This document shows positions 1-23,081 of a DNA stretch of 23,081 nucleotides, piece after piece. Location of the stretch: the IMG/VR virus record IMGVR_UViG_2711768067_000018; one strand, written 5' to 3'. The position numbers were made by a program, and so were the translations under genes. The notes beneath the pieces are model-generated. The model saw only the letters and a program-made list of their open reading frames with translations. It made no database searches and had not been told where the DNA came from. This DNA is from a virus (Duplodnaviria > Heunggongvirae > Uroviricota > Caudoviricetes). The first letter of the stretch is position 1, and each line of letters begins with the position of its first letter.

Positions 1-983
1 ATGAGCGGAAAACCGGCGGCGCGTCAGGGCGACATGACGCAGTATGGCGGTAGCATTGTCCAGGGTTCAGCCGGGGTGCGCATCGGTGCCCCCACCGGCG
101 TGGCCTGTTCGGTGTGCCCCGGCGGGGTGACGTCCGGCCATCCGGTCAATCCGCTGCTCGGTGCAAAGGTCCTTCCCGGTGAAACCGACATCGCCCTGCC
201 CGGCCCGCTGCCGTTCATTCTCTCCCGCACCTACAGCAGTTACCGGACAAAAACGCCCGCGCCGGTGGGGAGCCTCGGCCCCGGCTGGAAAATGCCTGCG
301 GATATCCGCTTACAGCTGCGCGATAACACACTGATACTCAGTGATAACGGCGGCAGAAGCCTGTATTTTGAGCACCTGTTTCCCGGTGAGGACGGTTACA
401 GCCGCAGCGAGTCACTGTGGCTGGTGCGCGGCGGCGTGGCGAAACTGGATGAAGGTCACCGGCTGGCCGCACTCTGGCAGGCGCTGCCGGAAGAACTCCG
501 CTTAAGTCCGCATCGTTATCTGGCGACAAACAGTCCGCAGGGGCCGTGGTGGCTGCTCGGCTGGTGTGAGCGGGTGCCGGAAGCGGATGAGGTGCTGCCT
601 GCGCCGCTGCCGCCGTACCGGGTACTGACCGGGCTGGTGGACCGCTTCGGGCGCACACAGACGTTCCACCGCGAAGCCGCCGGTGAATTCAGCGGCGAAA
701 TCACCGGCGTGACGGATGGTGCCGGGCGTCACTTCCGGCTGGTACTGACCACGCAGGCGCAGCGGGCAGAAGAAGCCCGGCAGCAGGCCATTTCCGGCGG
801 GACGGAACCGTCCGCTTTTCCTGATACCCTGCCGGGTTACACCGAATATGGCCGGGACAACGGCATCCGTCTGTCTGCCGTGTGGCTGACGCACGACCCG
901 GAATACCCGGAGAATTTACCTGCCGCGCCGCTGGTGCGCTATGGCTGGACGCCACGCGGCGAACTGGCGGTGGTGTATGACCG
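1..983 (+). CDS. Rhs-family polymorphic toxin, N-terminal part only (sequence interrupted by N-run at 984-990)
   Basis: Translation begins MSGKPAARQGDMTQYGG...GVACSVCPGG, the characteristic N-terminus of enterobacterial Rhs core proteins as I recall it; the ORF continues without stops to the N-run. The residues after the Ns (LLPNQGM) belong to the other side of the gap and are artefactual. Confidence 0.8.
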
Positions 984-990
984 NNNNNNN
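984..990. other. Run of 7 ambiguous bases (N): assembly gap or masked junction
   Basis: Directly visible as nnnnnnn; a plus-strand Rhs ORF and a minus-strand tail-fibre ORF are both truncated exactly here. Confidence 0.95.
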
Positions 991-1831
991 CTTCTCCCAA
1001 ACCAAGGTATGTGAGAAGACCAGCTACATCCTTTCCACTCAAATTAGTCAGCGTCTCATCCAGTGGCTGCTTACCTGACAGCGCATTGTTAATGGTGGTG
1101 CTGAATTTCGGGTCATTGTTAATGGCCGCGGCAATTTCTTTCAGTGTGTCCAGCGTGTCTGGCGCGCCGTTAATCAGAGCGGTAATAGCGGCCTGAACAA
1201 ACTCAGTGGTCGCAATCCGCGTGGTGTTATTTCCTGCGGCAGGCGTCGGCGCTTTTGGTTCTCCGGTAAATGTCGGATTATGTTTCTGCGCATACTGGGT
1301 ATGAGGATCCTGTGCGGCAATGTGGTTTCTCATCTGGTCATCCACATACAGCTTTAATTCCAGGACTTCATCATCCACGTATTTACGGGTCGCCAGTACC
1401 ACCGACGGGTCGATTTTCAGCGTGATGGCTTCGGTATTCGTGACAACCAGAATCATGCGGATAGTCTGGGTACGACCGCTGCCTTCCTGCAACTGCGGTT
1501 TGTACGTTTCCGGGCAGTTCGCCACCGCAATGAGTACGCCTTCATCATCATAAAGCCCAATCTCACGGATCCAGAATCCGCCCTCGTTCTCAGGGATGAT
1601 TTGCTCCGCAATAATCTGGCTCTGGTTGTTCGGGTCAACACTCAGAAGATTCAGCGGCGCGATGCGTTTCTGGTTAATCAGTTTTGTCTGTGCCGGGTCT
1701 GGTGTCGGCAAGACACCATTCGCATCACCAACGGCCATTTGCGTCAGATTCAGCTTACTGCCGAGCATCGTCGCGTTAGCCAGCCGTGCCGCGCCCTGAT
1801 TAGTCAGAATGGCGTAGTATTTCACTGTCAT
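991..1831 (-). CDS. H: P2-like tail fibre protein H, N-terminal ~280 aa (3' end lost at N-run)
   Basis: Translation MTVKYYAILTNQGAARLA...WIREIGLYDDEGVLIAVAN...EGSGRTQTIRM resembles the conserved N-terminal domain of P2-type tail fibres; it lies immediately downstream of I in the P2 gene order. Confidence 0.85.
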
Positions 1832-2439
1832 GCGTTTACTCTCAGGTTATCAATTAAATGAATGGCCGAGGCCGGGAAATAATCCCCTCCGACAATAATG
1901 GCCTCCGGGGTGTAGGGATAAACCGTCAGGGCGTCACCGTGATAGCATCCCGCACCGGCAAAAATGTTGCCGGTTGTACTTAAACTGATAGCCAGTCCCG
2001 TCAGATGGCGGCTTGCCGGTTTTGCATCAGCAACGAGACGCTCCAGCTCCTGATACATTTCCTCGGTAATACCCTGCTCAAGCACGCCAACAACGATGCG
2101 GAACGTCCCCGGCTCCTCGTTGAGCTGCCACCACTCCCTCACCTCAATCAGATAGCCGAGCGGCTCCACCACACGCCGGATTGCGCCTATAGTGCCCTTA
2201 TGGCAGTGAATGAAATACGCATCGCGGATAACAGCGCGTTTTGTCGCTTCCGGCCACTTATCATCCCAGCGGTCAACAGAAAATGACCACGCCAGCCACG
2301 GCAGCAGATTTGCCGGACAGGTATCCGGGTTCCACAGCTCACGAATACTGACCGGCGTTTTTTCAATTTCCGCACAGGCTTTTGCGGCGGCGACTTCAAG
2401 CAGTGATGAGCCGGTCGGCAGCAGGCGCGAATCACTCAT
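1828..2439 (-). CDS. I: Baseplate assembly protein I
   Basis: 203-aa ORF in the P2 gpI position; its start overlaps the J stop (2432-2439) and its stop overlaps the H start, consistent with translational coupling. Confidence 0.85.
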   Translation of the reverse strand: MSDSRLLPTGSSLLEVAAAKACAEIEKTPVSIRELWNPDTCPANLLPWLAWSFSVDRWDDKWPEATKRAVIRDAYFIHCHKGTIGAIRRVVEPLGYLIEVREWWQLNEEPGTFRIVVGVLEQGITEEMYQELERLVADAKPASRHLTGLAISLSTTGNIFAGAGCYHGDALTVYPYTPEAIIVGGDYFPASAIHLIDNLRVNA

Positions 2440-3340
2440 CCGAGCCTCCGGTCACGACGCGGTATTCGGTACAGAAAGACGCCTGCGTACTGTTGAGCAC
2501 GATGTCGGCCAGTGGTGCAGCCAGTTCGACACGCTGCACACCTTCCACATGCAAAGCGGCATAAATGGCAGACAGACGGATGTCACGCCCCAGCCGGTGC
2601 TGTGCCGTGATATACGCTTCCAGTTTTTTCACGGCGGCAGCGCGAATGGGTTCGCTTTCGGGACCAGGGTAAAGGTAAAGCGTGGCGTTTATCTGGTATT
2701 CAACGATGGCGGCAGACTGCACGGTCACGCGGTCGGCCACCGGCCTGACATCCTCGCCATTAAGGGCGTTACGTACCACAGCCAGCAGGTCTTCGGATGC
2801 CACACCGTTATTCTCACGTGACAGCACAGAGATGGTGACGCAGGCCGGAGACGGACTGGTGACAGAGATATCCGCGACACGCCCGTCGGCACTGCGACCA
2901 TGATACTGATAGGCACCCACCGACCCGGCGACGCTTAAGCCCTCAAACGCCTGCTGAATACGCAGACGATAATCGGTGTCAGACTCCATCACTGCCGGTG
3001 TCGGCGGGATGGTCGAATCATCTGCCGGGGTGATAATCAGGCGTGTGGTGTTGTAATTGGCACCAATCACATCAAGGTCATTACCGGCGGCACAGGCCAG
3101 CATTACCGCCCGTGCGGCCTCATTCACACGCTGACGCCAGATAAGCTCACGATAAGCGTTTTCCTCCAGCAGTTTGACGATAGGCTCGGATTCCAGCATC
3201 AGGGTACGGGCGACCGCCTCCTGCTGGTCTTCCGGGTAAAGGGAAATCAGTGTCGCCTTGCGTTCAGCAAGAATGGTTTCAAAGTCCAGCTCCTCGACCA
3301 CATCCGGTGCGGGTAGCTGGTTCAGGTCGATAATCGGCAT
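2432..3340 (-). CDS. J: Baseplate assembly protein J
   Basis: 302-aa ORF, the size of P2 gpJ, in the W-J-I position. Confidence 0.9.
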   Translation of the reverse strand: MPIIDLNQLPAPDVVEELDFETILAERKATLISLYPEDQQEAVARTLMLESEPIVKLLEENAYRELIWRQRVNEAARAVMLACAAGNDLDVIGANYNTTRLIITPADDSTIPPTPAVMESDTDYRLRIQQAFEGLSVAGSVGAYQYHGRSADGRVADISVTSPSPACVTISVLSRENNGVASEDLLAVVRNALNGEDVRPVADRVTVQSAAIVEYQINATLYLYPGPESEPIRAAAVKKLEAYITAQHRLGRDIRLSAIYAALHVEGVQRVELAAPLADIVLNSTQASFCTEYRVVTGGSDE

Positions 3341-3344
3341 GGTT

Positions 3345-3692
3345 TCAACTCACAGGGATGGTTAACGAAAGTGGCTGGCCGGTGTCGTTGTGCCGGCCGG
3401 TTAACGTGACCGTCATTCGCCCGTCAAAACTGCGCTCAGTGGTGACGGATGACAGGGTGACGCGGGGTTCCCATTTCAGCACCGCCATGTAACAGGCGAC
3501 CTTAATCTGCAACTCAAGCGCCGGGGTCTGCGGCTGGTCAATCATTGACGCCAGCAACGAGCCGTAATCACGACGCATCACCCGTGAGCCGACCGGCGTG
3601 CGCAGGATATCGCCGATACTCTGGCTGATATGCTCAAGGTCAGTGACAGTCAGGCCATCACTGCGATTCATTCCGAGATAACGCGCAGTCAT
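3345..3692 (-). CDS. W: Baseplate protein W (GPW/gp25 family)
   Basis: 115-aa ORF, the size of P2 gpW, between V and J. Confidence 0.9.
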   Translation of the reverse strand: MTARYLGMNRSDGLTVTDLEHISQSIGDILRTPVGSRVMRRDYGSLLASMIDQPQTPALELQIKVACYMAVLKWEPRVTLSSVTTERSFDGRMTVTLTGRHNDTGQPLSLTIPVS

Positions 3693-4324
3693 AGAGGTCC
3701 CCCGGTTGTGCCGCCGCTGTCGCCGGGGTGTTTATGGGTATGCAGTACCTTACCGTTTGATGAGAGTTCACCGCCGGTGTGTTCAATGTTGCCGCGCATC
3801 GTCCCGCCCTTCTGTACTTCCAGCGTGCCGGTAGTCAGTTTGTTAGTGCAGACCACTTCCGGTGTGTCCAGGGTGACACGGGTTGACGCTTTCACCGTGA
3901 CCACCGGTACCGTGGCAGTAACAGAATCAGAAGCCGTCACGCTGGCCGTTTTAATTCCGCTTACCGTGAGTGCACTGGTTTCGGGTTCATACTCAATCAC
4001 CGCCCCGTCAGGGAAACGGATATGCAGGGCATCCGCCGACACAGACGGCGAGGGGTTATCGCCGGAATAAATCCCCGGCAGAACGAACGCCGTGTCGAGT
4101 TCACCGCCCACGGCCAGAATCAGCACCTGTTCCCCCACGGAAGGTGCCCACCATGTGCGCGAACGTCCGGCGCGATGGGTCAGCCACTGAAGCCAGTCGG
4201 TGCACATGCCGCCGGTCTGCACACGGCAGCGACCGGCGTTAAGGTCGGTTTCAACGATAATGCCGGTGCGGATCATGTTGCGCAGTGCGCGCGCGAGTTC
4301 CTGAATATTTGCGAGAGTGTTCAT
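3689..4324 (-). CDS. V: Baseplate spike / assembly protein V
   Basis: 211-aa ORF, the size of P2 gpV, with a Gly/Thr-rich C-terminus; its stop overlaps the W start. Confidence 0.9.
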   Translation of the reverse strand: MNTLANIQELARALRNMIRTGIIVETDLNAGRCRVQTGGMCTDWLQWLTHRAGRSRTWWAPSVGEQVLILAVGGELDTAFVLPGIYSGDNPSPSVSADALHIRFPDGAVIEYEPETSALTVSGIKTASVTASDSVTATVPVVTVKASTRVTLDTPEVVCTNKLTTGTLEVQKGGTMRGNIEHTGGELSSNGKVLHTHKHPGDSGGTTGGPL

Positions 4325-4390
4325 AACGGGAAGGATGCCGCCGGGTCATACCGGCGGCAATGTGACGATGAGGTGTCGGGAATGGCACAA

Positions 4391-4843
4391 CTAACGGTCG
4401 AGGTGCGCCAGAATAATCTCTTCAATCATCTGCACATCCTCACCGGTAAAGCCGAGCAGGGGACGCGCCGGATAATCAATTTTCTTACCGTCTTTCCGGT
4501 TTTCTTCCGACAGACCGAACTGATGCACACTGGCGATTTTCGGTGACTTTCCGCCGTAAAATTCCATTGATGCCTGTTCCGGGCTGGCGCGGATATGCAA
4601 AAAACGACTGGTGATAAGTTTCGCAAACATTTTTCGCTTAACACGACCAGTCTTTTTTCTGGCGCTCTGCTGCTGGCGTGGTGCGTAGGGTGTGCCGTCC
4701 GGGGCTTTCTGTGCCATCACCCGGCGCTGCTGACTCTGCCGCAGACGTTTCGCCAGTTCGGCGCTCAGTCGCCGACGCCCTGACGGTGACAGCGATTCAA
4801 TAAGTCCGGCCAGCCGGTCTTCAAAACGCTTAAACTCATTCAT
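4391..4843 (-). CDS. S: Tail completion protein S
   Basis: 150-aa ORF, the size of P2 gpS, in the R-S position; its start overlaps the R stop. Confidence 0.85.
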   Translation of the reverse strand: MNEFKRFEDRLAGLIESLSPSGRRRLSAELAKRLRQSQQRRVMAQKAPDGTPYAPRQQQSARKKTGRVKRKMFAKLITSRFLHIRASPEQASMEFYGGKSPKIASVHQFGLSEENRKDGKKIDYPARPLLGFTGEDVQMIEEIILAHLDR

Positions 4844-5303
4844 CCCACTTGCTCACCAGTTCGCCATTGATATAAAGCTCCACCGGGCGGGTGACCGGCT
4901 CCGGCGGCGGAGGTTCCGGGATATTCTTCACATGCAGTGCGCCGTCCACCTCACTGACCAGCGTGCGCTCGGTCAGCATCAGGCTGATGCTGATATCAAA
5001 GCTGCTGTCATTGTTGATGTCCGCATAAAACGTGAAGCCCTTTTTCTGGCCTTCGTCGGTGGTCATGATGTCGGGCTGATTTTCCCGCAGCCACGCCAGC
5101 ATCGGCACGATGAGCAGGTCAAAATCACCGGTAAAGTCGGTCACAATGACATTGAGCGTGTAACGCTTTTCAAATGACAGCGACGTCGCCAGTGTGGAGG
5201 CAATACTCCCGTTATCCACGAATATCCGCAGCATCTCGGGACTGGTTTTCAGCACCGTGACGGCATCAGTCAGCGCCCTGCGCAGGCTGTCGGGTTTGAG
5301 CAT
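4836..5303 (-). CDS. R: Tail completion protein R
   Basis: 155-aa ORF, the size of P2 gpR, downstream of the lysis genes. Confidence 0.85.
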   Translation of the reverse strand: MLKPDSLRRALTDAVTVLKTSPEMLRIFVDNGSIASTLATSLSFEKRYTLNVIVTDFTGDFDLLIVPMLAWLRENQPDIMTTDEGQKKGFTFYADINNDSSFDISISLMLTERTLVSEVDGALHVKNIPEPPPPEPVTRPVELYINGELVSKWDE

Positions 5304-5556
5304 CGTTTTCGTCCTGACAGTGTTTAATCATTTTTACCTGGCTGGCACAGCGTGCCAGCGCGTTCTCAAGCTGTCGGATATCGGCACTTAAATCGCCGTT
5401 CGTCTCCGGGTCACTGCCCGGCATCGGGCAAAGGCTCACTTTCGGGCAGGCGTTGGCGACAATCACTGGCGTCGGTGCAGGCCGGGCGCTGGTGCAACCG
5501 GCGCACAGCATCAGGCAGGCCAGCGCCGTACCAGCGGCGAAAATCTTCGTTTTCAT
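5266..5556 (-). CDS. lysC: LysC, Rz1-like outer-membrane lipoprotein spanin, nested out of frame in the 3' part of lysB
   Basis: 96-aa ORF starting MKTKIFAAGTALACLMLCAGC (signal peptide with Cys-containing lipobox-like end), Pro-rich mature part; lies inside lysB in another frame as in P2 and lambda Rz/Rz1. Confidence 0.75.
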   Translation of the reverse strand: MKTKIFAAGTALACLMLCAGCTSARPAPTPVIVANACPKVSLCPMPGSDPETNGDLSADIRQLENALARCASQVKMIKHCQDENDAQTRQPAQGAD

Positions 5557-5836
5557 TCAGTAACCTCGTGATGGTTTTCTCGCGCTGTGCTTCACGCTTC
5601 GCCGCGTTCTCCAGTTCCTGACGCAGTGCCACCTGCGCCAGCTCGTTTTTGTCTGCTCTGGTGAGGGCAACATGAAGCTGATTTTTCAGCATGGTGATGG
5701 TCGTCTGCTGCCCGTTGGCGATGTTGTTCGCCCTGTCCAGCGAGGTGCGCAGGCTGGCGTTTTCATGCTTCGCCAGAAACAGACCGGCCACCGCCAGTGA
5801 TAACAACACAACCAGCACAATCATCAGCTTTGACAT
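5411..5836 (-). CDS. lysB: LysB, Rz-like inner-membrane spanin
   Basis: 141-aa ORF with an N-terminal transmembrane segment (MSKLMIVLVVLLSLAVAGLFLA) followed by a charged helical region; P2 lysB size and position. Confidence 0.8.
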   Translation of the reverse strand: MSKLMIVLVVLLSLAVAGLFLAKHENASLRTSLDRANNIANGQQTTITMLKNQLHVALTRADKNELAQVALRQELENAAKREAQREKTITRLLNENEDFRRWYGAGLPDAVRRLHQRPACTDASDCRQRLPESEPLPDAGQ

Positions 5837-6249
5837 GGTTCCCGCCCCTCAAAACGCTGACGACAGGCCGTGCGTATCAACCGGAAGAACACCGACGCCA
5901 CGAGGTAAATCAGCGCGGTAAAAATCCACCCGGCAGCGACCAGCGAGATAAATGTCGCCACCATCACCACCAGAGCTACTGCCCGTCTGCGCCACGGCAC
6001 CGGCTGCAAAAACAGCGACGTGACAATCTTCACGGCCAGCGATTCCGGCGGCAGCTCCCGTCCGTAGCGTTCCAGTACATACTCAGTGGCATACACACCG
6101 ACACCACCGGCAACCACACAGATAACCGTCGCCAGAATCGCCCAGGTGGCGACAAAACTGACGGCCACGCTCTGCGGGTAAATCAGGGACAGTGCCAGCA
6201 TCAGCGCCAGCGACACGTTCAGCATCTGTGAAAGGGATAATTTCTTCAT
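5824..6249 (-). CDS. lysA: LysA, membrane lysis-timing protein
   Basis: 141-aa multi-TM hydrophobic ORF between K and lysB; same size as P2 LysA. Confidence 0.75.
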   Translation of the reverse strand: MKKLSLSQMLNVSLALMLALSLIYPQSVAVSFVATWAILATVICVVAGGVGVYATEYVLERYGRELPPESLAVKIVTSLFLQPVPWRRRAVALVVMVATFISLVAAGWIFTALIYLVASVFFRLIRTACRQRFEGREPCQS

Positions 6250-6263
6250 GGTGTTTACTCCGT

Positions 6264-6761
6264 TTAAGCCGGTACGCCGCCAGCGGTACGCCAGACGGTG
6301 ACCAGTTTTTCCAGTGAATGCTCACGCTGACCGTAACCGGCACCCGGCAGGGACGCCCAGATATTGCGACAGCGTGAAATGGCGCGCTCAATGCGTCCCG
6401 CCCGGATGTCATCCAGTGCACCGCGTTCGCGGATCAACTGAATGGCGAGCCTGTCCTGTGACAACGGACTGAAATCCGGCAGGGCAAGCTGTTTGCGGTA
6501 GTGCGGCCAGAACAGGTAAAGCTGCTGATAGCGACCGGAGGCCGTGGATTTTTCACCGCGACGGTTAAACACCTTCGCCGGTCGGCCATGCGCGAACGGG
6601 TGGTCACTGTAGTCGGTGAAAATTTCCGGCTTTCCGTCCAGTCCGGTGACTATCACGTCATAGCCCCGGTTTTTCGTCAGCGGATGATTCGCCGTCCCTT
6701 CGGACACGGCCAGCATGTCGAGAAAGGCGGCGATATTCTGATGCGTGTTAATTACCGGCAT
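6264..6761 (-). CDS. K: Endolysin K (phage lysozyme)
   Basis: 165-aa ORF, the size of P2 gpK, directly downstream of holin Y; its start overlaps the Y stop. Confidence 0.9.
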   Translation of the reverse strand: MPVINTHQNIAAFLDMLAVSEGTANHPLTKNRGYDVIVTGLDGKPEIFTDYSDHPFAHGRPAKVFNRRGEKSTASGRYQQLYLFWPHYRKQLALPDFSPLSQDRLAIQLIRERGALDDIRAGRIERAISRCRNIWASLPGAGYGQREHSLEKLVTVWRTAGGVPA

Positions 6762-7042
6762 TACGGTTTCCCCCTGCCCTTAAAGCGGCGCTGAATGGCA
6801 ATCTCAATCACCTGATAACCGGCGATACCCAGCATGGAGCCGATGCCGCACACCGCAGGCAGTGACAGGTCAGGAAACTGCACCAGAACAACACCGGCAA
6901 CCATCGAGACAAAACCACCGAGCAACATGCGCCCGATAAACAGACGCGGGGTGATGGGTTCACCACCGGCAAGCACCTTGCCGACAACAATCAGCACCCC
7001 AATCATGAAAAGCGACAGGACGCTTTTTTCTTCTGCTGTCAT
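6761..7042 (-). CDS. Y: Holin Y
   Basis: 93-aa ORF with hydrophobic TM segments and a charged C-terminus (RRFKGRGKP); P2 gpY size and position. Confidence 0.85.
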   Translation of the reverse strand: MTAEEKSVLSLFMIGVLIVVGKVLAGGEPITPRLFIGRMLLGGFVSMVAGVVLVQFPDLSLPAVCGIGSMLGIAGYQVIEIAIQRRFKGRGKP

Positions 7043-7045
7043 GCG

Positions 7046-7249
7046 TTACTCCCACAGATTGACAGTTTCAGCCACGGGCGCGGTCTGAACGTCGGGCAGT
7101 TCGACGGCGGTGCCGTGTGGCAGCACCGCGCCCAGTTCAGCCAGTCCCGGATTTGCGGCGAGCACGGTCTCGACCACGCCCTCAGTGCGCCCGTAATACC
7201 GGACACAAATGGCGTCGAGCGTGTCGCCCTGTAGCGCAAAGGTCTTCAT
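7046..7249 (-). CDS. X: Tail protein X
   Basis: Starting at the internal Met (MKTFALQGDTLDAI...) gives 67 aa, the size of P2 gpX; the ORF-track start 69 nt further upstream (7318) would overlap L. Confidence 0.8.
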   Translation of the reverse strand: MKTFALQGDTLDAICVRYYGRTEGVVETVLAANPGLAELGAVLPHGTAVELPDVQTAPVAETVNLWE

Positions 7250-7758
7250 CAGATTTGACTCACGATGCAGCGCGGCTTGTCCTGGATACGCGCCACCGCC
7301 CAGCGCATATCCCGCCACAGCTCATCAATGGTGCTGTCAATGCTGTCGGCCTTCTTGTCGCCTTTCGCACTGGCATCCACGCCGCGATAACGCTCATAAA
7401 GCGACGCGGTCGCCATCGCACACACGGCGCGCTCGTAGTAAAAAACTTTGATGCTTTCACCGTCGATATCGTCTGCCGGAACGTCTGCCAGACGCGTAAA
7501 ACCGGCGGCAATTTTCTGTTCGCGGTATTCGTACAGCTCCGCATTCGTCTCCGCCATGCCTGACTTGATGGCCTCACGCAGACGGGCGGGGGCGACGGTC
7601 TGCTCAAGGCGCATACGTTCCCGGACGCGCTTCGGGTCGATATCGGGAAAAAAGAACGTGTTTTTAATCACCGGCTCGTCGCCTGCCGGTTGCGGGATGA
7701 CCACCGTACCCTCACCGGACACGGGAGCCTCCTTTCGCGGAATAATCAGCGTCATCAT
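7249..7758 (-). CDS. L: Head completion / capsid stabilisation protein L
   Basis: Start chosen at ATGATG (7758/7755), preceded by AGAGG with a 5-nt spacer; gives 169 aa, the size of P2 gpL. The ORF-track start at 7818 lacks an RBS. Confidence 0.85.
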   Translation of the reverse strand: MMTLIIPRKEAPVSGEGTVVIPQPAGDEPVIKNTFFFPDIDPKRVRERMRLEQTVAPARLREAIKSGMAETNAELYEYREQKIAAGFTRLADVPADDIDGESIKVFYYERAVCAMATASLYERYRGVDASAKGDKKADSIDSTIDELWRDMRWAVARIQDKPRCIVSQI

Positions 7759-7857
7759 GACTACCTCTGAAAAGTCGGGCGGTGGACGCCGGTGCAGTGT
7801 CAGGTGATTCACCCTCACTGACCGGCGTGCCGCCCTGGCGCGGGGCGCATTCGGTTG

Positions 7858-8601
7858 TTAACTGGCTTTCTTTTTCGGGCGTCCACGTTTTGCCGGTGTC
7901 ACGCTCCGGGTCTTACGCGGGGCGCGGGTGGCCGCTTTTGGCTGCGGCTCCGGCTTCGGTTTCAGCTCCCGCTCCAGTCGTTCAATCTCTTTTTTGACGC
8001 CTGCCTGACAGTCGAGCTGTGTCGCACGTTGCAGGTGAGCCAGCGCACCGGCGGCATCACCAGCGTCACGCAGAAACAGACCGGTGATTTTGTGCAGCTT
8101 TGCGCGCACTTCATCAGGCATGTCAGCCGTGGCGGTCAGTTCGAGGGTGTCCGTCAGCAGGCGGGTATCCACAGACTCACCGGCAGCGTGGGCGCGCATG
8201 GCCGCAAGTGCCACCTCCTCGGTGAACATGTACGGCGGGGTGCGGCGGTGTTTACCCGGCATGGTCAGACCGTATTTCAGGGCATAACGGGCAATCTCCA
8301 GCGCACCGGCAATATCGCCGGTATCCAGACGCCACAGCATGAGCGTCATCAGAATGTCATCCTGTGCACCTTTGCCCTGCTCCAGCACACCGTTCACCCA
8401 CGGCAACCAGAACGGCAGCAGTTCGCGCTTTTTCGCGGCCTTCAGCTCTTTTGAATAAATCGCTTTCAGTGTGCGCTGGTCTGCGGCGAGCTTAACCAGC
8501 ATCTGCTCATAGACAGTTGCATGTCGCAGCGGGGCGGCTTCCCGCTGCGCGGTCATCGCTGCCGAGACCCGCATCATGTGGCGCTGTGCGGGACTCGTCA
8601 T
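7858..8601 (-). CDS. M: Terminase endonuclease (small) subunit M
   Basis: 247-aa ORF, the size of P2 gpM, with a basic Lys/Arg/Pro-rich C-terminal tail; follows capsid gene N. Confidence 0.85.
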   Translation of the reverse strand: MTSPAQRHMMRVSAAMTAQREAAPLRHATVYEQMLVKLAADQRTLKAIYSKELKAAKKRELLPFWLPWVNGVLEQGKGAQDDILMTLMLWRLDTGDIAGALEIARYALKYGLTMPGKHRRTPPYMFTEEVALAAMRAHAAGESVDTRLLTDTLELTATADMPDEVRAKLHKITGLFLRDAGDAAGALAHLQRATQLDCQAGVKKEIERLERELKPKPEPQPKAATRAPRKTRSVTPAKRGRPKKKAS

Positions 8602-8604
8602 CGG

Positions 8605-9678
8605 TTACGCTCCCGACTCTGCGGTCGCCTTAGCCGGTGTGGAGAAATCACCGACCTTGATTTTTTCCACCAGACAACCGGCGGCGTAGTCTTCCACCAC
8701 GTAATCAATGTTCATTGACTCGTAGTTCTCCACGCGGTCGAGTTTCGGGTTTTCCACAATCACGCGGCGATGGCTGTCATCCATGTAGTAGATGGACAGG
8801 TTTTCCAGCTTCGTGATGAGCATCGCATCCGCCGGGAAGTACGGGACGCGTACCGCCGGCAGGTTACCGATGCGTTTCTGGCTGATGATGACGTCAGCGG
8901 CCAGCATTTCGCTGTTGTCCTGCTCCTTGTTGACGATGGGAAAATACTTGTCCGCCAGTAGCTGACGTCCCACAATCACCACAAGGTCAGGGTCTTCCTG
9001 ATACCACGGCTCAATCAGGTTGTTGGTCGCATCCATCACCAGTGCGTCAAGGCTGGCATAATCACCGCCCTTACCCACGCGGATAACCTCAGAGGTGGTG
9101 TGCCCTTCCTCGTCAGTGACCTTGCTCATCACGCGCGCCGGTGCTTCATTGCGGTATTTCTGCAGCCAGCCGACCGCCACATCCTGTAGCATCGGATTAC
9201 TGCTGCGGTCAGAGGTTTCGGCACGCCTCACGCCGTTAAAACCGGCCATGATGAAATCAAGGGACTGGCGTTTGATAATGGCGTTACGGACACGGAGCTG
9301 GAAATCCTGATAACGCGCCCACAGGTCAAGCGTTTTGTAGCGGATATAAAAATCGAAGTTAATCTGGTCGCATTCGTACTTGTTTGACGCCAGCTTCGAG
9401 AAGTCCTTCGGCTGACGCTCGGTGCCACCGGCGGTGTCGGTGGTGCTGGCGATGGAGCCGGTGACACCAATACCAATTTTTTCCCCTTTCATTTCGCTGA
9501 CCGGCACAATATTGATGCGGGTCAGAAAATCAGAGGACTCCTGCATGGTGTTCATCAGGGTCTGGGTGACCGACGGTTCAACGGTGAATTTTTTCGACAC
9601 ATCACCGGCGTCGATGCCGTTCAGTTCGGCAACACGGGACAGGTAGGCATTAAATTTAAAGCGGGTTTCCTGGCGCAT
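8605..9678 (-). CDS. N: Major capsid protein N
   Basis: 357-aa ORF, the size of the P2 gpN precursor, between O and M. Confidence 0.9.
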   Translation of the reverse strand: MRQETRFKFNAYLSRVAELNGIDAGDVSKKFTVEPSVTQTLMNTMQESSDFLTRINIVPVSEMKGEKIGIGVTGSIASTTDTAGGTERQPKDFSKLASNKYECDQINFDFYIRYKTLDLWARYQDFQLRVRNAIIKRQSLDFIMAGFNGVRRAETSDRSSNPMLQDVAVGWLQKYRNEAPARVMSKVTDEEGHTTSEVIRVGKGGDYASLDALVMDATNNLIEPWYQEDPDLVVIVGRQLLADKYFPIVNKEQDNSEMLAADVIISQKRIGNLPAVRVPYFPADAMLITKLENLSIYYMDDSHRRVIVENPKLDRVENYESMNIDYVVEDYAAGCLVEKIKVGDFSTPAKATAESGA

Positions 9679-9732
9679 AGTTATTCCTGAAATTAAGGGT
9701 TAATCGTGAAGGTTTTCCTGGACTGACGCCGG

Positions 9733-10587
9733 TCAGCAGTTCGTCATCAGGGCGTCACCGCCACCGCCGGTGGCCTTGCTGCGGCGCTGCTGGGTCAGAC
9801 TTTCGGTGTGGTCGAGACTGTTTTTCAGGCGGGTGAATGCCTGGCTGGTTTCATCCGCCCTGTCTGTCACCTCCTGCTTAAGTGCGGAAAAGGCGGTTTC
9901 CATCTCAGCGAGGCGCTGCTCAGTGGCGCTCAGTTTTTCCTGCACATGTTCAGCGACAGCGGTCACCGCTTCATGCACGTCATTCAGACGGGCGTCATCG
10001 CTCGCCTGTTTGCGGCCAAAAATGGATTTCACCTTTTCGGTCAGGGCGGTGAACACGGTTTCAGGCAGGTCTTCAAATTCCAGCTCAACGGGCGTTGCCA
10101 CTGAAATCAGGTTTTCAGGGCTTAATTTGAAGCGGTTCAGGGGGTTGTGTTTTGCCGTGCGGCAGAATTCCAGGTATTCCGTGCCGAGGCTTGCCGGGTC
10201 ATCGGTGACGGCCAGCCCCACCAGATAACATTTGCCGGTGTTGGCAAAGTTCGGCTGAATTTCCATTGAGGTGTAGACCTTCTGCGCGGCCTTGTTCATC
10301 GCGATAAGGTCATCGGTCGGGGTGATTTTCGCAAACAGCGCCCATTTGCCTTTCAGCGCCGAATCGTCATCAATCTTTTCGGCCTTCAGTTCGACCACAT
10401 CGCCATAACGTTTAAAAATACCGTCAGGCAGGATGCCGCGCAGATGTTCCAGGTTAATGCGGCAACCGTAGACACGCGGGTCAAAGGTTTCGGCCATTTC
10501 CTGAATATCCTGCGCACTGATGACACGCCCGTCACAGGTGTCACCCTCAACGCCGATACGAAAGAATTTTGAGACTTTTTTTGCCAT
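9733..10587 (-). CDS. O: Capsid scaffolding protein O
   Basis: Start at Met23 of the ORF-track translation (MAKKVSKFF...), preceded by AGGA; gives 284 aa, the size of P2 gpO. C-terminal half is a coiled-coil-like acidic region. Confidence 0.85.
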   Translation of the reverse strand: MAKKVSKFFRIGVEGDTCDGRVISAQDIQEMAETFDPRVYGCRINLEHLRGILPDGIFKRYGDVVELKAEKIDDDSALKGKWALFAKITPTDDLIAMNKAAQKVYTSMEIQPNFANTGKCYLVGLAVTDDPASLGTEYLEFCRTAKHNPLNRFKLSPENLISVATPVELEFEDLPETVFTALTEKVKSIFGRKQASDDARLNDVHEAVTAVAEHVQEKLSATEQRLAEMETAFSALKQEVTDRADETSQAFTRLKNSLDHTESLTQQRRSKATGGGGDALMTNC

Positions 10588-10760
10588 TGTCAGGAGTCCT
10601 GAATAGTGATTAGAGGAGTCACATGTCGGCATCAGTTTCCCGACGATGCGCATCCTCCGCCATCAGTCCCGGATGGCTTATCACTGACACAACAGCACCT
10701 TAGCGAATCGCGGGGCGCGACTCAGTAGCCTTGCCGTGTATTCATCACGGCGAGGTATTC

Positions 10761-12533
10761 ATGACCATCACCACAGACACCACTCTTTTACACGACCCGC
10801 GTCGTCAGGCGGCGCTGCTGTACTGGCAGGGATTTTCCGTGCCGCAGATTGCCGCCATGTTGCAGATGAAACGCCCGACGGTGCAGAGCTGGAAGCAGCG
10901 CGACGGCTGGGACAGCGTTGCCCCCATCAGCCGTGTCGAAATGAGTCTGGAAGCGCGGCTGACCCAGCTCATCATCAAACCGCAGAAAACCGGCGGTGAC
11001 TTCAAGGAAATTGACCTGCTCGGACGCCAGATTGAACGACTGGCACGGGTCAACCGTTACAGTCAGACCGGCAACGAGGCAGACCTTAATCCGAACGTCG
11101 CTAACCGCAACAAAGGCGGGCGTCGCAAACCGAAAAAGAATTTTTTCAGTGACGAGGCCATCGAAAAGCTGGAGCAGATTTTCTTTGAGCAGTCTTTCGA
11201 ATATCAGTTGCACTGGTATCGCGCCGGGCTTGAGCACCGCATCCGCGATATCCTGAAATCCCGCCAGATTGGCGCGACGTTTTATTTTTCCCGCGAGGCG
11301 CTGCTGCGCGCCCTGAAAACCGGTCATAACCAGATTTTTCTGTCGGCCAGTAAAACGCAGGCGTATGTGTTCCGCGAATACATCATCGCCTTTGCCCGGC
11401 TGGTTGACGTTGACCTGACCGGTGACCCGATTGCCCTGGGCAATAACGGCGCAAAACTGATTTTTCTCGGCACCAACTCCAACACCGCACAGAGCCATAA
11501 CGGCGACCTGTACGTCGACGAGATTTTCTGGATCCCGAATTTTCAGGTACTGCGTAAGGTGGCATCAGGTATGGCCTCACAGAGTCACCTGCGCTCGACC
11601 TATTTCTCCACCCCGTCCACGCTGGCGCACGACGCCTACCCGTTCTGGTCGGGGGAGCTGTTTAACCGGGGACGCGCCAGCGCCGCTGAACGCGTGGAAA
11701 TCGACGTCAGTCATAACGCCCTTGCCGGTGGGCTTCTCTGTGCGGACGGCCAGTGGCGGCAGATTGTCACCATTGAGGACGCGCTGAAAGGCGGCTGCAC
11801 GCTGTTCGACATTGAGCAGCTCAAACGTGAAAACAGCGCCGACGATTTTAAAAACCTGTTCATGTGTGAATTTGTTGACGACAAGGCGTCGGTGTTCCCG
11901 TTCGAGGAGCTGCAACGCTGCATGGTCGACACGCTGGAAGAATGGGAAGACTATGCGCCGTTTGCCGCCAATCCGTTCGGCTCCCGCCCGGTATGGATTG
12001 GTTACGACCCGTCACACCGTGGCGACAGCGCCGGATGCGTGGTACTGGCACCGCCGGTGGTGGCCGGTGGCAAATTCAGAATACTTGAGCGTCACCAGTG
12101 GAAAGGCATGGACTTTGCCACTCAGGCTGAATCCATCCGCAAACTCACTGAAAAATACAACGTCGAATACATCGGAATTGATGCCACCGGCCTCGGTGTC
12201 GGCGTGTTCCAGCTCGTGCGCTCGTTCTATCCCGCCGCGCGCGATATCCGCTACACGCCGGAAATGAAAACCGCAATGGTGCTCAAGGCCAAAGACGTCA
12301 TCCGCCGTGGCTGTCTGGAATATGACGTCAGCGCCACCGACATCACCAGCTCGTTTATGGCTATCCGCAAGACCATGACCAGCAGCGGACGCAGCGCCAC
12401 GTATGAGGCCAGCCGCAGCGAGGAAGCCAGCCACGCCGACCTCGCCTGGGCGACCATGCACGCCCTGTTAAATGAGCCACTCACCGCCGGTATCAGCACC
12501 CCGCTGACATCCACCATTCTGGAGTTTTACTGA
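10761..12533 (+). CDS. P: Terminase ATPase (large) subunit P
   Basis: Start at ATG 10761 (MTITTDTT...), preceded by GCGAGGT; 590 aa, the size of P2 gpP. The ORF-track start at 10731 is a TTG with no RBS. Transcribed divergently from O as in P2. Confidence 0.9.
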   Translation: MTITTDTTLLHDPRRQAALLYWQGFSVPQIAAMLQMKRPTVQSWKQRDGWDSVAPISRVEMSLEARLTQLIIKPQKTGGDFKEIDLLGRQIERLARVNRYSQTGNEADLNPNVANRNKGGRRKPKKNFFSDEAIEKLEQIFFEQSFEYQLHWYRAGLEHRIRDILKSRQIGATFYFSREALLRALKTGHNQIFLSASKTQAYVFREYIIAFARLVDVDLTGDPIALGNNGAKLIFLGTNSNTAQSHNGDLYVDEIFWIPNFQVLRKVASGMASQSHLRSTYFSTPSTLAHDAYPFWSGELFNRGRASAAERVEIDVSHNALAGGLLCADGQWRQIVTIEDALKGGCTLFDIEQLKRENSADDFKNLFMCEFVDDKASVFPFEELQRCMVDTLEEWEDYAPFAANPFGSRPVWIGYDPSHRGDSAGCVVLAPPVVAGGKFRILERHQWKGMDFATQAESIRKLTEKYNVEYIGIDATGLGVGVFQLVRSFYPAARDIRYTPEMKTAMVLKAKDVIRRGCLEYDVSATDITSSFMAIRKTMTSSGRSATYEASRSEEASHADLAWATMHALLNEPLTAGISTPLTSTILEFY

Positions 12534-13567
12534 TGAGCAAGAAAAAAGGGAAAACACCGCAACCTGCGGCAAAAAAAATGACCGCCAGCGCCCCGAAAAT
12601 GGAAGCATTCACCTTTGGCGAGCCGGTACCGGTACTCGACCGCCGTGACATTCTGGATTACGTCGAGTGCATCAGTAACGGCAGATGGTATGAACCACCG
12701 GTCAGCTTTACCGGTCTGGCAAAAAGCCTGCGTGCTGCCGTGCATCACAGCTCACCGATTTACGTCAAACGTAATATTCTGGCCTCAACATTTATCCCGC
12801 ATCCGTGGCTTTCCCAGCAGGATTTCAGCCGCTTTGTGCTGGATTTTCTGGTGTTCGGTAATGCGTTTCTGGAAAAGCGTTACAGCACCACCGGTAAAGT
12901 TATCAGGCTGGAAACCTCACCGGCAAAATATACCCGCCGTGGTGTGGAAGAGGATGTTTACTGGTGGGTGCCGTCCTTCAACGAGCCGACACCTTTCGCG
13001 CCCGGCTCCGTGTTTCATCTGCTGGAGCCGGATATTAATCAGGAGCTGTACGGCCTGCCGGAATATCTCAGCGCCCTTAACTCTGCCTGGCTGAATGAGT
13101 CGGCCACGCTGTTCCGCCGCAAGTATTACGAAAACGGCGCACATGCCGGATACATCATGTACGTCACCGATGCCGTGCAGGATCGCAACGATATCGAAAT
13201 GCTTCGCGAAAACATGGTTAAGTCGAAAGGCCGCAACAACTTTAAAAATCTGTTTCTCTATGCCCCGCAGGGGAAAGCTGACGGCATTAAAATTATCCCG
13301 CTCAGTGAAGTGGCAACGAAGGACGATTTTTTTAATATCAAAAAAGCCAGCGCCGCTGACCTGCTGGACGCGCACCGCATCCCCTTTCAGTTGATGGGCG
13401 GCAAGCCGGAGAACGTCGGGTCACTGGGTGATATTGAGAAAGTGGCAAAGGTCTTTGTCCGCAATGAGCTTATCCCGTTACAGGACAGGATTCGGGAAAT
13501 AAACGGCTGGCTCGGTCAGGAGGTCATCCGCTTTAAAAACTACTCACTGGACACTGACAACGGCTGA
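12533..13567 (+). CDS. Q: Portal protein Q
   Basis: 344-aa ORF, the size of P2 gpQ; its ATG overlaps the P stop (TGATG). Confidence 0.9.
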   Translation: MSKKKGKTPQPAAKKMTASAPKMEAFTFGEPVPVLDRRDILDYVECISNGRWYEPPVSFTGLAKSLRAAVHHSSPIYVKRNILASTFIPHPWLSQQDFSRFVLDFLVFGNAFLEKRYSTTGKVIRLETSPAKYTRRGVEEDVYWWVPSFNEPTPFAPGSVFHLLEPDINQELYGLPEYLSALNSAWLNESATLFRRKYYENGAHAGYIMYVTDAVQDRNDIEMLRENMVKSKGRNNFKNLFLYAPQGKADGIKIIPLSEVATKDDFFNIKKASAADLLDAHRIPFQLMGGKPENVGSLGDIEKVAKVFVRNELIPLQDRIREINGWLGQEVIRFKNYSLDTDNG

Positions 13568-13572
13568 ACATC

Positions 13573-13594
13573 GCCGCCTGCGGGCGGCTTTTTT
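13573..13594 (+). terminator. Rho-independent terminator of the P-Q operon
   Basis: GCCGCC-TGCG-GGCGGC stem-loop followed by TTTTTT, 6 nt after the Q stop codon. Confidence 0.65.
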
Positions 13595-13736
13595 ACATCC
13601 CGCCATCACGCCCTCACACGCTCACCACCGCACAAAACACCCCGCAGACACACCAACGCCCCAGCAGGCCGACTAAATGCCATCACGACGCGCTCAGGCG
13701 CTGAAAAAATAAAATCAGCACCACCGCCTGCGCGCA

Positions 13737-13755
13737 GTGCTTTCCCCGCCTCGCC
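13737..13755 (-). other. Candidate cos cohesive-end site (19 nt)
   Basis: GTGCTTTCCCCGCCTCGCC is the reverse complement of GGCGAGGCGGGGAAAGCAC, which I recall as the P2 19-nt cohesive end; it is located just beyond Q as in P2 and is followed by a GC-rich hairpin plus T-run (13755-13778). Confidence 0.55.
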
Positions 13756-13993
13756 CGCCCGCTTCATGGGGCGGTTTTAATGCAGTTGCATAGATACTAT
13801 GGATCCGCACCAGTCCTGACCGCACGCAGCCTGAACGGACATCCCCGACGCATGCAAAAACATTCACTTGTTGCATGCAACGGCTTATTTAATGACAAAT
13901 CAACTTAAATTTACAAAATCCACAGGTATGGATACTTTGCGAACATGATAGGCTTACGAGAATTATCGAGCCTATTTTTGACCGGAGCAATGT

Positions 13994-14935
13994 ATGCAAG
14001 GTAAAGTTGACGAACAGCAATCCAATGATATTGAAGCTGAGTTTGGATACTATCCAGTAGAAGTTAACGTTGAAACTGATGATTTTTCTTTACTTACTTT
14101 ACCCGGTCTAGCGGAAAAAACAAATCTTATAAACAATCACAGAAATGTTATTAACGGTTGGATATACCCAGGAAACCAAGAAGTATATAACCTCAATGGA
14201 GGCATATCCACAATGCCTTTTAGCCAACGAGTATTTGGCTTACCCAAAACACACTCACTAAAATTAAAAAATACATCTTCACTAGAAACTCTCAATTTTG
14301 CTGTGTGGTGTCTGTCTTTTTTCAAAGGGATAAGATTAACAACTACTGATGCCGGTTTTTTAGACGCAACCCCAATAAAACCCAGCAAATTAACTGACTT
14401 TATTCTGGTCAAGTGCTCTGAAAAAGAGGTTATAGAATTAGCACTCAAATACATGTCTAGCGAGACAAAAACCAAACTCGCACCAATAAATATAGCAGCA
14501 ATAGTGCATGCACTATTTTTATCCCAAAACCCACAATACCTTAGCTTCGAAAAATTCCAGTATCTTTATATGGCACTGGATAGTTGCTTTGCTTTAACAT
14601 GGGCAGAAAAGAACAAGTGTACAGAAAAGACTCTAAATCACTCCAGGCGCTTGAAGTGGATCTGCAAAACTTATGGAATACCACGACCATCATGGGTTAC
14701 AGGCAAAAAAAACATTACAAACATCCGCAATGAAAACTTTCATGAAGCTATGTTTCATGGTCAACCACTTGGCTTTACCACTATTAACAATTATCAATAT
14801 GGAGATGACATATTACAACAAATGCAGGCTTTAATTTGCCGATTACTCGTTGCGATTCTTGGTGTTAACGCCCCCGATTACATCACATCGAACGTGAACT
14901 CTCGTGAATATCATTCACTAACATTAAAAATATAA
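13994..14935 (+). CDS. Hypothetical cargo protein (313 aa) with HEPN-like R-N-x3-H motif; candidate abortive-infection RNase
   Basis: Uninterrupted AT-rich ORF with GGAG 6 nt upstream of the ATG; motif RNENFH at residues 245-250 (nt 14726-14743); composition clearly different from the phage core. Confidence 0.6.
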   Translation: MQGKVDEQQSNDIEAEFGYYPVEVNVETDDFSLLTLPGLAEKTNLINNHRNVINGWIYPGNQEVYNLNGGISTMPFSQRVFGLPKTHSLKLKNTSSLETLNFAVWCLSFFKGIRLTTTDAGFLDATPIKPSKLTDFILVKCSEKEVIELALKYMSSETKTKLAPINIAAIVHALFLSQNPQYLSFEKFQYLYMALDSCFALTWAEKNKCTEKTLNHSRRLKWICKTYGIPRPSWVTGKKNITNIRNENFHEAMFHGQPLGFTTINNYQYGDDILQQMQALICRLLVAILGVNAPDYITSNVNSREYHSLTLKI

Positions 14936-14950
14936 AACGACTAAAAATAC

Positions 14951-14975
14951 TCTCCAGTAACAATAAGTACTGGAG
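14951..14975. terminator. Hairpin between convergent cargo genes (likely terminator, mainly for the minus-strand transcript)
   Basis: TCTCCAGTA-N8-TACTGGAGA inverted repeat (9-bp stem); a T-rich tract follows on the minus strand (tattttta). Confidence 0.45.
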
Positions 14976-15017
14976 ATGTATTATCACTAAAACCAATAAA
15001 AAATCACAACTAATGCT

Positions 15018-15617
15018 TTACTTAGATAGTTTGTCTTTAATTATATTCAGAACACCAATTATTAATTCACTGATTGGCGTGGCCAACTCAATAGTATTAG
15101 ATGTCGACTTTGTTCTAAAGTCTTTATCTGTCGGGTGTTGAAATGCTGATTTAAGAAGAGTCAAAAGCAAAGTTAAACCCACACCAAGGATGAATGCAAC
15201 AATAGCTATTAGAGAACTGGCCGATAACCAATCGGTGGATAAACCAGAAATAGATTTTCTAACTTTATTAGTGTCTGAAGATGGTGTTATCCTCTCATCA
15301 GCCATCTTCGGATCCGAAGATAAAGCAGAACATTTTTCTGCTGAAACACAAGTTTGTGTATCTACTTTTTGTGTTATCGCTGCGGCAATACTGCTTTTCG
15401 CTTCCAGCAAGCCATTTCCAACAGCCAAAGCAAAGTTAAGCCCCTGCCATAGAAATGTACAAGCAAAACAAAGCACAACGGCAGAGAGCACTAATCGCAT
15501 ACTTCTACGCTCTATACCATCCCGTCTATCTCGCCTTATAAGGATATCAGGATCTAAATCGCCCTTAGGAGTGGTTCCTTGCTCTGGGGACTGTCCAGAT
15601 AAATCAATATCAGCCAT
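15018..15617 (-). CDS. Hypothetical two-transmembrane-segment protein (199 aa); candidate membrane effector
   Basis: Two hydrophobic stretches (about residues 42-68 and 144-166) flanking a hydrophilic region, charged N-terminus; AT-rich; downstream of and co-oriented with the ImmA-like gene. Confidence 0.65.
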   Translation of the reverse strand: MADIDLSGQSPEQGTTPKGDLDPDILIRRDRRDGIERRSMRLVLSAVVLCFACTFLWQGLNFALAVGNGLLEAKSSIAAAITQKVDTQTCVSAEKCSALSSDPKMADERITPSSDTNKVRKSISGLSTDWLSASSLIAIVAFILGVGLTLLLTLLKSAFQHPTDKDFRTKSTSNTIELATPISELIIGVLNIIKDKLSK

Positions 15618-15620
15618 AAA

Positions 15621-15658
15621 AAAATCACCCTTACATGTACAAACGTAAAGGTGATTTT
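15621..15658 (-). promoter_or_regulatory. Terminator-like hairpin with U-tract that overlaps the RBS of the membrane-protein gene
   Basis: 13 of 14 bp inverted repeat AAAATCACC(C)TTAC / GTAA(A)GGTGATTTT with a 10-nt loop; on the minus strand the 3' arm (containing the GGGTGA Shine-Dalgarno-like sequence) is followed by TTTTTTT and then the ATG at 15617. Confidence 0.5.
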
Positions 15659-15683
15659 AAACAGGTTAAAAGTTAAAGGCTAA

Positions 15684-16169
15684 TTAATAAGCCATTCCTA
15701 AGCTCTTTAAGCGCCAATGCATAGCGGCTTCTGATACATTAAAGATGCTTGCTAATCTCAAAGTGCTATCAATACCTTCTCTGGATACCAATTGACGTAT
15801 AGCAGACTCAGGCATTAACAACTCAGCAGCAAACTTGTTTGCTTCAACCTCACGGTAATCACGAGCACCTGTTGAATAATTCCCGACATTATCCCGATGG
15901 TACTCTCCGTCCTGGGTATGCCCCAGCACATGATGACCTAACTCGTGTGCAACAGTAAAACGTTGACGATTAGAATGTTCACTAGAATCAAAATAAATCC
16001 TATGGACACCCTTTTTGATGACAGCCAGACCGCTTAACCCATCGTTGTTATAAGCCGATTCCTCAAGTGCTTCAACACGAGCACCCCACGCTTTAGCAAG
16101 CTTAAACGGATCGACAGGTAGTCGGCGATCCCAATAGCGGTCAAGCAGTTTTTTAGCTGCATAGCTCAT
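15684..16169 (-). CDS. ImmA/IrrE-family zinc metallopeptidase (HEXXH)
   Basis: 161-aa ORF with HELGHHVLGH (HEXXH) and a downstream EANKFAAELLMP motif typical of ImmA/IrrE (COG2856-type) peptidases; AGGAGG 5 nt upstream of the ATG. Confidence 0.85.
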   Translation of the reverse strand: MSYAAKKLLDRYWDRRLPVDPFKLAKAWGARVEALEESAYNNDGLSGLAVIKKGVHRIYFDSSEHSNRQRFTVAHELGHHVLGHTQDGEYHRDNVGNYSTGARDYREVEANKFAAELLMPESAIRQLVSREGIDSTLRLASIFNVSEAAMHWRLKSLGMAY

Positions 16170-16205
16170 GGTTGCCTCCTACGTTAAAAAAGTTAAGTAT
16201 GCACA

Positions 16206-16234
16206 GCCATATCACAGTTGTTATTTTATGTCAA
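16206..16234 (-). promoter_or_regulatory. Candidate sigma70 promoter for the ImmA-like gene
   Basis: On the minus strand: TTGACA (16234-16229), 17-nt spacer, TGaTATGGC extended -10 (16211-16206), about 35 nt upstream of the start codon. Confidence 0.5.
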
Positions 16235-16890
16235 GGCTGTTTTTCAGCCATTACTATAACACTAATCCACGTTTTCCCATAACATTTTCGACATCATATA
16301 TGCATTCAGTTCTGCATATAGAGCTTATCTTTGCTGATAACACGAGATGAATACGCGCAACCAGCCCACGATTTATAAAAAACCTTATAAATCAGAATAT
16401 TGAGTTAAAAAAACACTAACTACTTGCGCAGCGAGTTGTTAAACCTCAGCGATACTAAAAGAAAATTTCAGAGTCACCGAAGTTTCCACAGAAAACGCAA
16501 CTTAATGATTTTATTGGAATTTATGTCGCTATTTTTAATTACTTGTTTAAATCCGCCATATTGAAACTGTGCATTTCTAGCCACTCACAACTTTAAAAAA
16601 TTTACATTGCTTTCAAGACCTTATCATCCGTAGTCTCTGCTTTTTACTTTGAGCTATATCAAAAAAAGCTCAAACATCCTTGATGCAAAACCAGTATTAC
16701 ACAACATAAAATGCAACCAGAAACAACGACATACTATATGTTGTGTTGTTCAGGTCCTCTGTTCGGTGATATGCCAGATCACTTTGCGTTTAAACAGAGC
16801 ATTATTTCAGGGCAAGACTTCGCTCAATAGTCACTCCGCCTTAGAAGCGCATATATCGGCGGAAATTGCCCTCTGCTTACAGGAGGCGAT

Positions 16891-17004
16891 ATGAAGAAGT
16901 GCTATTACTGCATTCTCGTTCTGGCCCTCTTTGGCTATCCATATGGTAGTCCGAGTGGTTTGTCAGTAAACGTCAGTAATATCCATGTAAGTATTTTTCT
17001 TTAG
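16891..17004 (+). CDS. Small hydrophobic ORF (37 codons), hypothetical
   Basis: AGGAGG with a 4-nt spacer before the ATG; translation MKKCYYCILVLALFGYPYGSPSGLSVNVSNIHVSIFL; followed immediately by a strong terminator. No homology evidence available. Confidence 0.3.
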   Translation: MKKCYYCILVLALFGYPYGSPSGLSVNVSNIHVSIFL

Positions 17005-17016
17005 TATGCTTCAAAC

Positions 17017-17047
17017 AAAAAAACCACCTGCCAGGGTGGTTTTTTTG
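17017..17047. terminator. Bidirectional rho-independent terminator
   Basis: AAAAAAACCACC-TGCCAG-GGTGGTTTTTTT: stem flanked by an A-tract on one side and a T-tract on the other; located between the small plus-strand ORF and the 3' end of minus-strand gene A. Confidence 0.65.
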
Positions 17048-17306
17048 CGCCCGTCATCAATCCGATGAAAGACTAGCAAGACTTCGCTCGAGATGAATTA
17101 TGCTTCGACATAAAGTCACTCGCAATGGTTTTATTAACCGAAATAGATGCTCTTTTATGACTCGAATCAAATAGCTGCCTTCAATTACATGCTAACGATT
17201 CAATACAATTTAGCCTTCTGATTCAACACGCTATTGCTCCTCATCTACCTTAGAGGTGTTTCGCATAATCCATTCAAAGACATATAAAATCACGCTGTAT
17301 TTTTAC

Positions 17307-19583
17307 TCAAATGGATAACAAAAATCCCGGCCAATCATCAGCGACCTGATAAGTGAAAGGTTTCCCGTCATAATTTACGGTCGCGCCACGCGCCAGCGCC
17401 TCAAGCTCCCATCGTTGCGGCCTGATACCGTTCTGAGCGAGATCAACGCGGATACGGGTAATTTGCAATCGTTCCGACCGGGTCAGTCTGGCCGATGGTG
17501 CAATTTCATGCGGTTTTAACGGGCTTCCGTTTCTTTGCTGACGGTTTGGCGTTCTCCGGTCGTGTTTTAATGCGCCCCTGAGCGCCCTCACGACCTCCGG
17601 GTCATTCCATTCGATAACATCGTCATCAACCAGATTAAGCACTGCTGCGGCGTGCTCAGAAGGTGTGGGAGCCGGTAACGAAGTATCACCACCGGTGAGC
17701 TTTCCACAGTTATTGACAGGACTCCGAGGCGCGGCGATGCCGCTTTTTAAAGTCAAAGGCTCAACGACCGGAACTTTCGGCACAATGCGCCAGTCCGTCG
17801 TTCTGGTGATATGAATATGACGCGCGCCGAGATGCGGCGCGTAAATGCCGACCACTCTCTCGACTTCTTCCTCGTACTCGTTAACGTCATCCGACAGACT
17901 ACGGGCGACTCTGACAGTCTGGCAATCGCGCGGAACATTTGCCCCGCCCTGCGCGCTGATATACAGCGCAAAATCACCACTGTCTGCGGCGGCGCGTGCA
18001 GCCTCGACGCGCTCGTCAAACTCATCAGCAATGCTGACGCCGCGAGGCAATTTGCGTAGTTCACGGTAAGCCCCCATTGTCGGCAGGCCAACCGTTTTAA
18101 ATTGCGGAATGCGCCACGTTGACGCCCATGCGGTAACAGCCGCTGCAGTGTCTTTCAACGGCCTGCCGGTGTCGTTATCGAGCTGACCATCCAGTGCATA
18201 GCCGTCGATGTTTTTTGAAATGTATTTCGCGATATATCCCGCAGCACCGCCCCGGTTAAGGTGTTTTGCCTGAAAACGGTTTCGCGCGGCTCCTCTTTCG
18301 TCGCCATCCTCTTTGAGCGCATAGCGACGCATGATTTCGATAATCTGGTTACGCTGGCGTGGATGACAAAAAAGCATCATATGCCAGTGCGGCGTTCCGT
18401 CGTGGTGTGGCTCGACGACTCGCAAACCGTAGACCTGTAAATCATTATCCTTGAATGCCGTGCGCATCAGGCTCCAGATACGGCAGAGATAACGCTGCGC
18501 ATCCTTTGGATTAAATGCCTCATCGTTCCAGCCGTGATTAAGCTGAACGGTTTTACTTTCGCCTTTTCCGACCTGACGTGTCGGGTGATACTTTGACGGC
18601 GCGGTCAGCGTGATAAACATCCCCACATCACCCTCTGCGGCGGCGTAACGCTCAATACCGGCAATGGTGTTCATCAGCTCCATCCGGCGAATTTCAGGAT
18701 TAGAAATACTGCCCATCACCTTACTGATAAGGTCGATGCGCTCGCCGGTTTCCCTGTTTTCAAGGTCACACGATTTAAGAAATTCCAGATTTGCCTGGCG
18801 GCGCGCACGCACATCACGAATGGCGTGTTTACTGGCATAAGGAGAACGGTCTTTATTGACCTCCCCGACAGCTATCAGTAACGCCTCATGCCAGCGCATA
18901 CGCTGGCCTTTAAGCTGATGAGTCCACCACTCATCGTTAAACAGGCGGGCAATGGCAGAATATGCCTGCCTCGTGGTCATCTGTCCTTTACGGTATTTTT
19001 TCCAGTAGAGCGGGGAAATATTGAAAGCACGTGCAGCGCCAGCAACATGACCATACAGGTGAGCCTGCGCCTCATCCGTAAACAGCGATTCTTTTTCACC
19101 ATGCGCATCAACCCATGCATCGCAGAGTTCCTCATACATCATGAAAAGCTGCGATGAGATACGGGCGGCAAACTTTTTCAGCTCCTTGTCATTCATTCCC
19201 GGCAGGCGCGCATAGTGGTCACGCTCTGCCAGAAACAGCAACGACGCGTCGGTGTTCATTTCATGGCGCTGATTCACACGCTCAATGCGCGGCCATAAAC
19301 GACGCTGAAAAGTAGATGTGAGGAAATAAAACCCGTGCACCGGGCTTTTATTGCGCCGGATGTAGTCATAGCGTGAAGTAAACAGCGAGCGCAAAAAGTA
19401 AGGCAGGCGGTTAATCGTGGATAAAACACCTTGCACCTGACGCATCTCGTCACGTGTAAGAGGTCTTTCGCGCCCGACAGCCTCGCGTGGCGCGTTCCAT
19501 GCATAAGCACCGGTAAACGCCTTACCGGTGCCTGCGGTAAATGCTGACGGAGGGACAAAACGCCCGGAGGCTTTAACGGCCAT
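17307..19583 (-). CDS. A: Replication initiation protein A (rolling-circle nickase)
   Basis: Long ORF in the P2 gpA position; start chosen at the ATG at 19583 (MAVKASGRF...), as the ORF-track start at 19625 is a TTG. About 758 aa, close to P2 gpA. Confidence 0.9.
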   Translation of the reverse strand: MAVKASGRFVPPSAFTAGTGKAFTGAYAWNAPREAVGRERPLTRDEMRQVQGVLSTINRLPYFLRSLFTSRYDYIRRNKSPVHGFYFLTSTFQRRLWPRIERVNQRHEMNTDASLLFLAERDHYARLPGMNDKELKKFAARISSQLFMMYEELCDAWVDAHGEKESLFTDEAQAHLYGHVAGAARAFNISPLYWKKYRKGQMTTRQAYSAIARLFNDEWWTHQLKGQRMRWHEALLIAVGEVNKDRSPYASKHAIRDVRARRQANLEFLKSCDLENRETGERIDLISKVMGSISNPEIRRMELMNTIAGIERYAAAEGDVGMFITLTAPSKYHPTRQVGKGESKTVQLNHGWNDEAFNPKDAQRYLCRIWSLMRTAFKDNDLQVYGLRVVEPHHDGTPHWHMMLFCHPRQRNQIIEIMRRYALKEDGDERGAARNRFQAKHLNRGGAAGYIAKYISKNIDGYALDGQLDNDTGRPLKDTAAAVTAWASTWRIPQFKTVGLPTMGAYRELRKLPRGVSIADEFDERVEAARAAADSGDFALYISAQGGANVPRDCQTVRVARSLSDDVNEYEEEVERVVGIYAPHLGARHIHITRTTDWRIVPKVPVVEPLTLKSGIAAPRSPVNNCGKLTGGDTSLPAPTPSEHAAAVLNLVDDDVIEWNDPEVVRALRGALKHDRRTPNRQQRNGSPLKPHEIAPSARLTRSERLQITRIRVDLAQNGIRPQRWELEALARGATVNYDGKPFTYQVADDWPGFLLSI

Positions 19584-19848
19584 ATGAGCCAAAAGCCTCT
19601 GAACAACGCTTGCTGAGTTGCTCAACCTGCGCGTTTAAATCAGCAAAAGATTTTGCGCTTCCGGTCAGAATATCGTGATGCATCAGGCCGGAAACGAGCT
19701 GGCCTAATTTCGGGTAATAACCAACCACCGCCAGCCATTCCTGACCGGCGTTTTTACCGCTTTCCGCTCTCTTTTTCTCGTGGAGAATAAACTGAAAGCT
19801 GTCACTGGTAACGACATAACGTTCGCCAATTTCAATACGAATACTCAT
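19573..19848 (-). CDS. Small early protein (P2 orf83-like), hypothetical
   Basis: 91-aa ORF; its start overlaps the upstream ORF stop and its end overlaps the A start, part of the B-A operon. Confidence 0.7.
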   Translation of the reverse strand: MSIRIEIGERYVVTSDSFQFILHEKKRAESGKNAGQEWLAVVGYYPKLGQLVSGLMHHDILTGSAKSFADLNAQVEQLSKRCSEAFGSYGR

Positions 19849-20069
19849 GCCGTTCTCCGGTAATGTTTGTTTTTTGCTTCAAAGACTGACTGACAGGAAA
19901 CACAACGCGTGGCTGACGGATAAGCCGCACGACGGGCAGCAGGTATTGGCGCGTCACACTCTTCGCAAACCAGCGCAGAAACACCGCAATGTTTTACCCT
20001 TGCCGCGTTAATCTGGCGCTCCAGTAATTCAGCCTGTTGTTCCTGAATAAAATCCACGTTGTCCGGCAT
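19845..20069 (-). CDS. TraR/DksA-family C4 zinc-finger protein (P2 orf82-like)
   Basis: 74-aa ORF with CEEC-x17-CVSC zinc-finger spacing typical of TraR/DksA proteins. Confidence 0.75.
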   Translation of the reverse strand: MPDNVDFIQEQQAELLERQINAARVKHCGVSALVCEECDAPIPAARRAAYPSATRCVSCQSVFEAKNKHYRRTA

Positions 20070-20374
20070 TACCAGCTCCTTTTGTCGTTCAGCTTCTTAA
20101 ATTCATCAGCGCAATAACTGGCGAGTTCTGTCGTTAATTTTGTCAGTTCATCCACTGAGGAAATTTGCTTGTGGAATACAGCGCGTTTAACAAGTAAATT
20201 GACCACATCAGACAGGAGGTTTAATTCACTCTGATAAATCGCGATAACAGATTCAGTTATTTCGCGCTTCTCTTTATCAATACCAAGTTGAATAAGAGAC
20301 AAATCACCATTTTTCATAACGGCGATTTTTAAGGCGTTATTCAGTAATACAACCGAACGAGAACAGGACATCAA
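20069..20374 (-). CDS. Small early protein (P2 orf81-like), hypothetical
   Basis: 101-aa ORF with start/stop overlaps to its neighbours. Confidence 0.7.
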
Positions 20375-20595
20375 AGCACCTCCCCGCGAGACAATCCGAT
20401 ATTGTGAAATTTTTCCGACTCCTGACTGAGCAGCTCAACTATCTCCACGCGGGATAACTCCGCCTTTGTGATGTGGCGAATCATGGCGTCAAGATGAGAA
20501 GAAAAGCGCGTCGCAGCGTCGGCCTGTGCTTCGGTTCTGGCCTGTTGCAGCAGTAATGCGTATTTACCGCACTGATTTTCAGAAACTGTATGCAT
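20371..20595 (-). CDS. Small early protein (P2 orf80-like), hypothetical
   Basis: 74-aa ORF downstream of B; its stop overlaps the next start (ATGA). Confidence 0.7.
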
Positions 20596-20658
20596 GACTT
20601 TCTCCAGGCAAAAAGAAGCCCCGCACGATTAAGTGCGTTAAAAACTCTGGTTAATTAT

Positions 20659-21159
20659 TTAATGCAGATATTGCTCTGGTTTTACCGACGTCAGAATTGT
20701 CGGTGCATACTCAAACAGACTGAATAATTCACGTAATGCACGGAATAAAGCATCACGCCAGTAACATGATTCTTCATTAATTCGCCAGTACGGCTGGTTG
20801 AATTCTTTTTCTGTCAGTCGTGCGTGCATAAATAAAGTACGTCGCTGGCTGACTGTTAAAAAACTAATATATGCATACTCACTTGCACCGACCTGACGGC
20901 GTTTTGAGAATGCCCCACGCAATTCATCAATTGCACAAACCAGCCGTTCACGTTCGACGTCGTTCATTTCTTCAAAACGCATCGTTGCGTGACGCTGTTT
21001 TAACTGTGCATGAAAGCAAACCGTTAGCCGTTCGCGCTCCATCATCTGATTATAATAATCACATGTATCCTGCCAGCGAGGGACGGCAAGATGCTTGCCA
21101 ATTATCCGGCGCATAGCTGCTGGCTGTTTTTCAACGAGATTGAGCGTCATCACTGTCAT
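20659..21159 (-). CDS. B: Replication protein B (helicase-loader-like)
   Basis: Start at Met3 of the ORF-track translation, preceded by GGAGGG with a 7-nt spacer; gives 166 aa, the size of P2 gpB. Confidence 0.85.
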   Translation of the reverse strand: MTVMTLNLVEKQPAAMRRIIGKHLAVPRWQDTCDYYNQMMERERLTVCFHAQLKQRHATMRFEEMNDVERERLVCAIDELRGAFSKRRQVGASEYAYISFLTVSQRRTLFMHARLTEKEFNQPYWRINEESCYWRDALFRALRELFSLFEYAPTILTSVKPEQYLH

Positions 21160-21353
21160 TTCCATACCCTCCGGCTTTTCAGAAAGGTCAGAGCCTTTTT
21201 TAACGGACTCTGTTTTTTGGTGCGGATAATGATTCCCTTACGCCCCTTACCGTGGGTGATGGTGAAGTCAATCGCCCTGGGGCTTTCGTTACGCAATAAC
21301 TGAGCAATACAACGCGGCTCATTCATAATCACAACCCCATCCACAAAAGCCAT
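21156..21353 (-). CDS. Small basic protein between cox and B (P2 orf78-like position), hypothetical
   Basis: Lys/Arg-rich ORF whose stop overlaps the B start; an alternative start at 21326 lies just after the cox stop. Short and uncertain. Confidence 0.4.
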   Translation of the reverse strand: MAFVDGVVIMNEPRCIAQLLRNESPRAIDFTITHGKGRKGIIIRTKKQSPLKKALTFLKSRRVWK

Positions 21354-21601
21354 GCATCACGCTGTTCAACCGGTCGGTTATAAAACGCCTCACGTACAGC
21401 GCGATTAAACTCAGGAATGAAAACCCATTTTTCACCGGCACGAGCCTTCGGTTTGCAAGGATCACGCAATTCAATAATTGGTAATTTATTTGCCTTCACC
21501 ATTTCACTGACGGCTGTCTTTGGCTTCCCTAATAAATCAGCAAATTTATCCACATGAACCGCATCAAGCGGATACTGAATCACATAATTTTCAGCGTCCA
21601 T
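21329..21601 (-). CDS. cox: Cox-like excisionase / lytic-switch regulator
   Basis: About 90 aa from the ATG at 21601 (GAGGG upstream); first gene of the early operon, divergent from C, with a conserved W..W C-terminal region like P2 Cox. Confidence 0.8.
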   Translation of the reverse strand: MDAENYVIQYPLDAVHVDKFADLLGKPKTAVSEMVKANKLPIIELRDPCKPKARAGEKWVFIPEFNRAVREAFYNRPVEQRDAWLLWMGL

Positions 21602-21677
21602 ATATGGTACCCTCATAGGATCCAGCCCTTTCTAAACCACTCAAAACCGTTTAGATGCTGGTTTATTCTCAAATCAA

Positions 21678-21726
21678 TGGAACCTATATAGGTTCCAGTT
21701 TTGAGGGAATTTAGTCCCTATATAGG
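21678..21726. promoter_or_regulatory. Candidate operator palindromes in the cox-C switch region
   Basis: Perfect 20-bp palindrome TGGAACCTATATAGGTTCCA (21678-21697) and a second copy of its core CCTATATAGG (21717-21726), both in the 136-bp gap between the divergent cox and C start codons; each core contains a TATATA -10-like hexamer. Confidence 0.5.
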
Positions 21727-21737
21727 CACCATGTCAA

Positions 21738-22031
21738 ATGAAATTAAGCGAAAAGATTAAGGCCTTGCGTGAGGCTGAAGGGCTAAGCCAATCAAAATTC
21801 TGTGAAATCATAGAGTTACCGCTAAGCACACTTAAAAAATATGAAGGAGGAAACTTTGAACCCGGTGGCACAGCTTTGCTAAAAATCACTATGCATCCCA
21901 CATTCCAAAAATATGCTCTATGGCTTATGACAGATAAAACCGCGCCGGACGCAGGACAAATCGCACCGGCTCTCGCGCACATTGGGCCAGAGTCAACAGA
22001 GTCCAACCACTCCGCGAAAAGGATTGGCTAA
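21738..22031 (+). CDS. C: Immunity repressor C (HTH)
   Basis: 97-aa ORF with a helix-turn-helix-like segment (LSQSKFCEIIELPLSTLKKYE) and a GQIAPALAH C-terminal region resembling P2 C; located between cox and int. Confidence 0.8.
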   Translation: MKLSEKIKALREAEGLSQSKFCEIIELPLSTLKKYEGGNFEPGGTALLKITMHPTFQKYALWLMTDKTAPDAGQIAPALAHIGPESTESNHSAKRIG

Positions 22032-22100
22032 CTCTATATAAAGATTACATTTTCACCATTTGCTACCAAGATGGTGAATACAGCGCCGGAGGGCTTTCTT

Positions 22101-23081
22101 ATGGCAATTAAGAAGCTCGATGATGGTCGCTATGAAGTGGACATTAGACCTCGCGGTCGCGACGGAAAACGCATCCGCAGGAAATTCGAAAGAAAAGCTG
22201 AAGCACTAGCATTTGAGCGATACACAATCGCCAATGCCAGTCAGAAAGAATGGGGAGGCCAGCGAGCAGACCGCCGGACTTTGAGTGAGTTGCTGGACAT
22301 CTGGTGGAAATATCACGGGCAAAACCACGAGCATGGAACAAAAGAGTTTAATCATCTACTCAAAACCATCAGCGGCATAGGTGATATACCAGTGAGCAGG
22401 ATGAGCAAAAGGGCTTTGATGGATTATCGTTCCATGCGACTACGTGATGGTATCAGTGCCGCAACGATAAACCGTGACATGTACCGATTATCCGGCATGT
22501 TCACAAAATTAATTCAATTGGATGAATTTTCCGGGCAACACCCAATTCACGGACTGCCGCCACTGGCGGAGGCCAACCCTGAAATGACGTTCCTGGAAAA
22601 AGCAGAAATCGAAAAACTGTTAAATGTTTTGGCTGGTGATGACTTACTTGTCGCGCTTTTATGTCTGAGCACCGGAGGAAGATGGACGGAAGTTGCCACG
22701 CTAAAACCAGCACAGATTACAAATTGCAGGGTTACCTTCCTGAAAACCAAAAACGGTAAAAAGCGAACCGTGCCGATTTCTGAGGAACTGGAGAAAAAAG
22801 TTAAAGAGGAGGCCAGCGCCAAATTATTCAAAGTTGATTATGAGAAATTTTGCGGGATTTTACGCAGAGTGAAACCTGATATACCACCCAATCAGGCAAC
22901 CCACATCCTGCGGCATACATTCGCAAGCCATTTCATGATGAATGGGGGCAATATAATCGCACTGCAACAGATTCTGGGACATGCGAGCATTCAGCAGACG
23001 ATGGCCTATGCGCACCTTGCGCCTGACTATCTGCAAAATGCCGTCGCTCTGAATCCACTAAAAGGCGGAGTGACGTTATAA
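22101..23081 (+). CDS. int: Tyrosine integrase (P2 Int family)
   Basis: Start at ATG 22101 (MAIKKLDDGRYEVD...), preceded by GGAGGG with a 7-nt spacer; C-terminal catalytic region with H-x-L-R-H and a YAH tyrosine motif; the stop codon is the last 3 nt of the window. Confidence 0.9.
   Translation: MAIKKLDDGRYEVDIRPRGRDGKRIRRKFERKAEALAFERYTIANASQKEWGGQRADRRTLSELLDIWWKYHGQNHEHGTKEFNHLLKTISGIGDIPVSRMSKRALMDYRSMRLRDGISAATINRDMYRLSGMFTKLIQLDEFSGQHPIHGLPPLAEANPEMTFLEKAEIEKLLNVLAGDDLLVALLCLSTGGRWTEVATLKPAQITNCRVTFLKTKNGKKRTVPISEELEKKVKEEASAKLFKVDYEKFCGILRRVKPDIPPNQATHILRHTFASHFMMNGGNIIALQQILGHASIQQTMAYAHLAPDYLQNAVALNPLKGGVTL

Follow-up and report, generated by a model that had tools for sequence, protein, structure and literature searches.

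The island between portal gene Q and replication gene A

The window, meaning the whole stretch of 23,081 nucleotides that was analysed, contains a block of AT-rich accessory genes enclosed by genes identified as terminase, portal, and Phage_GPA. The genes and the island are arranged as follows:

10731–12533 (+), terminase gene P, on one flank of the island
12533–13567 (+), portal gene Q, on the same flank as terminase P
13799–17306 (no strand), variable island of AT-rich cargo at the P2 gpQ/cos–gpA hotspot (G+C 0.38 vs. 0.55)
13994–14935 (+), module 1, consisting of one gene: ORF313, HEPN-like and a predicted RNase
15018–15617 (−), module 2, gene 2: 199-aa 2-TM protein
15684–16169 (−), module 2, gene 1: 161-aa M78 Zn-metallopeptidase of ImmA/IrrE/CapP type that lacks both an HTH domain and an Xre neighbour
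16721–17170 (no strand), module 3: conserved core of ~450 bp with low variability, a candidate type I toxin–antitoxin
17307–19625 (−), replication gene A, on the opposite flank

Within 13870–17306, the borders given in a first-pass annotation of this DNA, the G+C content is 38.3%, against 54.8% in the remainder of the window; by gene, it is 53.6% for A, 52.4% for Q, and 36.6–44.4% for the cargo genes. The compositional distinctness claimed for this island is thus borne out, as is its placement at the P2 tin/old position between A and cos/Q, which the flanking terminase, portal, and A genes support. The borders are real but slightly too narrow: because matches to other P2-like phages are confined to 13600–13798 and the end of A, the variable stretch is taken to span approximately 13799–17306. 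The P2 flanks are conserved up to ~13798 and again from the stop codon of A; 2159 E. coli genomes and numerous Peduovirus records share them, but not the interior. Variable DNA between conserved gpA and gpQ/cos is the pattern of the P2 A–cos (tin/old) hotspot. The comparison of the A-to-Q interval across P2-like prophages proposed in the first-pass annotation thus returned conserved flanks and swappable cargo, and this cargo has, as had been described, nothing to do with phage morphogenesis or replication.

The island is a mosaic of three cassettes, namely ORF313, the pair of peptidase and 2-TM genes, and the small-ORF element, each of which is found without the others in P2-like prophages and at non-phage loci. 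For example, relatives carry ImmA and the 2-TM gene without ORF313, in which case the portal gene directly follows the pair, and ORF313 is likewise found without ImmA. Module 3 lies beside AAA-ATPase cargo in some loci and is the sole content of the hotspot in others, and ImmA is missing from 21 of the 28 viral contigs with module 3. Counted by E. coli genome, module 3 occurs in 150 (of 5426), ORF313 in 98, and the ImmA–2TM allele of the window in 47–50. The cargo genes had been regarded as one combination, and it could be argued that ORF313, the 2-TM protein, ImmA, and the small ORF form a single undescribed multi-gene defence system, since 46 of the 5426 complete E. coli genomes carry the whole island at 99.5–99.9% identity, as does Salmonella phage MET_P1_103_31 at 99.7% over 96% of the query. 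Furthermore, alleles of at least 99% identity are found in near-equal numbers of genomes for ORF313 and ImmA–2TM (47 each). However, the copies that combine all parts are almost identical, which points to a single recent haplotype rather than to selection for linkage. Given that every part exists without the others in other prophages and at non-phage loci, that ORF313 is convergent to the ImmA–2TM operon, and that the two were curated separately as systems #11 and #21 (Rousset et al., 2022), a single system is very improbable.

None of the cargo proteins could be matched to a characterised defence system in PADLOC, Pfam, or NCBIfam, where the peptidase domain alone was found; on this point the first-pass annotation was correct. 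Its view of the cargo as a candidate for an undescribed module does not hold for ORF313 and the peptidase–TM pair, both of which had been catalogued. Table S5A of that catalogue lists the exact three-gene arrangement with the accessions of the ImmA and the ORF313 (WP_001161722) of the window, and the 2-TM protein appears as the same gene in an N-terminally shorter call from an internal Met (Rousset et al., 2022). Among the curated systems, ORF313 has 218 occurrences and Peptidase_M78+2TM has 148 (Rousset et al., 2022). In Table S5B, the printed ImmA is identical to that of the window and the printed ORF313 differs at two residues. The catalogue thus concerns the same gpA–gpQ locus and the same ORF313 and ImmA+TM genes, but it is an inventory without function, mechanism, or name, and the small-ORF/sRNA element is not mentioned (Rousset et al., 2022).

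ORF313 and the peptidase–membrane protein pair

The sites flanking and separating these genes are the following:

14951–14976 (no strand), hairpin with a 9-bp stem between the convergent ORF313 and 2-TM genes (terminator scan, both strands)
15621–15658 (−), strong hairpin with a U-run that stops immediately short of the 2-TM start codon (folding z-scores −3.7 to −4.7)
16206–16234 (−), putative promoter-like site of the ImmA–2TM operon, read from the sequence (TTGACA, 17 nt, TATGGC)

ORF313 combines a beta-rich N-terminal domain of ~140 residues, for which no relative was identified, with a C-terminal helical domain that is weakly HEPN-like. The HEPN motif noted in the first-pass annotation proved sound: the segment reads RNENFH, and R245, N246, H250, and E251 are invariant across 33 homologues (44–79% identity), in keeping with the Rx4-6H catalytic motif of the HEPN superfamily. 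In the structural model, this RNxxxH segment has the lowest confidence (pLDDT 40–56), and Foldseek returned nothing in the PDB and no whole-chain match. HEPN Pfam models, including HEPN_Apea, gave no match at E ≤ 1 in any of the 33 members. In this, ORF313 differs from HEPN RNases such as HepT, Csm6, the AbiA HEPN domain, and Apea-like HEPN proteins, from which its beta-rich N-terminal domain also sets it apart. The protein has been deposited under the name ORF313, as a hypothetical protein, since the P2-EC67 record. Recently, the identical protein WP_001161722.1 was listed as a “predicted novel defense gene”, with 9.68 in the first score column (DefensePredictor, 2026). At the five P. aeruginosa loci displayed, a pair of genes with GajA/GajB Pfam domains (AAA_15/AAA_21 plus an OLD-like TOPRIM; UvrD helicase) is located ~3 kb away from ORF313. 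DUF932 and ParB_N genes also occur around these loci. ORF313 may be a latent RNase with a HEPN-type RNxxxH site in its C-terminal helical domain; the N-terminal domain would restrain this activity until an infecting phage is sensed, whereupon activated ORF313 would cut RNA in an abortive-infection type of response. The hairpin at 14951–14976 is possibly a shared terminator of the ORF313 and 2-TM genes.

The ImmA-like peptidase and the 2-TM protein were likewise correctly recognised in the first-pass annotation. The former matches Pfam Peptidase_M78 (PF06114) at 3.8e-21 with 75.6 bits (cut-off 22) and carries a HELGH motif in which H75, E76, and H79 are invariant; both the domain and the intact catalytic HExxH zinc site place it in the M78/ImmA–IrrE family. 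Its best PADLOC match is CapP (1.1e-30), which is longer, with profile positions 8–153 of 242 covered, and its nearest solved structure is also CapP (7t5t, E 7.6e-7). RmrA profiles match at 6e-17 through the peptidase half alone (profile positions ~146–292). The promoter-like site upstream, after which AGGAGG stands 6 nt ahead of the start codon, is conserved in P2DC1 and L004; it was missing from the consensus scan because the scan demands T at the last −10 position.

The 2-TM protein has hydrophobic segments at ~42–64 and ~133–156, a predicted N-in/C-in topology, an Arg-rich stretch before TM1 (7 Lys/Arg in residues 26–41), and a C-terminal amphipathic helix. TM2 is near-invariant, with AFILGVGLTL.LTL.K unchanged across 21 homologues, and the order TM2, Pro, acidic linker, Pro, amphipathic helix is common to the protein and its distant relatives. 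Family searches in PADLOC, Pfam, and NCBIfam gave no match; in PHROGs, the protein matches phrog_8096, of unknown function. The hairpin topology resembles that of class II (2-TM) holins, and holin-family profiles scored sub-threshold only (Phage_holin_3_6, E 0.004–0.09, cut-off 28 bits). The structure at 15621–15658 is predicted to be an intrinsic terminator or an attenuator, and the likely ribosome-binding site of the 2-TM gene would be buried within it. The same hairpin, with other stem sequences, precedes the 2-TM gene in E. coli L004, Serratia L008, and Vibrio L010.

The pairing of the two genes extends beyond P2-like phages. In 26 of 78 loci of ImmA relatives, a 2-TM protein is encoded next, at −17 to +68 nt and often overlapping, and 23 of these 26 neighbours fall into one BLAST cluster with the protein of the window. 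By record title, the loci are beta-, gamma-, delta-, and epsilon-proteobacterial, and no Xre gene is coupled to any of the pairs. Adjacent co-directional pairs occur in P2-like prophages, on a chromosomal islet of Serratia, and on an element of Vibrio that also carries serine recombinases. In the Serratia islet, the pair lies ~1.8 kb from a second pair, one member of which is a 371-aa protein with HTH_3 and Peptidase_M78 domains, the architecture of the RosmerTA antitoxin. Outside enterics and Vibrio, the pairs sit mostly amid housekeeping genes, with few defence genes near. That start and stop codons overlap at many loci suggests that the two genes belong together functionally.

An Xre repressor, the usual partner of such peptidases, was sought around these genes. 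No ORF of more than 81 aa lies within 16170–17306, and the island ORFs scanned gave no HTH match. No class A locus has a tightly coupled upstream ORF, and HTH families are absent from the 25 commonest Pfam families among 110 neighbouring ORFs at 20 class A loci; an Xre partner of ImmA relatives is confined to the more distant class B loci. CapH/CapP, ImmR/ImmA, and DdrO/IrrE share the protease family and the HExxH motif with the peptidase of the window, but they have an Xre-type repressor, whereas the island and class A loci have a 2-TM neighbour and no HTH. CapH/CapP moreover adjoins and regulates a CBASS or other defence operon, whereas PADLOC found neither CBASS nor another known system in the island. 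RosmerTA and PD-lambda-2 likewise combine an M78 peptidase with a variable toxic partner, in defence or toxin–antitoxin roles. Their peptidases RmrA and PD-lambda-2B are HTH–peptidase fusions of ~360–400 aa (Vassallo 2022); that of the window is free-standing, 161 aa long, and first in its operon, where it is paired with a predicted membrane hairpin. The Xre-HTH–M78 fusion paired with RmrT that defines RosmerTA is thus not found here, and the 2-TM protein has no PADLOC match.

The characterised M78 relatives (ImmA, IrrE, CapP) are all latent proteases that a signal activates and that cut at specific sites in an adjacently encoded partner. By analogy, the peptidase of the window is probably a protease of this kind, and the 2-TM protein, in the absence of an Xre repressor, becomes its candidate partner. 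The two genes would form an operon in which the protease acts on the cytoplasmic N- or C-terminal tail of the 2-TM protein, and thereby would switch a holin-like, membrane-permeabilising activity; in the opposite polarity, the protease would neutralise the membrane protein. The hairpin at the 2-TM start codon may hold the membrane protein at a level far below that of the protease.

The element beside gene A

Module 3 always adjoins gene A and comprises the following predicted parts:

16812–16825 (+), 14-nt putative sRNA target within the small-ORF 5′ leader, 66 nt ahead of the start codon
16891–17004 (+), small ORF for a hydrophobic peptide of 37 aa, MKKCYYCILVLALFGYPYGSPSGLSVNVSNIHVSIFL; a perfect Shine–Dalgarno sequence, AGGAGG, precedes the ATG by 5 nt
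17015–17125 (−), predicted antisense sRNA of ~75–80 nt with its promoter (promoter scan)
17017–17047 (both strands), bidirectional intrinsic terminator of A-run, GC stem, and T-run (sequence, folding)

Across 24 distinct copies, the core has 2–10 variable columns per 50 bp, against 18–37 in the flanks. The element has no similarity to any Rfam family or PHROG, it carries no annotation in the inspected RefSeq records, and among the matches listed, no annotated feature lies under the module 3 match in any of 30 rows. The small ORF of the first-pass annotation stands in part: the 37-codon frame at 16891–17004 (+) is retained, whereas an 81-aa ORF at 16649–16894 was rejected, as a 2-nt indel breaks its frame in relatives. 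The 11 variable sites of the 37-aa ORF in the 24 copies fall at codon positions 1, 2, and 3 in the ratio 3/0/8, as befits a small hydrophobic gene under purifying selection of the type I toxin kind. The hydrophobic stretch is short (~13 residues), an 88-aa reading is possible in some alleles, and some records contain the ORF as a “hypothetical protein”, e.g., ECW_m2278.

The terminator is near-invariant in all copies aligned. Transcription of the small ORF (+) and of the sRNA (−) is predicted to stop there, and so, probably, is that of gene A. The predicted sRNA promoter (TTGCGA, 17 nt, CATAAT at 17125–17097) keeps most bases of both hexamers invariant in six aligned copies; no promoter was identified for the mRNA. 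The sRNA is predicted to fold into a small 5′ stem-loop, a second stem-loop, and the terminator, and its 5′ end bears GAGCGAAGTCTTGC. The leader segment at 16812–16825 is a direct repeat of 17076–17089, complementary to the predicted sRNA 5′ end, and is the sole repeat of at least 11 nt in 16560–17310. The three sequence types differ at the ends of the repeat, yet each preserves a leader/sRNA match of 13–15 nt. The element would thus encode a 37-aa membrane peptide and a convergent sRNA that shares the bidirectional terminator and pairs with 14 nt of the small-ORF leader, in the layout of a type I toxin–antitoxin.

Interpretation and relation to known systems

We consider it fairly probable that the A–cos hotspot of this phage holds three separately exchangeable accessory cassettes, each most likely a conflict module for phage exclusion and/or addiction. 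Their activities, the substrate of the protease, and any anti-phage role are inferred throughout, and the modules are best described as candidate conflict systems of moderate novelty. In a different reading, the peptidase would be a regulatory switch that cleaves a repressor encoded elsewhere, either a P2-type C protein or that of an incoming phage, and the 2-TM protein would have no connection with it, serving instead as an accessory in exclusion or lysis. The characterised M78 relatives all cleave HTH repressors (ImmR, DdrO, CapH), as is established (Makarova 2009), and CapP is both the nearest profile and the nearest solved structure. However, the tight ImmA–2TM pairing in many genomes without phage context or a coupled Xre gene, together with the overlapping start and stop codons, makes such a switch quite improbable.

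The cassettes might instead be selfish addiction or stress modules of toxin–antitoxin type, or H-NS-silenced cargo, with no role in phage defence, their placement reflecting merely where P2 tolerates insertions. The P2 hotspot also has non-defence cargo, such as partition systems and cytolethal distending toxin, and a homologous “Peptidase + TM” locus (pFR104) is reported among additional tested systems, apart from the validated ones (Rousset et al., 2022). Its ImmA is 88% and its TM protein ~56% identical to those of the window; it was cloned with its native upstream region, module 3 included, and three of eight extra P2 systems were protective against an eight-phage panel (Rousset et al., 2022). 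The first-pass annotation had named, as one outcome that would speak against it, a cloned region that gives neither phage protection nor toxicity, a point thereby touched for the peptidase–TM pair. Distant ImmA–2TM pairs have housekeeping neighbours, and the layout of module 3 is of the plasmid-stability type. On the other hand, toxin–antitoxin and defence roles can coexist, and H-NS silencing of AT-rich immunity loci is reported in one preprint. As ORF313 also lies near a GajA/GajB-like pair and is scored as a predicted defence gene, and the Serratia ImmA–2TM pair neighbours an HTH_3–Peptidase_M78 protein, purely selfish modules seem unlikely.

Within the reading of three conflict cassettes, a more specific proposal is put forward tentatively, as somewhat doubtful: an HTH-less M78 protease acting directly on a membrane protein in place of a repressor, as a widespread proteobacterial pair, and a new P2-specific type I toxin–antitoxin family beside A. 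If true, the pair would represent a protease-gated, holin-like effector for abortive infection or a new kind of toxin–antitoxin pair, and the non-validation of pFR104 would reflect a narrow phage panel or a silenced AT-rich native promoter.

Module 3 shares with type I toxin–antitoxins a small hydrophobic ORF with a long leader. Its predicted convergent sRNA and shared bidirectional terminator recall par (Fst/RNAII) of pAD1, which has that layout, and its predicted short pairing of 13–15 nt to the leader recalls the trans-pairing of tisB/istR-1, zorO/orzO, and ralR/ralA; the RalA pairing reportedly spans 16 nt. The tails of Fst and Ldr are charged, whereas the C-terminal half of the module 3 peptide is polar and uncharged.

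A variable island of separable parts

The P2-like prophage in the window runs in reverse of the usual P2 map, and the genes that bracket the cargo island are as follows.

10731-12533, + strand: terminase gene P, reading toward cos
12533-13567, + strand: portal gene Q, reading toward cos
17307-19625, - strand: replication gene A, on the far side of the island

Between Q and A, the G+C content along the window falls to 0.33-0.44 from 0.52-0.60; the interval singled out in a first-pass annotation (13870-17306) has 38.3% G+C, against 54.8% for the remainder of the window. In other P2-like phages, matches are confined to 13600-13798 and the end of A; the variable stretch can therefore be set at ~13799-17306, with P and Q on one side and A on the other. 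The first-pass annotation had described a compositionally distinct, AT-rich island between A and cos/Q, at the tin/old hotspot position of P2, and each of these points was borne out. Gene calls and family searches also recovered the content that it had named, i.e., an ImmA-like peptidase, a protein with two transmembrane segments (2-TM), a HEPN-motif protein and a small ORF. Elsewhere in the window, the first ~1 kb (1-1000) is unusually GC-rich (0.65), and the stretch past gene A to the window end (19750-23081) is AT-richer than the structural genes (0.43-0.47).

Of 5426 complete E. coli genomes, 46 carry the whole island at 99.5-99.9% identity. A copy also lies in Salmonella phage MET_P1_103_31 (complete genome), with 99.7% identity across 96% of the query. 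The reading of the island as a single module of combined cargo genes had to be given up, as the parts are found separately. In other E. coli prophages and in phage P2DC1, the peptidase and 2-TM genes adjoin the portal gene without ORF313, the HEPN-motif candidate. ORF313 itself has unrelated neighbours in phage vB_EcoM-720R8 and in the P2-EC67 record; the latter is where it was deposited under the name "ORF313". Among the same E. coli genomes, 150 (~3%) have the conserved element next to gene A, 98 have ORF313 and 47-50 have the window's peptidase/2-TM allele. The element next to gene A may stand beside AAA-ATPase cargo, beside an IS element or as the sole content of the hotspot, and 21 of the 28 viral contigs that carry it lack the peptidase. 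One integrated multi-gene system is contradicted by these independent distributions and is most improbable. The island is probably a mosaic of three conflict cassettes; the mosaic structure itself is well shown, and the activities of the cassettes are inferred.

Much of this ground is already on record. Exactly this hotspot was surveyed previously, and the arrangement Peptidase_M78 + hypothetical + hypothetical is listed in Table S5A of that study with the window's own peptidase (WP_000119270) and ORF313 (WP_001161722), along with WP_001389947, a call of the 2-TM protein that is shorter at the N-terminus (Rousset et al., 2022; PMC9122126). In Table S5B, ORF313 is system #11 (218 occurrences, no Pfam) and Peptidase_M78 with "2 TM in protein 2" is system #21 (148 occurrences). 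The "Peptidase + TM" system of E. coli TA280 was cloned as pFR104; the insert, which starts at the gene A end and takes in the TM gene, therefore included the element next to gene A. This plasmid was placed in Table S2B ("additional tested systems"), validated systems being given in Table S2A; three of eight extra P2 systems were active against an eight-phage panel (Rousset et al., 2022). Between the pFR104 TM allele and the window's 2-TM protein, identity is ~56%. A 2026 survey of P2/P4 hotspots in NAR tested only P4 unknowns, and full-text searches gave no match to the accessions or to the small-ORF peptide. The proposal that the island is undescribed holds only in part: the hotspot, its AT-rich swappable cargo and the gene sets are on record. 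That the island is addiction or silent cargo with no defence role is unlikely; the Peptidase + TM clone, tested and not validated, and the housekeeping contexts of distant peptidase/2-TM pairs speak for it. The findings are useful, testable leads and no surprise for a specialist. One part has already been cloned without a validated defence phenotype, and the mosaic is best dissected one cassette at a time.

A peptidase coupled to a membrane protein

The middle cassette comprises two genes and the structure between them.

15684-16169, - strand: ImmA-like peptidase (M78 domain, PF06114 at 3.8e-21)
15621-15658, - strand: terminator-like hairpin followed by a U-run (folding)
15018-15617, - strand: 2-TM protein (hydrophobic segments ~42-64 and ~133-156)

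The peptidase is only 161 aa long; CapP is both its top PADLOC match (1e-30) and its nearest solved structure (7t5t). Neither an HTH domain in the peptidase nor a nearby Xre gene was found by domain search and among the island ORFs. The 2-TM protein has an Arg-rich stretch ahead of TM1, a nearly invariant TM2 and a conserved C-terminal helix predicted to be amphipathic. A 159-aa gene following the peptidase in P2DC1 was considered as a different effector; BLAST placed it in the same 2-TM family as an internal-Met call, and the idea of a variable effector was therefore withdrawn.

Scanning genome contigs with the 2-TM alignment gave pattern matches, none of which was confirmed by tblastn; the distribution of the pair was instead drawn from exact-protein look-ups and a scan with the peptidase alignment in one genome per species, which returned more than 568 relatives. 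Of the 78 loci analysed, 26 encode a 2-TM protein (119-258 aa) whose start lies between -17 and +68 nt relative to the peptidase stop, and in many of them codons overlap; by the record titles, these loci come from beta-, gamma-, delta- and epsilon-proteobacterial genera. All but three of these membrane proteins (23/26) join the window's 2-TM protein in a single BLAST cluster and have in common the order TM2, Pro, acidic linker, Pro, amphipathic helix. The pair is kept in three unrelated settings, namely P2-like prophages, a Serratia chromosomal islet and a Vibrio harveyi element that also has serine recombinases. In the Serratia loci (L008/L009), ~1.8 kb downstream of the pair and beyond a stretch with no called gene (5660-7463), a second pair (7463-9246) encodes proteins of 223 aa and 371 aa; the larger is an HTH_3+Peptidase_M78 protein, an architecture that we take to be that of the RosmerTA antitoxin. 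More distant peptidase relatives (L053-L092, e.g., L075 and L066, match 4001-4477) belong to another conserved three-gene unit, in which the peptidase gene is overlapped upstream by an Xre HTH gene (~110-135 aa) and followed by an RNase T / Exonuclease X-T-like gene of ~455-490 aa; the records name Alphaproteobacteria, Acidobacteriota, Verrucomicrobiota and others. Distant peptidase/2-TM pairs have mostly housekeeping neighbours, with few restriction-modification or MADS matches; guilt by association with defence therefore applies only to the enteric and Vibrio branch. The available portion of an earlier survey gives Xre, RelE and PIN as partners of COG2856 and makes no mention of a membrane partner (Makarova et al., 2009). 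The breadth and tight coupling of this HTH-less pair have not been described previously.

In the enteric and Vibrio loci, the intergenic gap of 66-75 nt holds a strong hairpin and then a U-run that reaches the 2-TM start codon or stops one base short of it. Folding gave z-scores of -3.7 to -4.7 for hairpins whose stem sequences vary by locus, and the structure, not the sequence, is kept from E. coli (L004, ~4960-5000) through Serratia (L008, ~4960-5000) to Vibrio (L010, ~4973-4999). This suggests an attenuator that would limit the membrane protein to levels well under those of the protease, a conserved feature of the pair not previously described. We favour a model in which the peptidase would act on the 2-TM protein at its cytoplasmic tails and so control a holin-like membrane activity, by either activation or neutralisation. 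Such a model draws on the family precedent of latent, site-specific proteases that act on the product of a neighbouring gene, on the lack of a repressor partner and on the tight, widely conserved coupling with its attenuator. A repressor-cleaving switch that controls the prophage or a rival phage is quite unlikely, as pairs without phage context are hard to reconcile with it. Should the 2-TM protein prove to be a target of the peptidase, a substrate other than a repressor would be added to those of the ImmA/IrrE/CapP family, and a protease-controlled membrane effector, in a pair common across Proteobacteria, would join the known designs of bacterial conflict systems.

ORF313, a candidate HEPN-type protein

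The cassette nearest the portal gene is a single gene.

13994-14935, + strand: ORF313

Searches returned 603 homologues at E<=0.001, mostly from Gammaproteobacteria among the 120 matches listed. ORF313 belongs to phrog_5937, where its function is not known, and has no family match in Pfam, PADLOC or NCBIfam; none of 33 diverse family members has a Pfam match. An RNxxxHE motif (R245, N246, H250, E251) is invariant in 33 homologues. The AlphaFold2 model is confident overall (pLDDT 83, pTM 0.84) and predicts a beta-rich N-terminal part and a helical C-terminal part, but the motif segment is poorly predicted (pLDDT 40-56). The label "HEPN-motif protein" is reasonable, not proven: the invariant motif favours it, while the low-confidence segment and the lack of a Pfam family do not. 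If the label is correct, ORF313 would be an effector of the HEPN type whose sensor domain is new, and its HEPN-type site has not been described before. A profile search against the PDB gave chance-level matches to ribonucleotide reductase R2 and nothing else.

Across the neighbourhoods, ORF313 homologues are lone genes with no conserved partner. In P. aeruginosa, DUF932 and ParB_N genes surround the homologue, and a pair with GajA and GajB Pfam domains lies ~3 kb away; in Aeromonas, the homologue forms a small islet amid housekeeping genes. The identical protein is listed as a "predicted novel defense gene" in the DefensePredictor supplement, with 9.68 in the first score column, and it was not found among the validated systems in the available part of the DefensePredictor text (PMC13092281).

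A small-ORF element next to gene A

In the 1.1 kb between the peptidase gene and A, no long ORF was found. The features of this region are as follows.

16721-17170: conserved core, adjoining gene A
16812-16825 and 17076-17089: direct repeats, the only repeat of >=11 nt in the region
16891-17004, + strand: small ORF of 37 codons, with AGGAGG five bases ahead of its ATG
17017-17047, both strands: bidirectional terminator
~17015-17090, - strand: predicted sRNA of ~75-80 nt, ending in the bidirectional terminator
17125-17097, - strand: promoter-like site of the predicted sRNA (promoter scan)

Among 24 distinct copies, the core has 2-10 variable columns per 50 bp and is far more conserved than its surroundings, and no annotated feature underlies the match in 30 of 30 E. 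coli RefSeq rows among the matches listed. Substitutions in the small ORF fall 3, 0 and 8 times on codon positions 1, 2 and 3, a pattern that argues that it is translated; its peptide is a "hypothetical protein" in some records. The 5' end of the predicted sRNA, GAGCGAAGTCTTGC, is the complement of 16812-16825 in the small-ORF mRNA leader, and this 13-15 nt match is kept in all three sequence types despite differing repeat ends. Neither inspection by eye nor the promoter scan yielded a sigma-70 promoter for the small-ORF mRNA. Rfam 15 gave no match at or near its threshold, the sub-threshold ones on the terminator region being to RNAI, P9 and Phe leader. The predicted layout, in which transcripts converge, share a terminator and carry a short direct repeat, recalls the type I toxin-antitoxin system par/Fst and makes the element a candidate type I toxin-antitoxin. 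A toxin-antitoxin-like element next to gene A has not been described previously; it would account for a conserved stretch at the replication gene that is unannotated in the RefSeq records inspected.

Two other ORFs were rejected as genes. In relatives, a 2-nt indel interrupts the frame of an 81-aa ORF (16649-16894), which has no family match bar a chance-level one to Cmr5 (E 0.006); a 60-aa ORF (16168-16350) has no family matches. An in-frame TAG (16828-16830) separates a 39-codon ORF (16711-16830) from the 37-codon ORF; the commonest allele has AAG at this codon, whereby some gene callers give an 88-aa protein from an internal ATG. In the same hotspot of E. coli 600468 (L013, 1280-3215), genes for an AAA family ATPase (442 aa) and a 205-aa hypothetical protein lie beside the small-ORF element.

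Follow-up and report, generated by a model that had tools for sequence, protein, structure and literature searches.

A cargo gene beside cos in P2-like prophages encodes a predicted HEPN-domain protein, a candidate single-protein anti-phage effector

INTRODUCTION

HepS, ApeA and DARNA are the clearest current models of a single protein that detects infection and also shuts down translation, and the trigger differs in each of the three. HepS is encoded by the Gifsy-1 prophage of Salmonella and works when placed in the old slot of phage P2 (PMC13043305). ApeA is a mainly helical protein of ~580 aa, consisting of an N domain, a Mid domain and a split HEPN domain with insertions; it assembles into decamers or dodecamers, and deoxydinucleotides activate it (bioRxiv 10.64898/2026.01.26.701840). 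The HEPN fold has been described as two α-hairpins, with a frequent insert between helices H2 and H3 (Anantharaman et al. 2013, PMC3710099). Its R-x4-6-H signature is located where H3 ends or the H3–H4 loop begins, with a polar N, D or H after the arginine, and HEPN families have a second conserved acidic residue in helix 2, typically as E-x3-[KR] (PMC3710099). Some HEPN domains are non-catalytic (PMC3710099).

In P2-like phages, the interval gpQ–cos–gpA is an experimentally supported defence hotspot (PMC9122126). Rousset et al. catalogued 1,650 gene arrangements in it and validated several anti-phage systems (PMC9122126). The Old protein of P2 has, by a recent report, been shown to act as a tRNase.

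Here we analyse a stretch of viral DNA of 23,081 nucleotides (the window), in which an earlier, sequence-only reading had singled out a gene for a 313-aa protein as a candidate abortive-infection RNase of the HEPN type. We consider it probable, at about 0.66, that this protein is a self-sufficient single-protein anti-phage effector, a HEPN RNase gated by an N-terminal domain and carried beside cos as lysogenic-conversion cargo.

RESULTS

The gene occupies the old slot of a P2-like prophage

The window is a P2-like prophage, with gpP, gpQ, gpA and an integrase identified. A near-identical prophage adjoins cpxP in E. coli, with 99.9% identity over the 3.1-kb hotspot stretch 13600–16700. The landmarks are as follows.

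10731–12533: terminase gpP
12533–13567: portal gpQ
13573–13588: tQ terminator hairpin after the portal gene, conserved with phage P2
13737–13755: P2 cos 19-mer, GTGCTTTCCCCGCCTCGCC on this strand, from alignment with phage P2
17307–19625, minus strand: replication protein gpA
Right end of the window: integrase

In the alignment with P2, backbone homology stops at about 13783, just past cos. Given this end point and the position of cos, it follows that the 313-aa gene has the position and orientation of P2 old, and it reads away from cos from its own upstream region, as old does. The gene lies between gpQ/cos and gpA, varies between phages and forms an autonomous cassette, which places it within the hotspot. 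Indeed, the 313-aa family corresponds to "system 11" of Rousset et al., a one-gene system found at 218 loci and left without annotation (Rousset 2022, Table S5B, PMC9122126), which makes it the eleventh most frequent system in the E. coli P2 hotspot.

Local features of the module are listed next.

13784–13993, plus strand: 5' leader of the module, 210 bp, from alignment with P2 and other alleles
13892–13919, plus strand: promoter-like site ATGACA-16-CAAAAT, from a consensus scan only (such sites are not enriched over shuffles)
13984–13987, plus strand: RBS GGAG, 6 nt 5' of the ATG, read directly from the sequence
13994–14935, plus strand: ORF of the 313-aa protein, with an ATG start
14951–14976: hairpin with a 9-bp stem, terminator-like score on both strands, between the convergent genes

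The region 13800–15400 has a G+C content of 0.34–0.40, compared to 0.51–0.60 in the flanking phage genes. The sequence-only reading had described an AT-rich ORF with a good RBS, the motif RNENFH at residues 245–250, and a hairpin separating the gene from a convergent pair of peptidase and membrane-protein genes; all of this was confirmed on the sequence. Downstream of the stop codon, the sequence is unrelated between alleles, and the hairpin marks the 3' end of the module. An Rfam scan of 13500–17400 gave zero matches at or above the gathering score. The encoded protein is one residue apart from WP_001161722.1 (RefSeq) and 73% identical to ORF313 of phage P2-EC67, annotated merely as hypothetical.

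The leader is 97% identical between P2-type alleles, compared to 72–76% for the coding sequences of the same alleles. Such conservation points to regulatory sequence under strong constraint, or else to a flank at which recombination swaps alleles.

The C-terminal region is predicted to fold as a HEPN domain

RNENFH is the sole R-x4-6-H of the protein. Some R-x4-6-H is present in 46% of composition-preserving shuffles of the 313-aa protein, and the narrower R-[NDH]-x3-H in 2.9%. In one sequence, RNENFH is not beyond chance, and the sequence-only reading was right to call a short motif alone weak evidence. The weight of the HEPN assignment therefore falls on family-wide invariance and fold, not on the motif itself.

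Conservation was assessed in an alignment of 113 homologues (26–79% identity). Six residues are invariant (G112, E186, R245, H250, G260 and R283), and N246 and E251 are among those conserved in at least 90% of the sequences. A regular expression for R-[polar]-x3-H matched 196 of 200 full-length homologues. The invariance of R245 and H250 across all 113 sequences bears out the view that the R-x4-6-H signature is meaningful.

An AlphaFold model made with the 113-sequence alignment had a pLDDT of 94.7 and a pTM of 0.92; in a first AF2 model, based on 26 sequences, the motif loop had a pLDDT below 50. The two parts of the protein and the key residues of the C-terminal part are given below.

13994–14413, plus strand: N-terminal α/β domain, residues 1–140, from the AlphaFold model; proposed sensor or regulator
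14414–14893, plus strand: predicted HEPN domain, residues 141–300, helical
14549–14551, plus strand: codon of E186, an acidic residue that opens helix 2 (helix 184–206) and is invariant
14726–14743, plus strand: RNENFH (R245–H250), the R-x4-H catalytic signature, closing helix 3
14840–14842, plus strand: codon of R283, invariant arginine in helix 4

Helices of the C-terminal part span residues 143–155, 163–176 (H1), 184–206 (H2), 216–227 (insert), 241–250 (H3) and 273–288 (H4). R245–H250 closes helix 241–250, at the C-terminal end of core helix 3, and the arginine is followed by the polar N246, giving the R-N-x3-H form at the place expected for the HEPN superfamily. With the motif at the end of H3 and an H2–H3 insert, the layout of the model fits the published HEPN features (PMC3710099). 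E186 stands where HEPN families have their second conserved acidic residue (PMC3710099), but position +4 from it is Y190, not K or R, and hence the E-x3-[KR] form of the acidic motif is absent. The sequence-only reading stood or fell with a HEPN-like helical fold around the motif, and a helical bundle around the motif is what the model contains.

The highest-ranking structural matches of the model (PDB entry, protein, score) were the following.

2hsb, AF0298, 8.2
7ae2, HepT, 8.1
8jbc, Csm6, 7.9
1ylm, YutE, 7.9
8oz7, AbiA, 7.7
4nqf, HEPN domain protein, 7.7
3o10, sacsin HEPN, 7.5
8xdj, HEPN toxin, 7.2

ST0689, TT1696, SO_3166 and AbiV come lower in the ranking, and the weaker first model gave a HEPN-dominated ranking likewise. 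The structural-similarity search proposed with the sequence-only reading thus came out in its favour for the ranked matches, which HEPN proteins dominate, but not for Foldseek, which returned no significant match against the PDB. A profile search of PDB sequences found no HEPN protein and one weak match, NrdB. Here the extreme N-terminus of NrdB (E. coli ribonucleotide reductase R2) aligns with the motif region at E = 0.02, and we rejected it as probably due to chance. The aligned part comprises residues 243–283 (nt ~14720–14842), "RNDALHEALFFDEPLGF" versus "KNDQLKEPMFFGQPVNV".

We conclude that the C-terminal 160 residues are a HEPN domain, with an intact, family-invariant R-N-x3-H, an invariant H2 glutamate and an invariant H4 arginine. 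That the protein has the HEPN-superfamily fold is very probable. The data support membership of the superfamily well, but not that of any one named HEPN family.

The N-terminal domain is as conserved as the motif block

Residues 1–140 form an α/β domain, which the model shows for residues ~13–140; its strand and helix order in the model is b-b-a-b-b-b-a-b-b, which is not Rossmann-like. Positions conserved in at least 90% of sequences are F17, G18, P21, W56, R79, F81, T86, H87, F102, R114, G121 and D135. The most conserved blocks of the family are residues 96–140 and 241–262, and the mean top-residue frequency is the same for residues 96–140 as for the motif block (0.62 versus 0.62). Judging from this pattern, the two blocks would be compatible with a pocket or interface next to the active site that serves regulation. 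With conservation on a par with that of the catalytic block, the N-terminal domain could also have a catalytic role of its own and not be purely sensory.

The gene is a mobile one-gene cassette

Two genes face the 313-aa gene across the hairpin.

15018–15617, minus strand: 199-aa 2-TM (membrane-type) ORF, convergent with the 313-aa gene
15684–16169, minus strand: M78/ImmA-IrrE peptidase, 161 aa, PF06114 at 3.8e-21, HExxH in AHELGHH

In PADLOC, the peptidase matches CapP best (1e-30). Peptidase and 2-TM protein make up a two-gene cassette of their own, with no HTH/CapH-like partner present. Rousset et al. list the pair as a separate system, "system 21", at 148 loci (Rousset 2022, PMC9122126).

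The 313-aa gene occurs in 99 of 5426 complete E. coli genomes (about 2%). All 47 genomes with an allele of at least 99% identity carry the M78 + TM pair; none of the other 52, whose alleles are ~75% identical, do. Among the 44 IMG/VR loci, only 8 have the pair. In four of the viral contigs (L080–L083), the homologue ends 46–124 bp from gpA and is therefore the sole hotspot gene. Conversely, the pair is present and the 313-aa gene absent in Peduovirus NC_070905, and loci of this kind are also found by Rousset et al. (PMC9122126). At least four different neighbour sets surround the alleles, among them ORF226 and ORF73/DUF2158 in the P2-EC67 type, small ORFs and DinI in 186-like phages, and IS2 and DUF3850 elsewhere. 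Across 24 GTDB loci, retrieved with the 26-sequence alignment as query, no neighbour family recurs in more than five loci, and a single mobile block is common to these five. These data show that the gene is a mobile one-gene cassette without a conserved partner. The sequence-only reading had left two options, an independent single-gene effector or a partner of the peptidase/membrane pair. The absence of the pair from most alleles, together with the four contigs in which the gene stands alone, upholds the former and speaks against the latter.

The five GTDB loci that share a block (L023, L024, L026, L029 and L034) come from Xanthomonas, Achromobacter, Albidiferax and Thauera, and have up to seven shared neighbour families in the same multi-gene arrangement. 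This points to one mobile element moving between beta- and gamma-proteobacteria.

The interval between the peptidase gene and gpA (16170–17306) is a 1.1-kb, AT-rich stretch with no ORF longer than 81 aa and no RefSeq CDS. In NC_070905, it accompanies the peptidase + TM pair, the HEPN gene being absent. Compared with that phage, positions 16667–17170 are 95–99% identical and positions 16170–16660 only about 80%. The stretch is a conserved non-coding element.

The family is large and lacks a name

A word-indexed search of a 5.8-billion-protein set yielded 603 homologues, and an exhaustive profile search yielded 642 clusters at 50% identity, of which 194 scored below 1e-30. Carriers include Escherichia, Salmonella, Citrobacter, Klebsiella, Enterobacter, Aeromonas, Providencia, Acinetobacter, Pseudomonas, Stenotrophomonas and Xanthomonas; beta- and alpha-proteobacterial homologues are found as well, in Thauera, Comamonas, Shinella and Ponticaulis. 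Six plasmids have a copy. Of the 44 IMG/VR loci (L043–L086), 41 are P2/186-like, and the gene usually starts 405–443 bp past the portal stop. Among the most divergent copies are those of L084–L086, viral contigs of 52–58 kb without a P2-type portal or gpA, indicating that the gene is present in other phage types too.

Alleles in the cos-proximal slot of the IMG/VR loci fall into identity classes of 99–100, 77–79, 72–74, 69, 58, 48–50 and 40–46%.

Pfam, NCBIfam and PADLOC gave no informative match for the 313-aa protein and 56 diverse relatives. A PHROGs scan of the window protein alone returned phrog_5937, "unknown function". For PF18739 (HEPN_Apea), one of 30 relatives matched at E = 0.15, which does not approach the curated cut-off; none of 26 relatives in another set matched, nor did the window protein itself. 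One UniRef name among the homologues echoes ApeA. The families named in the sequence-only reading (Abi2/AbiD/AbiF, Csm6 and RnlA) find no counterpart at the sequence level in Pfam, NCBIfam or PADLOC.

Some homologues lie near defence genes

We scanned 137 neighbouring proteins from 21 GTDB loci for known defence functions. PADLOC identified Drt5, Avs3a, a CBASS phospholipase effector with JAB and E1-E2, PDC-S49, PDC-M06B and DpdC. Pfam families among these neighbours included integrases, resolvases, gpA, conjugation proteins, and phage capsid and portal genes. In P. aeruginosa, the copies are found in an island that also has DUF932 and ParB genes; 3 kb away is a gene for an OLD-like TOPRIM ATPase, followed by a gene for a UvrD-type helicase, a pairing that we take to be Gabija. 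Some homologues lie amid housekeeping genes; the Aeromonas copy, for example, adjoins an AlkZ-like gene.

In DefensePredictor, WP_001161722.1 is classed as a "Predicted novel defense gene", its mean log-odds being 9.68 against a stringent cut-off of 4 (PMC13092281). The tables of tested or validated systems in Rousset 2022 and DefensePredictor contain no accession or peptide match to the family, and literature searches by accession and by "P2-EC67" returned nothing on its members. DS-40, a DefensePredictor system of 311 aa, was considered as a possible relative and rejected, its sequence being unrelated. Taken together, we regard a role in defence as likely.

DISCUSSION

A working model can be put together by analogy with HepS, ApeA, DARNA and PrrC, and with RNase L mutagenesis (PMC3710099). 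In the lysogen, the conserved leader of the gene would drive constitutive production of the protein. Through HEPN dimers or larger assemblies, two R-x4-H motifs would come together as composite sites, which may be kept inactive until a cue of infection, be it a phage protein or a ligand derived from nucleic acid, is sensed by the 140-residue N-terminal domain. Once active, the HEPN domain would cleave cellular RNA without a need for metal ions, tRNA anticodon loops being the most likely target; translation would stop and the infection would abort. The identity of both RNA target and trigger is speculative.

Several other explanations have to be weighed against this model. The 313-aa protein might belong to a three-gene system together with the M78/ImmA-IrrE peptidase and the 2-TM protein, in which, for example, the protease might license the nuclease or a membrane effector. 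M78 peptidases do regulate other defence systems, and the match to CapP is in keeping with this; all three genes fill the same hotspot, and all 47 E. coli genomes with the allele of at least 99% identity carry the pair. However, that co-occurrence represents one near-clonal haplotype, a bidirectional hairpin separates the genes, which converge on it, and each part occurs without the other: the gene in 52 of 99 E. coli genomes and 36 of 44 viral loci, the pair in NC_070905 and in loci of Rousset et al., who score the two as separate systems with 218 and 148 occurrences. Homologues outside enterobacteria lack such neighbours. The distribution data largely refute a three-gene system, and we consider it very unlikely. 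It is also quite unlikely that the protein is a HEPN toxin serving as an addiction or stabilisation module of the prophage or island, and not primarily an anti-phage sensor. HepT toxins of HEPN-MNT systems are among the closest structural matches, and the gene travels on mobile elements. Yet no conserved adjacent gene fit to be an antitoxin was found in 24 GTDB and 44 IMG/VR loci, L080–L083 leave no room for one, and no MNT or other nucleotidyltransferase is among the 25 most-matched Pfam families of the 137 neighbouring proteins. The extra domain of 140 residues is, moreover, typical of self-regulated single-chain effectors.

Another possibility concerns the N-terminal domain, whose block 96–140 is as conserved as the motif block and which contains near-invariant polar residues (R79, T86, H87, R114 and D135). 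These features, and the existence of non-catalytic HEPN domains (PMC3710099), would suit a counter-defence or RNA-processing factor for P2, or an enzyme whose activity resides in the N-terminal domain, with HEPN as an RNA- or nucleotide-binding module. Against this, R-x4-6-H is lost in non-catalytic HEPN domains and invariant here, the gene is dispensable and variable among P2-like phages, and chromosomal and plasmid copies outside phages adjoin defence genes; we judge such a role unlikely. That the protein is not HEPN at all, the motif being a product of chance, has hardly any probability left. The frequency of R-x4-6-H in shuffles (46%), the lack of HMM matches to HEPN families and the empty Foldseek search are what such a view could draw on, set against the family-wide invariance and the fold that carry the assignment.

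Going further, one may ask whether the family is an undescribed single-protein immune system, widespread in Proteobacteria, in which the N-terminal domain is a new type of infection sensor that, with the equally conserved residues 96–140, forms a pocket for a ligand or protein against the HEPN domain and switches the HEPN RNase on allosterically. We offer this only tentatively, at clearly less than even odds. If true, such a system would comprise ~640 clusters at 50% identity and rank with the most common cargo of P2-like prophages.

For a specialist, the surprise is limited, since HEPN proteins are to be expected in the P2 hotspot. The value would lie in annotating an abundant cargo gene and in adding another compact candidate that may combine a sensor with HEPN. 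Defence-annotation tools miss the 313-aa gene and consequently score the P2-type prophages that have it as defence-less, or annotate them only in part. Assignment of the HEPN core also provides positions for point mutants (R245, H250 and E186) and isolates a compact N-terminal domain as a candidate sensor.

How, then, does the protein compare with known systems? P2 Old has the same slot and orientation by cos, is likewise lysogenic-conversion cargo and has its own promoter reading away from cos, but it is an ABC-ATPase + TOPRIM nuclease of 586 aa, unrelated in fold and chemistry. Among HEPN proteins, Csm6/Csx1, marked by an N-terminal CARF domain and a CRISPR setting, can be set aside, as the N-terminal domain of the 313-aa protein is not Rossmann-like and the contexts examined contain no CRISPR genes. 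For Abi2/AbiD/AbiF (PF07751), AbiV, AbiU2 and RnlA/LsoA, there is no match in Pfam, NCBIfam or PADLOC, and the contexts examined contain no conserved partner, such as the cognate antitoxin that RnlA would call for. No Pfam or PADLOC model for DARNA, AbiD/AbiF (Abi_2), AbiV or AbiA-HEPN matches the 313-aa protein or its relatives. In DARNA, the catalytic histidine that was mutated is H122 (H122A) (bioRxiv 10.64898/2026.02.22.705581); the motif histidine of the 313-aa protein is H250.

The minimal HEPN toxins and HEPN-T proteins (HepT 7ae2/5yep/8xdj, AF0298 2hsb, YutE 1ylm) have 120–150 aa and work with an MNT antitoxin. The 313-aa protein differs from them in its added N-terminal domain, in a sequence identity of 3–12% and in having no MNT partner; with no conserved neighbour and no nucleotidyltransferase among the 25 top Pfam families, it does not belong to the HEPN-MNT (type VII) toxin-antitoxin systems. 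ApeA is similar in being a single-gene HEPN defence protein with N-terminal regulatory domains and a C-terminal HEPN domain, in occurring as a lone gene in P2 and P4 hotspots, and in being the only named family with any sequence-level echo (the one UniRef name and the one sub-threshold Pfam match at E = 0.15). Nevertheless, membership of ApeA/PF18739 was rejected, as neither Pfam nor PADLOC gives an ApeA match and the protein has 313 aa with an α/β N-terminal domain. HepS resembles it in being prophage-encoded, a single protein, partnerless and equipped with R-x4-H; constitutive production and abortive infection are features of HepS that we propose for the 313-aa protein. The two are set apart by description: HepS, whose family comprises stand-alone homologues of STM14_3211, is a bare HEPN domain of less than 250 aa that forms a tetramer, with its motif at R100–H105 (PMC13043305), and the 313-aa protein has an extra N-terminal α/β domain of 140 residues, with its motif at 245–250.

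Because the features tested for ApeA, Abi2/AbiD/AbiF, Csm6/Csx1, RnlA and HEPN-MNT are not those of this protein, it is best placed in a new, unnamed HEPN family with an N-terminal domain of its own. Functionally, the closest system is HepS; architecturally, it is ApeA; and structurally, the closest are the minimal HepT/HEPN-T domains.

Follow-up and report, generated by a model that had tools for sequence, protein, structure and literature searches.

A conserved hairpin with intrinsic-terminator anatomy spans the Shine-Dalgarno sequence between a phage ImmA-like peptidase gene and a membrane-protein gene

Introduction

Why would a gene begin immediately behind a structure that looks made to end its own transcript? 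This question is raised by a two-gene cassette in a temperate phage of Escherichia coli, in which an ImmA-like peptidase gene is followed by the gene of a small membrane protein. A preliminary description of this DNA had proposed that an inverted repeat between the two genes both attenuates read-through from the peptidase gene and occludes translation initiation at the membrane-protein gene, as would be expected for a tightly repressed and potentially toxic product. Here we report a computational analysis of the whole stretch of 23,081 nucleotides that carries the cassette (IMGVR_UViG_2711768067_000018, referred to as the window), together with homologous loci from other elements and hosts.

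Results

The window is a P2-like E. coli prophage that is 99.9% identical to NZ_CP154406. Its portal and gpA genes (Table 1) enclose the interval that Rousset et al. 2022 (PMC9122126) describe as a cargo hotspot close to cos in phages of the P2-like group. In the window this hotspot is AT-rich, with a GC content of 36-42% versus 52-58% in the backbone, and contains a 313-aa ORF, a 199-aa ORF, the peptidase gene and 1.1 kb without annotated genes.

Table 1. Coordinates of features in the window
Feature	Position	Strand	Remarks
Terminase gene	10731-12533	+	faces gpA
Portal gene	12533-13567	+	faces gpA
313-aa ORF	13994-14935	+	phrog_5937; RefSeq hypothetical protein WP_001161722; convergent with the two-TM gene
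Terminator-like hairpin, bidirectional	14951-14976	both	closes the operon; common to the two-TM gene and the convergent 313-aa ORF
Gene of the 199-aa two-TM protein	15018-15617	-	ATG 15615-15617
Met40 codon	15498-15500	-	just before TM1
Intercistronic spacer	15618-15683	-	from the peptidase TAA to the two-TM ATG
U7 tract	15618-15624	-	ends at the start codon; first four U pair with the upstream A-run
Conserved RNA hairpin	15621-15658	-	5' arm AAAAUCACCUUUACGU (15658-15643); loop UUGUAC (15637-15642); 3' arm AUGUAAGGGUGAUUUU (15636-15621)
Inverted-repeat arms	15621-15634 and 15645-15658		repeat finder
SD-like sequence GGGTGA	15625-15630	-	inside the 3' arm
161-aa ImmA/IrrE-type (Peptidase_M78) gene	15684-16169	-	stop TAA 15684-15686
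Peptidase SD AGGAGG	16175-16180	-	strong, conserved
Likely promoter of the two-gene operon	16206-16234	-	-35 TTGACA 16229-16234; 17-nt spacer; TG-extended -10 TATGGC 16206-16211
37-aa hydrophobic ORF	16891-17004	+	unannotated; MKKCYYCILVLALFGYPYG...; strong SD (CAGGAGGCGATATG)
Strong bidirectional terminator	17008-17047	both	AAAAAAACCACCTGCCAGGGTGGTTTTTTT; immediately 3' of the 37-aa ORF
gpA (replication endonuclease gene)	17307-19625	-

The peptidase gene and the two-TM gene would be transcribed as one operon from a likely promoter with a near-consensus -35 box. This predicted promoter and the peptidase SD are probably strong as well as conserved: the -35 box and a TGnTAAGGC/TATGGC box are kept at P2-hotspot, Pectobacterium and Enterobacter loci. 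No LexA box was found near the window promoter, and a LexA control of the operon in the style of phage 186 was therefore ruled out.

The 313-aa ORF has no match in Pfam, NCBIfam or PADLOC, and since it is missing at the other loci bearing the peptidase-TM pair, it is probably an independent single-gene cargo. The 1.1-kb stretch between the peptidase gene and gpA contains the 37-aa hydrophobic ORF and the adjacent terminator listed in Table 1. This short ORF, for which Pfam and Rfam gave no match, is kept in the related locus L002 and in the pFR104 insert discussed below; it is possibly a type-I-toxin-like gene or codes for a small membrane peptide.

The upstream gene of the cassette encodes a small metallopeptidase that RefSeq labels as an ImmA/IrrE family metallo-endopeptidase. 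It scores 75.6 bits with PF06114 (3.8e-21), for which the gathering cut-off is 22, and a zinc site composed of H75-E76-x-x-H79 and E107 can be read from its sequence and is kept in the plasmid homologue. Judged by family match and motif, the protein is a bona fide M78 (COG2856) enzyme. PADLOC profiles of capP (1.1e-30, the best), RmrA (6e-17) and PD-Lambda-2_B (1e-6) recognize it, and the best PDB match is to CapP (7t5t, 7.6e-7), over the peptidase core only (about residues 75-155 of 7t5t). With 161 residues, no HTH domain and no cysteine, the window peptidase is reduced to the catalytic core. No HTH gene lies beside it in the window or at any locus with the pair. More distant peptidase relatives (38% identity) occur on alphaproteobacterial plasmids within HTH-peptidase-exonuclease operons (L150 2130-4413 and L151 2094-4415), which is the canonical CapH/CapP-like arrangement; one of these operons adjoins a nucleotidyltransferase and SLATT pair.

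The downstream protein had been described as carrying two TM segments, and on this count hydropathy, invariant hydrophobic columns and the helices of an AF2 model agree. From the N-terminus, the 199-aa chain consists of a DLSG motif, a variable P/S/T-rich linker, TM1 (about residues 41-64), a Cys loop, TM2 (about residues 131-156) and an amphipathic helix. TM2 is near-invariant (AFILGVGLTLxLTLLK), the C-terminal helix is conserved as ELATPLSELI, and the loop between the TM segments contains a conserved Cys90/Cys96 pair that would fit a periplasmic location. TM1 is preceded by a basic juxtamembrane segment with an ERRxMR motif common to homologues. An N-in/C-in topology is suggested. Homologues also share M-x-x-x-DLSG at the N-terminus, separated from ERRxMR by the P/S/T-rich linker, which shows the ATG at 15617 to be the real start. 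Shorter products called by some annotators reflect a conserved internal methionine, Met40. At homologous positions (L006, L138, L140), some lineages have a perfect SD made of tandem rare Arg AGG codons (GAAAGGAGGGGGATG), and two isoforms are possible.

The sole family match of the two-TM protein is phrog_8096, of unknown function; no significant match was found in Pfam, NCBIfam or PADLOC. Foldseek searches of PDB and BFVD with the AF2 model, which is of moderate confidence (pLDDT 65), returned no match. The family is small: among 1.84 billion representatives it accounts for 53 clusters at 90% identity and for 57 at 50%.

After describing the two proteins, we turn to the junction between their genes. 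The gap measures 66 nt as proposed, and the repeat finder recovered the reported inverted repeat, with 14-nt arms of which 13 positions are complementary. The description of this gap as almost wholly repeat was too generous: the hairpin covers 38-42 of the 66 nt, or about 60%. In the sense (minus-strand) RNA the pairing extends to 16 contiguous pairs, two of which are G-U. The placement of GGGTGA, the sole SD-like sequence before the two-TM ATG, in the 3' arm and ahead of T7 and the start codon is as first described.

The fold is not weak, as it might have proved to be. The isolated hairpin folds with about -18 kcal/mol (-17.9 for 16 bp including the A-U extension; -14.1 for the 12-bp core), and in a context of 101 nt the RNA reaches -26.5 kcal/mol (z = -4.6), a value that none of 200 shuffled sequences matched. 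Opening the initiation region of the two-TM gene (-16 to +13) costs 24.2 kcal/mol, the highest value among 23 long-ORF starts in the window; the start of the peptidase gene costs 13.4 kcal/mol. Since the peptidase stop codon is about 23 nt or more away from the stem, a terminating ribosome would not open it. The stem is AU-rich in the window, with G-C in 4 of 16 pairs, and GC-richer in distant lineages (for example GCCACC/GGTGGC or GCCCTCA/TGAGGGC). A consensus terminator scan of the window did not call the hairpin; the scan seems to treat the A-U extension as part of the stem, so that the tail window retains too few T. An Rfam scan of the whole window at the gathering threshold also gave no match.

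Loci with homologues of the membrane protein were gathered from annotated phages, plasmids, assemblies, metagenomes and a Pseudoalteromonas P2-family phage. Every one of these loci has a 161-164-aa M78 peptidase gene directly upstream. With two exceptions, the spacer of about 55-75 nt closes with an A-run followed by a stem-loop and 4-8 consecutive U, and the ATG comes 0-2 nt further on. This layout occurs in about nine lineages with differing stems from Enterobacterales, Vibrio, Pseudoalteromonas and metagenomes, and in every Enterobacterales locus that we fetched. The exceptions are an Acinetobacter locus (L015), where the genes are separated by a 30-nt AT-rich gap, and Burkholderia phage Carl1, where they overlap by 4 nt.

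The sequence of the stem changes far more than its shape. Enterobacterial lineages share a constant outer stem (AAAUCACC/GGUGAUUU), and their inner stems vary by matched changes (UUUACGU/ACGUAAG-type in the window, AUUAUCU/AGAUAAU in L002, AUCAU/AUGAU on plasmids). Other lineages have stems of unrelated letters in the same place: AAAGCCACC...GGUGGCUUUUUU(U)AUG in L145-147, AAGCCACCC...GAGUGGCUUUUUUUAUG in L153, AAAGCCACU...AGUGGCUUUUUUUUAUG in L154, AAAGGCCAC...GUGGCUUUUUUUAUG in L013, AAGCCCUCA...UGAGGGCUUUUUAAUG in the Vibrio locus L014 and AGCCCUU...AAGGGCUUUUUUAUG in phage ACA1 (L148). Across hairpin lineages, SD-like purines (GGUGA, GGUGG, GAGGG or AAGGG) always fall within the descending arm. 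In an alignment of 17 sequences, 87.8% of cells are paired and both partners have changed in 7 of 16 pairs. Out of 500 column shuffles, none attained this covariation score, and controls with slid partners gave 29-66% pairing. Because pairing is kept while the stem letters turn over, we regard the hairpin as a selected structure of the sense RNA, and neither as a product of chance nor as a sequence-specific DNA operator. The comparison points to an RNA element with the anatomy of an intrinsic terminator that would also sequester the SD. The cis-regulatory half of the preliminary description, attenuation and SD occlusion, holds up as conserved anatomy with compensatory changes; termination and repression themselves would be the expected consequences of that anatomy.

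The module is rare, being present in 50 of 5426 complete E. coli genomes, but mobile. It moves among P2 hotspots, other prophages, a P1-like element, plasmids and chromosomal islands, and the two genes keep their spacer of about 55-75 nt in phage hotspots and other prophages as well as on plasmids and chromosomes. The pair also forms genes gp1 and gp2 of ACA1, an arctic P2-family phage of Pseudoalteromonas (L148, 277-1520), with a hairpin of its own (AGCCCTT...AAGGGCTTTTTTATG). A scan of viral sequences with the pattern AATCACC-N12-28-GGTGATTTTTT returned 120 stretches, nearly all unrelated, and the pair was present only in L030, L091 and L114. A profile search of genome contigs with the TM alignment gave no confirmed locus. 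In plasmids of Enterobacter and Vibrio, a gene for about 305 aa in the same orientation begins 44 nt 3' of the pair (L003 4485-5399, L004 4486-5406, L005 4486-5400). No family matches this gene, which shows no relation to the 313-aa ORF of the window and may represent a lineage-specific third component. A general three-gene system was rejected, since the 305-aa and 313-aa ORFs are unrelated and L002 and L006 have no third gene.

One orthologue of the cassette has been cloned before. A pair called 'Peptidase + TM' from the P2 hotspot of E. coli TA280 was placed with its native promoter on pFR104 and tested against eight phages, with no reported defence phenotype; it is listed among 'additional tested systems' (Table S2B) and not in the table of validated systems, and the text names only three other P2 systems as validated (PMC9122126). 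This insert is a direct orthologue: it comes from the same gpA-portal site and shares with the window both genes and the 1.1-kb leader upstream of them. The window differs by another TM allele and by the additional convergent 313-aa ORF. The printed start of the insert is identical to L002, the peptidase and TM protein of which are 87.6% and 56% identical to those of the window. L002 has the hairpin, and the tested construct retained it. The paper contains no discussion of this element. The published screen neither supports nor excludes a role in defence. The accessions WP_000763338, WP_000119270 and WP_001161722 had no match in the main texts of papers; two of them occur in the supplementary locus table of Rousset et al.

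Discussion

The explanation that we favour, with a probability of roughly 60%, is that the hairpin acts constitutively as an intercistronic terminator and as a block of the SD, and thereby holds the two-TM protein far below the peptidase. Such a device would do both jobs without the help of a protein. Stem and U-tract would form an intrinsic (Rho-independent) terminator that stops the majority of transcripts of the strong upstream promoter right ahead of the ATG, and in those that read through, the sole SD would be buried by the same stem. The outcome would be a fixed and very low ratio of two-TM protein to peptidase, an arrangement to be expected if the downstream product were harmful in excess and the upstream one controlling. 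The membrane protein would then be the dangerous partner. The U-run is invariant among stems that share no sequence, which marks an intrinsic terminator, since a hairpin with a purely translational role would not need it. The constant presence of SD-like purines in the descending arm in turn implies that read-through RNA has a buried ribosome-binding site. Speaking against this explanation are the AU-rich stem, which the terminator scan did not call, and the two distant relatives that lack the hairpin. The U-rich leader right before the AUG could also support S1-dependent initiation and so soften the translational block. Nascent-RNA folds of 18 loci revealed no conserved alternative pairing that could serve as antiterminator; the 5' arm is either free or engaged in weak, lineage-specific AU helices. 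A riboswitch or leader-type attenuator was thus ruled out, as these loci contain no conserved exclusive antiterminator or upstream sensor and Rfam gave no match.

Is the design itself a sign of a toxic product? In about 1.2 Mb of unrelated viral loci, a biased sample in that it was fetched by a related pattern search, we counted 13 other terminator-like hairpins in which the U-run abuts the start codon, an ATG, of an ORF no shorter than 100 codons. P2-type scaffold, baseplate and lysozyme-like genes are among those with such a junction. At the P2-type scaffold start of L053 and L067, in L112/L044/L099, L125, L066 and others, the 3' arm contains purines that resemble an SD; the junction before a scaffold gene reads, for example, GCCTCATCCATCCGATGAGGCTTTTTTATG. 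Hairpins that abut the ATG recur in phages and may follow a design that is general among them. Since ordinary structural genes have similar junctions, the design alone does not imply a toxic product. The specific trait of the present case is how strictly the design is conserved between the two cistrons of one small gene-pair family.

The same hairpin can be read in other ways. The two locks could be conditional: the membrane gene would stay off until, under infection or stress, termination is relieved or the stem is opened, and the two-TM effector would then be released. This could come about, for example, through an altered RNA polymerase, through a helicase or chaperone acting on RNA, through cutting of the 16-bp stem by an enzyme of the RNase III type, or through a trans-acting RNA. 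The very strong conservation of the double lock would be consistent with such a switch, as would the position of the module in defence and cargo hotspots of mobile elements and the absence of constitutive defence by the cloned orthologue, if the trigger was missing from the published panel. We consider this reading unlikely, given that neither a conserved alternative structure nor an upstream sensor sequence nor an Rfam match accompanies the hairpin, that the module includes no candidate trans factor, and that stem letters varying by lineage speak against a sequence-specific partner. Alternatively, the hairpin may mainly serve the upstream gene, as terminator and 3'-end stabiliser of a monocistronic peptidase mRNA (possibly as an Hfq-type 3' module). 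The overlap with the TM start would then be incidental to tight packing, and read-through RNA would yield useful levels of TM protein via the U-rich leader. Both the canonical geometry of A-run, stem and U-run and the comparable junctions in front of the P2-type scaffold gene and other phage genes with normal expression agree with this account. It is similarly unlikely in our estimate, because an ATG set 0-2 nt past the U-run in about nine lineages with different stems is hard to ascribe to packing alone, and because the SD-like purines always lie in the 3' arm.

The structure might instead steer the choice of start site, as the sdi structure of lambda S does, by suppressing the full-length 199-aa form in favour of Met40, so that two isoforms with opposing activities arise. 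Met40 is at least 90% conserved, the short form is the one called by some annotators, and several P2-hotspot lineages have the perfect rare-codon SD before it. Yet the internal SD is weak in the window (GAGCGTAGAAGTATG), many lineages have CGN codons, the methionine is lacking in L012, L014 and L148, and conservation of the N-terminal DLSG motif indicates that the long form is under selection. As an explanation of the hairpin this is very unlikely; a short isoform favoured by the hairpin is unlikely for the window and might exist in the lineages with a perfect SD. That the repeat works at the level of DNA, as operator of a dimeric protein, as cruciform or as recombination site, or that it arose by chance, is hardly credible. 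The palindrome is indeed near-perfect, but pairing survives sequence replacement in many lineages, G-U pairs are tolerated on the sense RNA only, the asymmetric U-run is conserved and the module encodes no DNA-binding protein; chance is excluded by the fold shuffles and the conservation. Two further candidates were rejected. RNA thermometers of the FourU or ROSE type rely on a marginal, mismatched SD hairpin that melts at 37-42 °C, and the stem found here is continuous over 12-16 bp with -14 to -18 kcal/mol at 37 °C. A leaderless mRNA from a promoter within the hairpin would need a -10 box, and by inspection no acceptable one is present at -12 to -7, nor in the lineages with other stems.

The peptidase places the cassette near several known systems. 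With CapP of the CapP/CapH regulators of CBASS and other immune operons, and with ImmA/ImmR and IrrE/DdrO, it shares the M78 (COG2856) family and an intact HExxH...E site, and CapP gave the best PADLOC and PDB matches. CapP, a protein of 291 residues, has two domains, a cysteine-switch loop and an inter-domain groove for ssDNA, as described in a preprint (bioRxiv 10.64898/2026.05.16.725639). With 161 residues, no cysteine and no second domain, the window peptidase can have neither such a loop nor such a groove, and an assignment as CapP was rejected. Both the CapH/CapP and the ImmA/ImmR arrangement were dismissed, as the adjacent HTH repressor that serves as substrate is missing at every locus with the pair. 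RosmerTA and PD-lambda-2 resemble the cassette in that an M78 peptidase accompanies a putative toxic partner on mobile elements (PMC9519451). The RosmerTA antitoxin RmrA is an HTH-M78 fusion beside the toxin RmrT, whereas the window peptidase lacks the HTH part, stands first in gene order and is accompanied by a two-TM protein without PADLOC match. Only the C-terminal peptidase part of the RmrA profiles was matched (about positions 146-290 of 360-400), and RosmerTA was rejected as well. An M78 enzyme without a nearby gene for an HTH substrate suggests that ImmA-type proteases may target proteins other than repressors. Because the usual repressor substrate is absent, it is a reasonable idea that the peptidase could act on the cytoplasmic tails of the two-TM protein. 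One may go further and picture the hairpin as the lock of a novel, HTH-less ImmA-type module, in which the peptidase activates or destroys the two-TM effector via its tails, and the hairpin, possibly together with the Met40 start, opens only in response to a particular trigger, for instance infection by phages that the published panel did not include, so that a membrane-disrupting or exclusion protein is released by a proteolytic and riboregulated defence or addiction system. We find this elaborate scheme distinctly unlikely, and casting the membrane protein as a toxic defence effector is speculation, set against one published screen with a negative outcome.

A closer parallel to the junction itself is the p95-tum-t95a-orf97 SOS operon of phage 186, which occupies the same P2-family position between gene A and cos and also consists of a small regulator gene, a terminator and a second gene. 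The element t95a is annotated as a partial terminator between tum and orf97, and expression of Orf97 blocks 186 infection. By analogy, t95a may be taken as a precedent for the logic of a terminator-split operon. The parts differ: Tum is DinI-like and unrelated to the window peptidase, Orf97 is unrelated to the two-TM protein, t95a lies 27 nt ahead of the start of orf97 and leaves the SD of that gene outside, and p95 has a LexA box, which the window promoter lacks. ACA1 gp1 has been described as homologous to the 186 antirepressor Tum (PMC10612066). A BLASTP comparison of the window peptidase with Tum shows no similarity, and we discard a relationship between these proteins.

The general principle is a known one. 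With intrinsic terminators, intra-operon attenuators and SD-sequestering hairpins, such as the expression platforms of riboswitches, the element described here has in common a stem-loop, a U-tract, an upstream A-run and an SD in the descending arm. It differs from these examples in having no aptamer, leader peptide, antiterminator or Rfam family, in lying between two cistrons and in placing the AUG 0-2 nt after the U-tract. A single stem-loop would thus damp both transcription and translation, and given that Rfam has no match, a description as a new motif of cis-regulatory RNA would be possible. The hairpin may explain why the cassette stayed silent when cloned with its native control region. 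It also provides indirect evidence for a dosage-sensitive two-TM protein and a testable signature of a mobile two-gene cassette. In relation to the known systems, we regard this junction as a new, family-specific example of a familiar regulatory principle, set on an uncharacterised variant of the ImmA-type modules.

Follow-up and report, generated by a model that had tools for sequence, protein, structure and literature searches.

A P2-like prophage cassette pairs an M78 zinc peptidase lacking an HTH partner with a small two-transmembrane protein

The stretch of DNA analysed here (the window; 23,081 nucleotides, virus record IMGVR_UViG_2711768067_000018) is a P2-like prophage. Between replication gene A and portal gene Q it carries a cargo cassette, in an interval known and validated as a P2 defence hotspot (Rousset et al. 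2022, PMC9122126). The cassette as a whole is a self-contained two-gene accessory unit, consisting of a cytosolic M78 zinc peptidase and a small inner-membrane protein with two transmembrane helices (2TM protein). Its features, by position in the window, are:

16206-16234, minus strand: putative sigma-70 promoter, with -35 TTGACA at 16234-16229, a 17-nt spacer ending in TG and -10 TATGGC at 16211-16206
16175-16180, minus strand: Shine-Dalgarno sequence AGGAGG, 5 nt before the peptidase ATG
15684-16169, minus strand: M78 (ImmA/IrrE-type) zinc peptidase of 161 aa, with a catalytic domain and a C-terminal HTH-like helical subdomain
15618-15658, minus strand: hairpin of about 16 bp followed by U7, running straight into the 2TM start codon, in the form of an intrinsic terminator or attenuator
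15018-15617, minus strand: inner-membrane protein of 199 aa with two transmembrane helices, both termini predicted to be cytoplasmic
14951-14976, no strand assigned: bidirectional terminator-like hairpin that ends both the cassette and a convergent gene of 313 aa

The convergent 313-aa gene was considered as a third component and dropped, as it is found alone in other phages. It is listed as a system of its own (#11) in the table of Rousset et al. 2022 (PMC9122126), and is unrelated to a third gene that adjoins the cassette on two plasmids.

The cassette is already catalogued in the literature. It is system #21 among the P2-hotspot systems of Rousset et al. 2022 (PMC9122126), with 148 occurrences; protein 1 of that system is identical to the peptidase of the window, and protein 2 is our 2TM protein with its start annotated at an internal Met. 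The same study cloned a homologue with its native promoter under the name "Peptidase + TM" (pFR104). This construct is found solely in Table S2B, with other additional systems that were tested and remained unvalidated, and it gave no validated defence against eight coliphages. The pFR104 insert is an L002-type allele, 88% identical to the window in the peptidase and 59% in the 2TM protein. Nothing in system #21 or "Peptidase + TM" differs in kind from our cassette, and the paper gives no mechanism. Our literature search for a characterised M78 system with a transmembrane partner returned nothing beyond this study.

The 161-aa protein matches Peptidase_M78 (PF06114) in Pfam with an E-value of 3.8e-21 (75.6 bits against a cutoff of 22) and the metallo-protease family PHROG 87 at 1.4e-32. 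The HELGH motif (H75, E76, H79) and E107 are invariant in 37 homologues, providing an HExxH motif and a downstream glutamate ligand, and on this basis the active site of the predicted zinc peptidase is intact. An AlphaFold model (pLDDT 86) finds its best Foldseek matches in CapP (7t5t) and IrrE/PprI, with probability 1.0 to 7t5t, 3dti and 8sln and TM-scores of about 0.6, normalised to the length of the query; these targets are 240-280 aa long. CapP and IrrE are the best matches in both sequence and fold. The top PADLOC match is capP (1e-30), covering profile positions 8-153 of 242 only. Sixteen RmrA profiles also match (best E-value 6e-17), again over the M78 part only, which lies C-terminally at about positions 146-290 of 357-400.

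Like CapP of CapP/CapH and IrrE (PprI) of IrrE/DdrO, the peptidase has an HExxH...E zinc site and a helical HTH-like subdomain following the catalytic domain. CapP and IrrE continue into a C-terminal GAF domain, whereas our protein ends at residue 161; in those proteins the groove for single-stranded DNA runs between the peptidase domain and the GAF domain, so that such a groove is impossible here. Examination of the 161 residues by sequence and profile found neither a GAF domain nor an N-terminal XRE HTH, nor any cysteine, and there was no Pfam match to HTH_3. In contrast to CapP/CapH, the cassette has no Cys-switch cysteine, and it also lacks an adjacent HTH substrate and a regulated downstream immune operon. 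A disordered loop (residues 93-102) occupies the place of the autoinhibitory switch loop of CapP in the model. In size and domain content the protein resembles ImmA of ICEBs1 and of phage phi105, single-domain-class M78 peptidases of about 160-170 aa that are also encoded on mobile elements. ImmA is, however, defined by an adjacent ImmR (XRE/CI-like) repressor as its substrate and by a role in induction, and no such gene is present in the window or in any of 15 loci that we examined.

The sequence-only reading of this locus had described a stand-alone ImmA/IrrE-type peptidase with no HTH gene beside it, and suggested searching both strands for small ORFs that might encode one. The M78 profile, the active-site residues and the fold all agree with this description, and so does the search. 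We listed ORFs of at least 25 aa in 16170-17306 and scanned ten of them against Pfam at permissive thresholds. Two reach 60 aa (60 and 81 aa, both on the plus strand) and have no Pfam match; the other eight (27-46 aa) have no HTH match at E<=5. No HTH gene adjoins the peptidase on either strand in the window, and none was seen in the upstream regions of three distant loci, which makes a hidden small HTH partner unlikely. An upstream non-coding RNA was rejected after an Rfam scan of the region (E<=1) gave only sub-threshold matches at chance level, with no family reaching its gathering score. The ORF-poor upstream stretch of 1.1 kb does not belong wholly to the cassette, since 16546-17306 is a separate module that occurs without the peptidase. 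The conserved upstream part is the roughly 120 nt before the peptidase ATG, which are common to the more distant relatives L026 and L027.

This conserved part includes the putative promoter, 36 nt upstream of the ATG. A near-consensus promoter with a perfect -35, an extended -10 and a strong ribosome-binding site had been proposed. The -35 hexamer is indeed perfect and a TG precedes the -10, but the -10 itself agrees with consensus at three of six positions only. "Near-consensus" is an overstatement for a site that scores 9/12 plus TG and is not listed by a sigma-70 scan of the region, in which promoter-like sites show no excess (6 found, 6.7 expected). Despite the scan, the site is plausible from its position, from the conservation of the upstream sequence and from its counterpart in the homologue L002 (TTGACG-17-TAAGGC with TG). 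The ribosome-binding site is as strong as had been described, and the Serratia locus L005 carries the same AACGTAGGAGGCAACCATG string as the Shine-Dalgarno region of the window.

Downstream of the peptidase, the hairpin has a folding energy of -23.3 kcal/mol (z=-5.1), and none of 200 shuffled sequences folds as well. Its 3' arm contains GGUGAU, the sole Shine-Dalgarno-like sequence of the 2TM gene. A strong hairpin with a U-tract abuts the 2TM start codon in nine of 13 loci checked and is absent in the other four (Acinetobacter, Pseudomonas, Desulfovibrio and Cupriavidus). Because the stems come in three unrelated sequences, it is the structure and not the sequence of the hairpin that is conserved. 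The hairpin should keep expression of the 2TM protein well below that of the peptidase. A predicted terminator combined with a sequestered Shine-Dalgarno sequence is no more than consistent with toxicity of the 2TM protein, and the predicted design of ample peptidase and attenuated 2TM protein suits neutralisation by the peptidase no less than activation by it.

The 2TM protein begins with a disordered tail of variable length that carries a conserved DLSG motif. The loop between its helices, putatively periplasmic, contains two cysteines and evolves fast. From Escherichia to Acinetobacter the second helix (AFILGVGLTLxLTLLK) is invariant in an otherwise divergent protein, and a C-terminal amphipathic helix follows a linker of low model confidence (residues 164-179). 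The protein matches PHROG 8096, a family of unknown function. Searches against Pfam (E<=0.1), PADLOC and NCBIfam gave no match, including to SLATT and other known 2TM effector families, and none of the RmrT profiles in PADLOC matches. A Foldseek search of its structure model against the PDB returned nothing with E<1 and no known pore-former; since the confidence of the model is too low (pLDDT 62), this null result carries little weight. Synonymous divergence is saturated in our dN/dS comparison, so that only relative dN values are informative; they are 0.08-0.10 for the peptidase, which points to strong purifying selection, and about 0.5-0.6 for the putative periplasmic loop of the 2TM protein, which evolves fastest. 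The 2TM family comprises 58 clusters among 1.84 billion representatives and shows no domain fusions. Apparent fusions of peptidase and transmembrane segments among longer peptidase homologues proved to be mis-called N-termini.

In 15 of 15 loci examined, a peptidase of about 160 aa is followed directly by a 2TM protein of 130-260 aa, and no HTH substrate gene is adjacent in any of them. The loci come from Escherichia, Serratia, Klebsiella, Kluyvera, Enterobacter, Vibrio, Aeromonas, Acinetobacter, Pseudomonas, Cupriavidus and Desulfovibrio, on P2-, Mu-, HP1- and lambda-like prophages, a satellite and plasmids; the Desulfovibrio locus is chromosomal, with no obvious mobile-element neighbours. 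Genes next to the cassette elsewhere include RosmerTA-like ones and those of a zeta toxin and an HNH endonuclease. The family, with its 58 clusters, is rare, and occurs in three of 50,697 phage records and three of 72,556 plasmids. A first census of species-representative genomes gave pattern matches that tblastn left unconfirmed, and a second gave eight matches, mostly in unrelated phyla and probably due to chance. As the census was unproductive, co-occurrence of the two genes rests on the 15 hand-checked loci. In one Salmonella Infantis genome the peptidase gene is frameshifted and the 2TM gene intact; the frameshift may be a homopolymer sequencing error, or the terminator may keep the effector harmless.

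The strict synteny shows the 2TM protein, rather than an HTH repressor, to be the functional partner of the peptidase. The downstream membrane protein, a very small ORF, the prophage C repressor and a host protein had all been suggested as substrates. Our comparative data favour the membrane protein: it is present in all 15 loci, a small HTH ORF was not found, and the P2 C repressor is an improbable target for a pair that is also found on Mu-, HP1- and lambda-like prophages, on a satellite and plasmids and in non-phage contexts, where the repressors are different or missing. The cassette represents a conserved lineage without DNA-binding partners that has spread over Gamma- and Betaproteobacteria and Desulfovibrio via phages, satellites and plasmids.

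The pairing resembles two known types of system. RosmerTA, a toxin (RmrT) and antitoxin (RmrA) pair reportedly described by Millman in 2022, is likewise a two-gene module of mobile elements and defence islands that combines an M78/ImmA-type domain with a variable non-HTH partner. In RmrA an N-terminal XRE HTH is fused to the M78 domain, whereas our peptidase has no HTH; the cassette also differs in its fixed gene order, with the peptidase first, and in the terminator hairpin between the genes. The second likeness is to RexA/RexB of lambda, a prophage-expressed pair of a cytosolic and a small polytopic membrane protein. In Pseudomonas aeruginosa the cassette sits directly after a CI-type (CI/S24) repressor gene, as rexAB follows cI; that repressor gene serves the immunity of the prophage itself, and the other loci do not share this arrangement. 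RexA is not a peptidase, RexB has four transmembrane helices, and neither is known to share sequence or fold kinship with the cassette, so the likeness is one of analogy only. ImmA-type domains are an established antitoxin hub (D25) that is combined with diverse toxins in RosmerTA-like systems (Ernits 2023, PMC10440598).

We infer, at a probability of about 40%, that the cassette functions as a toxin-antitoxin or abortive-infection/exclusion module, similar to Rosmer systems but having lost the HTH. In this scheme the 2TM protein would act on the membrane as an effector, through assembly of its invariant second helix there. The terminator hairpin, which would also sequester the ribosome-binding site, would keep its synthesis low, and excess peptidase, made from a good promoter and a strong Shine-Dalgarno sequence, would restrain it by binding or cleaving a cytoplasmic segment, which could be the DLSG-bearing N-terminal tail or the linker that precedes the C-terminal amphipathic helix. 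On infection this balance would tip, leaving the 2TM effector to damage the membrane or to stop the incoming phage. The hotspot location, the strict synteny, the conserved attenuating hairpin and the RosmerTA precedent count for the proposal. Against it are the negative result with pFR104, the four loci without a hairpin and the low confidence of the 2TM model. A stably folded enzyme is also not obviously a labile antitoxin, and the frameshifted peptidase beside an intact 2TM gene argues against an antitoxin that is indispensable. A bolder version, which we think improbable, is a new class of membrane toxin, in which the stand-alone zinc peptidase, as antitoxin or activator, enzymatically gates a pore-forming 2TM protein and an intrinsic terminator on the start codon gates its synthesis, so that antitermination induced by a phage, or loss of the peptidase, would lead to membrane collapse.

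The same synteny would equally suit the opposite logic of a protease-gated effector, raised by the sequence-only reading. In a gasdermin-like manner, the peptidase would sense infection and, once triggered, cut an autoinhibitory cytoplasmic segment of the 2TM protein, which would then oligomerise and depolarise the cell. The relatives CapP, IrrE and ImmA are signal-activated peptidases that each cut a single specific partner (PMC13228613). The disordered loop at the position of the CapP switch would fit such control, and the terminal motif on its disordered tether and the linker 164-179 are candidate cleavage regions. With neither a GAF domain nor a cysteine to form a switch, however, the peptidase has no recognisable sensor, and the design is reversed relative to known protease-activated effectors, with a seemingly abundant protease and a terminator-attenuated effector. 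We regard activation by cleavage as possible but rather doubtful. The 2TM protein might instead be an anchor or adaptor for superinfection exclusion, with an N-terminal motif that brings the peptidase to the inner membrane; the peptidase would then really act on an ejection or tape-measure protein of the incoming phage, or on a host membrane protein that serves DNA entry. DLSG on a disordered tail of variable length does resemble a docking peptide more than a regulatory cleavage site, the fastest evolution falls in the putative periplasmic loop, as expected of a surface that touches phage components, and the cassette is placed as exclusion genes typically are, at moron positions such as the one right after the CI-type repressor in P. 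aeruginosa. An anchor has no need of terminator attenuation, however, the invariant second helix points to a role inside the membrane, and no exclusion phenotype was reported for pFR104. We consider exclusion of this kind unlikely.

Two further readings set aside either the pairing or the anti-phage role. Trans-acting ImmA-like anti-repressors are known in Listeria. By this precedent, a peptidase of the ImmA/IrrE/CapP fold family might cleave the C-type repressor encoded at 21738-22031, about 5.5 kb from its gene, or the repressors of other resident prophages or elements, with no functional tie to the neighbouring 2TM gene. The strict pairing on elements with unrelated repressors or none, including plasmids and the Desulfovibrio chromosomal locus, and the single transcription unit with its conserved intergenic hairpin make this very improbable. 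The cassette might also serve lysogenic conversion or membrane homeostasis, or be an addiction cassette that merely stabilises its carrier element. The negative test against eight phages, the Desulfovibrio setting and the rarity of the family are in keeping with a role other than anti-phage defence. Its position in a validated defence hotspot, its RosmerTA-like, zeta toxin and HNH endonuclease neighbours and its frequent movement between phages, satellites and plasmids speak against such a role, to which we give only a small chance.

To our knowledge, M78/ImmA-type peptidases are understood almost wholly as proteins that cleave HTH repressors (ImmR, DdrO, CapH) or, in RosmerTA, as an antitoxin fused to an HTH. 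In the lineage of our cassette, DNA-binding partners have been dropped entirely, and the peptidase is tied instead to a small membrane protein, one of whose transmembrane helices is invariant. The sole published test saw no anti-phage activity, which leaves room for several readings of the biological role. If the peptidase does cleave or neutralise the 2TM protein, M78 enzymes would be seen to control a membrane effector directly, a substrate logic that goes beyond transcriptional switches. The cassette would then offer a compact two-gene model (161 and 199 aa) for such control, in which a conserved terminator placed on the start codon may act as a simple expression gate.

By profile, motif and fold alike, the product of the 161-aa ORF is an M78-family peptidase, and its true partner is the two-transmembrane (2TM) protein encoded downstream, not an HTH repressor.

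Features of the cargo region and its flanks
12533-13567, plus strand: portal gene Q (same layout in the RefSeq annotation of E. coli TST3)
13994-14935, plus strand: 313-aa ORF, convergent with the cassette (PHROG 5937 match)
~14951-16545: peptidase cassette module
15018-15617, minus strand: 2TM protein, 199 aa (two hydrophobic helices)
15618-15658, minus strand: terminator-like intergenic hairpin (folding)
15684-16169, minus strand: M78 peptidase ORF, 161 aa (Pfam, PADLOC, motif, fold)
5 nt before the peptidase ATG, minus strand: Shine-Dalgarno AGGAGG (sequence)
16211-16206, minus strand: candidate -10 TATGGC, matching at 3 of 6 positions and preceded by a 17-nt spacer ending in TG
16234-16229, minus strand: candidate -35 TTGACA (sequence)
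16546-17306: further cargo stretch, which occurs without the peptidase
16593-16760, plus strand: nrdD-upstream-like copy
16891-17004, plus strand: 37-aa hydrophobic ORF (MKKCYYCILVLALFGYPYG...) with an AGGAGG Shine-Dalgarno
~17020-17047, downstream of the 37-aa ORF: strong bidirectional terminator
17307-19625, minus strand: replication endonuclease A, 772 aa (same layout in TST3)

The Pfam profile Peptidase_M78 (IrrE N-terminal-like) matches the ORF with E=3.8e-21 and 75.6 bits against a cutoff of 22. The top PADLOC profile is capP (1e-30), followed by 16 profiles for the antitoxin RmrA that match over the C-terminal peptidase part only. The zinc site HExxH...E (H75, E76, H79 and E107) is invariant in an alignment of 37 homologues. 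An AlphaFold model built from this alignment (mean pLDDT 86) has its best solved-structure matches in Thauera CapP (7t5t) and Deinococcus IrrE/PprI, with probability 1.0. The window peptidase, which terminates after a helical HTH-like subdomain, is shorter than these targets of 240-280 residues and so has no C-terminal GAF domain. It is this domain that, together with the peptidase domain, forms the ssDNA-binding groove of CapP and IrrE (PMC13228613). The peptidase contains no cysteine, which makes a CapP-type cysteine switch impossible. Unlike CapP, it comes with neither CapH nor a regulated operon; the repressor partner of an ImmA in the ImmR/ImmA sense is absent, and so is the N-terminal HTH of RmrA. 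The protein is therefore none of the three, although its working mode may be RmrA-like.

The sequence-only reading had described a stand-alone peptidase, and that description is correct except for the promoter. From the start of the peptidase up to 17307, where the next long ORF lies, all ORFs are short. The largest, of 60 and 81 aa on the opposite strand, have no Pfam match, eight more of 27-46 aa show no HTH match at E≤5, and no Rfam family reaches its gathering score upstream of the peptidase. A conventional adjacent HTH gene, which would make this an ordinary regulatory pair, was thus sought and not found among the ORFs of 27-81 aa up to 17307. The perfect -35 and the strong ribosome-binding site are both present. 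The claim of a near-consensus promoter is overstated, as the -10 matches at only 3 of 6 positions. A consensus scan of the region does not report the TTGACA/TATGGC site, and the promoter-like sites show no excess (6 seen, 6.7 expected). The site is nevertheless a plausible promoter candidate, because the 84%-identical relative in E. coli P2DC1 (locus L002) carries TTGACG-17-TAAGGC in the same position, and two more distant relatives conserve the ~120 nt ahead of the peptidase ATG as well.

We examined 15 loci, using contigs that encode distant homologues of the 2TM protein and of the peptidase. In all 15, an M78 peptidase of 158-170 aa is followed by a two-TM protein of 130-260 aa, and in none is an HTH gene adjacent. 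On mobile elements, the two genes form an obligate unit.

Loci with homologues of the cassette
L002: E. coli P2DC1
L005: Serratia chromosomal island, adjoining a RosmerTA-like pair
L007: Vibrio harveyi element between recombinases
L009: Acinetobacter element, a probable satellite, carrying a DUF927-family (primase-like) gene
L010: P. aeruginosa lambdoid prophage, right after the CI/S24 repressor
L013: Aeromonas Mu-like prophage
L015, L039: Klebsiella and Kluyvera HP1/P2-like prophage ends
L026, L027: two IMG/VR contigs
L036, L038: Desulfovibrio locus and Cupriavidus locus
L042, L043: two plasmids (Enterobacter and Vibrio)

Several of these settings have features of their own. The Serratia island (L005/L006) lies between phn genes and nrdG-nrdD, and its RosmerTA-like pair (7463-9246) consists of a 223-aa protein and a 371-aa HTH_3 + Peptidase_M78 protein, so that two different M78-based modules stand side by side. 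In the P. aeruginosa prophages (L010-L012, 2507-4434), the pair directly follows a CI-type (Peptidase_S24) repressor and has the same orientation. The rexAB genes of lambda hold the equivalent position, which suggests that the P. aeruginosa pair is expressed during lysogeny. On the two plasmids, a hypothetical gene of ~305 aa follows the cassette after ~45 nt on the same strand (L042, 4485-5399; L043, 4486-5406). The two copies share 79% identity and are unrelated to the 313-aa ORF of the window; in that lineage, the gene may belong to the cassette as a third component, or it may be separate cargo.

This ImmA-domain two-gene module is already on record, and its one published test showed no phenotype. 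The module is P2-hotspot system #21, "Peptidase_M78", with 148 occurrences in Table S5B of Rousset et al. 2022 (PMC9122126). Protein 1 of the system is identical to the window peptidase, and the annotation of protein 2 reads "2 TM in protein 2". The clone pFR104, "Peptidase + TM", contains a homologue from E. coli TA280 together with its native upstream region (PMC9122126). The initial 59 nt of the insert are identical to L002, whose peptidase and 2TM protein are 88% and 59% identical to those of the window. The clone is listed among the "additional tested systems" (Table S2B) and not the "validated defense systems" (Table S2A) (PMC9122126); it therefore gave no validated defence against eight coliphages. 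Our literature search found no later paper characterising the pair.

In the window, a P2-like (Peduovirus) prophage, the cassette lies between Q and A, and therefore in the A/Q cargo hotspot. In phage P2 itself, this hotspot holds tin and old. Separable modules make up the cargo of the window. Pfam, PADLOC and NCBIfam give no match for the 313-aa ORF, and its PHROG family (5937) is without assigned function; the ORF occurs without the cassette in Yersinia phages, P2-EC67 and other P2-like phages, so it is probably independent single-gene cargo. It is system #11 of Table S5B, a single gene with 218 occurrences (PMC9122126). A P2 remnant in E. coli 11PC has the 16546-17306 stretch but no peptidase; the stretch is ~97% conserved with L002, compared with ~84% for the cassette. 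Besides one Salmonella phage, 46 of the 5,426 complete E. coli genomes carry the entire 3.4-kb arrangement. At 16593-16760 within the stretch, the phage has its own copy of the region upstream of E. coli nrdD, oriented towards the 37-aa ORF; over ~97 nt, this copy is 83-86% identical to the treC-nrdD intergenic sequence present in each of the 5,426 E. coli genomes. We read TTGAGCTATATCAA in the copy as a retained FNR-like box and ACATACTATATGTTGTGT as an NrdR-box-like element. The block is ~97% conserved with P2DC1 and is also present in the P2 remnant that lacks the cassette.

The 66-nt spacer between the two genes forms a hairpin of ~16 bp, followed by seven U that run directly into the 2TM AUG (-23.3 kcal/mol, z=-5.1; 0 of 200 shuffles as stable). 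GGUGAU in its 3' arm is the sole Shine-Dalgarno-like sequence of the 2TM gene. Of the 13 loci checked, 9 share this design, in which a stem and a U-tract are followed by an AUG within one nucleotide. Three classes of stem, unrelated in sequence, are present: AAUCACC.../...GGUGAUU, AAGCCACC.../...GGUGGCUU and AAGCCCUC.../...GAGGGCUU; it is therefore structure that is conserved and not sequence. The hairpin is absent in Acinetobacter, Pseudomonas, Desulfovibrio and Cupriavidus, where the genes are 5-30 nt apart. A promoter/terminator scan missed both of the strongest terminator-like hairpins of the region (15618-15658 and 17020-17047), A-tract/stem/U-tract structures that are clear on folding, so a site unlisted in that scan does not mean that a terminator is absent. 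In most lineages, a hairpin thus stands at the start codon of the second gene, and we infer that it attenuates expression. Most transcripts would stop after the peptidase gene and those reading through would yield little 2TM translation, so that the peptidase would greatly outnumber the 2TM protein.

The 2TM protein has no match in Pfam, PADLOC or NCBIfam and belongs to PHROG 8096, a family without assigned function. When 1.84 billion representative proteins are searched by profile, only 58 clusters emerge, of 49-273 aa and without fused domains. Alignments show a proline-rich N-terminal tail of highly variable length that bears the short motif (I/V)DLSGxxP, a basic stretch leading into TM1, and two cysteines in the variable loop of enterobacterial members. 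TM2 (AFILGVGLTLxLTLLK) is invariant from Escherichia to Vibrio and Acinetobacter, and a conserved amphipathic helix (ATPLSELI...K.KFSK) terminates the protein. By the positive-inside rule, both termini would be cytoplasmic and could be reached by a soluble peptidase. The AlphaFold model (helices 23-88, 116-159 and 175-198) is of low confidence (pLDDT 62), and resembles no solved structure. Among close relatives, dN is 0.08-0.10 for the peptidase and four to five times higher, 0.32-0.40, for the 2TM protein, with dS saturated; the loop changes fastest. Judged from these sequences, the peptidase is under purifying selection with its zinc site intact.

ImmA-type domains are an established antitoxin hub, serving many different toxins in RosmerTA and related systems (PMC10440598). 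We therefore favour, at a probability of roughly 40%, a Rosmer-like toxin-antitoxin or abortive-infection module minus the HTH. The 2TM protein would be the dangerous component, kept inactive by a peptidase that binds or cleaves one of its cytoplasmic segments. In Salmonella Infantis CP148870 (L041, 2501-3651), a G4 run has lost 1 nt, which shifts the peptidase frame just past HELGHHVL and leaves the 2TM gene intact. The deletion may reflect a sequencing error in the homopolymer, or else a natural knockout that is tolerated; if real, it counts weakly against an indispensable antitoxin. The peptidase could conversely activate the 2TM protein as a pore, which we regard as possible but doubtful: abundant peptidase and scarce effector suit a Rosmer-like module better, and the peptidase has no sensor domain.

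The N-terminal motif resembles a docking peptide and the loop evolves fast, as might be expected if the 2TM protein were a membrane anchor placing the peptidase against incoming phage proteins; we consider this unlikely. The negative published test of pFR104 would fit a role outside defence, to which we give similarly little weight. The carrier elements have unrelated repressors or none, which makes the P2 C repressor, a substrate suggested from the sequence alone, an unlikely target; that the peptidase is a trans-acting anti-repressor seems highly improbable. What is unusual about the cassette, which we favour as a Rosmer-like module, is not a missing gene but the conserved pairing of peptidase and 2TM protein with a terminator gate.

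Follow-up and report, generated by a model that had tools for sequence, protein, structure and literature searches.

An AT-rich, ORF-poor interval between immA and gpA of a P2-like prophage and its possible function as promoter and leader of a mobile peptide cassette

What is the function of a long AT-rich interval without genes in a compact P2-like prophage? The stretch of DNA analysed here (23,081 nucleotides, referred to as the window) contains such an interval at positions 16235-16890, for which the original prediction had offered a non-coding RNA, a degraded tin/old-like gene or a recombination scar as explanations. The interval is composed of several features, namely a left third linked to immA, a junction of about 120 bp, and a right part read as promoter and leader. 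Table 1 gives an overview of these features and their neighbours.

Table 1 Features of the immA-gpA gap and its edges, in window coordinates (assignments read or predicted from the sequence)
Feature	Positions	Strand	Elements and remarks
immA 5' region	16170-16234	-	RBS GGAGG 16179-16175; extended -10 TGaTATGGC 16214-16206; -35 TTGACA 16234-16229; read from sequence
Mechanical ORF, 60 aa	16168-16350		Start opposite immA start codon
55-nt element upstream of immA promoter	16236-16290		Two direct ATAACA(C/T)T repeats at 16256 and 16281
Non-coding DNA linked to immA cargo	16291-16470		Constrained, as judged by divergence
Junction/spacer between cargo and cassette	16471-16592		34-50% divergence between alleles
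nrdDG-like promoter	16593-16719	+	Putative FNR site 2 TTGAGCTATATCAA 16649-16662; putative FNR site 1 TTGATGCAAAACCA 16680-16693; -10 TAAAAT 16707-16712
Mechanical ORF, 81 aa	16649-16894		TTG start
Weak NrdR-box-like sequence	16699-16714		Overlaps -10
NrdR-box-like palindrome	16731-16746		ATACTATATGTTGTGT; +12 to +27 of predicted transcript
Predicted 171-nt leader	16720-16890	+	Hairpins 16757-16799 (invariant) and 16836-16863; candidate small-RNA target GGCAAGACTTCGCTC 16811-16825
Shine-Dalgarno sequence	16881-16886	+	AGGAGG, 4 nt before ATG
37-codon ORF	16891-17004	+	MKKCYYCILVLALFGYPYGSPSGLSVNVSNIHVSIFL; unannotated
Bidirectional intrinsic terminator	17016-17047		A7-CCACC-loop-GGTGG-T7; perfect 13-nt inverted repeat
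Candidate small RNA, ~76 nt	17014-17089	-	Seed GAGCGAAGUCUUGC 17089-17076; middle hairpin 17073-17049; terminator
Candidate small-RNA promoter	17097-17125	-	-35 TTGCGA 17125-17120; 17-nt spacer; -10 CATAAT 17102-17097; from consensus scan
FNR/CRP-type palindrome	17157-17170		ATGAC-N4-ATCAA; centred at about -73 from predicted small-RNA start
Rest of gpA 3' untranslated stretch	17171-17306	-	13-26% divergence between phage alleles

Composition and coding capacity of the gap

The G+C content is 37.0% in the interval and 37.6% in the entire gap without annotation (16170-17306), which extends from the end of immA (16169) to the start of gpA (17307), compared to 52.4% in the whole window and 53.6% in gpA. 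With 1137 bp this gap is the longest in the prophage, and it carries no RefSeq annotation in 150 of the 150 E. coli genomes that have the stretch. Only two mechanically called ORFs of at least 60 codons touch the interval. A single stop-free run of at least 60 codons was observed, while 1.9 were expected from shuffles of the stretch, and the longest run comprises 86 codons compared to a shuffle mean of 78. Because the shuffles yield as many, the ORF content is at the chance level for non-coding AT-rich DNA, and the description of the interval as AT-rich and free of long ORFs was borne out. The view that the ORF with the TTG start is spurious was confirmed as well: it overlies the promoter described below, and a 2-nt indel after 16715 shifts its frame in the L002-type allele. 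The 60-aa ORF was rejected as a gene, as codon periodicity is absent when it is aligned with its counterpart (87% identity) and the indel lengths are not divisible by three. The striking trait of the interval is the conservation of such long non-coding DNA rather than the absence of ORFs.

A comparison with P2 Orf91, Tin and Old, cargo proteins of related prophages, NrdD and TreC (12 proteins in total, tblastn against 16100-17350) gave a best E-value of 0.026 in a search space of 1.25 kb and no collinear matches. This is noise, and the proposed remnant of a tin/old-like pseudogene was not supported. The suggested Rfam search matched no family at gathering score in the window; at E ≤ 10 only terminator-driven sub-threshold matches (RNAI, Phe leader and others) appeared in 16100-17400, and two plasmid-type loci had no match. 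Nothing array-like was found in a repeat search, which rules out a type III toxin-antitoxin or CRISPR-like arrangement. Alignment with related prophages, which had also been suggested, revealed that the interval is partly conserved as sequence, with poor conservation at about 16470-16592.

DNA linked to immA and the adjoining junction

The left end of the interval coincides, as predicted, with the immA promoter. Its hexamers are kept in three diverged immA modules, those of the window, of P2DC1 (L003) and of E. coli 602687 (L206). The 55-nt element upstream of it is about 90% conserved across the three modules, of which the third is otherwise unlike the stretch and shares only 16195-16290 with it. 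It probably serves the cargo operon as operator or UP region. Neither a LexA box (CTGT-N8-ACAG) beyond chance upstream of immA nor similarity of the upstream element to the C/cox operator region was detected.

Between the window and P2DC1, 16291-16470 differs by 15.5-20%, has no codon periodicity and carries indels that are not in threes. In the same comparison 46% of the third codon positions of immA differ. The segment is present only alongside immA, in 50 of 5426 genomes. Judging from the divergence it is under constraint, and 16170 to about 16470 is probably a regulatory region that moves with the immA cargo. That a non-coding RNA is encoded in this region as well, or that the ImmA-like protease has an unrecognised partner there, is in our view rather improbable. 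The low divergence relative to immA synonymous sites and the lack of a conserved ORF would fit such a function, and so would the gene content of the module. The immA product matches PF06114 (3.8e-21) and PADLOC capP (1.1e-30), and for CapP/ImmA-type modules a neighbouring gene for a helix-turn-helix substrate or repressor is expected; no such ORF adjoins this M78/IrrE protease in the window or in the two other module variants. Nevertheless, folding of 16200-16470 was not significant on either strand (z-scores -1.4 and -2.2), no Rfam family matched, and the comparison is based on two full-length alleles.

The adjoining junction is the one part of the interval for which a recombination scar is a fitting description, given the divergence between alleles; elsewhere in the interval this explanation failed. 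The junction sequence runs on from the cos flank in prophages that carry their cargo elsewhere, and in the alignment the backbone sequence of two of the loci (L006, L007) resumes at about 16466.

Promoter, leader, peptide ORF and candidate small RNA

We read 16593-16890 as promoter and leader of the 37-codon gene in a mobile type I toxin-antitoxin-style cassette that resembles par (Fst/RNA II), with a probability of roughly 0.55. Directly supported are the homologies, the coding signature, the conserved complementarity, the promoter geometry, the covariation in the small-RNA hairpin and the mobility between phages and plasmids. The earlier idea of a non-coding RNA gains support, though in a modified form: a candidate small RNA lies on the minus strand just outside the interval, whose right 300 bp are best read as an mRNA promoter with 5' leader. 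In the original prediction the small ORF at 16891 was separate from the interval, the right part of which appears to be its control region.

[quoted passage not shown] Positions 16593-16689 are 83.5-85.6% identical to the treC-nrdD spacer in all 5426 E. coli genomes, i.e. about 85% over roughly 100 bp, with FNR site 2, FNR site 1 and the -10 element equally spaced. In nrdDG the FNR sites are located at -64.5 and -33.5, and site 2 is essential (PMC10425943). The cassette sites are 31 bp apart and the -10 element lies at an offset matching nrdDG. Since the spacing of the FNR sites equals that of nrdDG, transcription is predicted to start at about 16720. The best match to the FNR consensus in the whole window is found in the cassette, and FNR sites and -10 element have the same offsets in the plasmid clade. 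A simple promoter scan did not flag the plus-strand promoter, as expected if it is activator-dependent, and so provides no independent support. In contrast to nrdDG, the cassette copy precedes the 37-codon ORF and not ribonucleotide reductase genes, no similarity to NrdD is present downstream, and the likeness fades after the -10 element.

Like the nrdDG promoter, the cassette promoter has NrdR-box-like palindromes over the -10 element and the transcript start. Members of the NrdR regulon are recognised by two 16-bp boxes about 31-32 bp apart (start to start) that overlap the promoter. The start-to-start distance is 32 bp in the window, 34 bp in the L002-type allele and 31 bp in E. coli. With 20.0 bits the downstream box is the top NrdR-box match in the 23-kb window and exceeds each of the six E. 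coli training boxes; compared to nrdDG it is shifted downstream by 10 bp. The upstream box, with 9.3 bits, is weak. In most plasmid alleles, namely in the plasmid subtypes B and C, the two boxes are decayed. Thus, control by NrdR is not a trait of the whole family. In the window allele both FNR and NrdR may act at the promoter.

The leader hairpin at 16757-16799 and the candidate small-RNA target vary hardly or not at all among 22 variants. In the second hairpin a compensatory change from G-C to A-U was found at 16838/16860, and in the mRNA helices only wobble-compatible changes are tolerated. The depletion of variable sites in stems of the window's own minimum free energy structure reached only p = 0.043, and the alignment used for scoring the mRNA structure had also served for its prediction.

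The ORF has a length of exactly 114 nt in 12 of 12 distinct alleles, despite frequent indels just outside. Its variable columns are distributed over the three codon positions as 13/10/25, and as 3/0/10 in the phage clade alone. The fixed length and the third-position enrichment constitute a coding signature. The deduced peptide consists of a hydrophobic N-terminal segment, a turn rich in G, P and S, and a C-terminus of alternating hydrophobic and polar residues; its hydrophobic run (residues 4-16) comprises only about 13 residues. The phage and plasmid forms are 59% identical. As is typical for type I toxins, the ORF encodes a hydrophobic peptide of less than 60 aa and has its own ribosome-binding site, and the product may be membrane-active or toxic. 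No match was obtained in Pfam and NCBIfam at permissive E-values or in PADLOC, and the best hit in PHROGs was not significant (E = 0.42). A PXXXG motif or a charged tail is present in none of nine peptide variants. A protein database of 5.8 billion entries contains only 3 + 1 clusters of the peptide, "hypothetical" at best, and one of the clusters (P0003) is a truncated prophage remnant. Literature searches with peptide or repeat strings, or for a type I locus of Klebsiella or P2, returned nothing relevant.

The terminator downstream of the ORF is essentially invariant across the aligned variants, which differ only in the lengths of the flanking A/T runs. It is probably common to the ORF transcript and the candidate small RNA, and probably serves the gpA operon too. 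It was missed by a terminator scan, probably as a result of the A/T runs, which lengthen the stem. The first 13 nt of the candidate small RNA are invariant, and its predicted start always follows the -10 element by 7 nt (22 variants). Five pairs of the middle hairpin show compensatory changes, 98% of its alignment cells are paired compared to 46-70% in slid controls, and its covariation score was reached by none of 500 shuffles. The candidate RNA has a minimum free energy z-score of -4.25. In the promoter assigned to it the -10 element is invariant, the -35 element is either TTGCGA or TTGCGG and 17 nt separate the two elements in all cases, while 9 of the 17 spacer bases differ between the clades. 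Further upstream, the half-sites of the palindrome at 17157-17170 are invariant around a variable N4 (TCGA, CCGG, CAGA, AGGA, CGGA and TGGA in six variants), with the centre always 66.5 nt from the -10 element. This arrangement is suggestive of an FNR/CRP-type site.

The small RNA is predicted to form a duplex of 15-17 bp with the leader (16811-16825) in 22 of 22 variants, and four of five substitutions in or beside this duplex are pairing-compatible. A scan with duplexfold against shuffled small RNAs permitted long loops and was hence uninformative, and the 14-mer alone is too unspecific as a search pattern. Seed and leader target are two identical 14-nt direct repeats on the same strand, as binding sites for proteins often are, and in related prophages the block is located about 250 bp from cos. 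One might therefore ask whether the conserved sequences act as DNA, i.e. as packaging, replication or regulatory protein sites near cos and gpA. This is very improbable, since the Klebsiella plasmids carry the same cassette with neither cos nor gpA nearby. Moreover, substitutions in the repeats lose DNA identity and keep RNA pairing, as with the change from A-U to G.U at 16817, the G.U pairs of the middle hairpin fit only an RNA from the minus strand, and the ORF has its coding signature.

According to the cassette model, the nrdDG-derived promoter would fire at about 16720 under two FNR sites and, in this allele, NrdR-box-like sequences, coupling expression to anaerobiosis and possibly to the dNTP pool. 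The resulting mRNA would have a folded 171-nt leader and a Shine-Dalgarno sequence paired with codons 7-9 of the ORF, encode the 37-residue hydrophobic peptide and end at the bidirectional terminator. From the opposing sigma-70 promoter a small RNA of about 76 nt would be transcribed towards the same terminator, and its invariant 5' end would pair with the leader. The terminator hairpins of both RNAs are predicted to be complementary as well. As a consequence of the pairing, the mRNA would be degraded or no longer translated. The making of both RNAs, their start points and their pairing are deduced from comparative sequence analysis.

Distribution and relation to known systems

The core (16593-17095) differs by 7-13% between phage alleles and its flanks by 25-39%. 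Copies of a cassette of about 600 bp (about 16600-17200) with approximately 75% identity were found on 388 plasmids (coverage at least 80%), mostly conjugative IncF plasmids of Klebsiella. ORF length, Shine-Dalgarno sequence, both copies of the direct repeat, pairing, terminator and both promoters are kept in the plasmid form, which is not alignable beyond about 17200, where the homology stops. The cassette persists beside different cargos or none, and the distribution indicates that it is mobile between phages and plasmids. The diversity sampled comprises two clades with about six subtypes. A profile of the 763-nt block (nhmmer) matched none of 60 GpA-encoding loci from other Enterobacterales species, which places the block outside the general P2 backbone.

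The right half could in principle be a functionless relic, for which part of the nrdD promoter was acquired from the host by illegitimate recombination in the gpA-cos hotspot, with a chance ORF behind it. Intense recombination in this hotspot leaves short non-coding remnants (PMC13586616), and the 60 P2-like loci compared from other species lack the block, including those with a GpA identity of 97-98%. Nevertheless we consider a relic highly unlikely: the core is two to four times less diverged than the flanks, ORF length, Shine-Dalgarno sequence, complementarity and promoter geometry outlast about 25% divergence and the transfer to plasmids, and codon periodicity and compensatory change are present.

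The layout of the putative cassette resembles the par locus of the Enterococcus faecalis plasmid pAD1, in which the Fst mRNA (RNA I) and the antitoxin RNA II are transcribed from convergent promoters towards a bidirectional terminator that both RNAs share. They are complementary a second time near their 5' ends, owing to a direct repeat that is read in opposite directions, and a stem covers the Shine-Dalgarno sequence (PMC7472228). Common to both are, besides convergent promoters and terminator, the complementary 3' hairpins, the oppositely transcribed direct repeat, the predicted intramolecular stem that covers the Shine-Dalgarno sequence, a peptide with roughly 35 residues and the carriage on plasmids and phages. 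There are also differences. The cassette peptide is unrelated to Fst/Ldr (no Pfam/NCBIfam match, charged tail or PXXXG motif), there is one repeat pair instead of two, and the pairing site lies 55-70 nt upstream of the Shine-Dalgarno sequence whereas that of par lies over the initiation region. Furthermore, the cassette has enterobacterial hosts and a putative FNR-type promoter on the presumed toxin side. No match was obtained to the enterobacterial type I toxins covered by Pfam and NCBIfam (among them Hok, Ldr, TisB, Ibs and ShoB) or, at gathering score, to Rfam antitoxins.

In tisB/istR-1, zorO/orzO and dinQ/agrB the 5' end of a small RNA pairs with the structured toxin leader well upstream of the ribosome-binding site, and small hydrophobic peptides are encoded. 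The cassette shares with them the short complementarity of the candidate small-RNA 5' end to a long predicted leader and the small hydrophobic peptide, which is unrelated to theirs. In those systems, however, the small RNA gene is divergent and upstream, whereas it is convergent with a shared terminator in the cassette, and the promoters are LexA-responsive or constitutive. For ralR/ralA a complementarity of 16 nt is described, and for zorO/orzO base pairing.

If the cassette is expressed, its peptide need not be a toxin. It might be a small anaerobic membrane protein, serving as a lysogenic-conversion or plasmid fitness factor and tuned by the small RNA, which we regard as a less likely but serious possibility. 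The lack of a charged C-terminal tail, of a long helix and of any match to a toxin family points in this direction, as does a promoter that looks conditional (FNR), whereas in plasmid killer loci the toxin is expressed from a constitutive promoter; a possible FNR/CRP-type site precedes the small-RNA promoter also. On the other hand, convergent RNAs, a shared terminator, a direct repeat and a sequestered Shine-Dalgarno sequence make up the toxin layout of par, and like addiction modules the cassette spreads alone among prophages and conjugative plasmids; one contig even carries it twice.

Returning to the cassette model, the position in the phage genome is that of the P2 hotspot for tin, old and further anti-phage cargo between gpA and gpQ, proximal to cos, where AT-rich accessory DNA differs among close phages (PMC9122126). 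The cassette is AT-rich accessory DNA too, but has no similarity to orf91, tin or old, and it represents a module of RNA and peptide rather than a defence system recognised by PADLOC. If the model is right, "intergenic" DNA beside defence cargo in this hotspot can be a functional cassette and not recombination debris, and a gene pair unreported by annotation pipelines is present in about 3% of complete E. coli genomes and on several hundred clinical Klebsiella IncF plasmids. The known toxin families would grow by one, and the par design would gain a Gram-negative representative. The cassette would further be a likely maintenance element of plasmids or prophages on resistance plasmids, and a case in which a mobile element copied the promoter of a host regulon, timing a small-peptide module to anaerobiosis or nucleotide supply.

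More speculatively, the cassette may represent a new par-like type I toxin-antitoxin family of enterobacteria in which the captured nrdDG promoter wires the peptide to FNR and, in phage alleles, to NrdR; we put this forward only tentatively. Prophages and plasmids could be stabilised by such a module specifically in the anaerobic gut. It could also be triggered when dATP is depleted by an invading phage or by replication stress, and would then be a nucleotide-sensing abortive-infection switch within the P2 defence hotspot.

As a caveat to the model, the direct repeat itself could be the relic of a duplication, and it is recombinogenic. In one of the loci (L231) a deletion has occurred between its two copies.

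Composition of the gap between immA and gpA

The window represents a P2-like (Peduovirus) prophage, in which the AT-rich accessory DNA between cos and gpA comprises a 313-aa ORF, a 199-aa membrane-like ORF and an ImmA/IrrE peptidase. The gpA-gpQ cos-proximal region is a known hotspot of P2-like phages and harbors orf91, tin and old in P2 itself (PMC9122126). The gap that follows immA (1137 bp, 16170-17306) has no annotated gene, and no RefSeq annotation lies under it in any of the 150 matching E. coli genomes. The original prediction described 16235-16890 as AT-rich and without a genuine long ORF. Indeed, its G+C content is 37% (52% for the window), and it is non-coding except for a 37-codon ORF immediately rightward. 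Shuffled sequence yields at least as many mechanical ORFs as the two present here (60 aa, 16168-16350; 81 aa, 16649-16894); the 81-aa ORF, already suspected to be spurious, is frameshifted in a related allele. In the 60-aa ORF, codon periodicity is absent. The interval appears to be mostly regulatory sequence and not "empty DNA", and its content is of more interest than that term implies. A run of seven N (984-990) lies within the first ORF of the window.

Features of the window around the gap
Feature	Position	Strand	Remark
Capsid scaffold O, terminase P, portal Q	end at 13567		
P2 cohesive-end sequence, 19 nt, GGCGAGGCGGGGAAAGCAC	13737-13755		
Peptidase/membrane-protein pair	15018-16169 (+ upstream 16170-16470)		phage P2DC1 (L003) 326-1502; E. 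coli 602687 (L206) 1977-3141
ImmA/IrrE (M78) peptidase, 161 aa	15684-16169	minus	
immA promoter, -35 TTGACA, 17-nt spacer, TGaTATGGC	-35 at 16234-16229	minus	kept in three diverged immA modules
Predicted FNR site 2, TTGAGCTATATCAA	16649-16662		best FNR-consensus match of the window
Predicted FNR site 1, TTGATGCAAAACCA	16680-16693		31 bp from site 2
-10 TAAAAT	16707-16712		offset homologous to nrdDG
Predicted leader, 171 nt	from ~16720	plus	
SD AGGAGG	16881-16886	plus	
37-codon ORF, MKKCYYCILVLALFGYPYGSPSGLSVNVSNIHVSIFL	ATG at 16891	plus	
Perfect bidirectional terminator	17016-17047		after ORF
Candidate small-RNA promoter, TTGCGA-17 nt-CATAAT	17125-17097	minus	7 nt ahead of second repeat copy
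Palindrome ATGAC-N4-ATCAA	17157-17170		fixed distance upstream of small-RNA promoter, ~-73
gpA replication endonuclease	17307-19625	minus	

Alignment of the same gap across related prophages revealed a mosaic, with a right block that is widely conserved and a left part that occurs only together with immA. The stretch 16170-~16470 is confined to immA carriers (50 of 5426 genomes), phage P2DC1 (~80% identity) and Salmonella phage MET_P1_103_31. The block at ~16540-17306 is common to ~100 further prophages at 86-94%, which carry other cargo (AAA ATPase, SIR2, hypothetical protein) or none, the cos flank directly abutting the block. The immA cargo is thus a ~2.56-kb insertion (~13909-16469) separating the cos flank from the block. 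Accessory genes are located between cos and gpA in the window and P2DC1, and between the portal gene and cos in the related prophages L002 (AAA ATPase), L006 (SIR2) and L007; cargo on either side of cos across the lineage thus points to two insertion points flanking cos. Many 'complete' E. coli RefSeq chromosomes have the prophage gpA gene at base 1 (block at record positions 2278-3414) and seem to be rotated to the phage replication gene rather than to dnaA.

Directly upstream of the immA promoter, 16236-16290 is ~90% conserved, including the third module (E. coli 602687), which has no other similarity to the left stretch. Comparison of the window with P2DC1 gives 105 differing sites in immA; third codon positions account for 74, and 46% of all third positions are affected. 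The non-coding 16170-16470 shows 15-20% divergence, aperiodic and with indels not in multiples of three, which argues for constrained non-coding DNA; these ~300 bp are more conserved than the synonymous sites of immA. They would form the promoter/operator region of the cargo, an assignment made at this level only. Neither a LexA box, an operator in common with the C/cox region, a significant fold nor an Rfam match was found in the left part, and a helix-turn-helix partner is absent from 3/3 ImmA modules examined. The P2 hotspot contains three diverged versions of a gene pair in which an ImmA/CapP-like M78 peptidase precedes a small membrane-like protein. For this pair PADLOC returned only single-gene matches (capP, 1.1e-30; RmrA); it may represent a defence or induction system that has not been described before.

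An nrdDG-like promoter and a 37-codon ORF

The right half of the interval appears as part of an unannotated mobile, par-like small-peptide/antisense-RNA cassette whose promoter was acquired from the host nrdDG operon. What is said of transcripts and phenotypes beyond sequence comparison we infer. In a sensitive BLAST search of 5426 E. coli genomes with 16590-17130, the segment 16593-16689 was matched in all of them (83.5-85.6% identity), the target being the treC-nrdD spacer, i.e. the nrdDG promoter. In a published 54-bp FNR probe of this promoter, FNR sites 2 and 1 are placed at -64.5 and -33.5, respectively (PMC10425943). It is this homology that places the predicted transcription start at ~16720. 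Plasmid forms of the cassette have FNR sites TTGTTCTGGGTCAA and TTGATGCAAATCAC and a -10 TAGAAT at unchanged offsets. The similarity points clearly to ancestry from an nrdDG-type promoter, and FNR control of the cassette promoter is somewhat probable.

An NrdR weight matrix was derived from six E. coli boxes (probe sequences of PMC12176259). The top score of the 23-kb window, 20.0 bits, exceeds every training box and falls on 16731-16746 (ATACTATATGTTGTGT); 16699-16714 ranks third with 9.3 bits. Their starts are separated by 32 bp (34 bp in another allele), the canonical spacing being 31-32 bp (PMC12176259), and relative to E. coli the strong box is shifted downstream by 10 bp. A K-12-like upstream box is retained in plasmid subtype A only (14.4 bits) and the downstream box in phage alleles and subtype A, while both are decayed in subtypes B and C. 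NrdR boxes are not a trait of the whole cassette family, and for the allele in the window control by NrdR is conceivable, with odds somewhat below even.

The ORF measures exactly 114 nt across phage and plasmid forms despite common indels just outside, and SD and ATG are retained in both. Thirteen ORF columns vary among 20 phage-clade haplotypes, ten at third, three at first and none at second codon positions (binomial p ~0.002); for phage and plasmid ORFs, the variable columns are 13/10/25 by codon position. Nine peptide variants share the core CILVLxLFGYPxGxxSGxS. The peptide is nearly missing from a 5.8-billion-cluster protein database, and a literature search found no description of it. 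The two main phage alleles differ by 7-13% in the core 16593-17095, by 25-39% in the flanks and by only ~5% at gpA third positions; the block thus holds old alleles with a constrained core.

The mRNA structure, predicted and scored on one alignment, is moderately supported. A hairpin at 16757-16799 (43 nt) is invariant, the SD is predicted to pair with ORF codons 7-9 (16909-16916), and in an intra-ORF helix (16923-16960) no pair is broken, while eight pairs have changed on one side only and in ways that wobble pairing tolerates. Depletion of variable sites in stems of the window's own MFE structure reached only p = 0.043.

A candidate facing small-RNA gene

A 14-nt direct repeat, GCAAGACTTCGCTC, is present in the leader (16812-16825) and again past the terminator (17076-17089). 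RNA from the minus-strand promoter would start with GAGCGAAGUCUUGC, complementary to the leader, form a short hairpin and end after ~76 nt at the terminator shared with the ORF (folding z-score -4.25). Both repeat copies are kept, with a predicted duplex of 15-17 bp in 22/22 variants, and four of five substitutions in or beside it are compatible with pairing. One of these, A to G at 16817, affects the leader copy and not the other; it turns A-U into G.U, abolishing DNA identity and keeping RNA pairing.

Across clades the -10 of the small-RNA promoter is invariant, the -35 is TTGCGA or TTGCGG and the spacing always 17, with 9/17 spacer bases changed between forms; the seed invariably starts 7 nt past the -10. 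The terminator is near-unchanged, A/T-run length alone differing in a few variants. The middle hairpin is well supported: its stem sequence differs by subtype and the hairpin is retained, with five pairs changed on both sides, 98% of cells paired (46-70% with slid partners) and a covariation score of 0.252 versus 0.157 in shuffles, reached by 0/500. Its G.U pairs are compatible with the minus strand only. In the upstream palindrome the half-sites are invariant around six different N4, and it looks like a candidate site for an FNR/CRP-family protein.

The terminator core (17019-17046) is 100% identical over 28-36 nt to many small plasmids (2.5-8.3 kb) and one 68-kb plasmid from E. coli, Salmonella and Proteus; against Rfam RNAI it remained sub-threshold (27.8 bits, gathering score 47).

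In tisB/istR-1 and zorO/orzO the pairing site is located far upstream of the SD, and the site predicted here would be likewise distant. The par locus of pAD1 (Fst mRNA/RNA II), found on plasmids and phages, has convergent promoters, one bidirectional terminator for both, an SD-sequestering stem, a direct DNA repeat with its copies transcribed in opposing directions and a ~35-residue peptide (PMC7472228). In its sequence features, the cassette has the same layout. We put the probability of the cassette itself, i.e. conserved ORF, facing small-RNA gene and conserved complementarity, at roughly 0.75-0.8; for a toxin-antitoxin function the chances seem even.

Occurrence on plasmids and decayed copies

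With the cassette without promoter (16700-17130) as query, 388 plasmids matched over at least 80% of its length at ~75% identity, nearly all of them large conjugative Klebsiella IncF plasmids with an unannotated locus. A metagenome scan by a leader motif excluding the repeats added 29 loci, including three plasmid-like subtypes. Phage-plasmid homology spans ~16600 to ~17200 and then ceases, which makes the cassette a self-contained ~600-bp unit, and the features described above as kept persist through ~25-28% divergence. GpA is 98% identical in the loci L145 and L147 (Escherichia albertii and another Escherichia species) and the DNA downstream of gpA is entirely different, which argues that the cassette itself is accessory and not P2 backbone.

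On one metagenomic contig (L227), two copies that have diverged from each other are separated by 2.9 kb (3368-3747, 6290-6668); in another (L231) the cassette is deleted exactly between the direct repeats and the ORF lost. Decayed copies (L009, L144, P0001) include an ISVsa5 insertion cutting the cassette at ~16677 of the window (~3488 in L009), a prophage remnant that is truncated and has a 71-aa fusion ORF, and a variant of the peptide extended to 68 aa by read-through.

What the first reader, a model, noticed from the sequence alone, without database searches (positions are those of the whole stretch)
16881..17047. 37-codon hydrophobic ORF with a perfect Shine-Dalgarno sequence and its own terminator
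AGGAGG followed by ATG and a 37-codon ORF with a hydrophobic N-terminal half, ending 13 nt before a strong bidirectional terminator, has the compact layout of a small membrane peptide gene (type I toxin-like or small regulatory protein). A consensus RBS by chance in AT-rich DNA is unlikely, but I do not recognise the peptide.
Basis: seen in the sequence. Interest (0 to 1): 0.45.

Follow-up and report, generated by a model that had tools for sequence, protein, structure and literature searches.

The report
Unannotated type I toxin–antitoxin-like module
The 37-codon ORF is a real, conserved small-protein gene that comes packaged with a structured leader and a predicted small antisense-type RNA, forming an unannotated toxin–antitoxin-like cassette carried by P2-like and other phages and by hundreds of Klebsiella plasmids.

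Summary
In detail: AGGAGG (16881-86), ATG 16891, 37 codons, TAG 17002-04, then a bidirectional terminator (17017-46). Comparative evidence shows it is a real gene. The frame is intact in every homolog found. It is 37-38 codons long in nine diverged lineages from E. coli, Klebsiella, Kluyvera, Citrobacter and metagenomes, with dN/dS of 0.13-0.35. It is the core of a roughly 540-bp cassette (about 16594-17135) that moves as a unit between P2-like prophages, an N15-like telomere phage, filamentous prophages and about 400 Klebsiella IncF plasmids. It is almost never annotated. On the opposite strand a conserved promoter (TTGCGA-17-CATAAT, 17125-17097) would start a roughly 75-nt sRNA at about 17089. 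The sRNA's 5' 14-18 nt pair with the ORF's 5'UTR (16812-25). All sequence differences inside that duplex are G·U wobbles, and the sRNA ends at the shared terminator. The 5'UTR shows covarying hairpins, one of which sequesters the Shine-Dalgarno sequence. The best reading is a new family of type I toxin-antitoxin-like module. Its architecture resembles par/Fst-RNAII, and its peptide style resembles TimP, but it fails the sequence tests for every known family tried. Transcription, toxicity and repression are inferred, not shown.

The parts
16594..17135 (.). Whole mobile cassette (about 540 bp): the stretch that stays homologous when the flanks change completely between phage and plasmid hosts
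   Evidence: Five-way and nine-way alignments. The flanks are P2 gene A in E. coli, TelK/RepA in L040, an inovirus secretin in L042 and L059, and IncF plasmid DNA in L062 and L063.
16684..16712 (+). Promoter-like element for the peptide mRNA: TGCAAA (16684-89), 17-nt spacer, TAAAAT (16707-12); predicted start about 16719
   Evidence: Both hexamers are invariant (TA[A/G]AAT) in 9 lineages while the 17-nt spacer varies. The -35 is weak (3/6), and the consensus scan did not call this site. This is inference.
16719..17046 (+). Predicted peptide (toxin) mRNA, about 330 nt
   Evidence: MFE -97.3 kcal/mol, z = -3.58 against shuffles. Consensus fold of 9 lineages.
16757..16799 (+). 5'UTR stem-loop SL2 (CTCTGTT...AACAGAG enclosing GGTGAT...ATCACT)
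   Evidence: Five pairs show compensatory double changes, 100% of cells are paired, and an invariant G·U marks the + strand.
16812..16825 (+). Target site in the 5'UTR (direct repeat 1, GCAAGACTTCGCTC), 66-79 nt upstream of the AUG and partly in the loop of a small hairpin (16816-32)
   Evidence: An exact second copy lies at 17076-89. There are two matches in the window against 0.19 expected. It is the best duplex site for the sRNA 5' end in all lineages tested. Helices of 14-18 bp are kept in 9 lineages.
16835..16863 (+). 5'UTR stem-loop SL4 with a covarying stem and a conserved loop, GAAGCGCATATA (16844-55)
   Evidence: The stem sequence differs between lineages (GC, AU and UA at the same pair) while the loop is nearly invariant. 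The role of the loop is unexplained.
16868..16886 (+). Hairpin that pairs GCCCTCTG (anti-SD) with the Shine-Dalgarno AGGAGG (16881-86)
   Evidence: Predicted in the consensus of 11 sequences, with 92.6% of cells paired.
16891..17004 (+). 37-codon ORF (candidate toxin or small membrane peptide)
   Evidence: The family consensus is M-[KN]-[KR]-x-x-x-C-I-[LI]-[VL]-L-[AT]-L-x-G-Y-P-x-G-x-x-S-x-x-S.
17017..17046 (.). Shared bidirectional intrinsic terminator (A7, 5-6 bp G+C stem, T7)
   Evidence: It is invariant apart from one loop base in Citrobacter.
17097..17125 (-). Promoter of the candidate antitoxin sRNA: TTGCGA (17125-20), 17-nt spacer, CATAAT (17102-097), with AATAAA upstream
   Evidence: Found by the consensus scan. 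In 9 lineages the -10 is invariant, the -35 is TTGCG[A/G], the spacer length is fixed at 17 and the spacer sequence is free to vary.
17015..17089 (-). Candidate sRNA of about 75 nt: 5' seed GAGCGAAGUCUUGC (reverse complement of 17076-89), middle hairpin (17049-73), terminator hairpin plus U-tract
   Evidence: MFE -31.6 kcal/mol, z = -4.81. The middle hairpin exists in every lineage with a different sequence. In 6 of 8 lineages it is clearly more stable when read as the - strand, because of G·U pairs.

Best explanation
[quoted passage not shown] A weak constitutive promoter (about 16684-16712) makes a roughly 330-nt mRNA. Its 170-nt leader folds into conserved hairpins, and the last of these hides the Shine-Dalgarno sequence, so the 37-aa peptide is poorly translated. 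The peptide has a hydrophobic, signal-anchor-like N-terminal half and a conserved polar/beta-like C-terminal half. A convergent promoter (17125-17097) makes a roughly 75-nt sRNA that ends at the same bidirectional terminator. The sRNA's single-stranded 5' end pairs over 14-18 bp with the leader at 16812-25. This is presumed to block a standby or activating element, or to trigger cleavage, keeping the peptide off. If the cassette is lost, or host transcription is shut off, the sRNA would decay first and the membrane-active peptide would be made. That would give plasmid or prophage addiction and/or abortive infection. What is shown: the existence, selection and mobility of the ORF; conservation of both promoter-like elements; RNA covariation; and seed-target complementarity. 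What is inferred: transcription starts, peptide toxicity and location, the direction and mechanism of regulation, and the biological role.
For: (1) The gene is real. The 37/38-codon frame is kept in 9 lineages at only 67-78% nucleotide identity. dN/dS is 0.13-0.35 and differences concentrate at codon position 3. It is the only open frame of six. An SD (AGGAGG, GGGAGG or AGGTGG) is kept.
(2) It is a mobile unit. The same cassette lies beside P2 gene A in 150 of 5426 E. coli genomes, whereas 1713 genomes carry a P2-like gene A. Canonical P2 lacks it. It also occurs in an N15-like telomere phage, in inovirus prophages and in 419 plasmids, 392 of them Klebsiella and mostly conjugative IncFIB/IncFII.
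(3) The sRNA is supported. The promoter hexamers are conserved over a variable 17-nt spacer. The middle hairpin is kept with a different sequence in each lineage and favours the - strand. The fold has z = -4.8.
(4) The pairing is supported. A 14-18 bp helix is present in all 9 lineages. Every internal difference between the two repeats is a G·U in the mRNA(+)/sRNA(-) orientation. In L059 both repeats carry the same G-to-A change. The duplex is stronger than all 200 shuffles in each lineage.
(5) The leader is structured. Eight pairs show double changes against 1.9±1.0 in shuffles (0/500) and 0-3 in slid controls. The SD-sequestering helix is conserved.
(6) In 13 of 38 P2-like loci the cassette is the only thing between the portal gene and gene A, which is the known defence hotspot (hotspot location from PMC9122126).
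Against: There are no expression data of any kind: no TSS, northern blot, Ribo-seq or toxicity test. The only transcriptome I could check, K. pneumoniae MGH78578, did not show the cassette in the parts of pKPN3 that I read. The + strand promoter is weak and was not called by the consensus scan. The hydrophobic stretch is only about 12-13 residues and the C-terminal half is polar, unlike classic TM-plus-charged-tail type I toxins. The AlphaFold model is uninformative (pLDDT 57). The sRNA site lies 66-79 nt from the AUG, so the way it would repress translation is not evident from sequence. No known toxin or antitoxin family matches. One E. coli sublineage (L004 type) carries changes that shorten the duplex by 1 bp and break one SL3 pair.
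Confidence: 0.62

Rival explanations
1. The peptide is a genuine but non-toxic small membrane protein, for example a modulator of a host membrane complex, a superinfection-exclusion factor or an entry-exclusion factor. The convergent sRNA simply tunes its expression. There is no addiction or abortive-infection function.
For: Purifying selection acts on the whole peptide, including a conserved polar C-terminal motif (GYPxGSxSGxSxxxS). This suggests a specific partner rather than generic membrane damage. For the closest analogue, TimP, endogenous expression after timR deletion still permits growth (PMC7667032).
Against: The full package is the hallmark of type I TA modules: a sequestered SD, a long structured leader, a dedicated neighbouring sRNA with a 5' seed, and carriage on plasmids and four kinds of mobile element. 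No such package is known to me for a benign small protein on mobile elements.
Confidence: 0.22
2. It is a very distant member of the enterobacterial timP/TimR (ryfA) family that has been captured by mobile elements and rearranged.
For: The peptides share size and style, and the N-termini are similar (MKxxx[FY]CI[VL][LV][IL]). hhalign aligns residues 1-11 with a pairwise E of 0.0076. In both systems the sRNA 5' end pairs with the 5'UTR (PMC7667032).
Against: NCBIfam TimP (NF040796) scores 86.8 bits on E. coli TimP but finds none of 7 family peptides at E ≤ 10. BLASTP finds nothing and hhalign probability is 5%. No Rfam RyfA match appears even at E ≤ 10. The gene order differs: convergent with a shared terminator here, divergent in timPR.
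Confidence: 0.08
3. The ORF is incidental. The region is only non-coding phage DNA: the terminator of the P2 early (gene A) operon plus a boundary or recombination sequence of the cargo hotspot, or a leader-peptide attenuator.
For: The terminator does lie 260 nt downstream of gene A and would end that operon. PGAP annotates nothing here in 150 genomes. Weak Rfam hits to Phe_leader and RNAI come from the hairpin.
Against: The cassette occurs without gene A on plasmids and in other phage types. The ORF shows codon-position bias and low dN/dS. No gene lies downstream on the + strand to be attenuated; what follows is a convergent promoter. Canonical P2 does without the cassette.
Confidence: 0.04

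Closest known systems
par (Fst/RNA II) of Enterococcus faecalis plasmid pAD1, and SprA1/SprA1as of S. aureus
   Same: The toxin mRNA and antitoxin RNA are transcribed convergently and share a bidirectional terminator. The functional pairing lies outside the overlap, between direct DNA repeats in the 5' parts of both RNAs. This organisation is summarised in PMC8594479; the repeat detail for par is from my own knowledge. The toxin is a small hydrophobic peptide and the system is carried on a plasmid.
   Different: Those systems are in Gram-positive hosts. The peptides are unrelated, and no Pfam or other family hit was found. In par the repeats overlap the fst translation initiation region, whereas here the single repeat lies 66-79 nt upstream of the AUG.
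timP/TimR (ryfA) of Salmonella and E. coli
   Same: It is enterobacterial. The peptide is 38-41 aa with a hydrophobic, signal-sequence-like N-terminal part and a polar C-terminal part. The sRNA 5' end pairs with the 5'UTR, and the leader is structured with SD sequestration (PMC7667032, PMC13000454). The first 11 residues are similar.
   Different: timPR is a chromosomal core locus between sseA and sseB, with the sRNA encoded divergently upstream. There is no sequence-family match at protein or RNA level. This cassette is mobile and convergent.
zorO/orzO, tisB/istR-1, dinQ/agrB and shoB/ohsC of E. coli
   Same: The antitoxin is a separate neighbouring sRNA, not a true antisense transcript. It pairs over a short stretch (about 16-30 nt) with the long 5'UTR far upstream of the ribosome-binding site (PMC3919570 abstract; PMC8594479).
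   Different: In those families the sRNA gene lies 5' of the toxin gene and does not overlap it. Here it lies 3', is convergent and overlaps at the terminator. The peptides are unrelated.
hok/sok and relatives on F-like plasmids
   Same: It is a small membrane peptide controlled by a small RNA on conjugative plasmids, with a highly folded mRNA.
   Different: There is no Hok_Gef Pfam match. There is no mok-like overlapping reading frame. The sRNA is not antisense to the leader.

Membership tests
Type I toxin-antitoxin systems (general definition) | Small (<60 aa) hydrophobic peptide gene | tested here: met
   37-38 aa; residues 4-15 have mean Kyte-Doolittle 1.8-2.9 in 8 lineages.
Type I toxin-antitoxin systems (general definition) | Adjacent small RNA gene with complementarity to the toxin mRNA | tested here: met
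   Shown in silico only. There is a conserved promoter, hairpin and terminator on the - strand. A 14-18 bp helix with the 5'UTR is present in 9 lineages.
Type I toxin-antitoxin systems (general definition) | Toxin mRNA folded so that the SD is sequestered | tested here: met
   Consensus anti-SD/SD helix and covarying leader hairpins.
Type I toxin-antitoxin systems (general definition) | Peptide is toxic when overproduced | not testable with these tools
   Needs inducible expression in vivo.
Type I toxin-antitoxin systems (general definition) | The RNA represses toxin synthesis by base pairing | not testable with these tools
   Needs reporter fusions with seed and compensatory mutants.
TimP/TimR (ryfA) | Peptide matches NCBIfam NF040796 (toxic_TimP) | tested here: not met
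   E. coli TimP scores 86.8 bits. Seven family peptides give no hit at E ≤ 10. hhalign probability is 5%.
TimP/TimR (ryfA) | mRNA matches Rfam RyfA (RF00126, accession as cited in PMC7667032) | tested here: not met
   No RyfA match at the gathering threshold or at E ≤ 10.
TimP/TimR (ryfA) | sRNA encoded divergently upstream of the toxin gene | tested here: not met
   Here the two are convergent with a shared terminator. The K-12 layout is seen.
Fst/RNA II (par) type | Convergent RNAs sharing a bidirectional terminator | tested here: met
Fst/RNA II (par) type | Pairing through direct DNA repeats in the 5' regions of both RNAs | tested here: met
   Repeats at 16812-25 and 17076-89.
Fst/RNA II (par) type | Repeats cover the toxin's translation initiation region; Fst-like peptide | tested here: not met
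   The target lies 66-79 nt upstream of the AUG. No Pfam family was hit.
Hok/Sok | Hok_Gef peptide domain | tested here: not met
   Pfam scan at E ≤ 1 found nothing.
Known anti-phage defence systems (PADLOC) | Match to a PADLOC model | tested here: not met
   No hit for the peptide.

The most novel reading that the evidence does not exclude
The cassette is a previously unrecognised, stand-alone type I toxin-antitoxin family and the first enterobacterial one with par/Fst-like convergent architecture. It acts as a minimal abortive-infection or addiction device. It is the sole, invisible occupant of P2 defence hotspots that look empty, and it is a stabiliser of Klebsiella IncF resistance plasmids. 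Its peptide would kill through its conserved beta-like C-terminal motif rather than through a classic transmembrane helix.
Probability: 0.3. Interest if true: 0.7.

Novelty: new member of a known kind. Interest (0 to 1): 0.55.

Why it matters
If confirmed, this adds a new toxin/sRNA family to the small set of enterobacterial type I TA systems. It shows that hotspots in P2-like prophages scored as empty or intergenic can hold a functional RNA-based module that protein-centred tools (PGAP, DefenseFinder or PADLOC-type searches) cannot see. It also points to an unannotated maintenance or defence element on about 400 sequenced Klebsiella conjugative plasmids, many of the IncFIB/IncFII type that carries resistance genes. 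The cassette's spread across P2-like, N15-like and filamentous phages and plasmids makes it a tidy case of a sub-kilobase selfish module moving between unrelated mobile elements.

Tried and rejected
- Rfam at the gathering threshold and at E ≤ 10 gave only sub-threshold hits driven by the terminator hairpin (RNAI, Phe_leader, STnc130 and others).
- Pfam, PHROGs, PADLOC and NCBIfam gave nothing for the peptide.
I repeated it with five upstream in-frame residues added, which gave only 3 hits. The all-against-representatives HMMER search added four short relatives.
- My first genome-contig scan, with a strict peptide-derived pattern, found nothing. A second scan using the sRNA promoter plus seed found Kluyvera and Citrobacter.
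- Homology to TimP was tested and rejected.
- An 88-aa extended ORF exists in one haplotype and is present in databases as P0004. I rejected it because the linker has no codon periodicity and other lineages have stops there.
- The attenuator or leader-peptide idea was rejected because no downstream + strand gene exists.
- The AlphaFold model was too poor to use (pLDDT 57), so I ran no fold search.
- A literature search by exact sequence strings found nothing. The P2-hotspot papers mention no small RNA or type I TA at this locus.
- I looked for experimental TSS and sRNA data in K. pneumoniae MGH78578. The parts of pKPN3 I read lack the cassette, and the sRNAs KpnR_127 and KpnR_128 lie next to a hok gene instead.
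- I could not identify a partner for the conserved SL4 loop GAAGCGCAKATA.

Full report
**The observation.** AGGAGG lies at 16881-86, followed by four bases and ATG at 16891. The 37-codon ORF ends with TAG at 17002-04 and encodes MKKCYYCILVLALFGYPYGSPSGLSVNVSNIHVSIFL. Downstream come an A7 tract (17017-23), the stem-loop CCACCTGCCAGGGTGG (17024-39) and a T7 tract (17040-46). That arrangement works as an intrinsic terminator on either strand. The simple terminator scan missed it, probably because the A and T tracts extend the stem. Folding shows it plainly.

**Genomic setting.** The window is a P2-like (Peduovirus) prophage. Late genes, the capsid genes, terminase (10731-12533) and portal (12533-13567) lie on one side. 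The replication endonuclease gene A (17307-19625, - strand) lies on the other. The finding therefore sits in the gpQ-cos-gpA interval, which Rousset et al. identified as the variable anti-phage hotspot of P2-like phages (PMC9122126). In this window the hotspot also holds a 313-aa ORF, a 199-aa membrane ORF and an ImmA/IrrE peptidase. Canonical P2 carries orf91-tin-old at this place and has no trace of the element.

**Is the ORF a gene?**
- 150 of 5426 complete E. coli genomes carry the region next to gene A. PGAP never annotates the ORF, and a single phage record calls it hypothetical.
- Across 35 unique E. coli and IMG/VR sequences the ORF has 13 variable columns. Ten are at codon position 3, three at position 1 and none at position 2. 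The stop codon alternates between TAG and TAA. The adjacent non-coding columns show no periodicity.
- Pattern scans and a protein search then recovered much more distant copies. These came from an IMG/VR contig (L040), Kluyvera georgiana (L042), Citrobacter freundii (L043), a metagenome (L059) and Klebsiella plasmids (L062, L063).
- All of these encode a 37- or 38-residue peptide with the same pattern, for example MKRLSYCIILLTLLGYPLGSQSGWSVDISNISVSIVM and MNRVCLCILVLTLFGYPVGSQSGWSIYVSHINVNISL.
- Nucleotide identity in the ORF is only 67-78% between lineages, yet dN/dS is 0.13-0.35.
- This frame is the only one of six without stops in all lineages.
- I regard the ORF as a genuine protein-coding gene under purifying selection, with confidence above 0.9.

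**A mobile cassette.**
- Homology between lineages begins near 16594 and ends near 17135, and the flanks are unrelated.
- The flanks are P2 gene A in E. coli. In L040 they are a protelomerase and a Toprim RepA with a CI repressor, which indicates an N15-like phage. In L042 and L059 they are Zot, secretin and G2P, which indicates filamentous prophages. In L062 and L063 they are conjugative IncFIB/IncFII plasmid DNA.
- In PLSDB, 419 plasmids carry the cassette. Of these, 392 are from Klebsiella, most are conjugative, and none has an annotation there.
- Only 150 of about 1713 E. coli genomes with a P2-like gene A have it, so it is accessory cargo and not phage backbone.
- In 13 of 38 P2-like loci that include the portal gene, the portal stop is only 668-766 nt from the peptide's ATG. 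In those loci the cassette is the sole content of the hotspot.

**A candidate small RNA on the other strand.**
- The consensus scan found TTGCGA-17 nt-CATAAT at 17125-17097 on the - strand.
- In nine lineages the -10 is invariant, the -35 is TTGCG[A/G] and the spacer is always 17 nt but free in sequence. An AATAAA block lies upstream. This is the expected signature of a functioning promoter.
- Transcription would begin at about G17089 and end at the shared terminator, giving a roughly 75-nt RNA (MFE -31.6 kcal/mol, z = -4.8).
- The RNA has three parts. The first is a 5' tail, GAGCGAAGUCUUGC. The second is a middle hairpin that exists in every lineage with a different sequence. In six of eight lineages that hairpin is 3-6 kcal/mol more stable as the - strand because of G·U pairs. 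The third is the terminator hairpin with a U-tract.
- The 5' tail is the reverse complement of a direct repeat. GCAAGACTTCGCTC occurs at 17076-89 and at 16812-25, giving two matches in the window against 0.19 expected. The sRNA 5' end is therefore complementary to the + strand RNA 66-79 nt upstream of the peptide's AUG.
- The helix is 14-18 bp in all nine lineages. Every internal difference between the repeats gives a G·U in the mRNA(+)/sRNA(-) orientation, and would be C·A in the opposite orientation. In L059 both repeats carry the same G-to-A change.
- For each lineage this site is the best duplex in the leader and beats all 200 shuffled controls.

**The leader.**
- A conserved TGCAAA-17 nt-TA[A/G]AAT element (16684-16712) again shows fixed hexamers over a variable spacer. 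It predicts an mRNA start near 16719. The -35 is poor, so this is the weakest link in the model.
- The predicted 330-nt mRNA is unusually structured (z = -3.6).
- On an 11-sequence alignment the consensus structure has five helices. Of all cells, 96.7% are paired. Eight pairs carry compensatory double changes, against 1.9±1.0 in shuffles (0/500) and 0-3 when partners are slid.
- An invariant G·U fixes the + strand. The last helix pairs a conserved GCCC(U/C) block with the Shine-Dalgarno sequence.
- The target repeat lies partly in the loop of a small hairpin (16816-32), which is a plausible nucleation site for the sRNA tail.
- A fourth hairpin (16835-63) has a covarying stem and a nearly invariant loop, GAAGCGCAKATA. 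I could not find its partner.

**Mechanism (inference).** The layout is that of a type I toxin-antitoxin module. It combines a translationally silenced, highly folded mRNA for a small hydrophobic peptide with a dedicated neighbouring sRNA that pairs with the leader. Because the site is far from the ribosome-binding site, repression probably works as in tisB/IstR-1, zorO/OrzO or timP/TimR. That means blocking a standby or activating element, or causing cleavage, and not direct occlusion. Loss of the cassette, or transcription shut-off by an infecting phage, would let the more stable mRNA be translated. This fits both plasmid carriage and residence in a phage defence hotspot. None of it has been tested.

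**Comparison with known systems.**
- By architecture the nearest relatives are par/Fst-RNA II of pAD1 and SprA1/SprA1as. Both have convergent RNAs, a shared terminator and an interaction outside the overlap through 5' repeats (PMC8594479; the par repeat detail is from my own knowledge). In par, however, the repeats cover the start codon region, and the peptides are unrelated.
- By peptide style and host range the nearest is TimP/TimR (PMC7667032). E. coli TimP (MKIRCFCIVLIV...) resembles the family over its first 11 residues (hhalign, probability 5%).
- Even so, the NCBIfam TimP model, BLASTP and Rfam RyfA all fail, and the gene order differs.
- Hok, other Pfam toxin families and PADLOC give nothing.
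- I therefore file it as a new family of a known kind, not as a member of any named family. Exact-string searches of the open literature found no prior description, but that library is incomplete.

**Rivals and limits.**
- A benign, sRNA-tuned small membrane protein remains possible (about 0.2). The conserved polar C-terminal motif hints at a specific partner.
- A very distant TimP relationship is possible but unsupported (about 0.08).
- An incidental ORF in a terminator or boundary region is excluded in practice by the coding signature and by occurrence of the cassette without gene A.
- All RNA ends, the toxicity and the regulation are predictions.
- The one transcriptome resource I could consult did not cover a cassette-bearing replicon in the parts I read.
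- The structure prediction was uninformative.

Noticed in passing
window 13994-16169: The rest of the hotspot cargo consists of three ORFs: a 313-aa ORF (+; phrog_5937, no Pfam), a 199-aa predicted membrane ORF (-; phrog_8096) and a 161-aa ImmA/IrrE M78 peptidase (-; PADLOC capP-like, 1e-30). It looks like an uncharacterised candidate defence trio. The same trio, or a two-gene version of it, recurs in other P2-like prophages (L001, L005, L006).
   Followed up: partly
L007 4128-5207, L008, and 11 further loci: In about a third of P2-like loci that carry the cassette, the portal-to-gene-A interval holds only cos plus the cassette. A hotspot that protein-based surveys would score as having no genes is therefore occupied.
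   Followed up: partly
window 16711-16830 and 16828-16830; P0004; L044, L045 and others: The upstream 39-aa ORF is in the same frame as the peptide, separated by one TAG. In the second E. coli haplotype that stop is absent. Gene callers then emit an 88-aa protein that fuses translated leader to the peptide. The linker shows no coding signature, so this is an annotation artefact.
   Followed up: yes
window 16844-16855: The SL4 loop GAAGCGCA(G/T)ATA is nearly invariant in all lineages while its stem covaries. I found no complementary partner or obvious role for it. It could be a protein-binding site, a standby site or a pseudoknot partner.
   Followed up: partly
L061 500-2277: This is a truncated copy of the cassette. 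The peptide's N-terminus is fused to unrelated sequence (71-aa P0003) directly upstream of a P2-type C repressor and integrase beside yegR-yegS. It appears to be a deleted prophage remnant, and the contig is seen in 8 samples.
   Followed up: no
window 17017-17046; L041 5921-5946: The terminator hairpin is almost identical to a ColE1-type RNAI/ori hairpin in an unrelated contig. This explains the weak Rfam RNAI hit (27.8 bits against a gathering score of 47).
   Followed up: yes
L064 10983-11225 (pKPN3 50982-51224): The Hfq-bound sRNA candidate KpnR_124 of K. pneumoniae MGH78578 (PMC10907235 supplement) overlaps an annotated 43-aa, very basic hypothetical ORF. It is unrelated to this cassette but may be another small-protein/RNA locus.
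   Followed up: no
L009 (NZ_CP026085.1): A genome record labelled E. coli DH5alpha contains a complete-looking P2-like prophage with the cassette and an AAA-ATPase cargo. That is unexpected for a K-12 derivative and may reflect strain mislabelling or contamination.
   Followed up: no

Follow-up and report, generated by a model that had tools for sequence, protein, structure and literature searches.

Paired palindromic sites as candidate operators of the repressor C in the cox-C spacer of an L-413C-type prophage

Results

The DNA analysed here, referred to as the window, is a stretch of 23,081 nucleotides from a virus of the Caudoviricetes (IMG/VR record IMGVR_UViG_2711768067_000018), and its right end is the early and immunity region of a P2-family (Peduovirus) prophage. 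The minus strand carries the replication gene A (17307-19625), B (20659-21165) and, between B and cox, orf78, all three assigned from the ORF layout. It also carries cox (21329-21601), which codes for the 90-aa Cox protein, an excisionase and repressor of the repressor promoter Pc (Pfam Phage_Cox, 1e-23; structure 4LHF, 3.8e-20). On the plus strand lie C (21738-22031), which codes for the 97-aa immunity repressor, and int (22101-23081, 326 aa by its RefSeq start), with Int_N and Phage_integrase domains. C has an HTH_3 domain and aligned end to end with the P2 C structures 2L49 and 2XCJ (E = 1.9e-21, residues 3-97). The int ORF opens at 22071, and the RefSeq start, taken from identical prophages, lies 69 nt past the C stop codon. 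The cox ATG is at 21601 on the minus strand, the same start that RefSeq gives for the identical gene, and it is backed by the WPhi alignment and by a GAGGG Shine-Dalgarno sequence 8 nt upstream. The segment 21602-21737 coincides exactly with the spacer from this start to the C start (21738, plus strand), and this developmental switch region is 136 bp long with 40% G+C. The gene order, int-C on one side and cox-orf78-B-A on the other, is the annotated order in P2, WPhi and L-413C. The initial annotation had read the divergent cox-C region as a lysis-lysogeny switch, and both the gene layout and the Pfam and structure matches bear this out.

The cox-C region has been sequenced many times before. 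Of 5426 complete E. coli genomes, 420 carry the spacer at 95% identity or more, in each case on the chromosome and as a single copy. Among phage records, 18 have it at 99% identity or more, and the 801-bp cox-to-C segment likewise reaches this level in 18 (e.g. L-413C, P24B2, FSL SP-004, R18C, P2_AC1 and vB_YpM_50). The C/Cox pair, which the initial annotation had singled out as unlike that of P2, does differ from P2 but is not new, as it is 99-100% identical to the pair of L-413C and of many phages and prophages. We conclude that the region represents a common immunity type. About 8% of complete E. coli genomes carry this L-413C-like type, which makes it relevant to superinfection exclusion and to interactions with satellites (P4).

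The paired repeats that had been reported in this spacer, a perfect 20-bp palindrome and a second copy of its 10-bp core 34 bp away, both with TATATA, are present and lie far beyond chance expectation. The palindrome (TGGAACCTAT joined to ATAGGTTCCA, 21678-21697) is the longest in the whole window. Perfect palindromes of at least 20 bp arose in 9 of 300 dinucleotide-preserving shuffles of the 23-kb window and in 1 of 5000 such shuffles of the 136-bp spacer alone. The core, CCTATATAGG, is a 10-mer that is its own reverse complement; it is found at 21683-21692 and at 21717-21726, 34 bp start to start, and TATATA is present inside both copies. These two matches were the only ones in the 23-kb window, even with one mismatch allowed (expected 0.19), and two or more matches occurred in none of 100 shuffles. 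A chance origin of the repeats is ruled out by these shuffles. The second core is also the centre of a dyad, an imperfect palindrome (TAGTCCCTAT joined to ATAGGCACCA, 21712-21731) that matches at 16 of 20 positions, with 8 of the 10 arm positions complementary and the mismatches in poorly matching outer arms. We refer to the site at 21712-21731 as O1 and to the perfect palindrome as O2. The four arms of the two sites gave the consensus TGGnnCCTAT.

A consensus scan of 21300-22100 found a single sigma-70-like site, TTGACA-18-TAAATT on the minus strand, which matches 10 of 12 hexamer positions and which we assign, from its sequence, as the putative early promoter Pe, firing toward cox. The -35 hexamer TTGACA (21732-21737) abuts the C start codon, and the -10 hexamer TAAATT (21708-21713) follows after an 18-bp spacer. 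In an alignment of the window with WPhi, P37 and SW3, TAAATT lines up with TATATT of the other three phages, and the column block GTCAAATG is invariant. A TTGACA that abuts or overlaps the C start is also the annotated Pe -35 of P2, and it falls within the annotated Pe of WPhi. The Pe oligonucleotide described for WPhi reads TTGACA-GTAACC-TATTGGTGAC (O1)-T-TATATT (PMC1904263). The TATATA hexamers pointed out in the initial annotation are probably not promoter -10 elements; the Pe -10 is TAAATT (21713-21708), and both hexamers are inside the operator-like sites.

The same scan found no plus-strand sigma-70-like site in 21300-22100 that could be Pc. Two hand-picked candidates, ATCACA-18-TATGGT inside the cox start and TTTATT-17-TATATA, were both rejected as weak. 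The Pc of WPhi is annotated beside cox, more than 100 bp from C, and is itself non-consensus; the 19-bp segment that carries its -35 is absent from both the window and P37. By homology with WPhi, Pc of the window is expected next to cox, about 70-100 bp from the two sites. The zone 21631-21675 contains CTAAAC/GTTTAG/TAAACC motifs with a phasing of about 10 bp (inverted repeats I8 and I9), and we regard it as a candidate zone for Cox binding and for Pc. The P2 cox-box is TTAAA(G/C)NC(A/C), repeated at 10-11 bp spacing over Pc (PMC3936717), and the phased motifs of the window may be Cox boxes by resemblance.

When placed relative to Pe, the two sites occupy the positions of the operators of WPhi. 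The 20-mer of O1 spans the Pe spacer, from the edge of the -35 into the -10, and O2 lies just past the Pe transcription start, at about +4 to +23. WPhi has half-sites of 10 bp on either side of the Pe -10, with 34 bp between their centres (PMC1904268). The alignment with WPhi, P37 and SW3 placed the two cores of the window at the positions of WPhi O1 and O2, within a skeleton, GGAAT(A/T)TA-GTC...GTCAAATG, that is invariant across all four. The earlier proposal of operators lying over face-to-face promoters therefore holds for Pe, which both sites overlap, and fails for Pc, which by WPhi homology adjoins cox.

We also searched with the full 20-bp consensus. Allowing up to three mismatches, TGGNNCCTATATAGGNNCCA matched three sites in the window, all within the spacer (expected 0.05 per window): O1, O2 and a weak third site, TGGTACCCTCATAGGATCCA, at 21605-21624. 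The third site is centred 73 bp from the O2 centre and overlaps the cox Shine-Dalgarno sequence as well as the region that corresponds to the WPhi Pc -10. A third operator, O3, is only speculation here, because P37 has nearly the same sequence at this position despite its different operators, and the operator-like resemblance may be incidental. If real, such a site could let C act at Pc or cox. Beyond the spacer, searches with the 10-mer and with the 20-bp consensus found no distal copies in the 23-kb window.

Across related switches, the repeated word at the O1 and O2 positions changes together with the recognition helix of C. In WPhi, P37 and SW3, the helix GIALGT(V/L)KNYE(S/G)GH goes with GTCA..AA-type sites, and in the window the helix ELPLSTLKKYEGGN goes with CCTATATAGG sites. 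Other words occupy these positions in T5282H/SEN5, with ATGGTAGAGAT twice at 33 bp, and in 569R5, with GGTTATCTT repeats at 33 bp. In Yersinia phage P37 (440-490), whose C has a WPhi-like recognition helix, two GTCATTAA half-sites flank the Pe -10 as inverted copies 24 bp apart rather than as direct repeats. Because the P37 half-sites are inverted, half-site orientation may not be fixed in this repressor family.

The immunity type can be read from both the proteins and the sites. Karlsson et al. 2006 reportedly distinguish seven immunity classes, and Garcia et al. 2008 are said to have described the L-413C genome. Within an immunity group, C proteins are at least 95% identical (PMC3448106). 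We found that C of the window is 43% identical to C of P2, 56% to WPhi, 66% to P37 and 100% to L-413C, while Cox is 41% identical to Cox of P2, 82% to WPhi and 99% to L-413C; the earlier observation that both proteins are unlike P2 over much of their length is in line with these alignments. Five residues of P2 C have been proposed to read bases, Y31, T33, S35, Y36 and R41 (PMC2995052). Four of the five differ in the window, where Y31, S35, Y36 and R41 are replaced by L, K, K and N. The window falls in the L-413C-type group, with an identical C and a spacer that departs from L-413C at 4 of 136 positions and from other members at 0-2. It falls outside the WPhi group (class III), with C at 56% and no GTCACCAATA in the spacer, and outside the P2 group (class I), with C at 43% and no ATCTAAAC pair 22 bp apart. 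A 186-type CI/Apl switch does not fit a 97-aa repressor with a single HTH and a window without distal sites. The layout is that of a P2-type switch: an HTH repressor, a divergent Cox, Pe near the C start, and two repeated half-sites flanking the -10. The half-sites are not the non-palindromic ones that describe the P2 family, and the two copies nonetheless count as direct repeats.

The spacer has a single copy of the P2 O1 octamer GTTTAGAT, at 21649-21656; it is oriented the other way and lies some 50 bp from the Pe -10. It belongs to the phased CTAAAC/GTTTAG/TAAACC motifs and has no direct partner at 22 bp. Its last base varies, and 34 of 44 natural copies have C there. P2 C does not bind a single half-site (PMC1904263). 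We therefore rejected cross-immunity with P2 through this octamer, a single copy with the wrong orientation and position and a polymorphic end, for a repressor that needs more than one half-site. Because C and Cox are only 43% and 41% identical to those of P2, four of five proposed base-readers differ, and immunity groups need at least 95% identity in C, the sequences make an immunity specificity distinct from that of P2 very likely, as the initial annotation had suggested, and the same holds for WPhi.

We then compared natural copies of the spacer, drawn from 36 IMG/VR contigs, one GTDB genome and seven E. coli chromosomes, which left 43 full-length copies after one copy with a deletion was set aside. 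Neither core and no position of O2 varied among the 43. The only operator variants were two singletons in the outer right arm of O1 (21727 and 21730). In one copy, G21698T lengthens the O2 palindrome to 22 bp. The copy set aside, IMGVR_UViG_2534681866_000002, has lost a 24-bp stretch that held the right half of O2 and the Pe -10 (junction ...GGAACCTATAT/TAGTCCCTATATAGG...), and it is presumably a locked-in prophage. A further case of a damaged Pe is a 2.5-kb prophage remnant in E. coli GZ2408P (NZ_CM172482.1, 11387-13848), located between fieF and cpxP, the chromosomal site used by this prophage type. It keeps only a hypothetical gene, ogr, the spacer, C and int, with the cox start fused to ogr, and its A21708G change destroys the final T of the Pe -10.

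L-413C, which serves in the diagnosis of plague, is a clear-plaque or lytic mutant of the temperate phage L-413 (PMC3448106; PMC2893161). Positions 1803-1938 of its genome (AY251033) correspond to 21602-21737 of the window, and its C is identical despite the lytic phenotype. Against these 43 copies, three changes are private to the L-413C spacer. G21680T alters the conserved TGG of O2, G21726T falls within the core of O1, and A21709G replaces the fifth base of the Pe -10 hexamer. A fourth difference, T21656C, is the majority allele, and it is the window that has the less common T. The L-413C variants of O1 and O2 had no exact match in IMG/VR, and the O2 variant had none among GTDB representatives. 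The wild-type O1 had exact matches in 36 IMG/VR contigs and the wild-type O2 in one GTDB representative, which makes the GTDB representatives a weak control, since the wild-type site is there only once. These correlative changes fit an operator-constitutive (vir-type) mutant and suggest a plausible basis for the clear plaques. The probability that two of three private changes fall by chance in the roughly 32 of 136 positions concerned is about 0.14, and the argument, correlative as it is, is weakened by an accompanying P-to-L change in Cox of L-413C. Yersinia phage HQ103 (NC_070908, 501-686), with a spacer identical to that of the window, has a C truncated to 62 codons and a cox-to-C segment that is 7 bp shorter, a different route to a lytic phenotype within the same immunity group.

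Discussion

We consider it highly probable that the repeats are operators O1 and O2 through which C represses Pe in an L-413C-type switch. They are the best C operator candidates because of the family homology of C, the exclusion of chance, the WPhi positions of the sites, the change of the repeated word with the recognition helix, and the changes in L-413C. The reading is built on sequence features, homology, positional equivalence and natural variation, from which we infer binding, stoichiometry and repression. In the model we propose, Pe would fire leftward into cox-orf78-B-A. C, a dimer by homology with P2 C, would bind the two sites 34 bp apart, and Pe would be shut off by this pair of dimers, which probably contact each other and bend the DNA, as happens in P2 and WPhi. 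With O1 across the Pe spacer and O2 at about +4 to +23, the core promoter would be blanketed when both sites are occupied. Shutting off Pe would in turn give superinfection immunity specific to this operator sequence. Cox, made from Pe, would be expected to bind in the left half of the spacer and to repress Pc.

How C would read these sites is a separate question. In the published account of the P2 C family, the sites are non-palindromic direct repeats, and of the two subunits of a dimer one is specific and the other non-specific (PMC2995052). The direct repeats that the initial annotation had attributed to P2 C are documented (PMC2995052, PMC1904268). The contrast that it drew, palindromes here against direct repeats in P2, is sound in that each site of the window has dyad symmetry. 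It is less sharp than proposed, as two copies of a self-complementary 10-mer also form a direct repeat, with the length and spacing of WPhi. Sites with the dyad TGGnnCCTAT-ATAGGnnCCA would allow equivalent contacts by both subunits, contacts that the non-palindromic half-sites of P2 and WPhi would rule out. The combined proposition, that each half-site is a full dyad operator read symmetrically by one C dimer and that L-413C is lytic through G21680T and G21726T, is one we advance tentatively, at slightly under an even chance. On the published account of direct-repeat reading in the family (PMC2995052), C may have no use for the outer arms of the palindromes. The palindromy of O2 could also serve another purpose, because the dyads that WPhi, P37 and SW3 have at this position are built from arms, AAAAGGT/ACCTTTT, that do not have the half-site sequence.

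One such purpose would be an RNA hairpin. The 20-bp palindrome might act mainly as a stabilising 5' stem-loop of the Pe (cox) transcript or as part of a structured leader of the C-int (Pc) transcript, with C reading the 10-bp repeats only, a role that would be compatible with the operator role and not exclusive of it. An extended dyad centred on O2 (21657-21715, plus strand; inverted repeat I1) has 23-nt arms that are 74% complementary. The plus-strand RNA of 21655-21715 folded at -21.4 kcal/mol (z = -5.25), with z = -3.3 for the minus strand. In the Pe transcript the hairpin would be at the extreme 5' end, and in the C-int transcript it would be part of the leader. A dyad just downstream of the Pe -10 is also present in WPhi (TCAAAAGGT/ACCTTTTGA), P37, SW3 and 569R5. 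The folding z-scores were -2.2 for WPhi and -3.5 for P37, and one arm position differs between these two with a compensating change. The arms of WPhi, P37 and SW3 are nevertheless conserved in sequence (AAAAGGT) with little covariation, which leaves RNA pairing as only a candidate, and a DNA palindrome automatically gives a hairpin on either strand. A terminator-like scan flagged the palindrome on the minus strand, but the hairpin has no T-run adequate for termination. A hairpin would also leave unexplained the second copy at 34 bp, the partial dyad of O1 and the L-413C substitution in O1, and we regard it as a rather unlikely main function of the palindrome.

Two further alternatives take the palindromes as something other than C sites. 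If the TATATA hexamers were the -10 elements of face-to-face promoters, the palindromes would be promoter architecture and not repressor sites. TATATA does resemble TATAAT, and a weak TTTATT precedes the O2 TATATA by 17 bp on the plus strand. Yet TATATA lacks the conserved final T, and the single promoter-like site in 21300-22100 is Pe, a homologue of the promoters mapped or annotated as Pe in WPhi and P2, and it has O1 in its spacer. The annotated position of WPhi Pc, next to cox and more than 100 bp from C, likewise speaks against a -10 role, and we consider this reading very improbable. It is still harder to credit that the palindromes bind Cox, IHF or another host factor while C binds elsewhere in the spacer. 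Cox-family proteins do have multiple binding sites in such spacers (PMC3936717), and this spacer holds other repeats, CTAAAC/GTTTAG at 21631-21656 and CTCAAAAC/GTTTTGAG. Cox boxes, though, lie over Pc as repeats of about 9 bp with a phasing of 10-11 bp, whereas the palindromes are 20 bp long and lie over Pe, and the palindrome sequence is absent from WPhi although its Cox is 82% identical. The other repeats do not lie around the Pe core promoter, where all three operators located as of 2007, those of P2, P2 Hy dis and WPhi only, are found (PMC1904268).

The region can be set beside known switches. That of WPhi (AJ245959; operators mapped, PMC1904263, PMC1904268) has the same Pe -35 abutting the C start, O1 in the Pe spacer, O2 downstream of the transcription start, 10-bp half-sites 34 bp apart, a dyad around O2 and a Cox that is 82% identical. 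It differs in its half-site, GTCACCAATA rather than the self-complementary CCTATATAGG, in a C that is 56% identical with a different recognition helix, and in a spacer of 152 bp rather than 136 bp, the segment with the WPhi Pc -35 being missing here. WPhi and L-413C also have a common attP core (PMC3448106). The P2 switch (NC_001895; C 2XCJ, Cox 4LHF) has a homologous C and Cox, convergent Pe and Pc, and two C half-sites flanking the Pe -10, but these are 8-bp non-palindromic ATCTAAAC repeats 22 bp apart, unlike the 10-bp palindromic cores of the window. The dyad symmetry of each individual site is the real difference from both P2 and WPhi. In the P2-like phage 186, lytic and lysogenic promoters are also convergent and CI reads inverted repeats (PMC1904263), but its CI has 196 aa and two domains and acts at distal operators, whereas C of the window is of the 97-aa P2 type.

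The arrangement that we propose has a counterpart in C.Esp1396I, a small HTH dimer cited as structurally similar to P2 C (PMC2995052). It binds directly repeated palindromic sites with one dimer per repeat and forms a tetramer on DNA. It differs in being a restriction-modification controller with sites 15 bp apart centre to centre. The L-413C (AY251033) group, which includes P24B2, FSL SP-004, R18C, P2_AC1, vB_YpM_50, 'P2' KC618326 and HQ103, is the same element as the window, with spacers that are 97-100% identical. Relative to the lytic L-413C with its operator changes and to HQ103 with its truncated C, the window is the wild-type temperate version.

The element is already known and would hold no surprise for a P2 specialist; what it modestly adds is that its sites are dyad-symmetric, together with the L-413C operator mutations. 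If one dimer does read each site symmetrically, C would read palindromes within the family of P2 C, a textbook oddity said to bind non-palindromic direct repeats as a symmetric dimer, and the O2-position dyads in WPhi, P37, T5282H and 569R5 would hint at wider dyad recognition than the literature states. An abundant natural relative with WPhi geometry and self-complementary sites offers a clean test of one dimer per half-site, for which the L-413C point mutations are ready-made operator mutants.

Elsewhere in the window, perfect palindromes of 18 bp were found inside ORFs of an AT-rich cargo island, AATAGTGCATGCACTATT at 14500-14517 and ATCTTCGGATCCGAAGAT at 15304-15321; palindromes of at least 18 bp occurred in only 29 of 300 window shuffles. 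The island (13600-17300) lies between the portal gene Q (12533-13567) and the replication gene A, at the location of the old/tin hotspot in P2. It codes for a 313-aa protein (13994-14935, plus strand) and a 199-aa protein (15018-15617, minus strand), neither with a Pfam or PADLOC match, and for a 161-aa Peptidase_M78/ImmA-IrrE-like protein (15684-16169, minus strand; Pfam 3.8e-21; PADLOC capP 1e-30, RmrA). The island may be anti-phage defence cargo.
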